Assembly (NCBI RefSeq): GCF_964194025.1
Contig: NC_134475.1
Span: 64,976,001-65,040,000 of the forward strand
Length of the DNA: 64,000 nucleotides
Direction: 5' to 3'
Source of the DNA: Convolutriloba macropyga
Lineage: Eukaryota
Shown here: one piece after another, positions 1 to 64,000 of the stretch
Layout: each line of letters opens with the position of its first letter
How positions within the stretch are numbered: the stretch's first letter is position 1
Made by a program: the position numbers and the translations under genes
Notes under the pieces: model-generated
What the model saw: only the letters and a program-made list of their open reading frames with translations
Told to the model about the DNA's origin: nothing
Databases searched by the model: none

Positions 1-13375: not shown

Positions 13376-13999
13376 GGTTAGTTGTCACTAAGAACGAATC
13401 TCAATCTTCATTTTGCTATGATCAAATCATTTAAAAAATATTTGCAGAGATAAATTCATCTGAGGAAAAGCCAAATCCAAAAGTTTTACCAATGAAAAGC
13501 GTCGCAGTGCAATATTAATTGAAACATTGCTTAGAACTGCTTTATAACGCTTTATGCTTACGAATCTCAAGCTTGAAAAGACCAAGTGATTTCGATAATT
13601 TCGTTTGGAATTATGAACATTTGGTTTCAGTACGTGTTTAATTATCACTGATTCCTCATCTTGCTCGTATTGCATTGAAAATCATTGTATCAAATATCAT
13701 TGTAAATCGTAACATACTGGCCTCCTTGAACTGGTCAAGGTTCAACTTTATTAAGGTTTTTTGTTTAAGCAGTCGACTTCGTTAAATAGTATTTCTCAGC
13801 AACCCATCAAAACTTATTCATACCTTCTCATAATCAATCAGTTCTTGTTTGCCAATTGTGTACTGTTGTAATTTACGTTTTCTTGCTGTCATTCCTCGTC
13901 TGTATACTCTGTTGTTCAGTCTTCATCTGTGTCATCTTCCTTGTCAGATCTTAATAATGGCAGATCTTATGTCAGATCTTATGTCAATATCGCCTTTCA

Positions 14000-15300
14000 C
14001 TGAAAAGACAAGCCTGTTGATTTGTCGAATAAATAGTCCAGATGATGTCTCAAGTTCAACAGCCTGAGCTATTTTATCATTTTATCAAAGACCTTTGTTA
14101 TTCGTCACATCGGCCACAGAGTGGTTGGTGGGTTCTCTTCCTTGATTATTACTACATCATTGATGTCAATAATTGTTTTTCTCATTTGCCAATTTTTCCG
14201 GTGCTCTAAATTTGACAAACATTCTGTTGACCACTTCATCCAAAAGTTTCTGATAACATTGTCCTCTTCTTCTGTCGTTTCAATGAAAATGTTTCTTCTC
14301 CTGTTTTTTTGGTTCAGGCAATGCTGTGATTGGTCGTCCTATCAAAATGTGTCCTGGTGTAAGTGCTAAGGAATCATTGGCATCATTTGAAATGGACGTA
14401 AGAGACCTTGAATTTAAGATTGCTCCAATACGTGTCAGAAATAATGTGAAGTCATTGAAAAACAGTTTTGTTCCTCCAAAGCTGAGGTACATGTGACCTT
14501 TCAAAGATTTGACAGCGGTTTTCCATAGTCCTCCGAATTTCCGTGTGCTTGGCGGAATAGTGAGCCAAGTAATATTGTTCTCTTTGCCGAAAGTTGATGT
14601 CAAATCTTCAAACTCGTGAGTAGCTAAGGCATGTCGAAACTCCAACTCTCCCTTGGTGCCAATTAAATTTGTCGAATTTTCGCTGTACATTTCATCAGGA
14701 ATACATCGATAAGATACCAATCCTTTAATGGCTGCAAGACAGTCGTCTTTTGTCACAGACACAACTGGCTCTATGTGAACTACCTTTGTACTGAAGCAAT
14801 TGAAAATTGCAACGTATGTTTTCAAAAGCGTTCGAGTTCCATTTTGTGTGTAGAACGGTCCACAATAGTCGAAACCACAATGACTGAAATGAGTCGTTCT
14901 CGAGGTAGATCTCCCATCTGAGGAAGGATCTTACAATTTGGGATCAAAACGGATACATTGTTTGCATCTGTATAAGACGCCTTTCACTACACAAAGTTCT
15001 CCAGGTATCCAAATAGACCGTCAAAGCGTGTATAACGTCAGCTGAGGTCTTCCGTGAAGATTTTTGTCGTGTGCTTCTCGAATTAGCGCTTCAGTGATTG
15101 GCAATTTCCTTGGAATAAGAATTGGAATTTTTTGGTCGATAGTGTAAGGTGAATTGACTGGGCGTCCTCCAAACCGAATCAACTCATTTTCTTCATCAAA
15201 AAATGTGAGAGGTTGTAGAGGTTGCTACTTCTAGGAAGTTTTTTTCTTCTGTGTCTCCTTTTAGTGGCTGCTTCATAAGCGTTAACGAAACATTTTGTTT
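14000..15300 (-). pseudogene. BEL/Pao integrase remnant (duplicated copy)
   Basis: KTYVAIFNCFSTKVVHIEPV, YSENSTN (SDNGTN-like), FGGLWKTAVKSLK, ILNSRSLT, LTPGHILIGRP; upstream H2C2-type AHDKNLHG...WIPG; frameshifts and stops. Confidence 0.9.
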
Positions 15301-15822
15301 CTCTGGTTTAAAAATTTTGTCTCATCTTTGGACTTTTTTTGGACTCTTTGGAGAATACTTCTCCCGAAACAATGATAGAAGTTTGATCAGTTGTTTTTTG
15401 AGCTACTTTAATCAGCGAGTTGTATTTGATAACTGAAACATATTCTTTAGTGTTTATGAAATCAAAATAGCAAGTGATCAACGATGTGAAGAAAAAAATT
15501 CGTATTAGTAGAAAGAACTGTTTCTGAAAACTGTTTTATTGGTGTTTTTTGTTCTAACCACAGCTGGTTTAATGAGTTATGTTTACGAAAAGACAAATTA
15601 ACTAAAAATTTCATTGCATGTTAATGCAATACTCTCATCCGAAGTTTAAAAAAGTAATAAATGATTAATCTTTGTTGAGTTCCTGAATCAGAGGACCATT
15701 TATGCATGTCACTATGGGCGCTTGAACAAGTTAGTTGATAAGCAGAATTTAATTAGTTATACTTCTTCATCTTAAGCCTGAATTAGCTCTTCAGGCACTT
15801 CTCCTGTTCTCCTATATTGTTT

Positions 15823-16639
15823 TCAATGCCACTCGCAGTGTCCATCGGGATAGCATGTGCCACCTTTTCCACACTCTTTGTCCTTGCCAGTGCACTCGGT
15901 ACACTTAAGTCTTTCAGGATGACAATGTAGTCCACCTGTAATTGAAATAGCTTCCTTTGATAGAAATGTTTGTTTTTGATAAGAAACAAATATATCATAT
16001 AACAAAGATATCATCAAAGTCCAATTTTCCCAAAAATATTAGAGAAAATTGTCAAAAAATGATATTCACCTATATCACTGCAAACATTAGTGGTTGTTGT
16101 TATGAAAGTAAAAGGGAAACTATTAATTCGGCAACATAGCTAAGACGTTGGAGCATAACGCCAATTCGATTGAGAAAATTTTAAAAATAAATCAGTGAAC
16201 TTGGGTATCACAATTTTTCAATTGAAAAAACCAACTTGACATTGTTCTAATGTTGACAAATAAAATAATATCAAAGTCTCTTCAAAATAATTAAATTTCA
16301 CTGGATCTGTTTTGTCTGACCCATAGTTTAATATTGGGTCTGTTCTCGCTGGTCTTTCCATCATTCTGCATGATTGGTCTGGATCATCTGTCCGTGATTA
16401 AAGTCTATATTACCCATCCTTCCTCAATCTATTTTTTTTATTTTTAGACAAAAATAGTTACTTTGAGAAAATCTGCAGGGATGAACATCGTCACAACCAG
16501 GCATGCAGAAACCACCGAGAACATGAAGATTGCATTTCTCGTAATAGGGACACTCCTTTGTGTGCTTGCAGTAGCCCCCCGCATCTGTTTGCTGATCAAA
16601 TATCATCAAACAAACAGCAAACAGAAGAAACCAGCTAAC
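15823..16639 (-). CDS. Secreted cysteine-rich peptide, coding exons 16639-16462 and 15935-15823 (copy 2)
   Basis: Identical to 12138-12954 shifted by 3685 bp. Confidence 0.75.
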
Positions 16640-17684
16640 CTAAACAGTCGTTGTCAAATGATAATAATTTAAAAAATGCCGAGGTTGAGGTGTCATCCAC
16701 AGGTGACCACTGATCAGACCGTGCCATACGAAAGTAACCTCTGATCAAACTATCTAAGACCAAAGTGTATACTGATCAGACTGAAATGCGCTCGAAACAC
16801 AGTGCGCTGGAGTGCGTTCGAAGTTCTCTGATCAGATCTCGTCAGACGCAAATGACCGTTGATCTAACCGAAAACAGATATTTATCAAAACTATTGTGCA
16901 ACCATAGCCTTGATCAAACCCAGAATATTGTCCAGACGGTTGTGCGCTCAAAAGTTAATCTGATCAGGCTATTATGTTCTCAAAAGCCACTCCTGGTCAG
17001 ATCCTGTGGTCGAACTCACCGCTCATCAGACGCAACTGCGCTCGAAATAGTCTGATCAGGGGTTAGTTGTCACTAAGAACGAATCTCAATCTTCATTTTG
17101 CTATGATCAAATCATTTAAAAAATATTTGCAGAGATAAATTCATCTGAGGAAAAGCCAAATCCAAAAGTTTTACCAATGAAAAGCGTCGCAGTGCAATAT
17201 TAATTGAAACATTGCTTAGAACTGCTTTATAACGCTTTATGCTTACGAATCTCAAGCTTGAAAAGACCAAGTGATTTCGATAATTTCGTTTGGAATTATG
17301 AACATTTGGTTTCAGTACGTGTTTAATTATCACTGATTCCTCATCTTGCTCGTATTGCATTGAAAATCATTGTATCAAATATCATTGTAAATCGTAACAT
17401 ACTGGCCTCCTTGAACTGGTCAAGGTTCAACTTTATTAAGGTTTTTTGTTTAAGCAGTCGACTTCGTTAAATAGTATTTCTCAGCAACCCATCAAAACTT
17501 ATTCATACCTTCTCATAATCAATCAGTTCTTGTTTGCCAATTGTGTACTGTTGTAATTTACGTTTTCTTGCTGTCATTCCTCGTCTGTATACTCTGTTGT
17601 TCAGTCTTCATCTGTGTCATCTTCCTTGTCAGATCTTAATAATGGCAGATCTTATGTCAGATCTTATGTCAATATCGCCTTTCA

Positions 17685-18990
17685 CTGAAAAGACAAGCCT
17701 GTTGATTTGTCGAATAAATAGTCCAGATGATGTCTCAAGTTCAACAGCCTGAGCTATTTTATCATTTTATCAAAGACCTTTGTTATTCGTCACATCGGCC
17801 ACAGAGTGGTTGGTGGGTTCTCTTCCTTGATTATTACTACATCATTGATGTCAATAATTGTTTTTCTCATTTGCCAATTTTTCCGGTGCTCTAAATTTGA
17901 CAAACATTCTGTTGACCACTTCATCCAAAAGTTTCTGATAACATTGTCCTCTTCTTCTGTCGTTTCAATGAAAATGTTTCTTCTCCTGTTTTTTTGGTTC
18001 AGGCAATGCTGTGATTGGTCGTCCTATCAAAATGTGTCCTGGTGTAAGTGCTAAGGAATCATTGGCATCATTTGAAATGGACGTAAGAGACCTTGAATTT
18101 AAGATTGCTCCAATACGTGTCAGAAATAATGTGAAGTCATTGAAAAACAGTTTTGTTCCTCCAAAGCTGAGGTACATGTGACCTTTCAAAGATTTGACAG
18201 CGGTTTTCCATAGTCCTCCGAATTTCCGTGTGCTTGGCGGAATAGTGAGCCAAGTAATATTGTTCTCTTTGCCGAAAGTTGATGTCAAATCTTCAAACTC
18301 GTGAGTAGCTAAGGCATGTCGAAACTCCAACTCTCCCTTGGTGCCAATTAAATTTGTCGAATTTTCGCTGTACATTTCATCAGGAATACATCGATAAGAT
18401 ACCAATCCTTTAATGGCTGCAAGACAGTCGTCTTTTGTCACAGACACAACTGGCTCTATGTGAACTACCTTTGTACTGAAGCAATTGAAAATTGCAACGT
18501 ATGTTTTCAAAAGCGTTCGAGTTCCATTTTGTGTGTAGAACGGTCCACAATAGTCGAAACCACAATGACTGAAATGAGTCGTTCTCGAGGTAGATCTCCC
18601 ATCTGAGGAAGGATCTTACAATTTGGGATCAAAACGGATACATTGTTTGCATCTGTATAAGACGCCTTTCACTACACAAAGTTCTCCAGGTATCCAAATA
18701 GACCGTCAAAGCGTGTATAACGTCAGCTGAGGTCTTCCGTGAAGATTTTTGTCGTGTGCTTCTCGAATTAGCGCTTCAGTGATTGGCAATTTCCTTGGAA
18801 TAAGAATTGGAATTTTTTGGTCGATAGTGTAAGGTGAATTGACTGGGCGTCCTCCAAACCGAATCAACTCATTTTCTTCATCAAAAAATGTGAGAGGTTG
18901 TAGAGGTTGCTACTTCTAGGAAGTTTTTTTCTTCTGTGTCTCCTTTTAGTGGCTGCTTCATAAGCGTTAACGAAACATTTTGTTTCTCTG
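17685..18990 (-). pseudogene. BEL/Pao integrase remnant
   Basis: Same motifs as 14000-15300 (ORF 17965-18510). Confidence 0.9.
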
Positions 18991-19923
18991 GTTTAAACTT
19001 TGTTGAATTGATGTACCTTTTCGCCGGAATTGTTGGTATTCAGGTCAGACACGGTGTACAGCTGATCACCAGGGCCCCGGCCCAAGTTATACCAAGGTTG
19101 ACATCACCGTTTGAGACCCCCACACCATCTACGCCTCCAACGCTGACAAGATATCTGGGCCCCCGGCCCTGCCTATACCTAGGGAATTGGTATTAGAAAC
19201 TAAACTCGCATTTTCATCTGCAACTCGGCACGGACAAGACCAGCTGGTCCACCGGCCCTACCAACACCTATGGATAGGTAGAAAAAGAGCTTGTATCTTC
19301 ATCTGCGCCACGGCGCTGACAAGAATACCTGGGCCCTTGGCCCTACCTATACCCTCAGAAGTACCAGCTGAATTTGAGCTCCAAGTTCTTTCCGAGCCCC
19401 TGGCACTGACAAAACAACCCCGGGCCTCCGACCGAACCTTAACGTTGAGGAGTATCGGTAACTAAAGAGGTCCCCGTGCTTTTGCCAATACTGGTGTTGA
19501 TGTAAGCACCTGGCCCCGGCCCTACCTATACCACCACCCCCTGCGGTCCAGTGGTTTCGTCTTCGTTACGTTGCTGAATCTCTTGTTTCTGCTGCTGTTG
19601 CTTGCATCGTCCAGTAGTCTGATTCCTGATGGTCTTGATTCATGAAGAAATTTTCGCTGTATGAAGCCGTACAGATGAAGCCATCCTTCGTATATATCTT
19701 TAAATTGAGATGAGACTGAATTATAGGTCCGGATCATTGGTTGAGACGTAGAGTCAATACTATCAGTCCTTTCGGTCGACATTGAAGAGCAGCCTTTCAT
19801 GCTTTTCGACATGTTTGTTGTCCGCTGTTTCACTTTTGAGGATTTAAATTCTTCTGTTGATGAAGCTGATGAACATTTAGACATAGGTAAATAACCTTTT
19901 AATTTTATCTATTAACAAATGAC

Positions 19924-22900
19924 GATTTATCACCAAAAAATTTGCGTTCTTATTTCGATGAAAACTTTGTCACGTTTTTAAATTGCACCTTTACTTCTTT
20001 TTCGTTCCCTTCTCGTGTAGATGACCAGATTTTAAGTGAAGTCCAAGAGTCTCCAGGTTCCGCAACTACTCTGGTCTATTCCACTAAAGCTTATGGTCCA
20101 ACAAATCAGCTGCTGCTAATCCTCTTGAAATGCAATCCGCTGGATTATCTACTGTTGGAACATATTCCCAAATACTGGCTAGAATAATTTCTTCTAATTT
20201 TCCTACTCAGTTGGAGATAAATCTTTTCCATTTCATCGGATAATCGAGTAGCCAGGCAATTGTAACCGTAGAAGTGAACACACAAAAATCTATGAAGTTG
20301 ATAATCGTTCGTCGCTAATAGCATTTGTAATTGCCTTAACAAGCTTAGCTCCTATCAGGGCAGCACAAATTCCAACCTTGGCACACAAACTGCCTTCATT
20401 TGTGCAACTCTTGTCTTTGCTGTAAACATTTTTGTTTCAATGAAGTCGTCTGTCTCTTGTCTGATGAAAACGACCGCAGCATATGCTGTAGTTGGAGCGT
20501 CCTAAAAGACGTTAATTTGAAAATCTGTATTCTTGGCTCGCTTGAGAACCCTCTTTTGAAGACTAATTTCTCCTAGATCTTTCAGTTGTGCTCGAAGTCG
20601 CAAGTACTGCTGTAGAATTGGATAGGGTAAAATTTTTTCCAGCTAAGCTTGTCCATCCACAACAGTTCAACAAAGGATTTGTGTTGAATAGTCGTTGGTG
20701 ATAGCCATCCGAGTGGGTCAAATAAGTTTGAAAATTCTGAGAGGATTTTCTGTTTAGTTCCTTGTCAAGTTTTACTTTGAAATCAAATTGATCAGGATTT
20801 CGATTCCACCTTATCCCAAGCGTCTCAATGGGATAGTTTAGGCTTTCAATTATCTTCTCGTCTTCCGTTTCTCTGAATGTAGCTGGTCCTGATATAAGAC
20901 TTGAGTCGCTAGATACCCGTATATCAAAGCATGCTGAAGCAAGAAGCGTAATAATGGCGTCCTGAAGCTTCTCTGCCGTTTTTGAATAAGTAAAACCTCT
21001 AAATAGATCATCCACAAACCTATGACAAAGGACGTTTAGTGTTTGTTGTTTCTTCGGCAAGAACTTTTAGGGGCCAAATTGAATGAAAAAACGAAGGAGC
21101 AAGGCCGTATATTACCTGCGTCATACGAATAAGTTCAATCGGCTCTGAACTTGGATCTTTCCACAATAATCGGTGATAGTTTTTGCCTACCTTCACCAAA
21201 TCTATTTGTCTGTACAGATTTGCAAAATCAGCAGGAAGTGCTACTTGATGTAGTCGAAATCGCACAAGAATGCTGAAAAGGTCTTTCTGAATTTTTTGCA
21301 CCCACCATGAGTATGTCGTTAAGAGACACTCCTGATGTCGTCTTTGCGGATCCGTTGAAAACGAACCACCAATTGGTGTTAGTGCTTGATTCTTTGAACA
21401 CACCATGATGAAACAGATTTTTCGACAGGCTTGATAAGTTCTGATGTTGGAAATTTCTCCGAGATTAAAGAACTCTCCAAATAAATCTCCGTATCTTTTC
21501 TCCGTAAAGTGGGGTTGTCTTTATAATCCTAACAGAAGACTGCGGAGTCTTTTTTTGACTGGTTGATGTGAATCTGCTAATGCTTTTGTCCCGTTCTTGA
21601 AGGAAAATTTGTATTGCTTTTTCTGCCTGTTCCCTTCCATTAACGACTCAACTGAGCATTGATAGCCTATATGATATTCCACAGTTAGGCTTCTGTTGTC
21701 GATTGTTGCAAATCATTATGTCTTCATAATGAGTTGCTCCGATCAAGAGGTCAATTGATGACAGATTGTGGAAGTCTGGGTCAGCGAGCTCCAACTCCTT
21801 TACTGTTTCCCATTGGATGGTGTCAATGAACCATGATGGCAGATTATCAGTCATTTTTGTCAAAACTAACGTTCTCATATTGACAAATGACGATCTGTTC
21901 CTTGATGAGATAAGAAGGTTTACGCGACCTCGGCTGTCTTGAACTATCCCAACTAGTCCAAAAACTTTGGTGCTGCTAATTTTCTTCTTCAATTGTAAAC
22001 GTTTTACTGCCGCTTCGATTATGATTTTGTCGTTTTAAGCTGAGTTTAGAAGTGCCCTAAGTAAAATTTTTTCGCCATGAGCATTAACTGAAACAATTGT
22101 GGTTTGATGAAAGACTTGCTCTGAAGTTCGTTGTGTCATAGCTCCTGTGAACTTGTTGTCCCCCTTCGGTTTCTCAAATGCTGTTGTTGTTGTAGCGTTG
22201 TTCTTCTGTTTGTCTTTCGCTGGAGTGCTGGTTGATCCGCTAGTTTTATGCTGAATGGCGTTTTTGTTGTTAATGATTTCACGATGAATAATAGTTTGAT
22301 GCTTTCTATTACACTGCTTGAACTTTGATCCATCGCAATCTTCTGATCTGTGTCCCGGTTGCAGACAATTGACACAGAGTTTTCTATTTTTTTAAGTGCT
22401 GCACGTTCCCTTACTGAAAGTTTCTTTAACTATCTGGATTTGAAAAATTTGTGCGTTTCTTCACAACAGTCCCATTGTTGCTCCGAAGTTGACAAATGGG
22501 TGTACAAACGCTGTGGATTCCCGTTCACATGAGTTTTTGCCGCTTCCATTCTATTTTACGCTGTTGGCTCGATTGCTTGTGCGCGTTCTTCCAAGAAAAG
22601 TCTGAGCTCTGCATACTTCTGAGGTTCCTTGCCCTCTGAAGATAGCTCCCATTGTTTTCTTGTCCCTGTATCATTGATATCAATGCCGATTTATCATCAC
22701 AAAATTTGCGTTGTCTTCTTTTGATGAAATCTTTGTCACGTTTTCGCCTATACTTCTTTTTCGGTACATTCTCGTGTAGATGACAAGATGTCAAGTGAAG
22801 TCCAAGAGTTTGCAGGTTGCCGAAACCACTTTGGTCCATTCCACCAAAGCTTCTGGTCCAACAAGTCATCTGCAGTTAATCCTCTTGACTGTTGGAACAT

Positions 22901-25900
22901 ATTCCCAAATACTGGCTGGAATAATTTCTTCTATTTTTGGTACTCAGCTAGCAGCAAATGTTTTCCATTTCATCGGATAATCGAGTATCCAGGCAATTTT
23001 AACCGTAGAATGTGACTACACAAAAACATATGAAGTTGGAAATCTTTCGTCGCTAATAGCATTCGTCACTGCCTCAGCATGCTTAAATCCTATCAGTGCA
23101 GCAGAAATCCCAACTTTGGCACACAAACCGACTCGATTTGTGGAACTTTTGCCTTTGCTGCAAGCATTTTTCTTCATTGAAGTCGTCTGTCTCCTGTCTG
23201 ATGAAAAGACGCTCAACTTTAATCTGATTTCTTGAATGGCTTGAGACTAGTTTACCCTATATCCTTTAGTTGTACTCCCAAGATCCTTCAGTCGCAGGTA
23301 CTGCTGTAGAATTGTGTCCGATAAAGTTTGATCCCATCTAAGAATGTCCACCCACAACAGTTGAACAAAGGATTTGCGTTGAATATTCGTTGGTGATAGC
23401 CATTCGAGTGGGTCAAATAAATTTGAAACTTCTGAGAGCATTTGCCGTTTCGTAAATGGAGTTCCCATGTCAAGTGCAACCAAATTGATCAGGATTTGGA
23501 TTCCACCTTATCCCAAGCGTCTCAATGGGATAGTTTAGGCTTTCAATTATTTTCTCTACTTCCGTTTCTCTGAAAGTGGCAGCTGGTCTTGATACATGTC
23601 TTGAGTTGCTAGATAACCGTATATCAAAACCTACTGAAGCAAGAAGCGTAATAATGTTGTCCTGAAGCTTCTCTGTGGCTTTTGAATCTTCGCATCCTGT
23701 AAATAGATAATCCACTTACCTATCAGTTGTTAGTGACAAACGAAGTATAGTGTTTATTTTTTCTTCGGCAAGAACTTGTACGGGGTCGAACTGAATGAAA
23801 AGACGAAGAATCAATGCCGTATGGTACTCGCCTCCTACGATAAAGTTCAATCGCGTCTGAATTTGGATCCTCCCACGGTAGTCGGTGATTTTGTCTGCCT
23901 TTACCAACTCTACTTGTCTGTATATTTTTGCAATTTCAGCAGAAAGCGCTAATTGATGTAGTCCAAATGGAACAAGAACGCTGAAAAGCTCTTTCTGAAT
24001 TTTTTGGTCCCACCTTGAGTCGTTAAGAGATACTCCAGTTGTCGTCTTTGCGGATCCGTTGAAAACTAACCTCAAATTGGAGTTAGTGCTTGACTCTTTG
24101 AAAACACAATGATGAAAAAGATAGTATTAGTTTTCGACAGGCTTTATAATTTCTGATGGGGGAACTTTTTCCATGTGTCCGAGATTAAATAACTCTCCAA
24201 TCAAAGCTGCGTATCATTGTTTATAAAAACGGGGATATCTTTCCAATCTTAACAGAAGACTGCGTAGTCGATTTTGACCGGTTGATGTGAACCTCTCAAT
24301 GCTTTTTTCTCGTTCTTGAAGGGAAGTTGGCTTGGCCTTTTCTGCCTATTCCCTTCCATTAACCACCCAACTGAACATTGATTGCCTATATGTTATTCCA
24401 CAGTTAGGCGTCTGTAGTCGATCTTTGCAAATCTTTATGTCTTCAAAAGTAGTTGCTCCGATCAAGAGGTCAATTGATGACGGCTTGTTGACGACTCTGT
24501 CCGCAAGATCCAGCTTCTTTACTGTATCCCATTGGCTGTTGTCAATGAACCATGATGGCAGATTATCAGTCATTTTTGTCATATTTGACGCTCTAATTTT
24601 GACAACTGACGATCTGTTACTTGATGAGATAAAATGGTTCTTGCGACCTCGGTTGTCTCGAACTATCCTCCCTAGTCCAAAAAATTTTGTTTTGCTTCTT
24701 TTCTTCTTCAATTGTAAGCGTTTTGCTGCTGCTCCGGTTATAATCTTGTTTTGTTAAGATGAGTCTAGAAGTTCCCTAAGTAAAATTTTTTCGCCATGAA
24801 CATTAACGGAAACAATTGCTGTTTGAAGAAAGACTTATTCTGAAGTTCGTTCTGTCACAGCTCCTGTGAACTTATTCTTCGATTTTGCAATTGCTGTTGT
24901 TGTTGCTGCGTTGTTCTTCTGTTTCTTTCGCTTGAGTGCTGGTTGTTCCGATAATTGTCTGCTGACTAGTGTTTTTGTTGTTAATGTTTTCACGATGAAG
25001 AATAGCATGATGCTTTCTACCGCACTGTTTGAACTTCCATCCATTGTAATCTTCTGATCTGTATCCCGGTCGCAGACAATTGAAACAGAGTTTTCTAACT
25101 TTTATCAGCTCTGCAAATTCGCTTACTGTAAGTTTCTTGAACTATCCGAATTTCAAAAATTTGTGCGTTTCTTCACAACATTCGCATTGTTGCTCGAAAG
25201 TTGCCAAATGTGTAGCTTCTTCATAGTTGAAACGTCGTGGGTTCCCGTTTACATGAGTTTTGTCGCTCCAGTTCCTTTTTCGCTGTTGCCTCGGGTGCTT
25301 GTGCGCTTTCCTCTGAAAAAAGTCTGAGCTCTGCATACTTCTGGGGATCCTTGCCCTTTGAATATGTCTACCATTGTTTTCTTGTCTCTGTATCATCGAT
25401 ATCAATGCCGATTTATCATCAAAAAAATTGCGCTGTCTTCTTTTGATGAAATCTTTGTCACGTTTTCGGATTGCACATTTACTTCTTTTGTAATCTCTTT
25501 TCGTGTAGATGACAAGATGTCAAGTGAAAGCCGAGAAGTTTCAGTTTGCCGCAACCACTCTGGTTCGTTCCAAAAAATTATGGTTCAACAAATCAGCTGC
25601 TGTTTATACTCTTGAAGTGCAATCCGCTGGATTATCTTCTGTTGGAACATATTTCCAGCTACTGACTAGAAAAATTTCTTGTTTATTTGCTACTTGGTTG
25701 GTGACAAATGTTTTCCAATTCCTCGGATAATCCTGTAGCAAAGCAATTGTTACCATAGCATCTGACCACAAAAAAAACCTTCGGAGTTCATCGCTAATGG
25801 CATTCGTCACTGCCTCACCAAGCTCAGCCCTATCAGGACAGCACAAAGTTCCAACCTTGGCACACAAACTGACTTGATTTGTGCAACCCTTGTCTTTGCT

Positions 25901-28115
25901 GTTACCATTTTTATTTCAATGAAGTCGTCTGTCTCCTGTCTGATGAAAACGACAACAGCATATGCTGTAGTTGAAGCGTCCTAAAAGACTTTCAACTGCA
26001 AATCTGATTTCTTGGCTGGCTTGAGAATCTTCCGTTGAAGACTAATTTTTAATAGATTCTTCAGTTATGCTCAAATTCGCAGGTACTGGTGTAGAAATGG
26101 GTCCGGTAAAAATTGAACACAGCTAAGCTTGTCCATCCACATCAGTTGAACACAGGATTTGTTTTGAATAGCCATTTAGTAAATGGAGTTCCCTTGAAAA
26201 GCTTTACTCTGAGGCCAAATTGATCAAGATTTAGATTCTACCTGATCCCAAGCGTCTCAATGTTATAGTATAGGCTTTGAATTATCTTCTCGTCTTCCGT
26301 TTCTCTGAAAGTGGCAGCTGGTCCTGATACAAGTGTTGGATTGTTAGATAACCGTATATCACAACCTACTGAAGCAAGAAGCGTAAAAATGGCTCTCCTG
26401 AAGCTTCTCTGTGGCTTTTGAATCTTCGCATCCTGTAAATAGATAATCCACATACCTATCAGTTGTTAGTGACAAACGAAGTATAGTGTTTATTTTTTCT
26501 TCGGCAAGAACTTGTAGGGGTCGAACTGAATAAAAAGACGAAGAATCAAGGCCGTATGGTACTCGCCTCCTACGATAAAGTTACACGTCTGAATTTGGAT
26601 CTTTCCACGGTAATCGGTGGTAGTTTTTGTCTGTCTTGACCAACTCTACTTGTCTGTATATTTTTGCAATGTCAGCAGAAAGCGCTAATTGATGTACTCC
26701 AAATTTAACAAGAATGCTGAAAAGGACTTTCTGAATTTTTTGGACCCACCATGAGTTTGTCGTTAAGAGATACTCCTGAGGTCGTCTTTGGGGATCCGTT
26801 GAAAGCGAACCTCCAATTGGTGTTAGTGCTTGACTCTTTGAAAACACAATGATGAAATAGATAGTAGCATTTTTTGACAGGCTTGATAAGTTCTGATGTT
26901 GGAAATTTATCCATGTGTCCGAGATTGAAGAACTCTCCAAATAAATCTGCGTATCTTTTTTTCATAAAAGGGGTTGTCTTTACAATCTTAATAGCAGACT
27001 GCGTAGTCGTTTTCTGGCTTGATGATGTGAATTTCCAAGGCTTTTTGCTCGTTCTCAAAGGGACCATTGTATGGCTTTTTCTCCCGGTTCCCTTCCAATA
27101 ACGACCCAACTGAACACTGATAGCCTATATGTTATTCCACAGTTAGACTTCTCTAGTCGATTGTTGCAAATCATTATGCCTTCAAAATGAGTTGCTCCGA
27201 TCAACAGGTCAATTGATGACAGCCTGTTGAAGTCTGTCTTGGCAAGCTCGAGCTCCTTTTCTGTTTTCTATTGGCTGGTGTCAATGAACCATTATGGCAG
27301 ATTATCAGTCATTTTTGTCATAACTTACGCTCTAATATTGACAACGGACGATCTGTTTCTTGATGAGATAAATAGGTTCCGCAACCGCTCTTGTCTTGAA
27401 CTATCAAACCTAGTCCAAAAACTTCTGTTTTGCTGATTTTATTCTTCAATTTTGTTCGTTGTAGTGCTGCTTCGGTTATCATTTTGTCTTGTTAAGCTGA
27501 GTCTAGAAGTGGCGTAAGTAGAATTTTTTCGCCAAGAACCTTAACGGAAACAATTGCGGTTTGGAGAAAGACTTGTTCTGAAAATCGTTGTGTCATAGCT
27601 CCTGTGAACTTGTTGTCGTCCTTCGATTTCGCAATTGCTCTTGTTGTTGTAGCGTTGTTGTTCTGTTTGTCATTCCGATAATTGTCTGCTGACTAGTGTT
27701 TTTGTTGTTAATGTTTTCACGATGAAGAATAGCATGATGCTTTCTACCGCACTGTTTGAACTTCCATCAATTGTAATCTTCTGATCTGTATCCCGGTCGC
27801 AGACAATTGAAACATAGTTTTTCTAACTTTTATCAGCCCTGCACGTTCCCTTACTCCCTTACTGAAAATATTTGAACTTTCTGGACTTGATAATTTTGTT
27901 GGTTTCCACACAACATTTGCATTGTTGATCAGAAGCCACCAATTGCGTGTGCAATGCCGTGTACTCCCATTCACATGAGTTTTTGTCGCTCCAATTCTAT
28001 TCGGCGCTGTTGCCTCGAGTGCTTGTGCCGGTTCCTGTAAGAAAAGTCTGAGCACTGCATACTTTTGAGGTTCCTTGCCCTTTAAAGATAGCTACCATTG
28101 TTTTCTAGTCTCTGT
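19924..28115 (-). mobile_element. Decayed BEL/Pao pol region as three tandem ~2.72-kb units (Zn knuckle-protease-RT-RNase H): 19924-22669, 22670-25391, 25392-28115
   Basis: Each unit has DLLIGA, RLVFNGSAKT/SLND, ALSADIAKIYRQ, ETLGIRWN, LCAK and WKYVPTEDNPADC-like motifs; GTTGCTCCGATCAA at ~21732, 24451, 27191. Confidence 0.9.
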
Positions 28116-28890
28116 GGGAACCTTCTCACTGATCATTTAGACAAAAAAGATGTCTTGACTGGTTACTCAAATTCTGCAAGACAAGTCGATGTTCGTCCTT
28201 TGCTTCAATAAAAATTCTTAAGTCTGTGGTTTTATCCAATGTCAGTGATCGATACGAAATGATTGAAAGCAGATGTGTGCTAATGATGATCCTCTTGTTC
28301 TCGTATCTGTTTTTCGGAATATTCATAGCAAGCTCGAGGTTGTGATCGGTAACTGCTATTGAAGCAAAAAACTTGGCGGCATCACCTTTTACACTTGTTT
28401 TCAGAAACTGCAACTTCTGATTTCCTTGAGGAGAACTTTTGTCGATGACTGCTCCTTTGAATAAATCATTGAACGCAGTCCATTCAATATAATTACCCAA
28501 AAAGACTGGCAGATTGAGTTATGGTAACTTGATGTTGGCTGAGTTCCTCATAGTATTTGCGAGCCTTGAAGTAGATGCTGTTGAGGTTTCCAATGCCGTT
28601 GAAGGTCCCTCAGAAGGCCTAGTGAAGCGTTTGATTGAATCAATCTTCTCTGTCAACTTGTCATCATTTTCCTTGGGCTCCAGAATGTCATTGTTCAGTG
28701 CTTCAGCCTTCGTCAAGTTCTGTTAAAGTTTTTCTTTTAAGGTTACCAGAAAAAAGATGCTTTTGGGTGAAAAGTCTCGCTAATAGATTTAAACTGTTCA
28801 TGCTTGCTTCTGAACTGGTGTCTTCAGTTTTTGATATGATGTTTTCAGTCTCATTTTGAAACCTTTGGCAACACCGCGGTGTGATCCCCA
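28116..28890 (-). pseudogene. BEL/Pao gag remnant (DUF1759-like)
   Basis: IKLP...FLGNYIEWTAFNDLFKGAVIDK...QKLQFLKTSVKGDAAKFF...RYENKRII. Confidence 0.85.
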
Positions 28891-28905
28891 AGAATGTTTC
28901 TGCAT
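28874..28905 (-). other. Possible BEL 5' LTR end and primer-binding site
   Basis: Minus strand ...GCAGAAACA-TTCT-TGGGGATCACACCG just upstream of gag; primer tRNA not assignable and no matching 3' LTR found. Confidence 0.35.
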
Positions 28906-29173
28906 CTCAAGAATGGACATTTTGAATTGCTATCGACTTTGAGGGCGCTTTTTCTTGTCTTTGTTGTTCGTCTTTTTTGGTATCTGCTTCGTTTGTCTTT
29001 TTCGTAAGCTTTGCTGAGCTGAAAACTAAATATACAATAAAAGAAAGCAGAAGATTGGAAATCGGGTTCACTCAATCCCCGTTTCGAAAAATCGGTCAAT
29101 TTTTGCGCGCGAACTGAGTGTTATTACTTCAGGGATGCAAACCTACACTAAAAATTTTGAGTTCTCCGCGAGA

Positions 29174-29177
<4 letters not shown>

Positions 29178-29234
<57 letters not shown>
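29178..29234 (+). repeat. (GA)n microsatellite
   Basis: Direct reading. Confidence 0.95.
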
Positions 29235-29238
<4 letters not shown>

Positions 29239-30284
29239 TTCCCCGAAATTTTTGTAACTCTTGAGATATAGTTCTCCCACTACATAACTCTACCGGGTCA
29301 CATAATTAGGTTAATCAGCCTTTTTATGCAAGTTATTCAACTTGTGTAACATGAGAGGGGATCTGTTACCTGGTGGGGGGGTCCGCTTTTAACTTCCCTT
29401 TTTAGATTTTTTGCTATAATTTTTGAGATTGTTAATGCTTTTGGTGCCTAATGCTTTGACTTTTTTAATCCTGATCTATTGATCTAAAAATCTATTGACT
29501 AAAGACGCTAGGTTTCTCTGATCAGGATGCTGCTTTTTTGTTGCTTCTTGGCAGAGCCAACATCTCATTAAAAACCAAAAAAAATATTGAAAAAAAGTGC
29601 GCTCAAAATGGTCCCTGACCACACCCACTTGCGCTCAAAATCTTCTCTGATCAGAATAATGAGCGCTTGAATCTGCCTCTGATCAGAAGATCCCAAACAG
29701 AATTGGCCTTTGATCAGACCATAACCATCAGGAATTGACCTCTGATCAGACCAATCGCAGATCGAAGAGACCTCTGATTGTTCTTTTTTGGGCGTAATAT
29801 AAACCCCAGACCCTTTAATTTTGGTCTGGAAACATATCGTGTGCGTTGGAATTGGGTACGATCAGAGGTCCTTTCCGTATGACACCTCAATCTGATTGCA
29901 TTAATGTCCTTTGTGCTTTTAAGCTTTATTTACAACATCCTGCATCGAAAATCAACCTGTTAAGACCTTAAACTTAAGACATATAGAACTTTTGACATAT
30001 ATTTGCTCAATATCGAGAACTCAAAGAATTGTGCATCCATTATCTACCCAGTATCATTCATTCACCACTTGATCATATGGTATATTAGACTAAAAGTATA
30101 TGGCGCATTGAAGTACTGCCAAAAATAGTTTCAAACCAAGTTTTGCGAACGGAGAAGAGTTAGAGAGAGGTATAATGACACATATTTGGTCCCATAAAAC
30201 ATACTCTGATGGAATGCAAAAAAATTGTTAAGAATTGGCGACAGTTTGAATACTGTCAGGTAGTTTTTAAGGTTGAGTAATCAC

Positions 30285-30940
30285 CCCGGGTCGAGGTTTT
30301 GCGGTGAATTTTTGTACGAAATGCGGTGAAAAAAATAATTATCACCGCGTATTTCTCACATCTTTTTGCGGTGAATTGCGGTGAAATATTTATTTTGACC
30401 GCGTTCTTAGTATTGTTACAAACAAGAATCGTCCCCTCAAGGGTTCGAACCTGTGACCTCGTGCATGCCTTCATCTGCTTAGTCCACTGCGCCAACTGTC
30501 ACTTACATCCTTAAAATTTCTTGTGAATTTAAATCAGTTTGAGTTAAATTTGGAAATCATATGCGGTGAATTTTTGGACGAAATGCGGTGAAATGTGGTG
30601 AATTATTTTTTTCACCGCGTTCACCGCTTTCACCGCATTTCTTACATCAATTTGCCACAAAATTTGATGCGGTGAATTTCTTGCAGAAATGCGGTGAAAT
30701 GTGGTGAATTATTTTTTTCACCGCGTCCACCGCTTTCGCCGCATTTCGTACATTAATTTGCCACAAAAGTTGATGCGATGAATTTTTGTGAGAAATGCGG
30801 TGAATTTTTGTAAGAAATGCGGTGAAATGCAGTGAAGTATTTAACTTCACCGCAATCACCGCAATCACCGCATTTCTTACAAAAATTCACCGCATTCACC
30901 GCCTTTCTTACAAAAATTTACCCAAAAACCTCGACCCGGG
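30285..30940. mobile_element. Non-autonomous TIR DNA transposon (CCC-terminal, 2-bp TSD, EnSpm/CACTA-like)
   Basis: Perfect 16-bp TIRs CCCGGGTCGAGGTTTT / AAAACCTCGACCCGGG; AC on both flanks; many GCGGTGAA/TTCACCGC repeats in both orientations. Confidence 0.9.
30431..30502 (-). promoter_or_regulatory. tRNA-derived internal Pol III promoter (A and B boxes) in the middle of the MITE
   Basis: GTGACAGT-TGGCGCAGTGG-...-AGGTC-ACA-GGTTCGAACCC: G18G19, variable loop AGGTC (44-48) and G53 T54 T55 C56 at tRNA-numbered positions; acceptor stem cannot pair. Confidence 0.75.
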
Positions 30941-31009
30941 ACTAATTCCCTCACTTTTGGCATAACAAATCATCATACGTGGTGTAGAGGAAGTCACAAT
31001 TTAAATCGT

Positions 31010-31227
31010 TTGTGTACGTGTGTGTTCGTAAGTGTGTTTGATTTTTGTGTTTGTGTATGTGTCTGTGTGTGTGCGTGCGCGCGTGTGTATCTTTGTCTGT
31101 GTCTGTCTGTCTGTGTTTGTCTGTGTGTGTTTGTGTGTGTGTGTGCGTATGCTTGCGTGTGTGTGTGTAAGTCTGTGAGTGTTTGTCTGTGTCTGTGTGT
31201 GTTGGTGTGTGCGTTTGTTTGTGTGTG
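31010..31227 (+). repeat. Degenerate (GT)n microsatellite abutting a gap
   Basis: Direct reading. Confidence 0.95.
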
Positions 31228-31407
31228 NNNNNNNNNNNNNNNNNNNNNNNNNNNNNNNNNNNNNNNNNNNNNNNNNNNNNNNNNNNNNNNNNNNNNNNNN
31301 NNNNNNNNNNNNNNNNNNNNNNNNNNNNNNNNNNNNNNNNNNNNNNNNNNNNNNNNNNNNNNNNNNNNNNNNNNNNNNNNNNNNNNNNNNNNNNNNNNNN
31401 NNNNNNN
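31228..31407. other. Assembly gap (N run)
   Basis: Run of N. Confidence 1.
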
Positions 31408-34400
31408 TTGCAGCATTGTTCGGGCAGCCAACTGATAAATCTTTGGTTGCCTAAATAGATTAAATGTTTTTCTTCTTAAATATGTTTTCTCAATGATATG
31501 CCGAAACATTTAGGTAAAATGATTATTTCAATTTCCAGAAAATCAAGAAAACAGATAAATCATAAACTGTATTTTTAACATCCTAAACGTAATAGGTCAG
31601 TTGCACTCTCGTTAGAAAACCCTCTGGGCTATCAAAAACATTGACAATTTGCCACCAGGCCTAGTTTGGTATTGACGCAACCGACAACAACTTGCTGAGT
31701 TAACAGAAACTTATTTGTTCGGACCCCAGTTGTCGGCGGGGGGGGGGAACTATATACTAAAATGGGTTTTTTCTTCAATCAATTTTGTCCGATCGATATA
31801 TTCATCGTAGAGAAATGTGAGTGGCATCATTAAAAGGCTCCTCCAGCGTAGAATTGAAAACTAAAATATATTTTTTGAATTTCTTAATTTTCATGGATTT
31901 ATTGAGTATGAAAATTTTGTGTGAACATGGGATATTTGGCATGAATTTGTACAAATTTAGCGTAATTTGTATTCAATTAAGATTTCTTTTCTATGAAAAA
32001 ATTAATTCAAAATTACATTTCACGCTCCAAGGTTAAACAATTAGGTTTTGTCAATAGATGAAAGGCGATGAAAAGCCTAGTTCTGGTCTCGAAGGGAAGT
32101 AAATATAAAAATAAAGAAAATGGAATTCAATTTGAAAGCTGTTTTTTTCGGAAAAATTTTCGTACTTTTTTTAAAATTTTTAAGAGATTAGTCATTTTTC
32201 GTATAGCGGTTCCGGTAATGAAGAAAAGCATATACAGTCAAATGAACCCGAATGAACGAAAAAATTGATTTCAAAGAATCGCTCGTGTTTTTTTTGGCTT
32301 TGACTTTTTTTGGTATTTTTTAATGAAATTTTGATCTTATTTTTGAGATTTTAGTAGATTTTGGAGACCTATGGCGTATACTTGCTGACTGAATTTGGAA
32401 TGGGATTCCTAAGGAGCATTAAGTGAACCCATCTAGTTTTTTCATTGGACAACTAAAGGTAAGACCTTAAAAATAATTGTTTGATGTTTTTTTGAACATT
32501 AACCGATCTCAATCTTTTTTTTCGTGAATTTTTAATAAGTCTTAGTAAAGACAGAACCCCCTTCTTTTCCACTGCAACCAAAATTTATCTGGTTGCAGCT
32601 TTATCTTCAAACTATTGGTTTATGAGTTCAATGCCACGAGTTTTTATGTTTTAAATTTTTGAAAATTTTTATCCGTAATTTCGGTTCCTTTTGAAATCCT
32701 ATAACACAATCCTTATATTGATAGTTAGCATTGTTTCAGAAGAGACGTTCAATGGATCATAGATAAAGTTTTCAGAGGAAAATTATAGCCTAAATTGCTT
32801 CGACAATTTTTTCGCGCACTTTTCTACAGAATTTTTGGTTTTTGCCTTTGTTTTCTGTAGTTTTTATAGTCATAGCATTTATTGTGATATGTTTTTGATA
32901 AACTATGAATGAAAAACTTCCTTGTTTTTCCATCGAGGCATAATCTGTACTTATGGACAGCCGACGAAAACTATTGAATCAAATGTCTGTTAAGACTTTA
33001 AAATTTTAGGAATTTTTTTAACATTAACTAATATTAAACTTAATTTCACGAAAGGCAGTTCGGTTTCAGTAATGACAGCAACCCTTTCTTTTTTATTTTA
33101 ACAAAAAAAATATATGATTGGCGGTTTTGTATTCTTACTATTGATTTTGACTTCGATGTCACAACTTTTTTTCTAACTTTTGGATTTTTTTTGTAATTTT
33201 GGTTCTTTTGAAATCTTATCACATTATCCTAAAATTGAAAGTTCCAATTGGCTTAGAAAAAAGTTCAAGGCATCATAGTTTAGTTTTCACGGAAAAAATA
33301 TGGTTTAAATCGATTGGACCTTTTGTTCTGGCACATTTCTACAGAAATTGTGGTTTTTACCTGTTTTTGTAATTGATTTTTTTGTCATAAGACTTATTGT
33401 AATGTCTTAATGATGACTTTTGAAGATGTGACATCTTAGTCTTCCTATAGGGCAAAACTAAGCGTATTTGACATCTGTTGAAAGCTATTGATTTTAATGG
33501 CGTGTATACTACGGGTTTTATCAAAAATCCCTATCTTTAATATATTTGTTCGTATTTGCTGATTTTTTGAAGCCATATCGCGTTAGGAAAGAAGAATCCC
33601 ATTGCTGTTAAAAAACTAATTTTTAGTAGGAAAGTTTCTACAAAAAAGTTCAATTTTATTGGCTTCGATATTTTTCTCGCTCAAATTTTTTAAAATTGCT
33701 GTTTTTGCCTGTTTTCTTGTAGCCGTAAAAAGCTGACCGGTCTTACAAATTTCTAATTGAGGATTAATTGAATGATGTTACTCAATGCAGTCAGTTTATA
33801 ATGAATAGTGTTGAATTTTGTGATTTTAATTTTTTTTCAAAAATTTTTAATGCTTTCGGTTTTGCTGGTACTTTCGTCATCTTGTAACTTGTTCTCATCA
33901 TGAGAGGTCTCATCCAATTCCCTGTATTTCAAAAATTAACATGACTTTTGATATCATGTTGTAAGTGATGTTTTGTTTGTTGAAAACTATGCGCTTTCAT
34001 AAAAATTTTCTAAGTGGTCAATAATTTTGTTTCATTCTCTTTTGGCATATTCGTGTAATAACAGATCCCAAAGAATTTCAATTGTGGCCCACGTGAATTC
34101 ATTTAATCTTTCAGTATGATTTTTGCTTAATTATTATAAATAACAATTGAAATAAAAAATACATAATATTCAGATAATAGTTAAAGATTCCAAAGTTATA
34201 GATTTCAATAGTTAATGGCTTCAAAAATTTTGTTTTCGCAAATTGTTGGTAAGTTTTCAGTTTGAGTTTTTCAGCATCTTTAGTCTGTTTCAATGGCTTA
34301 AATCATCCAAAGAAAGATTTTATTTGACTTCTAGTGACTTTTTAGAAAGTTTATCAAAAATTGTTTTGTTAAAAGACAATGATCTTTAGGGCGTTGTAAT

Positions 34401-35453
34401 TATTTGGTTTAAAAAATGTTCATTGACTTTTGAACGTCGCCTCATTATTACTTCCTTTTTTCGACTTGGTCTCATTCAGGAAAATTCTGGTCTCATTCTG
34501 AAATTTCTGGTGTAGTTGGGTTAGAGAAAAAATTAGAAAAGAAAATGTTTTTGGTTAAAATTTTATCCGATTGCCCTTTGTTGTTGTTACCAGGTGCTTC
34601 TAAATTTAGATATTGAGTTTTTGCCGGGAAATTTCTGTTTTTGCTCTTTTTGTCGTTCTTTTTTCTCGTAGTCTTTTTAAAGGCAGATCTGGTAAGCGCT
34701 GCAATGAGGCAATGGATTATGCAATTCGATTCTTAGTTTGGTTGTCTAGCGACTTTTTAAAAACTCTAACAACTATTTTTGGTTACCTCTCCATTTGGTT
34801 GAAAATTAAGTCAAAAATGCAGACGAGCTTGGGTCAGAACATCATTTGGAACAAGGATTAAAAAATACAACAATTTAAAAAAAACAGTGTTGTCGATTAA
34901 TATGGGAGAGTATTCGGTTTTTGTGTTGAATATGTCATGTTTATGACGTATTGAATGTAACTGAGAGAAAGAAATTTCCAAAAAACTTTACTGAATTTAT
35001 TGGCGCTATCTCGAATTTATTCAGAGCACCTGTGAAATCAAATAGCTCATTAGATGGCATGATTTAATTAAAAAACAACAACTCCTGCACTCATCAACGA
35101 CACTTCAACTCAAAATATCTCCTAAACGTACAAAACGTTGCTCCCGATAGTGGTAGCCTTGCAGCTCTACTCTTCAACAAACAGTTTTCGCGAAAAAAAT
35201 GAGTTGTTTGAAAAAAATTAAAAGTTTCCAGTAGTTTTTAGTTTTCTTTTTTTTTTCTGCTGGGTCATTGTTGCCTTTTCTACTGGGTCATGGTTTCCAG
35301 TAGTTTTTAATTTTCTTTTTTTTCTTCGGGGCCAGGGTTGTCTCAGTTAAGAAAAAGAAATCTTCAATCAAACTTTTTGCTAGGTTATTCACAAACAATC
35401 TTTTTAAAAATTGTAACCGGAAAAACTGCGATCGAACCGGCATGTGTAGTTTT

Positions 35454-35609
35454 GGATCTTTTTCCTTTGTGCACCCCCAATACGTAAAGATTAATTACAG
35501 AGCCCGTGCCATTACATGGTAAATCAATATGTAAAATTATTGTACGTGCTTCGGGTGGTTGCAAACAATATGCACCCGCTAAACTGGGGAGTGTAAACGG
35601 AAAAAATCC
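35454..35609. mobile_element. Merlin-like MITE
   Basis: GGATCTTTTTCCTTTGTGCACCCCC ... GTAAACGGAAAAAATCC; TSD GTAGTTTT/GTTGTTTT (7/8). Confidence 0.75.
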
Positions 35610-36412
35610 GTTGTTTTTCTGAAAGCCGGATTTTTATGAAATTTTTGTTCCGAATTAAAATTGGTTCTCTAGTCTAGTTGGGCAATTCTCAATACAGCAC
35701 AAAATACCAGTTACCGATTGTAAGAGCACGCTAGAGCAAAAACTTTCTTTCTTTAAAGTGTTGTTTAGTTAGTGAAATGGAAAAAGATTCAGACTTTTCT
35801 TGTATTCCTCACGTGAAAATTGGGAGAAGCTGAACATTGGTTCTCGGTGAGGCAAAATCAACAACCAGCAAATATTTTATCAAATTCAAAAACCGAACTC
35901 ATACAAAAAATTTTGAGAAACTTTTAGATTTAGACCATCAGCTCTTACTCTACTGCATTTAGCAAAAACCAAACCCACTTTTTGTCTGACGGGAAATGCA
36001 TCTCTTCATTAAAAAAAACATTATTTCAAACTTATCGCCAAAATATTTATACCAGTTCAATTCCATTTCTTTCTCTTTATTAAAAAAAGGGGAAGCACAT
36101 TTTTAATTGTTTTTGACTCAGTAGCACATTCAGAACCTGAAACAAACACATAAATGAGGTTTCTATTAACAATTATCGAAGTAATTTTTGAGCGAAATCA
36201 GTTTTTTGTCTCTAAATAAACGTAGGTTGCAGTTTTTCCTTAGCAGAGTGTTTTAGCCACCCTGGCCCACACCCAAACTGCATTACCCCATCCAGCTGCT
36301 GTCTTTTCTAGTAATAAACCTCTCTTCTAATCCGCAGCATTTCCAATAGCAAAAGTTTGTTCACCAAGAATTTTCAGATCTTTTCTGCTTGTGCCCCCTC
36401 AGCTAAGTGGGT

Positions 36413-39400
36413 GCATATTATTTGCATCCCCTAAACGCACGTGCCATATTTAAACAATGATTTACTATGTAAGGACACCTGCTCGGTAACTGGGGCGCGC
36501 ATAACCTATTGGGGGACACAAACGTATAAGATCCAGAAAATTTGACTTGGTTTTTCTTGAGACTGTTTGGAGTCTTCAAAGAATCTCTGTGACAACTGAG
36601 ATTTTTTGAGGATTTTTTGTGATTATGCTATCCGTATATTTTTGTAATTCTCAACAGGGGCGGTCAGCAGATAACACCAACGAATTGTGTTTTTTTGGCT
36701 TCTGCCCAATTATCGCAATCAAATGCAAACCCATGGCGTATTACAACCAACTCACAATCAACTGCCATTTTCCACGTTGTGACTCAAAACGTACCGGTGG
36801 AGTTCGTTGACGAAGAATTATATAAGTAGGATTTTTCCGTTTGTGACTTCCCCCCAGCTTAGTGGGCGCATAGTATTTGCACCCACAATACGCACGTGCC
36901 ATCAATTAATACGTAAGGGCACGTGCTCATGACGTACTGTGGGGGCACAAACGGAAAATAACTTTAGCCCCCATCATAGTAATTATACCACAACGAAGTC
37001 GTAAAGTTTAAGGGGTCTACAATGGAGAATGACCCCGATTTTTCTCAGAATGCTGAAAAACTAGGTTTATAGATGCTCTAATTGCAAACTAAATGACGAA
37101 TATGAGCTGCTTTGGGGCTTTTGTTCACAACCAATTTTTACCCTTGACTCTTCAGGTCCCTCGTACTGCTTTAACCTTTTCATATCCCTAGCATTTAGCA
37201 AAGTGCTTTTTCATTGATGCAAACTAGAATATTCACGTCGCACTGAATTGACTTTCATTTCAGTTTTTGCCTAGCTCGGATTACTCAGCTCTTATTCGTT
37301 CTAAAGAAAATTCTTATATACTTATTTGATTTGGTGGTATCTTTAGCAACAAAAATAAATCGTACTCGAGGAGGTTAACATTTACAGTTATATAACACTT
37401 CTGATCAGTTCCTCAGAAAAAAAATAAATTAAAATTTTGCGTCACCTTTCAGCTTTTGATTTTCTGACTCTGACCAATAAATCATTTGTTGGGTAATAGC
37501 AAATAAGAACGAAAGAATAACACTTTAAAAACATTTGCTCGGTAGGAATGAATTTTGTGTCTGTTATGTTTGCTTCATCAGAGGGCATATGTTTTTATAC
37601 CAGCGTACTGTATTTCTATATTGCAACTTGCAGTGTGGCCATTTGCAAAAAATTGGGGAGACAGTGCCAAAGCATAATAGATCCAGGATCTTCTCCGTTT
37701 GCATATGATTTTGCGTTTTTATTGTTCATTTGTACCTTCTCCCTGAGTTATACACACTCAATTTAAAACTCCATTGGGATGCGCTATCTGTTATCCGCCC
37801 GGACTTTTCCCTATCCCCCCCAGCTTAGTGGGTGCATATAACTCACAACAACCAGGCGCACATGCCATATACTTTTCTGGTTATTTACTATGTAAGGGTA
37901 CGTACGTTATGAAACCCAGTTACAGAGCACGAACCATTACGTACACTCACTGACAAAAGGGATCTATTCTGTTTCGGCCCCCCACCCAGTGCTTTTTAAG
38001 ACCCCCCAGTTACAAATTCTATGTTGTTATATAGCGCGATACTATGTAAGAAAATAGCACGTGCGCATATTATTTGCATCCCCTAAACGCACGTGCCATA
38101 TTTAAACAATGATTTACTATGTAAGGACACCTGCTCGGTAACTGGGGCGCGCATAACCTATTGGGGGACACAAACGTATAAGTTCCAGAAAATTTGACTT
38201 GGTTTTTCTAGAGACTGTTTGGAGTCTTCAAAGAATCTCTGTGACAACTGAGATTTTTTGAGGATTTTTTGTGATTATGCTATCCGTATATTTTTGTAAT
38301 TCTCAACAGGGGTGGTCAGCAGATAACACCAACGAATTGTGTTTTTTTGGCTTCTGCCCAATTATCGCAATCAAATGCAAACCCATGGCGTATTACAACC
38401 AACTCACAATCAACTGCCATTTTCCACGTTGTGACTCAAAACGTACCGGTGGAGTTCGTTGACGAAGAATTATATAAGTAGGATTTTTCCGTTTGTGACT
38501 TCCCCCCAGCTTAGTGGGCGCATAGTATTTGCACCCACAATACGCACGTGCCATCAATTAATACGTAAGGGCACGTGCTCATGACGTACTGTGGGGGCAC
38601 AAACGGTAAATAACTTTAGCCCCCATCATAGTAATTATACCACAACGAAGTCGTAAAGTTTAAGGGGTCTACAATGGAGAATGACCCCGATTTTTCTCAG
38701 AATGCTGAAAAACTAGGTTTATAGATGCTCTAATTGCAAACTAAATGACGAAGATGAGCTGCTTTGGGGCTTTTCTTCACAACCAATTTTTACCCTTGAC
38801 TCTTCAGGTCCCTCGTACTGCTTTAACCTTTTCATATCCCTAGCATTTAGCAAAGTGCTTTTTCATTGATGCAAACTAGAATATTCACGTCGCACTGAAT
38901 TGACTTTCATTTCAGTTTTTGCCTAGCTCGGATTACTCAGCTCTTATTCGTTCTAAAGAAAATTCTTATATACTTATTTGATTTGGTGGTATCTTTAGCA
39001 ACAAAAATAAATCGTACTCGAGGAGGTTAACATTTACAGTTATATAACACTTCTGATCAGTTCCTCAGAAAAAAAAATAAATTAAAATTTTGCGTCACCT
39101 TTCAGCTTTTGATTTTCTGACTCTGACCAATAAATCATTTGTTGGGTAATAGCAAATAAGAACGAAAGAATAACACTTTAAAAACATTTGCTCGGTAGGA
39201 ATGAATTTTGTGTCTGTTATGTTTGCTTCATCAGAGGGCATATGTTTTTATACCATCGTACTGTATTTCTATATTGCAACTTGCAGTGTGGCCATTTGCA
39301 AAAAATTGGGGAGACAGTGCCAAAGCATAATAGATCCAGGATCTTCTCCGTTTGCATATGATTTTGCGTTTTTATTGTGCATTTGTACCTTCTCCCTGAG

Positions 39401-39721
39401 TTATACACACTCAATTTAAAACTCCATTGGGATGCGCTATCTGTTATCCGCCCGGACTTTTCCCTATCCCCCCCCCCAGCTTAGTGGGTGCATATAACTC
39501 ACAACAACCAGGCGCACATGCCATATACTTTTCTGGTTATTTACTATGTAAGGGTACGTACGTTATGAAACCCAGTTACAGAGCACGAACCATTACGTAC
39601 ACTCACTGACAAAAGGGATCTATTCTGTTTCGGCCCCCCACCCAGTGCTTTTTAAGACCCCCAGTTACAAATTCTATGTTGTTATATAGCGCGTTACTAT
39701 GTAAGAAAATAGCACGTGCGC
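36413..39721 (+). repeat. Tandem duplication, 2 x ~1652 bp (junction at ~38065), containing several Merlin-like MITE pieces
   Basis: ORFs repeat at +1652/1653 with a few substitutions (e.g. QQGRS vs QQGWS, FYTSV vs FYTIV). Confidence 0.92.
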
Positions 39722-39790
39722 CTGGGTGTCATAAAAAATTGATGCTCACTAAGCTGGGGGCGGGGGGGGGGGGCTAAACAGAATAGATCC
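39616..39790. mobile_element. Merlin-like MITE (uninterrupted homologue of 4105-4417)
   Basis: GGATCTATTCTGTTT ... AAACAGAATAGATCC; single GAAAATAG where the 4.1-kb copy has the duplicated GAAAATTG. Confidence 0.8.
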
Positions 39791-40742
39791 TACAAAAATA
39801 ACCCCACAAAACACCGTTTTACAAAGTAAACTGCTTGATTTTGAAGTCATTTTTAGTCAGCATATTTTTGTTCGTTTTTTTTTTTTGAATTCTATATCAA
39901 TCAACGCATTGCCATCTGAAGTTTTAGCAGATATATTTTAGGCGAACTGGCCACCTTACTTTAAGAATAAATCCGGATAGGAGTTAGTCAGTTTTCCGTA
40001 AGCAGCCTTCCCACATGAAATCTGTTCAACTTGATCATGCCTCCATAATTTAAGGCAAATTTTTGCATTGTTAATTCAACAAGCTTAAGAGCAAGTTAAA
40101 CAGATTTCACGGACTCAAAATGAAGTGGTCTTTCCCATTATAGCCCAAAAACAACTTAGTTGTCAGATGACCCAAAAATCCAAACAAACTTGGCTTTCAG
40201 AATCAAATTATGTTTGATTTTCAATGCAAACAAAAACCCGAATTGCGTTACAAATATCCGAAAATATAACTCACCCATAACCTGTGAGTAATGATTTATC
40301 AAAAATTGAATTTTTCTTTGTCTTTTAATCAGCTTCAAAAAATTGCTGTTCAGAGCAGTTTTATGAAGCATTAATTTGTGCTTTTTTAAATGATATATTG
40401 GAATTGCTACGTAAATATTGTTGCACTTTTTCATTGGGTTCAAATGAAATTCTGAATTTCCCTCCCCTGAGTTTTTGAAGCTTGCATAGGCTCATCGGAT
40501 GACCAAAGATGAAACAATGCGTATTACAGTAATCCTTCTCCTCATTGCATTTTACTCACTACGATATCTTCAATAGACCACTTCCTAAATTAGGTTCTCC
40601 AAAATTGCGAGCCAAATAAGATCAGAGCAACACTATTTTGATGAAAAGCAGCATAGTTCTGATATGTGATTCTTTTTTTGACTTGTATGATCGCTTAGCT
40701 GGTTGCATAATCAGAAAATATTAAGTAGAAAGCAAAAAATTT

Positions 40743-40882
40743 GGGTCTTTCTCATTATATCCCCCCGCTTAGTGGTCAGATAAACTATAGCCCTCCCCCC
40801 CCCCAAATCATGGTAAGTATACCATAATGTGGGGGAGGGATGGGGGGCTAAAAGTTCAGGGGGTCCATAGTGGGACAGACCC
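40743..40882. mobile_element. Merlin-like MITE (family of 4199-4335, opposite orientation)
   Basis: GGGTCTTTCTCATTATA ... GTGGGACAGACCC; TSD AAAAATTT/AAAACTTT. Confidence 0.75.
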
Positions 40883-42065
40883 AAAACTTTTTCGACTCAG
40901 TACCCATTCATCTCAAACAAAAATAGCATCTTCTGTTTGACAAAAGATCCTCTAAAATTTGCAAAAGTGGTTTACTCAAATTATTTTTAATTTTTTAGTA
41001 ACAGCTGTTCATTTGCGGGGAAGTTTTTTGCAACCACTTCATTATGATTTACAGATTATTTCAGCGTCAGGCCAAAAATTGGAGATGTCTCTGACTGTAG
41101 GTGCAAAATGCCTATAACTCGATACAAAGAAGTGTAAAATACGAGTTTTGGAAGTGAAAAAAAATCTTTCATTATTTTTCAAATAGAGTTTTAGAAACAG
41201 TGCCTTCAATCGGAGGCATGGTTGAGGTAACACGCTCAATTTTTCCAGAGGCTGCAATTGTAATTAATGACTCTAAAGAATTGTCTAGTCTTTGAGCAAT
41301 TCTGATCGTTGTTGAGATAAAAGTTTTTCATCGCCAAAAGTGCGCAAGTCTACAACTTCAGAAACAGGTTCCGCCAAAAAACATATGATGCTGTGTGCGT
41401 TAAGCGTTTGGTGTATGACACTAAGAACACGAGAACAAAGCCAATGTTGAACTAAATTGTTGAGAACTAAAATGTTGAAAATTGATAATATTTTTGTTTT
41501 GCTTCATAGAGCAGTATATTTTTTGTACTTTAAACTGCTAACCTTTGCGGTTCCTTCCCTTCGTCGTTTAATTTCCCGCCGCCAACTTATAATCTTTAGA
41601 TTGTTATTCTTGATAAGAACTATTGATGAAAAAATATCAGTTATCTTTTTTTTCATTTTTCCAATGGAAATAAGTTCACCAATTAATATGGTTCTAGAAC
41701 ATGAAATCTTGAAATTTTTCGGAGGCTCTCAAAATGTAAGTACTAAAAAAACACTGGATAAATTTATGGCACATTTTACTTGCTCTAAAATTGCATTGAT
41801 GAGTACACAGTTCTAGAGTGCTAAAACACTCATTAGATGGTGGGCTAAGGTGATCAGTAAATTTTCAGTCCGCTAACCCTTTGGTGGTCTAACTTCTCAT
41901 TACCCTATTAAATTTTCCCTATATTGAATAAGGTAGTTTTATAAAAAGTTTTCCCTAGATTACTGATCAGAAACCTCATATATCTTACAAGCAAAAACAT
42001 CAATCTGTTCTGAGCTGTTCATTATTTAATGCTGCAGTTCTTTCAATTAGTTATCGATAGTAAGA

Positions 42066-43763
42066 ATGCTCATTGTACTTATTCTGAGTTTTATGTCCCA
42101 GATAGTCAGTTCTGCAAAGTGGGCGGTTTGCGAGTCACGGTTGCAAAGGAAATCTTCTGACGAAAAATTTACTGTATGTGATATTTGCTATGTTGAGGAC
42201 CGGCCTCTGCAAGGTGCCAAAAAACCGATGCTTAGTTTAATTCATAAAAAAATGCTTACCGAGTTTGATTGCTTTGAATGTCCAAGCAAAATTCCCAAAG
42301 TAGTCCCATATACATTAGATAGCGCCACTTTCGACGACACTATTGAAATGTATTTCGTAACAGGTGATCAGGATTTCGCCGGCATTCTGGCAATTGTATC
42401 GTTTACTAATGCATCTTACGAGTATGTTATCAAAGTAACAGGAGAAGGATTGGGATCTTTGAAAATCTCGGCTCCTTGGATATTTGTTCGCATCAACACA
42501 CCGTGTCTGAAGGAGTTTCCAGCTGTCAAACTATTATCAATGCTCAAAGATGCTTACAAAACAACAATAACTAGCTACCTCATTGATATGGACAACTCTC
42601 CTCTTGAATATCACCTCTACAGTGCTTTGGGGATGCAATTTTTGACTCTTTTTACTTTGCTATCAGTCATTTTGCTTAAAAAGTGCGACCGAAGGCATAT
42701 TGTTTATTCTCTCGATCAGTTCGTTGATTGTAGTCGAACTAATCGTAGAATTGAATTTGGAGTTTACATAGCACGATTCAACAAACTGGCGTCTTTTTTT
42801 GGAGTTTTCTTCCTAATTTTTTTCTCTGTTGCAGTGACAATGGCTCCAATGTTTATTAAGTATTTCTATTATGTTGGATATGGTGTTTGCGGTTCAACTT
42901 CAGTCATGTTTATCTTCGCTCGAATTCCAATGGTGTTTCAAATGAAATGCAAAGTGTTCACGCAAAAATCATACCAAATTGCTTTCATTGTTGTTACAAC
43001 AGCTGTTGGAGCAATTGCAACTCTTATTATTGTTTTATTAAACGATGATACATTTTTCAGTTTCATGAATCATTTCAGTAATATATGCATAAGTGTTCTT
43101 CCTTTTTGGTTTACTTTAAATTTCGTGATCGTAGTTGCACTTCTTACTCATATAACATTCAGAAGTTATGTCGAGTTGGCAATGTTTGAAATCGGGTGCA
43201 TCATCATGGACCAAGTTTTTCGCACCGCTTTCTTCACAAATTACCTTCACGAAAACAAAGAATCGAAACCATTCTTGGATTTTTACTACATGTATGGAGA
43301 TTCATATTTCCAAATAAACCAAGGTTATAAATATGAAAATTCTTCAACAGTACTAAGCAGTTTTGAGCCCCATACTACCGCATTAACGAACCCCTTTGTG
43401 TTTAAATGGCACTGGCATTACGCTGGTTTTGCCTGCCAAATACCCTACAACCGGTTTTACCCAATTTGGTTCATAACAATACCGGGATTTGCACTTCTTC
43501 ATTCCTATCATTACAATGCTGAACAGACTGAAAGGCCATCAAAATTATTTCCAGTTCTTCTTTTCATTGTCGTAATGATAGGTTCAATTGTAGAGGAATG
43601 CATCAGGATGTTCCTTGATTTTCCAATTGCAATTGGAGTTATTACCTTCTCAGTGCTTTCCATGCTTTCACTCCTATGGTTCTGGAGACGGAAAGAAGTG
43701 GGGGACTTTGTGAAGGGTGTGTATGTCTTTGTTTCACGCTCTCATGTATCTTCAGGTACGTAA
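42066..43763 (+). CDS. Signal peptide peptidase-like 2 (SPPL2)-related multi-pass membrane protein, catalytic motifs absent
   Basis: Uninterrupted 565-aa ORF; signal peptide; PA-domain-like ATFDDTIE...AGILAIV; many TM segments; G.IIM, C..PY...ITIPG and WRRKEVGDFVKG resemble SPPL2 GESIM, PFS.LGFGDII.PG and WRRKEMKKFWKG; possible 46-nt terminal intron 43756-43801 (end SSGY*). Confidence 0.75.
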   Translation: MLIVLILSFMSQIVSSAKWAVCESRLQRKSSDEKFTVCDICYVEDRPLQGAKKPMLSLIHKKMLTEFDCFECPSKIPKVVPYTLDSATFDDTIEMYFVTGDQDFAGILAIVSFTNASYEYVIKVTGEGLGSLKISAPWIFVRINTPCLKEFPAVKLLSMLKDAYKTTITSYLIDMDNSPLEYHLYSALGMQFLTLFTLLSVILLKKCDRRHIVYSLDQFVDCSRTNRRIEFGVYIARFNKLASFFGVFFLIFFSVAVTMAPMFIKYFYYVGYGVCGSTSVMFIFARIPMVFQMKCKVFTQKSYQIAFIVVTTAVGAIATLIIVLLNDDTFFSFMNHFSNICISVLPFWFTLNFVIVVALLTHITFRSYVELAMFEIGCIIMDQVFRTAFFTNYLHENKESKPFLDFYYMYGDSYFQINQGYKYENSSTVLSSFEPHTTALTNPFVFKWHWHYAGFACQIPYNRFYPIWFITIPGFALLHSYHYNAEQTERPSKLFPVLLFIVVMIGSIVEECIRMFLDFPIAIGVITFSVLSMLSLLWFWRRKEVGDFVKGVYVFVSRSHVSSGT

Positions 43764-44939
43764 AATTTTATCGGAAACTGTTTTAAATAATTTTATTTCA
43801 GGATATTAGAAAGCCCGTTAAAATTAAATAGCCGTGTATATTGTGTTGACTCAGTTACAAACTATGCCATATTATAGTCAACGTTGTTTTTTTTTCAAAA
43901 ATCTGTGACATGTGCTTGGGGTTTCCAAAGAAAAAGCTAGCAAAAATTGGTTGAAAGTTGGTATCGAAGTTTTAACTGACTGTATGCGTATTTATGATCA
44001 ATTGATGAATAATAAGATGTGTTTTGCGAAGCAAAACACTTCAAACAATGTGAGATTTATTGAGGGTTCTATATTTGGAATCTGGTTTTCTTAAAGTTTG
44101 TGTGTGGTTTTTTGACAATTTTTGAGTATTGTGTTGGCTGTACCGTGTGATCCACTATAGGGCGTTCAAGTTGTATTATGAGAAATTACTGAACAAAATC
44201 GCTAGGGGCTTAATTTTGTATACTTACATAAAAGTACGAAAGATAACTTGCATCGTTTCAGCAGAGGAGAGTTGGTACAATAAACTCCCCTTAAAGTTTG
44301 CCATTGTCTTTTGCTTCTTTACTTACTTCTCGAAGTAATTTGTAACGTTCAGGCAAAAATGTACCAAATCTTATCAACTTCATGGGTTAAGAAGTTTTTA
44401 TCATAGAACTTTCAAATTATGGATCGTGGTCTTCTCAAAAATAGTTTTAAAAGATGGGTAGAACTACAACATAGCCAAAAATGAAAAATCTATGACCGAA
44501 AATTTTCCATTAATGGAAGCTCTATGACTTAAATTTTTCAATAATATGGGAGTTCTATGATTACTACCTCTCCATAACAGCAGAAAAGAGCTATTAAATG
44601 AATCTTGAGTTTTTCGTGATTTCTCGGGAGCTTCCTGAAGTACAAGGAAAATCAGTTTTTACTGTTTCTCATGCCGAGTAAGCAATAATGGAGGCATTTT
44701 TTCCACGACCTGTTATTTAGCTAAAAATAAAAATCCAGGTTAATCCAGGAGTAATGTGGCACATCACAAAAGCAAAGATGGAGGCCAAATAAAAAAAACA
44801 GCACATGAGAGAAGGTTCCTGTAAAGGCACAAAGAGAAGGACATTTAAAAAAAATTGATTAAAATTGACAAAATTTGACTGAAGACGCAAAGAAAATAAA
44901 ACTTATTGTTTTACCATCCTGAAAGATAGAGGGCACTAA

Positions 44940-45705
44940 CCAAACAGCAGGGAAAATGTTGAGCAATTTCCTGACCCAGAAAGTCCTATTATGTTATTTA
45001 AATACTATTGACTTTTTGAGAAACCTTTGACGATATCGCAAAACCGGACATTGTATATCACTTACGCGAAGTTTTCTTAATTCACGGCCAACATTAGCAT
45101 AAAGGACGCTCTTTATACTCCTTTGAACAGCCTAGATTTAGTCGTAAAGAAATGAGACTAATTTTCACATGAAAAAAGTCGAAAAATTGGAGTTTTCGAC
45201 CCACACTGTTTTATGTAACACATCTTTAAAGAATAACCTAATAGAAAAACCTTGGGTTGTTTTACCTTTCTCATGAATAGAAGACACTACTAAAATAGAT
45301 TGGGTCACATTGAGCAACTTCTTGAACCAGGTCCTATAATATTTTTTAAATACGATTGACTTTTTTGAGAAACATTTGACGAAATTACAAAACTTGGCGT
45401 TACATATCCATTATGGGAAATTTACTGAATTCAGGGCCAACTTCAGCCTAACAAACGTTTGGTATAACACTTTGAGCAGCGGAGACTTAGCATTAACGAA
45501 ATGAGACTATCTGTTACAAAAACAATAGAAAAATTGGCTTTTCCGACCTACAACTGTTTTATGTCATATTTTTAGGCATTGAACCAATACAAAAATCACG
45601 GGTTGTTCTACCATCCCTATGGATAGGAGGCACTACCAAAACAGTTTGGGTCACACTGAACAACTGCTTGACCCAGAGGGTCCTATTTTTTAAATACGAT
45701 CAACC
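44940..45705 (+). repeat. About two units of the ~350-bp satellite seen at 5184-7905
   Basis: TTGACTTTTTGAGAAAC near 45008 and 45356; GGATAGGAGGCACTACCAA shared. Confidence 0.8.
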
Positions 45706-45827
45706 CAGGTTACGTTAAACCAAATTGCCTGAAGATAAGATTGGCAAACCAACTCACTATTGTGTTCGTCACAAAGTAGCACTTTATAGGTAGTTTGCGT
45801 TTTCGAGTAAAAAGTATAAAAAACCTT

Positions 45828-45997
45828 GGATCTATTTTGTTTTGCCCCCCCCCCCCCCCCACCAGCTTAGTGAACAGAAATTTTTTATGACCCCCTCCCC
45901 GGCGCACGTGGTATTTTCATACGTAGTAACGTGCTATATAACAACATATAATTTGTAATTGGGGGTCATAAAAACACTGGGGGGATAGAATAGATCA
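45828..45997. mobile_element. Merlin-like MITE (inverted copy of the 4105-4417 family)
   Basis: GGATCTATTTTGTTTTG-polyC ... GATAGAATAGATC. Confidence 0.7.
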
Positions 45998-46570
45998 AAA
46001 AATATTTATCACTTTTTCCAGTAAAACCATTGTTAATAGCAATCAGATATGCAACCAGATTTAGAAAGAATAAGAACCCTCAGCTGTTTTTCCGTTTTGC
46101 GGCAAGCGAACCAAGAAATATGTCTTTTGTGCAAAAATTCCGATTGTAATGGTTTTTAACCTATTTATCAGTGAGCGACCAATTAGCTTGATGTGTGAAT
46201 TCACATTTCCAAAAAAAATATCAGGCAAAATTGGTGCCTGACAGTGACCAATGCTTTCTTAAAAAATTTGTGACAGAAAGTCTTCTTTAAACTAATACTT
46301 TTTGATAAAACTGCCTGTCAGATAATTTCTTAAAATTAGGTCAAAAATCGGTTTCTGTGCCCATATGCATATAAATTTCAGCGAAAGCATAAAACTCAGG
46401 CCGAACAGCTGCTTTTAAGCTCGAAATAAAATAAATATACCACTGAGAGCGAAATTTCATCATACAGTCTCATTTAGCTTTTCATTTTGACAATTGGAAG
46501 ATCAGGGAATTAAAAAACTATTGAAGGTTTTACTGTGGTACTTAGTGATATCTTCTACACTTTGGTTTTG

Positions 46571-46726
46571 TAATCTATTCTGTTTGAGCGTCCCAGTCCG
46601 TTATGCTCCCTGAGTTAGAGAGCACGTTTCATTAAATGGTAAATCGGCACGCAAAAAAGCGCACGTGCGTCAGTCGGGTGCAAATAATTGCACCTAATAA
46701 CCTGGGGGCACAAGCGGTAAAGATCC
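46571..46726. mobile_element. Merlin-like MITE (uninterrupted homologue of 4070-4577)
   Basis: ATCTATTCTGTTTGAGCG...CGTTATG (single copy)...GGGGGCACAAGCGGTAAAGATCC. Confidence 0.7.
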
Positions 46727-48839
46727 CGATTACTGTTACTTCGTGTACTATTCGAACATAAAAGTGTCCGTTGTCAGAACAAAAATTAGTTGCGCGGAAC
46801 GAAGAATTTTTCCCACGAATTTAATTAAAACCGGATTCTGATGTAATTAGAAAGGCAGAACAAGAGCGTAGCTTGCGTTTCCTCATTGAAGCCAAATACA
46901 CTTACATTGGACAAATACCGTGGTGTAAATCTGATTTTTTGGTCAATAGAATCCTACATGATCAAAGAGAATTAATAAGTATTAATAGGATGTTTTTTAT
47001 AGCTGCGAAGCTGCAAGTTGAATTGAGCTATATTGCGGTGCTCTTGGTTTTTTTGGGACTCGACAAGGAGTATTATTTTTCTATCGGTCTTTTTTGCAGG
47101 AAGTAGATTTGTTCACACGGCATTTTGACCTAAAAGCGAAAGTGAGAAAAGCTGTCTTGTTGAACAGATTTTTGCTAAGAGAAAGAAGTTTTTTTGATCA
47201 TGCGCTGCGTTTAGTGAATGACTTTCTGACTTTGGAAAGTAGTTTTTGATTGAATGGCACATATAGATAACCATTTTTAGCCGTTTTCCGTCTAAGTGGC
47301 CCAATTTTTTTTGCTTGTAATTTGTTTTCTTGTAGAAATAATTTTTATTCCATACTATATTGAAATTTCAACCTCGGAAATTGATGCCACAGTGTTTTGC
47401 AGAGCCTGAAAATGCGTTTCAAATACAAAATTGGAACATATTTCTTGATTTTATAGTCAATTTTTCGCTTTTTTGTCTTCTAATTTATCCAATTTTGAAT
47501 CTTTTAGTCGTCTTTTGGTAGTTCGTCCAATTTTGGTAGTTTTTCCAATTTTTGTCTGTTTTTTGTTTGTATTTTGGTTTTAATTGCAAGAAATAGTCTT
47601 TTTATGCAAACTGTTGGACTATAATTCTGTTTCAATAAAAGTTGAATCATTTGTTGGCGTTAAGTTTTTTGAAAAATAGTTAAAACTTTTCATAAATGCA
47701 GTCTTAAAAGTTTTTTGAACTTTTTTTGCAAAATATTTCAATGTTTCGTATTTTTGAATTCTGCTTTTTCCTATTTTTTTGTTCTCTCCAGAAGGATAGA
47801 TCTTTGTATCGGATGACTAGTTATCTTTTCTATGTTTCAAATGCTGAGCAATGAAATGTATTCTTTTTTCTTGATTTTCTTTATTTGATTTTTAACTTTT
47901 AAAAAATCAAGATTTTCCTCTTTACGGTGTTCCTTACATGAAGCCCTTATTCTTCACATTCTATTATATTTTTTTCGGTATTTTGATTTTTTTCAGTTGT
48001 TAAAAATTTATGATTTTAGCTTCTTCTTAGATTTTCGTCATTTCTTTGGTTTGCAATTGATTTTATTCAACAAAAGCCAGTTCTGAGAGTTTGCTATCAA
48101 ATTTTGTTCCAAAATTTTCACTTATTATTATTTACTGCATCTGTCCTCCGGCCTTGGTATTAAATTAAACAATTTTTTGCCTTTGAATATTCTTTTACTG
48201 CTTATGTCTTTTCTGTGATCAATTTAATATCCGAATTAGTATGAAATCTTGTTGTCTAGCAAATGTACAACAAGGAAAAGGTGTGTGTGTTGTTTTTTTG
48301 TCTTAATTGCAGTTATTAGAAGTCCAATAATAGTGGTTTTCTGATTCCTAAATTTGAGCTTTCTTTTTTGAAAAGAGTTAACTTAGTTTCTGAGATTATT
48401 GTCTGCCGTTTGCTTTCGTGGTCTTTTTGAGAATAGAATCATGAATTATTTGAGAGCAATTGATAGCCTTTTCAGCTTGTTCAGCCTCTCAGTTTTTTGA
48501 CCATTTTTATTATTTTGGATTTTTCTAACGTTACAAAACGTTTTAAGTAATATAAGATTTGCTGCAATTTGTTTCTCTTGGTGAGAGTGGTTTAGGTTTC
48601 CCCAATTTTTAGATCAGACCTGGGGAGGTAATGAGTTCAGGGTTTAATACAAAAAGTATTGGCTTCCGCTGCATTTACAGTTTTGTTTGTGAAGTTTTGA
48701 CGCTTCGATTCCCTTCCGGAATTCATCTGGCTATGTTTTTTGTTTCATCGTCTGACGCTCTTTTTCGTTTTACATTTGTTCACACAGCAAAGCTGAAAAA
48801 TTTGAATTTTCTGAATGATTTTATCCTACCAAACGCTTT

Positions 48840-49195
48840 TGCGCGCGTGACGTCATTTCTCACTCTCTTTAGAAAAATTAGTTTGCGTGATTAGATTTTG
48901 ATCACAAGTGACTTACCTCACTCAATAAAATGACTTGTGCACTTAAAAACTTAAGTTTAATTTGATTTTGTTTAAGGTCAAAGGAACTCATATTTGCAGT
49001 ACAGGTCCCTATTAAGAGGCTTCTTCGGGATGAGTTTTAACAAGATTTATTAATTTATCGCTGGATGTTTTATACCTAGCTTTTTGAACCGCGTCGAATT
49101 TTTTTCAAATTAGATCTGTCTCTGTTTCTATCTCTATTCTACGGCATGCAGGTCTATTCTTTCGCAGCTATTCCGGTAATCTGCCGGCTATGTTT
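48840..49195 (-). repeat. Dispersed repeat, inverted homologue of 9405-9780
   Basis: See 9405-9780. Confidence 0.6.
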
Positions 49196-50763
49196 GGAAG
49201 AGTTTATGCGATCATTTTCCCCAAATTCATCAAAAATGCTCTATTACTTTAGAAATCTTCTGTCACTTGAACGCCGCCATTATACCTTGTGATTGGGCGA
49301 GCAAAATTCATCAGTTTGAAATTCCACACATTTGCCAGATTACCCAAAGATAGAATTTTTAGGAAAATTTCCAGAAGTTGAAAAAGGGGGGCTAAAAGCA
49401 GCTCTATAAGAAAAACTAGATTGGCAACAACATCAGCGAAACGGAAATACTATCTGTACACTGAAGTGTCGAACATTATATGCAAAATCTGAACGAGATA
49501 GAGTTCCCAGACATCGCGGATCATCGATCAGTTTTGTCTCTTTTTCGAAACATTTGTTCAAAAACCAGAGCTCATTAACACACTGATAGAAAAATTGTTA
49601 CCGATTGCATTCAAGATAGAACATTTATCAGTATCATAATGAGATTCGACTACTATATATGTCCTAAGCCCCAATAAAGAGGCGAGCTAAACGTCCAATT
49701 ATATGATAAACAATTTCACATAGGTCAAATCTATGCAGCTACAAATACTACAAAATCAACGCAGGCTCTAATTTTCTTTTCAAACTTGTAGATGAAGACA
49801 TAAACAGCATATTTCTATGCACAAATCCTGGTTAAACCAATTATCCGATGAAAACAGCGGAAAAAACGCAACATCAAAGCATAGAAAAGAAGCTCTGATT
49901 GAACGGAGACAAAAAAAATTGTTAACTAGAACGCTGATTGAAATTAGCAAACAACGAATATAAATATATGCAATATCTAGAACAATTTCATATTTTCTCA
50001 AGCCAATAGTATCCAATCAATTCAAAATTAGCAAAACTGAAAAATTAGATTACTAATTTCAACACGCAAACAAAATAATGTTACCAACATGTCCAGTCTG
50101 CACTTAAGAATTCGGCTTATCATTTTCATTAAAATACAATAGAGAATGATTTAGTTCCAGAAAATTCCATATTGAACATCAAAGATCCGAATTACAAACA
50201 GAGTTGATTAAAAATACACCAGCCCAAAAAAACCTCAAAATTCAGATGAATGTCGAAATGGAATCAATCGCTTATTAATATATAATTCCAAATCACAAAA
50301 TGAAAACAACCAGGAGAGCACAGAGGTAAGTGTGCGGCTGTTGACCAGCTTTGCAGAAGTTCTGAGAAATATCGTGTTGGGCATATTTCTACAAAAAAAA
50401 AAATGACCACAGAGTCCCAAATTGAAAGCACAGTTAAAGACGTCACTCAGTTAAACAGAGAACGAGGTCAATAGTGAAGTTAATGAAATCGATTTCAATC
50501 AAAGAGCATCCTTCAACGGAAGCTCGGAGGAGGTCTGTGAACTTAAAATCGCAAAGTGTTTTGAATTAGAGATCAGCTTAGATTTTTTTACTAGTTTAAA
50601 AATGTCATAGATGAATAGTTTTTGATTATCAACACTGGAAGCGTGACATTGCGAAAAATGCAAACTTCGCATGGTGAGGTAAACATACTAAGGCGGACCC
50701 GATGTGGGCTCCTTTTACAGCCTTAAAGTATAAAGAGCTAGGGCTACTTATTTGTGCGCGCGA

Positions 50764-51454
50764 AGTAGACTTTCCTATATCTCTAAGTCTAACCGACTCT
50801 GTAAATTACTGAGAGCAAACTTCTAGTATTACGGTTGTTAAGAAGTGTAGCACTGGAGTCAATGGTATACACGTGGTGTATCTAACTAATAGAGTGACTT
50901 CAGCTAGTTCAGTTCTCTCTATATAAAAGAGAATAGTGTCTTCTCAGTCTCTGATTGGTTGGAAGTGTACATTCAGTATTTCCACTGCTACATCCATCGG
51001 GTTTGAGAGTTTCAAATCCGAATTTTTGAAGTGTAGCAGAAATACGTTGAATGTGTCAAACTCGTTGATGGGTAGGGTGAAGTGAGTGATGAGTTGTGTA
51101 CTCTCTGAAGTGAGTTGTGGCTTGTGTCGTTGCCTGGAATCCCTGTCAGTGAAGTTGTGACTAGTGTCGTCAGTGAAGCGCTTCTTCTGGATTGTAGAAC
51201 CAGGAAGGTTGCCAGTTACAGGGTGTGCTGGCCAGTGACGTCTGTCCTGTTAGAGTATGCCCAACTGCTCTCACTGTCAAGTAGTGAGGATTTGTTCCCA
51301 GTTGGAGGATCCCTTGTAGTCTGTAGTATCTGTCTGGTTTGTACGAGGAGATTTCTGTATATCTCCACTCCACTTGGTACAAGGTTTCAACCAGTCGGAT
51401 TTACCAGCTTACCTTCTGGTGGAAATCCATCGCTTAGCTACTGTGTGAGCTACT
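50764..51454 (-). repeat. Putative 3' LTR (AGTAG...CTACT termini)
   Basis: Preceded on the minus strand by purine tract AATAGGGAA (51455-51463); minus-strand CCAATCAG (~50955) and TATATAG (~50920); left boundary inferred from a 5-bp inverted repeat only. Confidence 0.45.
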
Positions 51455-51722
51455 TTCCCTATTAAATCTATTAGTTAAGATTAATACCTTCTTATTGTAA
51501 GTCCCGACCGGGAGAAAGAAGAAAAGGACTGATCCTAATCTTCAGTCTTGTGGAAAAAAAAGATGATCAAGAGATATAAAACTGGAAAAGAGAAAATGAA
51601 TATAGAAATAAAGAGGAAAAGAAAATAAAGATAAATAGAAAATTACTAGTGAGTTCTTGTGAGAACAGTGAGTCTCTGAGTTTGTGGGACTGTGAGCCCG
51701 AAGTGTGTTGTAGGACTGTAGA

Positions 51723-53600
51723 CTACGTTCCATACTCGAACTGGAAATCTGGTGCGCGATTGTCCGGATCTCTATAGAAGGCGAGGAATTGGGGATCTTG
51801 TGCAAGACAGGCAGCAAGGGCAAAGGGATACAAATCCACGTTGCAGCGGGGTTGCAACGCGAGGAGGTGGTTGAACATTTGCTTCTCTTCTTGTGATGGT
51901 TTGCGGTTAGCCATTTTGTCCACCCTCCAGTCCCTGAAGAGGAGGTTGATAGTGTGTCCGTAGACAAACTTCGTGGCGCCTCCTTCTACGCGTTGTAGAT
52001 ATTCGATCGGGATGAGGATGGGGCGGTTCGTCTTTGCGTAGAGGGGAAAGAAGATAAAGTAATTTTTGATCGGGTTAAAATTACGTAGGGTGCCTTGATG
52101 AAAATTAGGTTGTATAATGTAGCTGTAATTCATATAATAGGGTGACGTGAGTTTAGTGGAGGTGCGAATTCATGTGTATAATCGGATTAGTGTGTTGGAA
52201 GTGTTGTTGTGCAAATAAATAGTTGTGCATGGTGTGGAGCATCTTCACTCTATTCACTTTGTGGGTGGTGTTATTAACATCCATCTGTGTGGGATGTAAA
52301 AAGCCAAATTGTAGGTAGAAAGAATCGTATTTGGCGTAATTTTTTTATGAAGCATTGTCGCGGGTGAAAAATTGTTGAGGTAATCATTTGGGCGATCTGC
52401 AAGAGCAAAAAATTACTTGAACAGATGCCAAAATCGTTTGGTAAATCGGGGATTGAGAGGGAAATGAAGACATTCAAGAGGGAGGTCTCGACATCAGCCC
52501 TCTTGAACATACTCATTTTCAAGCTGTCTCAGAGAACAGGAACTGGCTGTCGGTTTCAAGGTATGTTGAGGTGCGGTTGAAGTGTAATTGATACATTCCG
52601 GTACGTAAATTCCTTGCAGTATTGATGCCAAGGGGATTCGAAAAAAATTGTGGAAACGAAAAATTGGTCCCTGTGAGTGGTGGGAGATGCCTTGTGTCGG
52701 CGCGAAGGGATTTCCTCGGCCACGTGATGATGAGGGCTGTGGGCCTCAAGAAGGACTCGCTGTATGCCGAGCAGGCGATTGTGAAGCCTGCATGGGGGAA
52801 GAGCGAACGGGTTAGGCCTCGTGTGCCGTGGCTCGTGGGCGTCTTCGAGATGAGGGGTCAGTACACGGATAATTAACCATTGAAGTCGGACGATCGTAAG
52901 TTGGTGGTTGCGGGAAAGGCTGTTGAGGCCTAAGAGGTGGTATTGTTGGCCCGTACCGCGCTGAGGATACGGGTGTGTGTCGTGGGTGTAGTGTGGGCAT
53001 GACTTGTGGTGGATAAACCAGTGGCTGCAATCGTGGGCGTAAGCCACGAATCCTACCCGAGTTTGCCCAATTGGGGATGACTGTCTCTGGTGTGGAATGA
53101 CCGGATTGTCCCACTTCATCAGCCCAAGAAAGAATAGTTGTCTGTTGAGGTGGTGGTCGTTGTAATGATACCGTGTGCACAGTAGAAGTGAGTGAGGAGG
53201 GCTGTGATCTTTGGACATGTCCCAGCTCTTGTGACGAGCTGGCATGTCCGATCGCAATCGAGGGCGAGCTCGTGTCACTGTCGATTTACAGGTGAAGTTC
53301 ACCTGAGCTTGAGGAAGAGGTGGCGGGTGAAGGCAGTGGGTTCACCCGCGCAAAATTTGCGGTGTCCACAGACTGTGGCTATGGGGAAAATTGGGCCATC
53401 GTGAAGAGGGCCGGTGTTTGCATTTTGCAAACTGGTTCGGGTACTGTAGGTGCCAGTATCAGTGGAGTGAGGGGTGAAGGCAGAATGTCATTAACCTCCA
53501 GCATGACGACGTCGTATGCCGTAGGGTGGACATTTGGAGGGATTGGTGAGCCTCCTTCCTGGTGGGTGGGGACTGCAGTGGAGTTACTAAAACAAAACAG
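51723..53600 (-). pseudogene. Accessory coding region downstream of env: Pro/Ser-rich N-part plus unknown globular C-part
   Basis: Fragments 53180-52812, 52522-52274 and 52133-51723 and intervening sequence join into a broken long frame ending ...DPDNRAPDFQFEYGT*. Confidence 0.5.
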
Positions 53601-53989
53601 GTGTTAAAGCCGAGTGCTTGGAAAATTAAAAAGGAGTTCTTCTGGGATTTCCTGATAGTCAGCAACTTTTTCAATATAGTCTTGTGAAAAAGAATCTCCA
53701 CGTGAGCGTTTACGCTTTTTGGTTTGAAATGTGTGTAAATATAGAGATTGAAAATCTGGTTTCGTGCGAGAGTCAATTGGTGTTTCATAGCAGTGATAAA
53801 TAGAAGCTAGTAAAGTGGAAGTGTGTCGTTTATTTGTACTATTGTGTACTGGAGAAGAGAATTTCTTATAGAAGTTTTCAAACTTTTTGTGTAATAGATT
53901 CAATTCATTTTGAGAGTGTGGAGTGCAACTGTCAACTGAGTGTCTACGTCGTTTTTATGGTGATGGTGGTTTATATTGTGCGGAATCGG

Positions 53990-56340
53990 TCTGTAGAACA
54001 TGGAATACTGTTTGTGAAAATACGCCAAAAAATCCGGAGGTTATAATTTTAGCCAATGTGATATTGGGTCCTAAAAGTGACTTTAACATATAGTTGTTAA
54101 ATGCACTACGAAATAGGCCAAAAAGACACTGTAAAATATTAAAAAGAGTCCATATTATGGCTATTTCTTTTAATACGTACCAAGGGTATCCAAAGATTCC
54201 TATGAGGGATTCTTTTAAATAGTTGCCATTGATTAAGTCGCGCCAATCAAGACGGCGGAGGGTGAATTCGTTGCCGTTAATAAAGAGTTTGTTATAGTAA
54301 TCATGATATTCAGTGCGTAAGTGTGAGAATTGTGCTTGTAACTGTGCTTGTTTATCGGTTTAATTTAATGCTTGTAATGTGCTTCTTTATGAAATTTTTC
54401 GGCTGCATCATCGACTAATTGGATTAATTTCATCTTGTCTATTGACTTAGTCCAGTCATGTTGACTGTATTTTCCGAGTTGATGCGCGGTAAAGTCTGCC
54501 TGGGTGGAGCGGTTTTCATCTTCGTCAGTCGTGAAAGTTTTAACGGGGTTTCGCGCCTTAATTGGGTAGGGTGTTAAGCGATATGTGTCATCACCGTCTG
54601 CGTCGAGTGAAATTTGTTGATCAAAATTTCCGGATTTACATGGTGCTTTAATAGACCAAGGAAAAGTCTTTCGGGTGACTTGGTCGACAAATTGTAATTT
54701 GTTTTGGTAGTATATAGGAATACGATCGAAGCGTTGATTTTGAAACACATAAAGGGGTGATGAAACAACTTTACTCTGAAAGAGTGAAATTACTTTTTGA
54801 TTTTTAAGTGTGGCGAATGTGTGTCCCTGTCCTGTGATAATATAACCAACAAGAGGGAATTTTTGTGTCAGTAAAATAAAAGCGGTTTTTTTCAAATCGC
54901 GATCTAAGTCACAAAGTTTTTTTATAAATTAAGCTTTTATGATCCATCACGAGCAAGACTCGACTAATCATGTAATCGAGTTTTGCAACGATCTGAACAT
55001 TAGGGTGAACTGCACCAAACCAATTTTGTTTTCTGAATAGCTTATATTTATATGATTTGTGTTATAATTGTGATTCTTGTGGAATGACATATCCATCACG
55101 GATATTTGCTTTCGTGTAGGGTGTTAAAGAGGCTGGTCTTTCAGGGACTATTACGTGTTTTTCATCAATGTCGGGTGACGGTTTTCCCGAGACTAAGTTA
55201 AAACCTTCTCGGTGCTGTATAAAAATATCCTGACATTGGGTGGCATAATATGGGCGATCTTCATTACATTTATAGAGAGGTTTTGTGAGTACATCAAAAC
55301 GTGAAAGTGCAGATTTATCATAAAGGTGCTTCTGAAAACGACTAGAATACATGTGTGGCGTGTTTTTGTGGCCAAAATTAGTTTCGTTGTTTTCAACTGT
55401 TTCGATGAAGTATCGTTTTTGAAAATTAGTCATCCGTGCGTGTGATCTTCCAGCATCAAAAATACGGCAGTGGTTTTTGGGTTCCCAAATGACTGTTGCT
55501 CTAATAGCGTGATTTAGAGGACAGTAGACTGGTTCTAAATCGCACTTAATGCAAACTGTTCCATAGTTCATGTGTTCTGAGGCAACATCAAATTTAGGGT
55601 GATGTTAGTTAATTGGAGTGACAATCCTAGTGTATGGATGACATGATATTCGTGTTCTGGGTTTTTACCGGGACAGTTAGCCCAGGGATTATCTGTGGCA
55701 TTAGGAATCCAATTATGATCGCGTGGGTTATAGACCATGATTCCGTGTTGGAACGCGAAAGGTCTATAACGGTCAAGTCGAAAACGGCCTCGTTTTTCTT
55801 CTATTTTAGCTTGCCAGTGGGGGTCGTCTAATACATCGAAGTGTATCATCTGAGGGCGGTAGTGGTGTTTACTATTGAGACCAACGCGTGCAAGTTCTCT
55901 ATGAGCTTCAATTTCTGAGGGAAAGAAAAGTCTTTCCAGATTATTAACATACCAATTATCGTGGTCAAACCTAAAGCCTCTTTTGAGTGAGATTTTGTGA
56001 CAAAAACATTCCTTGTCGCTAAGTTTAGCAAGTATGGCGTAAGCGCGTACTTGTAGTCTCCGAATTTGTGAAAAGATTTGTACTTGGGCGGGGAAGATTT
56101 GAAAATGGGCCGGCTTGATCTTACATTCGCCAATTTTATTGAGCTTATAATACTGCATATTTGTGATATGCTTTGGGGAACAATCATAATGTGTAACAAC
56201 AAGATCCTTTATGCCTATTTTGGTTGTGGATATATTATGTTGGTCAACTTTAATTGGTTGTTTTGTTGGGAGTGGACATGAAAAAAAATAAATTATGTGA
56301 AAATTAAATTTGTAGTGGAAATGTGTAAGAGAGACCAGAG
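53990..56340 (-). pseudogene. env: env-like class III fusion glycoprotein (chuvirus G / herpes gB-like)
   Basis: THYDC..Y.LNKIGECKIKP...AQVQIFSQ; CIKCDLEPVYC...TVIWEPKNHC; AKLDY..LCDLDRDLKK..L..FPLVGY; RIPIYYQNKLQFVDQVTR..APC; C-terminal TM GYPWYVLKEIAIIWTLFNILQCLFGLF. Confidence 0.75.
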
Positions 56341-56619
56341 TGTGGATTATAGAAGACAAAATATCCTGCTGTGTTTTTCGTGTATCTGTCGAATTTGTAG
56401 TGTATTTCTTGACAAATAAAGAGTGATGGGTTTGTTTTGACTCTAAAGATAGTTGGCGCTGCAGATTGTGGTTGAAAAATAATTTTGTCTTGTTCGACAA
56501 CAATTTCAACAGAGAAAGTGATTTTTGATTGCTTGAGTAATTCGTGAGCCCTTTGTTTTTGTACGGGTGTTATCTTATATGACTTAGATATTCTTTGATT
56601 AGACCAATTATGTAACTGT

Positions 56620-58300
56620 TCACCATTGTTATGGTCTCCAAAGAGGGCGGGTGGAGGAACAATAAACCTAGGGTCTAGTTTTAATGGTCAAGTGGTGTAA
56701 GTTCGTTTCGTATCGAGTTGTTTCCCGATAGTGGTGAGAATGTTGATCTGGATCTGGTGTAGGTGAGTTTGAGCTTAGAGTGATAATCTGCGGTATGCCC
56801 GGAAAGCTGAGCGGTAATGAACTTTGGAACGAAGGTGATGAATTCACTATATTAAAAGAGTGATTCCAGTGTGCTTGTGATAATAAGCGTTCAATGTTTG
56901 TTATCGGTCCTTTTGGTGGATTAAAGGGATTATTCGCAATTTGTGATGGAGTAGGTGAAAAAAACTGAGAACTAATTGGATCAAAAATAGAAGTGTCAGA
57001 AAGTATGCTAATATCACGTGTGGTGTCGTTAATATTTGAAACAGTTTGAATTGGCTGTGGCAATTCTGAACTACGAGTTTTGTCTGTATTTGCAAAATTT
57101 ATCGGTTGAGTGGAGAATTGTGGATTGTTTGAGTAATTAAGTAATTCAAGATGTGGTGCTTGTGGAGAAGCTGGTATAAGTGTGGGTAGAGGAAGTGTTG
57201 TGTTTGGGAGAAAACCAGAGTATGACGATAAAGTTTGTGTGGTTATTTGTTGTTGCTGTTGTGCTTGCGTTTGGTGTATTTGCGTTTGACTTTGATGGGG
57301 GGAGTGGGCTTAACGATTGTGGGCTAAAGTGGTGGGAGTGTCCAGTAAGACGAGGTCTATCTGCAGATTTTGCTGTAGTAATGACTGAGTATAGGTGTTC
57401 CACAGTTTCTTGAGTTTGTGGTTTTTTAGTAAAGATTTTAAATGATGACTTTTTGTGTGTTGTTTAGTCGCTTCGCTGTATGAGCAACTAGGTGATTCTG
57501 AGACGGGGGAGCACTTGGGTTAGTGTTGGATTGTTGACTAGAGGACCCAATTGTGACGATAATCTTTGGCCCAGAGTGGTGCAATTATCGCAATAATAAA
57601 TTTTATAGTGAGTAGAGCTGGGGATAACAATTATTAAGAGATTTAAAGTAGGTATACTTACTCTGATTGCTGCGCAGGGTGATTCTGGTGGGATGACATT
57701 ATGTAGATAGATTAGATCTAAAAAATCAGCAGCAGAAACTGTTATCAATTCAGCAAGTGTATAGTTTTTTAGTCCAAATAAATAGTGTGCGGATATATAG
57801 TTTCATTTGATGTGTTGTTTTATGTTTGACAAGTTGTTGGATTTAATCAACTTGAGGAGTTTTTTTAATGTATTTTATATCATATGAGGCTGGGATGGCA
57901 TCAATATTAACGGTGTAAACAATATCTGTATAAATATTTTCATAATGTTTTGGTGTTGCTTGTGGTGGAAAAATTGAGAGATAGAAAAGAGGAATATTTT
58001 CGTTATTGAAGTCTAAAATATAGAAAACCCATTCACAACAAGTGGGTGAATCTAAGATTTGATCAAGGTTGTAAAAAATATCTTGAAAGCGGACTTGTTT
58101 AGGTTTAAAATTTTGAATGTATCTAAATGTAGACTCGCAAGGTGTAAACAATACTTCGAGTCTATGTTGAGAAGTTATGTGTATACCTGGTGAAATTCGT
58201 TGAGAAGAATGCTTTCAGTGCTGTGAGTCTGAAACTTTGCAGTTGTAGTGGTGTAATTGCTTCTGATAGCTGTTGCATTGGTGATCAAAGAAGTCTAAGA
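56620..58300 (-). pseudogene. Accessory coding region between integrase and env (unknown function)
   Basis: Minus-strand fragments 58151-57843, 57748-57488, 57403-57146, 57063-56668: aromatic-rich globular-looking part followed by a Ser/Thr/Pro/Asn-rich part. Confidence 0.45.
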
Positions 58301-59399
58301 AGTTGAAGAAGTCAAAGAAGCCAAAGAACTGTACTGTGAGATATTTCTTATAGTTAAGGAGGAAAGAGTGAAAAATTGATTTTAAAACTAAGAGAAAAGA
58401 GAGATTTTTCTAAGTTTAGAGAAAGAAGAGTGGAAGAGAGTAGTTTCAAAGAGTGGAGTTGAAAGTTGAGAGAGCGTTTAAGTGAATTTTATTGAAGAAG
58501 AAGAGAGAAGAAAGAAGCAACTAAGTTTGGAGAGCGGTGGACTGAAAAGTGATTTCAGACAATATGATTTTGCCTGACCACGACTTTTTATTCGGTTGCA
58601 AAAAGTTACCGAGTCATATCTTTGCAAATAAATGAGATTAGTGAATTGTTCCCAGACCGAGATGTGGGTCGGTTATTATCTTAATATTTAGTTAGTTTTC
58701 TTTTTGTTATTATCGTGTGGAATGGTCTGTAATTACCTTCTTTTCATTTCCTGATGGAGGGGTTTTTGTGGTTCTGCTAGGGTAGCAGATGAAGAGATAG
58801 TCCGTCTGCTTTGTTTACTGTGCTAAGGGGTTTATTTAACTTTACCAGTGAAAGTAGTTGTATTACGGGGAAGCGTGGTGAAAGAACTATCCGAACTATC
58901 GCTCTCGTATAAGAGAACGAGGGAATTGTATTTTTTTTGAAATTATATTTATTAGCTATTTAGCGGGTTATGCTAAATTGTGTTCGGCTATTTAAAGCCA
59001 GAGGAGTGATCTGGTGTGTATTTAATAGTGAAGTGTGAATGTTTTTAAATGTTAATTGTTCGTGAAGCCGAAATTTTTGATTGTGGTATAAAGACTCTGT
59101 AGTTTTTTATTGGTTGGCGTCGAAGACGATTGTCTCTTTTAGTGTAGTTTTTCGAAGTGTTTTCGGATATTTCAGACAGGTTACAAGGTAACTGAGGGGG
59201 AAGGTTATCTGTGGATGATACGTTTGGATTCTCTAGACTGAACGAGACAGATTTCGGCTTGGTAAGCGGTGGCTTTTTAGAAGTTTTAAAAGTGAATTAT
59301 CAGAGAAGTATTTCTCCATTTGTTCTTGAACGAAGATTTTTTTGGGATAATATAGTACTATATTATTTCTATGACGGGTGTTTTGTTTACCAGAAAAAT

Positions 59400-60800
59400 C
59401 TTCTCGTTTATAAGTGACTAATGTAGGAGTATCAATTATTTTGTAAGGTCCGATATTTTGTGGTTGGATCTTTTTTGATACTCTGAATTCTGTGGCCTTA
59501 TTTACGACTAAAACATAAGTATTTATTTTAAGTGGTTGCGCCGTTCCGAAGTGGCGATTTATAAATGAGCGTAAATGTTTGTTTTGGTTTAAATAATTGT
59601 GTACTTCATTATAAACTTCCGAGTGTATCTTTTCACGATTGAGAAACCAATATGCAAAATTTCATTTCTGTAACTTTTTTGGGGGTTGATGACCTTAGTG
59701 GTCAGTATGTGTATGGTTAGGTAATGAATTACAAGTTGAATTTTCTGTGGGTTTACAGTTCCCTAAGCTATCTGTAGTGGACGATAGATTGAACATTATA
59801 AGTTTCTTTGGTTTTTGACCAAATAATAGTTCATATGGTGAAAAGTTAATATTGGTCCTAACTTGTGAATTCAATACAAACGGAAAAACTTTTACTTTCT
59901 GTGACCACGTGTCATATTGTGAGTCTACGGCTCTGCGAAGAAATGTGTTCAATTGGCGGTTACTGTTTTCATCGAGTCCATTAGACCACGGTGCATATGG
60001 CGTACATGGTTTGAGTTTTACATTATATATACGGCAGAAATGTTTAAATTCTCCGTTAATGTATTCATTTCCATTATCTGTTACCAAAATATCTGGTATT
60101 CCGAATTTGACGATCCAATGTTCAAATATTACTGTGAGTGCTTGAGTGGCATCATTTTTGGTGAAGGGCGGTGTGCAACATAGTGCGCAAATGCGTCTAC
60201 AAAAACATAGACGTGAGAGTTCCCATCGGTGACATTGGACCTTTTGTATCCATTGAAATACGGTGATTGAATTATGGTGAAACTTCTAAAAATGGCTGTT
60301 GTGGTTCCATTAAGATGTTTGGCATAGATTTGCTAGTTTGGCATTTCAAGCAATCTTGTGTAAGTTGCTACCCAAGTATTAATTTTCGGGAAATAGTAAT
60401 TCTCTGGGTTTTCTGCGTGTGTTTTTCACGACCAGGGTGTACTGAAAGATCATGAGAGTGTGCTTTTGTAAAAGATGACTAGGAGAAGAGAGAGTGGTAG
60501 ACAAATTTTTGGTGACGTTGCTTCTTGTATGTAGTACAAGAGATTATTGCTTTCGTTAATATTTAAATTTTTGAAATATCTATAATAGTGCAGTAATCTT
60601 TTGTTCGCTCGTATTGTTAGTGAAGGGTAGGGGAAAAATTTTGTAGCGTTTCCAAAGTAGAAGTTGTCTGAGAACTGGGTCTTGTTGACGCGTTTCATAG
60701 AGAAGCATATCATTTATTTCTGTTTGTTCTTCGTAGGAGTAATTATAGAGAATTGGGGATTTTGGGATGAAATCCTCCATTGCTGAAGGCGAAAATTTCA
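59400..60800 (-). pseudogene. Gypsy integrase (H2C2 region, DDE core, GPY motif)
   Basis: C..C (QDCLKCQ), VFVDAF, LVTDNGNEY, PYAPWSNGLDENSNR, SPYELLFGQKP, IGPYKI at ~59445. Confidence 0.9.
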
Positions 60801-61149
60801 TATTAATTATTAGTTCGGCATAGTTTGCGTCGTGATTAACTTGTGTGAAAGGTACTGCTTTATTTGTGTTTAGTGTAACGTCCGTGTGTAATATGACAGT
60901 GTAAATTTCTGGGAGTGAGTAGTTACTTTTAATTTGTTGTATTTTTTGTTGGTGTATATTATCTCAAGGTTGTGCTTTGGCCTGGAGTTCGTAATATGAA
61001 ACCGGCAGATAAAGATTTTTTTCTAATTGTACTTTGAAATAGTTGTCTTAATCTGTAGATAGATTGGAAAGTGTGGTGATTCTACATGAGTGTCTATAGA
61101 TATTGAATAAATGTATTCTTTTGATGAGGCGTAGTGACATTTGTATAGG

Positions 61150-61690
61150 TTGTGTATTTTGATTGTGTGTCATATAGAATTTAATCGAATCAGATATCTC
61201 AACTGTGCGGAGAAGGTGTTCGTCTTGTGTTGTAGTCGTTAGTCAGCGACTTAATAAATCTAGAAGTGAAAAGTTTTTTCCTTCTGTCCAAACAATGTGT
61301 AAGTTCGGAATTTTCATTAGAATTAATTGAAATTTATAAACTCTGTGGTTTGGTTTATTCTTTTGTGTGAATAAAAATAATATTGGTTTGTGATCAGTGT
61401 ATATTTTTATTGGGTGTCTAGATCCTTGGATAAGAAACTCGTATTCTGAGAGTGCATAGATGACAGCTGAGCATTCGCGAAGAATGGTGGGAAGTCTATG
61501 TTCTGTGGTTAAAAATAGACGAGAGTTTGCTGATACTAACTCCTTTTTCCTTTTTCTTGAGTTCGGGATTGCAAGGCGGAATGTTCCGTCTGTAAATTCT
61601 TTTTTTACTCTATCAACTATTTGTTGTAATTCAGGAGTCCAATTAAAATCTGTTGTATCTTGAAGTTGTATTGTAATGTTGAAAAGCATT
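61150..61690 (-). pseudogene. Gypsy RNase H
   Basis: FNWTPE, SANSRLF..TEHR, RECSAVIYAL, IYTDHKPI, GKNFSLLDLLSR. Confidence 0.9.
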
Positions 61691-61699
61691 TGAGAATGA

Positions 61700-62640
61700 C
61701 TTGTAAATGTATATATATTTTGAAATAAAAGTGAGACATCCTACATAATTTTGAATTTTCTTTTTATTTTTGGGTGTATGTAACTTTAAAAATCCGTCTA
61801 TTTTTGATTTGAGTGAATGTATATGGTTATTTTGAGTTTGATGTCCTAAAAATTTAACTGAATCTAAGAAAAAGAAAGATATATCTGGAGCGGCTTTGAG
61901 GTTTTCATTCTTTAGAACAGTGTGATATTGAGTGAGTGTTTGTACATTGTGTCTGTTGTTGTATCTGGGATGACAAAACCATCATAATAAGTAATCATTT
62001 TGTTTTTTCTAATAAGTGGTTTACAAATGCTGCTAATAAAAGATGAGAAAGCTGCTGGGCCAATAGAAATACCGTAGAATAGGCGCTTAAAACAATATTG
62101 TTGTGCAGCAGTCACAAAATTCGTGAGTCTTTGTGATGGTTTATCAAGCGGCATTTGGTTATATGCACTGTTCATATCAGCTATAGAGAAGATTGGTCCC
62201 TTAATACGTGTTAAAATAATTTTTATTGGTTCTATGGGCCAACTTCATTTTGTTTTGTCAAGGATCGTATTTAATTGACGAGCATCTAGGACAATTTTTA
62301 GTGATTGTCCCTTTTTGAGGTTGATTACTGGGTTAATAAATGTGTTTCCAGTGGTTAAAGAGTCTGTATTTACGGTTGCAATGATGTCAAAATGTGTTAA
62401 TATGTCGAGTAAGTGTTGTACTCTATCTTGTAATTGGAGTGGGATATGAGTAGCTCTTTGCTTTTTAAAGATAGCTGTTGCTTTTAGGGGTAGGTTTAGT
62501 TTTAACTTAATTTTTCCAACATCAAATTTGGAGGTTGAATAGCATTTTTTAAATTTTGTGAGAAGTTATGCTAATTTTTCAAACTGTATATGTGTTAGTT
62601 TTGTGTGTTCAAAATTAAACATGGTGAGAAATTCTGCATC
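61700..62640 (-). pseudogene. Gypsy reverse transcriptase
   Basis: IVLDARQLN, WPIEP, FSIADMNSAYNQM, FKRLFYGISIGPAAF, YYDG (decayed YxDD), FLGH. Confidence 0.9.
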
Positions 62641-62697
62641 TGTTTCAGTGAATTTTGAGACGTTAAATGGTATGGTGAAGTTTTTCTGTTCTGATTG

Positions 62698-63990
62698 TTA
62701 TTTACGTTCTTGTTGTTTACTGAGAATTAAACAATAGAGTTTTTTAAGTGTTTCTGATGTACCTTGGGTGAGGTAACTTAAAGTATAAGCTTCCATTAAT
62801 TCAGTGAGTTCATTTATGTGATATCTTGTGGGATGATAGCCATTAAGTGAAACATCTTGTTGTGCATATCCAATTATTCCTTTTACAAATGTTAAAGGGT
62901 GATTCAAAGGGTTTAGTATTAGTATTTGAATAAATGACTGATAGGGATATTCGAGTATTTTCATATCCATTATAGAGGAAAACATATTTTTGCGTAGTGG
63001 TATGAATGAAAAGTCAGATGTGTAAAGGATGGTACCATTTGCATTTTTATACTTACATCCATATGCAGTTGAAGAATAAGTTAAAATTCGGTATTCAGAA
63101 GGTGTGAAGTATATTGATTGATCTTCCATTACTGGAAATAATCGTGAATAATACGGGGGTGTTTTAATTGAAGAATCATAAAGTTTTAGTGATTTGATAT
63201 CATTATTATATTTGATCTCAAATTTTTGAGATGAACATTTTATTGAATATACATATTTTTCTAGGAAATGTGAACCTAGAATATTAAATTTTATGTTTGA
63301 TACATGAAAAGTCAGTGTATATGAAGTGTTTTTGAGAGTCCGACTTTCCGTTACATCTGGATAAAGTGTAAGTTTTATTGTGCCACTTGACTGTAATTTA
63401 GAACTATTTGCTGCTGAGAGAACAAGTGTTGTTGCTTTTAGCTGTAATTTGTGGTATTCTTTGATTTCATTCCAATTGTCAGTATTTAATATATTAAGTC
63501 TTGCACCAGAGTCTAGTAGATAATATATATCTAGTTGCGGTGGAGAGATTGTTTTCTTATGATCAGGTGTTTGTTGTGTGTCTATTGTAAGTGGAAGTAC
63601 CCATATATTGTTTTTACAGGAGGTAGAAAAAATGTATTCTTCTGTGAGAGTGTTACATTTCTCTTGGCAGTTGAAGTATTCATCTTGGGTGTCCTGGTTT
63701 AGTTCTAAACGTAAATCGTTAAATTGTTGTTCGAGGAGTGTTTCCTCGGAGACTTTTGGTGTGTCTGTATTTTCAGTATTTAACGTAGTGTTGTCTGATT
63801 GTTCTTGATATAGCAATGAAATTCCTAACATTACGAAGTCTTTTTCGTGAGAACGGTCGTCGTGAGCGATTTCCGTCTCGGTTATAGAGAGGCGATTGTG
63901 GTCTAGAATTATATTGAGAGTTAGTTTGAAAATTCGGTCTTGGGTATGGTGAACCGTTTCTACTCGGTGGTTTAAAATTGCTATTCCCAT
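62698..63990 (-). CDS. Gag end / aspartic protease region of the Gypsy polyprotein (fragment)
   Basis: YLLDSGARLNIL active site, NILGSHFL; followed by PR-RT linker with ILILNP..PLT..KGIIGYA. Confidence 0.85.
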   Translation of the reverse strand: MGIAILNHRVETVHHTQDRIFKLTLNIILDHNRLSITETEIAHDDRSHEKDFVMLGISLLYQEQSDNTTLNTENTDTPKVSEETLLEQQFNDLRLELNQDTQDEYFNCQEKCNTLTEEYIFSTSCKNNIWVLPLTIDTQQTPDHKKTISPPQLDIYYLLDSGARLNILNTDNWNEIKEYHKLQLKATTLVLSAANSSKLQSSGTIKLTLYPDVTESRTLKNTSYTLTFHVSNIKFNILGSHFLEKYVYSIKCSSQKFEIKYNNDIKSLKLYDSSIKTPPYYSRLFPVMEDQSIYFTPSEYRILTYSSTAYGCKYKNANGTILYTSDFSFIPLRKNMFSSIMDMKILEYPYQSFIQILILNPLNHPLTFVKGIIGYAQQDVSLNGYHPTRYHINELTELMEAYTLSYLTQGTSETLKKLYCLILSKQQERK

Positions 63991-64000
63991 AGTAGGGTTT

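What the first reader, a model, noticed from the sequence alone, without database searches (positions are those of the whole stretch)
42066..43763. Intact SPPL2-like protein with all catalytic motifs replaced: candidate GxGD pseudoprotease
Seen: a fully open 565-aa ORF in a TE-ravaged region, with signal peptide, PA-like luminal domain and SPPL2-type TM core. Where SPPL2 has LLYD, LGFGD and QPALLY, this protein reads LLTHITFRSYV, FYPIWF and DFPIAIG, so neither catalytic Asp is present. The distinctive WRRKE..DF.KG end is retained. Known: GxGD proteases need both Asp residues, and inactive rhomboids (iRhoms) act as trafficking adaptors. Inference: a dead but maintained SPPL2 paralogue with a scaffold or receptor role. 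The near-intronless structure suggests retroposition.
Basis: partly seen in the sequence, partly recalled or inferred. Interest (0 to 1): 0.72.

Follow-up and report, generated by a model that had tools for sequence, protein, structure and literature searches.

The report
Acoel SPPL2-fold family lacking GxGD aspartate
The ORF is the first exon of a real, selected gene in the acoel worm Convolutriloba macropyga, one of a large lineage-specific family of membrane proteins that keep the fold of the SPPL2/presenilin intramembrane proteases but have lost one of the two catalytic aspartates, so they are probably non-cutting 'pseudoproteases'.

The parts
42066..43755 (+). Coding exon 1 of LOC142344269 (res 1-563 plus the first base of Gly564). 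The ORF listing ORF runs on to 43763 only because it reads into the intron.
   Evidence: ORF; RefSeq models P0143/P0144 continue past ...VSSG into a different tail; boundary read.
42066..42116 (+). Signal-peptide-like N-terminus MLIVLILSFMSQIVSSA (res 1-17).
   Evidence: Hydropathy peak at the N-terminus; hydrophobic N-terminus followed by conserved (N/K)W(A/G/S)(V/I)C(E/Q/V)(S/T) in this subfamily. Cleavage is inferred.
42117..42617 (+). Luminal/extracellular ectodomain (res 18-184) with conserved Cys (C22, C38, C41, C69, C72), a CDxCYV motif and sequon N115-A-S. Its fold is undetermined and PA-likeness is unproven.
   Evidence: Alignments; no PF02225; no atlas hit; pLDDT 28-67.
42618..43685 (+). 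Nine-TM core (res 185-540) with the presenilin/SPP fold: N-terminus luminal, C-terminus cytosolic.
43206..43214 (+). M381-D382-Q383 in TM6. D382 and Q383 are invariant (18/18). This is a candidate retained 'PhiD' aspartate.
   Evidence: Column counts; TM6 helix 368-387; PhiD motif definition in PMC12745688. Register unresolved.
43221..43457 (+). Long luminal TM6-TM7 loop (res ~386-464) with conserved sequon N425-S-S, TNPFxFK, a conserved Cys (C457) and predicted short beta-strands. It is ~20-26 residues longer than in SPPL2a.
   Evidence: low pLDDT in most of the loop; spacing against D351-D412 = 61 from PMC12745688.
43458..43487 (+). Y465-P-I-W-F469-I-T-I-P473-G474: the degenerate GxGD-xxxPG motif at the start of TM7. 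F469 occupies the second catalytic Asp position (F8/Y7/M2/C1 in the family, never Asp).
   Evidence: hhalign register; column counts; F469-P520 = 51, equal to SPPL2a D412-P463.
43620..43637 (+). F519-P520-I-A-I-G at the start of TM9: a degenerate PAL motif. Pro is kept in 10 of 16 sequences, and Ala-Leu are replaced by (I/L)(A/G).
43683..43755 (+). Juxtamembrane cytosolic segment W540-RRKEVGDFVKG...SRSHVSS(G). It resembles the SPP '...RGEL..F' end, and SRSxVSSG is conserved across subfamilies up to the exon boundary.
   Evidence: in-register alignment of RGEL; WRRGEL in the second genome.
43756..64000 (+). First 20.2 kb of a 59,066-nt phase-1 intron (donor GTACGT at 43756; in-frame TAA at 43761-43763 is intronic). 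It holds the TE-rich DNA, including an LTR retroelement on the minus strand (~51-64 kb). Exon 2 (about 81 residues ending ETQV, with the stop after it) lies outside the window at G000:C8:65078822-65079066, equivalent to window position 102822.
   Evidence: RT_RNaseH hit at 61243-61689 (-).

Best explanation
The ORF is exon 1 of a two-coding-exon gene (about 645 aa in full) of Convolutriloba macropyga. It encodes a type-I-oriented glycoprotein: signal peptide, ~167-aa Cys-containing ectodomain, nine TM helices and a ~105-aa cytosolic tail. Shown: the TM core adopts the presenilin/SPP fold and is closest to SPPL2a, with the same topology (N-terminus luminal, long luminal TM6-TM7 loop, C-terminus cytosolic). 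Shown: the second catalytic aspartate (GxGD, TM7) is replaced by Phe here and by F/Y/M/C in all homologues. The Gly residues of GxGD are gone and PAL is degenerate. Because GxGD proteases need both aspartates (established knowledge), the protein is most likely not an aspartyl intramembrane protease. Shown: the gene belongs to a lineage-restricted, birth-and-death family under purifying selection. Inferred: it acts as a pseudoprotease, using the retained membrane-embedded cavity (invariant D382-Q383, R386, E510/E511, R514) to bind transmembrane segments of client proteins. The diversified ectodomains and a conserved cytosolic tail (YH(V/L)L, C-terminal ETQV of PDZ-ligand type) would couple clients to sorting or scaffolding machinery, in the manner of iRhoms and Derlins in the rhomboid superfamily.
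Against: No sequence method reaches significance against A22B: Pfam is negative for all 28 members, PDB profile searches are negative, and full-length hhalign gives P=0.26. The sub-profile P values of 0.01-0.04 came from pieces I chose by eye. The model is of moderate quality (mean pLDDT 63; loops below 50), and I had no coordinates, so no residue-level superposition was possible. An invariant Asp in TM6 and other invariant acidic residues (E510/E511) leave room for non-canonical catalysis. No RNA evidence was obtained here. Client binding, PDZ binding and sorting are pure inference.
Confidence: 0.62

Rival explanations
1. It is still an active intramembrane protease, or another hydrolase, that uses a rearranged catalytic centre. 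D382 in TM6 would pair with another invariant acidic residue (E510/E511 at the end of TM8, or a loop residue) instead of the GxGD aspartate.
For: D382-Q383 is invariant in 18/18 sequences across subfamilies and two genomes, and E510, E511 and R514 are also nearly invariant. Strong purifying selection on the TM core. A predicted beta-hairpin just before TM7, as in active SPPL2a.
Against: Loss of either Asp abolishes activity in GxGD proteases (established knowledge). The Gly residues of GxGD and the PAL motif, both needed for active-site conformation (PMC12745688), are also gone. Position 469 is bulky and hydrophobic in all members. No precedent was found.
Confidence: 0.1
2. The fold has been re-used for a non-protease membrane function that does not involve binding protein clients, such as an ion leak, channel, transporter or lipid-handling role built on the buried polar residues.
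For: Several invariant charged or polar residues lie within predicted TM helices: D382, Q383, R386, N352, E510/E511, R514. SPPL2a has a membrane-spanning tunnel formed by TM2/3/5/6/7 (PMC12745688).
Against: There is no direct evidence. The variable, Cys-containing glycosylated ectodomain and the birth-and-death expansion are more typical of receptor or recognition families than of transporters.
Confidence: 0.15
3. The resemblance to SPP/SPPL is convergent or a modelling artefact, and this is an unrelated, orphan nine-TM family.
Against: Three libraries and two aligners all put only GxGD proteases on top, with a gap of about 10 Z units to the next fold. Topology, TM number, position of the long luminal loop, the xxxPG anchor, the identical 51-residue TM7-TM9 spacing and the R(G/K)E(L/V)..F end are all collinear with SPP/SPPL.
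Confidence: 0.08
4. It is a processed retrogene or TE-borne cargo, and its open frame in TE-rich DNA is fortuitous or transient.
For: The long single exon contrasts with multi-exon homologues in the second genome and with an extra intron in one subfamily, so intron loss did occur. The surroundings are TE-rich.
Against: A phase-1 intron and a tail exon were found beside 12 family loci. Similarity among paralogues stops at the exon borders and the flanks are unrelated. dN/dS is well below 1. RefSeq models the gene with two isoforms.
Confidence: 0.05

Closest known systems
Human SPPL2a (and the SPPL2 group of PA-domain-bearing SPP-like proteases; Pfam Peptidase_A22B, MEROPS A22B)
   Different: No detectable sequence similarity by Pfam or HMM. 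GxGD is replaced by P-I-W-(F/Y/M/C). YD is replaced by MD at best. PAL is replaced by P(I/L)(A/G) or lost. The TM6-TM7 loop is about 20-26 residues longer. The ectodomain has no PA signature. There is an extra tail exon ending in ETQV. The family is expanded to more than 15 genes in one genome.
Signal peptide peptidase SPP/HM13 and SPPL3 of the same genome
   Same: Same fold class and topology. The genome's own SPP (G000:C5, L002) shows the canonical FYD / GLGDIVIPG / QPALLY / RGEL / KKxx features to which the family's TM7-TM9 aligns in register.
   Different: These are single-copy, intron-rich, catalytically complete genes with 60-67% identity to SPP of other phyla. The family studied here has none of their sequence identity and lacks the second Asp.
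Presenilins and archaeal PSH (MEROPS A22A)
   Different: Presenilin has the opposite membrane orientation (PMC12745688), no ectodomain, and needs partner subunits. Scores are lower than for SPPL2a.
iRhoms and Derlins (rhomboid-superfamily pseudoproteases)
   Same: Concept only: intramembrane-protease fold retained, catalytic residue(s) lost, gene maintained by selection, extra luminal and cytosolic domains added. They act by recognising TM segments of clients (PMC3149277, PMC7618786).
   Different: Unrelated fold and catalytic type (serine against aspartyl). iRhoms are ancient and conserved across animals, whereas this family is known from only two genomes. The function here is untested.

Membership tests
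Peptidase_A22B (SPP/SPPL), Pfam PF04258 | Sequence match to the family HMM at or above the gathering score | tested here: not met
   No hit at E<=10 for the window protein or for any of 28 family members. The same HMM finds the genome's canonical genes at 263, 62, 43 and 40 bits. The exhaustive profile search found no A22 protein. hhalign full length P=0.26.
Peptidase_A22B (SPP/SPPL), Pfam PF04258 | Presenilin/SPP nine-TM fold | tested here: met
Peptidase_A22B (SPP/SPPL), Pfam PF04258 | SPP-type topology: N-terminus luminal, C-terminus cytosolic, TM6-TM7 loop luminal | tested here: met
   Signal peptide, nine hydrophobic segments, K/R-rich loops 205-238, 286-304 and 540-565 on one side, and sequon N425 in the 386-466 loop on the other. 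This is a prediction, not an experiment.
Peptidase_A22B (SPP/SPPL), Pfam PF04258 | PhiD (YD) catalytic aspartate in TM6 | tested here: inconclusive
   M381-D382 is invariant and lies at residue 15 of the 20-residue TM6 helix. The only (non-significant, P=0.12) profile alignment instead places the YD Asp opposite variable residue 388.
Peptidase_A22B (SPP/SPPL), Pfam PF04258 | GxGD catalytic motif in TM7 | tested here: not met
   The motif reads P-I-W-F469. Position 469 is F/Y/M/C in 18/18. The register is fixed by the following I-P-G, by hhalign and by the 51-residue spacing to P520.
Peptidase_A22B (SPP/SPPL), Pfam PF04258 | PAL motif at the start of TM9 | tested here: not met
   P520-I-A here. 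Pro is present in 10/16, and positions +1/+2 are (I/L)(A/G), never A-L.
SPPL2 subgroup (PA domain + A22B core) | Protease-associated (PA, PF02225) luminal domain | tested here: not met
   No PF02225 hit at E<=10 in any member and no language-model hit for residues 17-184. This is a sequence test only.
SPPL2 subgroup (PA domain + A22B core) | Architecture: signal peptide, ~150-aa luminal domain, 9 TM, cytosolic tail | tested here: met
Pseudoprotease (inactive, maintained homologue of a protease) | Protease fold with at least one catalytic residue lost in all members | tested here: met
Pseudoprotease (inactive, maintained homologue of a protease) | Maintained by purifying selection | tested here: met
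   Pairwise NG86 dN/dS 0.14, 0.14, 0.23, 0.28 and 0.31 at dS 0.19-0.23, and 0.09-0.15 for older pairs. These are paralogue comparisons; no orthologue pair was available.
Pseudoprotease (inactive, maintained homologue of a protease) | Demonstrated lack of proteolytic activity, and expression | not testable with these tools
   No listed run was on record as RNA, and the contigs laid showed only paralogue pieces. RefSeq isoform models exist, but their evidence was not inspected.
Processed retrogene | Absence of the parental introns across the whole coding region | tested here: not met
   Phase-1 donor at 43755/43756 and tail exon 59 kb downstream. Acceptors cag|GT and homologous tail exons were found at 12 family loci.

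The most novel reading that the evidence does not exclude
This is the first natural, expanded pseudoprotease clade of the GxGD (presenilin/SPP) superfamily. The clade is acoel-specific, has more than 15 genes and derives from SPPL2. It has kept the substrate-docking membrane cavity and one buried Asp-Gln but lost catalysis, and now serves as a diversified set of transmembrane-segment receptors or adaptors wired to PDZ and sorting machinery through a conserved ETQV tail. That would make it the aspartyl counterpart of iRhoms.
Probability: 0.4. Interest if true: 0.75.

Novelty: new variant of a known kind. Interest (0 to 1): 0.6.

Why it matters
Inactive relatives of rhomboid proteases (iRhoms, Derlins) turned out to be central regulators of trafficking and ER-associated degradation. 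I found no described equivalent for the presenilin/SPP superfamily. A selected, expanded family with the SPPL2 fold but without the GxGD aspartate would show that this fold can also be recruited for non-proteolytic work. It would also offer a natural 'substrate-trap' scaffold for studying how SPP/SPPL proteins recognise transmembrane helices. In addition, it is an example of a family invisible to Pfam and HMM searches that only structure prediction can place. It documents rapid birth-and-death evolution of a membrane-protein family in Xenacoelomorpha, a phylogenetically important and poorly annotated lineage.

Tried and rejected
(1) Pfam on the protein and on all 28 members; PDB phmmer and profile searches; two language-model atlas searches on the whole protein and on residues 335-565, and a third on residues 17-184. 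None gave anything usable. TMEM117 at 0.76 is below the noise level stated by the tool.

(2) The first AF2 run with 7 close paralogues was useless (pLDDT 38.5).

(3) Full-length hhalign against 30 HM13 sequences was not significant and out of register. Sub-profile tests were marginal (P 0.01-0.04; 1/60, 7/60 and 2/60 shuffles reach the score), so I do not count sequence similarity as proof.

(4) Laying public runs to obtain RNA evidence or orthologue divergence failed. All runs are contigs of unknown kind. The pieces over the ORF are 80-90% identical paralogue copies, and 'organism B' gave only two 151-nt exact pieces.

(5) The metagenome scan for relatives found none.

(6) The idea that the ENA homologues were orthologues from other species was rejected. 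Most are the same species: P0001 and P0013 are identical to G000 translations, and cluster-mates of P0001, P0002 and P0011 are RefSeq C. macropyga proteins. Only the P0018/P0020/P0150 group (at most 34% identity to anything in G000) comes from another genome.

(7) The TE-cargo and retrogene idea was rejected.

(8) I tried to characterise the divergent SPPL-like gene on C10 as a possible closest active relative. Only two exons (GMGD..IPGFLVVH and QPALVF...ALRKEF) were recognisable, and there was no similarity to the family's HMM beyond E = 0.19 at TM7.

(9) PF02225 in the genome gave only three exon-level hits, none beside an A22B locus, so I could not decide whether a canonical PA-bearing SPPL2 exists.
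Full report
OBSERVATION. The ORF listing finds one long open frame in the region: 42066..43763 (+), ATG start, 565 aa. The other ORFs within 41-45 kb are 60-119 aa. The window is AT-rich (GC 0.30-0.46) and has no Rfam match. A 565-codon open frame is far beyond chance, and the homologues and selection described below show that it is coding.

ORGANISM AND GENE. Exact-sequence look-up places the protein in a 90% cluster with RefSeq XP_075251956.1 and XP_075251957.1, 'uncharacterized protein LOC142344269 isoforms X1/X2' of Convolutriloba macropyga. The window's assembly has 1,175,981,408 bases, which matches the published 1,175.98-Mb chromosomal assembly of this acoel (PMC13650328). So the gene is annotated but unnamed.

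GENE STRUCTURE. The RefSeq proteins do not stop after '...SRSHVSSG'. They continue with '...ASGYRTNSQFS...PVYEGPRYHVLQRQ...PVRWRR...HETQV'. In the window the ORF ends '...TCA G|GTACGTAA'. Exon 1 therefore ends at 43755, a near-consensus donor follows, and the ORF's TAA is intronic.

The tail is encoded at G000:C8:65078822-65079066, which is 59,066 nt downstream and outside the window. It is preceded by '...tgcag|GT GCA AGT GGC', which restores Gly-Ala-Ser-Gly in phase 1.

Twelve tail-exon homologues lie 1-59 kb downstream of family members. The four I translated all end in ETQV. Nucleotide similarity between paralogous loci stops exactly at the exon-1 borders.

More divergent members carry an additional intron near residue 335-345 (C9, C15, C2049). 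A homologue in a second genome has at least four exons. So introns were lost from exon 1, but the gene is not a processed retrocopy. The family grew by DNA-level duplication.

THE FAMILY. A six-frame search of the genome with the protein gives 64 matches:
- At least 11 intact full-length copies at 50-68% identity, on C1, C7, C8, C10 and several unplaced contigs. These include an almost identical inverted pair on C10.
- A 30%-identity member on C12 (P0011/P0147).
- A two-piece subfamily on C9, C15 and C2049.
- A tandem array of stop-ridden copies on C16 (16.72-16.80 Mb).

An exhaustive HMM search of 1.84 billion representative proteins finds only 17 hits, all from this family. A metagenome scan finds none. 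The hits P0018, P0020 and P0150 have at most 34% identity to anything in G000 and lie on ENA ERZ25071366 contigs, so they come from a different, unidentified genome. They keep CDLCYV, VYVARLN, IIMDQ, YTLWC-VFVPG and WRRGEL.

Pairwise Nei-Gojobori dN/dS is 0.14, 0.14, 0.23, 0.28 and 0.31 for pairs with dS 0.19-0.23. It is 0.09-0.15 for the focal gene against its nearest paralogues, where dS is near saturation. The family is therefore lineage-restricted, turning over, and under purifying selection.

IS IT SPPL2-LIKE? SEQUENCE TESTS. These are negative or marginal.
- Pfam gives no Peptidase_A22B or PA hit at E<=10 for the protein or for any of 28 members.
- The same A22B model finds the genome's canonical genes. 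SPP is on C5, with FYD, GLGDIVIPG, QPALLY, RGEL and KKDE. An SPPL3-like gene is on C7 (GLGDVVMPGLLLCF), and a divergent gene on C10 has GMGD and QPALVF.
- PDB sequence and profile searches are empty, as are three language-model searches.
- hhalign of the family profile against 30 diverse HM13 proteins gives P=0.26 full length.
- Sub-profiles give P=0.01 (TM7-9) and 0.04 (C-terminal half). In column-shuffle nulls, 1/60, 7/60 and 2/60 shuffles reach those scores. I chose these pieces after seeing the motifs, so I treat this only as showing that the best alignment is the collinear one: GLGD-IVIPG on PIWF-ITIPG, and RGEL on R(K/G)E(V/L).

IS IT SPPL2-LIKE? STRUCTURE. AF2 with seven close paralogues failed (pLDDT 38.5). 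I then modelled residues 181-560 without templates, using 28 rows that include the 30% subfamilies and the second genome (A2). The model has pTM 0.61 and mean pLDDT 63, with TM7-TM9 at 85-94.
- Foldseek against the PDB ranks human SPPL2a (9k92, 9k93) first and second.
- In the ESM Atlas the two nearest clusters are Peptidase_A22B families (TM 0.60 and 0.57; one also 95% PA), followed by <=0.31.

Hydropathy and charge distribution give nine TM segments with a luminal N-terminus, cytosolic K/R-rich loops and tail, and a luminal 80-residue TM6-TM7 loop carrying a conserved NSS sequon. This is the SPP/SPPL orientation, opposite to presenilin (PMC12745688). I conclude that the core has the SPP/SPPL fold. 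The common architecture (signal peptide, luminal domain, 9 TM, tail) is that of the SPPL2 group.

CATALYTIC MOTIFS. TM7 begins Y465-P-I-W-F469-I-T-I-P473-G474 (43458-43487). In SPP/SPPL the second catalytic Asp lies four residues before the Pro of 'xxxPG', so it corresponds to F469. Across the family this column is F (8), Y (7), M (2) or C (1), and never Asp, while W468, P473 and G474 are invariant or nearly so.

F469 to P520 (of F-P-I-A-I-G, 43620-43637) is 51 residues. That equals Asp412 to Pro463 in SPPL2a (Gln462 precedes PAL; PMC12745688) and compares with 52 in HM13.

That stretch is the end of TM5 and the short cytosolic loop before TM6.

Inside TM6 (helix 368-387 in the model) sits I-I-M381-D382-Q383-x-F-R, with D382 and Q383 invariant in 18/18 sequences. 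Counting from the start of the helix, D382 is at the depth of the 'PhiD' aspartate (14th residue, against 15th in HM13), and 'MD' fits PhiD. The only profile alignment of this region instead anchors on G-C-I and puts the YD Asp opposite variable residue 388, but it is not significant (P=0.12). Without coordinates I could not settle this. I put about 55-60% on D382 being the retained first aspartate. Either way one of the two aspartates, both glycines of GxGD and the A-L of PAL are missing. On established knowledge of GxGD proteases, that predicts no canonical activity.

ECTODOMAIN AND TAIL. Residues 18-184 carry five conserved cysteines, CDxCYV and an N-A-S sequon. Nothing links them to PA domains by sequence. 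The fold could not be tested, so 'PA-like' remains a guess.

The cytosolic end has the conserved W/K-x-R-(K/G)-E-(L/V/I)-x-x-F-x-x-G and SRSxVSSG. The tail exon follows, with a conserved YH(V/L)L and the C-terminal ETQV. By general knowledge these are the forms of a YxxPhi sorting signal and a class-I PDZ ligand. This is inference, not a test.

MECHANISM (INFERRED). The most economical reading is a pseudoprotease. The SPPL2-type cavity is kept (invariant buried polar residues), catalysis is lost, the ectodomain diversifies among many paralogues, and a conserved tail links to sorting or scaffold proteins. That suggests a family of receptors or adaptors for transmembrane segments, by analogy with iRhoms and Derlins (PMC3149277, PMC7618786). 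It also fits reported tight, non-cleaving binding of membrane proteins by SPP (PMC2860808). Alternatives are non-canonical catalysis, a channel- or transporter-like use of the fold, or convergence or artefact; I give these lower odds.

NOVELTY. Searches for SPP/SPPL pseudoproteases returned only rhomboid examples and catalytic-mutant studies. The gene is already in RefSeq as 'uncharacterized', so its existence is known. Its fold assignment, the loss of GxGD, the family expansion and the true gene structure appear to be new. I class it as a new variant of a known kind.

LIMITS. Expression was not shown: no listed run was on record as RNA, and the contig lay-down was uninformative. Selection was measured on paralogues only. 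The model is of moderate confidence and I could not inspect coordinates. The second genome is unidentified.

Noticed in passing
window 51000-64000 (-), e.g. 61243-61689: An LTR-type retroelement on the minus strand (RT_RNaseH domain, E 7.6e-14; several 130-430-aa ORFs) lies inside the 59-kb intron of the gene studied. Strong positive GC skew runs from about 50 kb to the window's end.
   Followed up: partly
G000:C16:16,724,000-16,803,000: A tandem array of about a dozen stop-ridden, decayed copies of the family (27-63% identity, many TGA/TAG/TAA), next to one less damaged copy at 16,724,650-16,726,297 (up to two in-frame stops per matched piece). It looks like a gene graveyard that documents birth-and-death turnover.
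   Followed up: no
G000:C10:34,799,849-34,801,537 (-) and 34,885,746-34,887,434 (+) (L013, L011): An inverted pair of nearly identical paralogues about 85 kb apart (dN 0.009, dS 0.020), indicating a very recent duplication or gene conversion.
   Followed up: partly
G000:C10:46,262,805-46,263,542 (-) (L005): A divergent SPP-like gene with 'NILGMGDVIIPGFLVVH' and 'SAQPALVFIIPICLPTILITAALRKEF', so both catalytic-site motifs of TM7 and TM9 are kept. It may be the acoel's SPPL2-type active enzyme. Upstream exons could not be recognised.
   Followed up: partly
window 40667-40833 and 44341-45500: Very high-copy repeats: summed contig word depth reaches the thousands to tens of thousands in runs X1 and X3, against about 2-100 over the gene. 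They flank exon 1 on both sides.
   Followed up: no
RefSeq models P0143/P0144 against window 42066-42227: RefSeq isoform X1 starts at Met55 of the ORF and X2 at Met159, so both lack the signal peptide. The paralogue's model (P0145) starts at the equivalent of Met1. The annotated 5' ends of LOC142344269 are probably truncated.
   Followed up: no
window 4984-5183 and 31228-31407: Two runs of N (200 and 180 bases).
   Followed up: no
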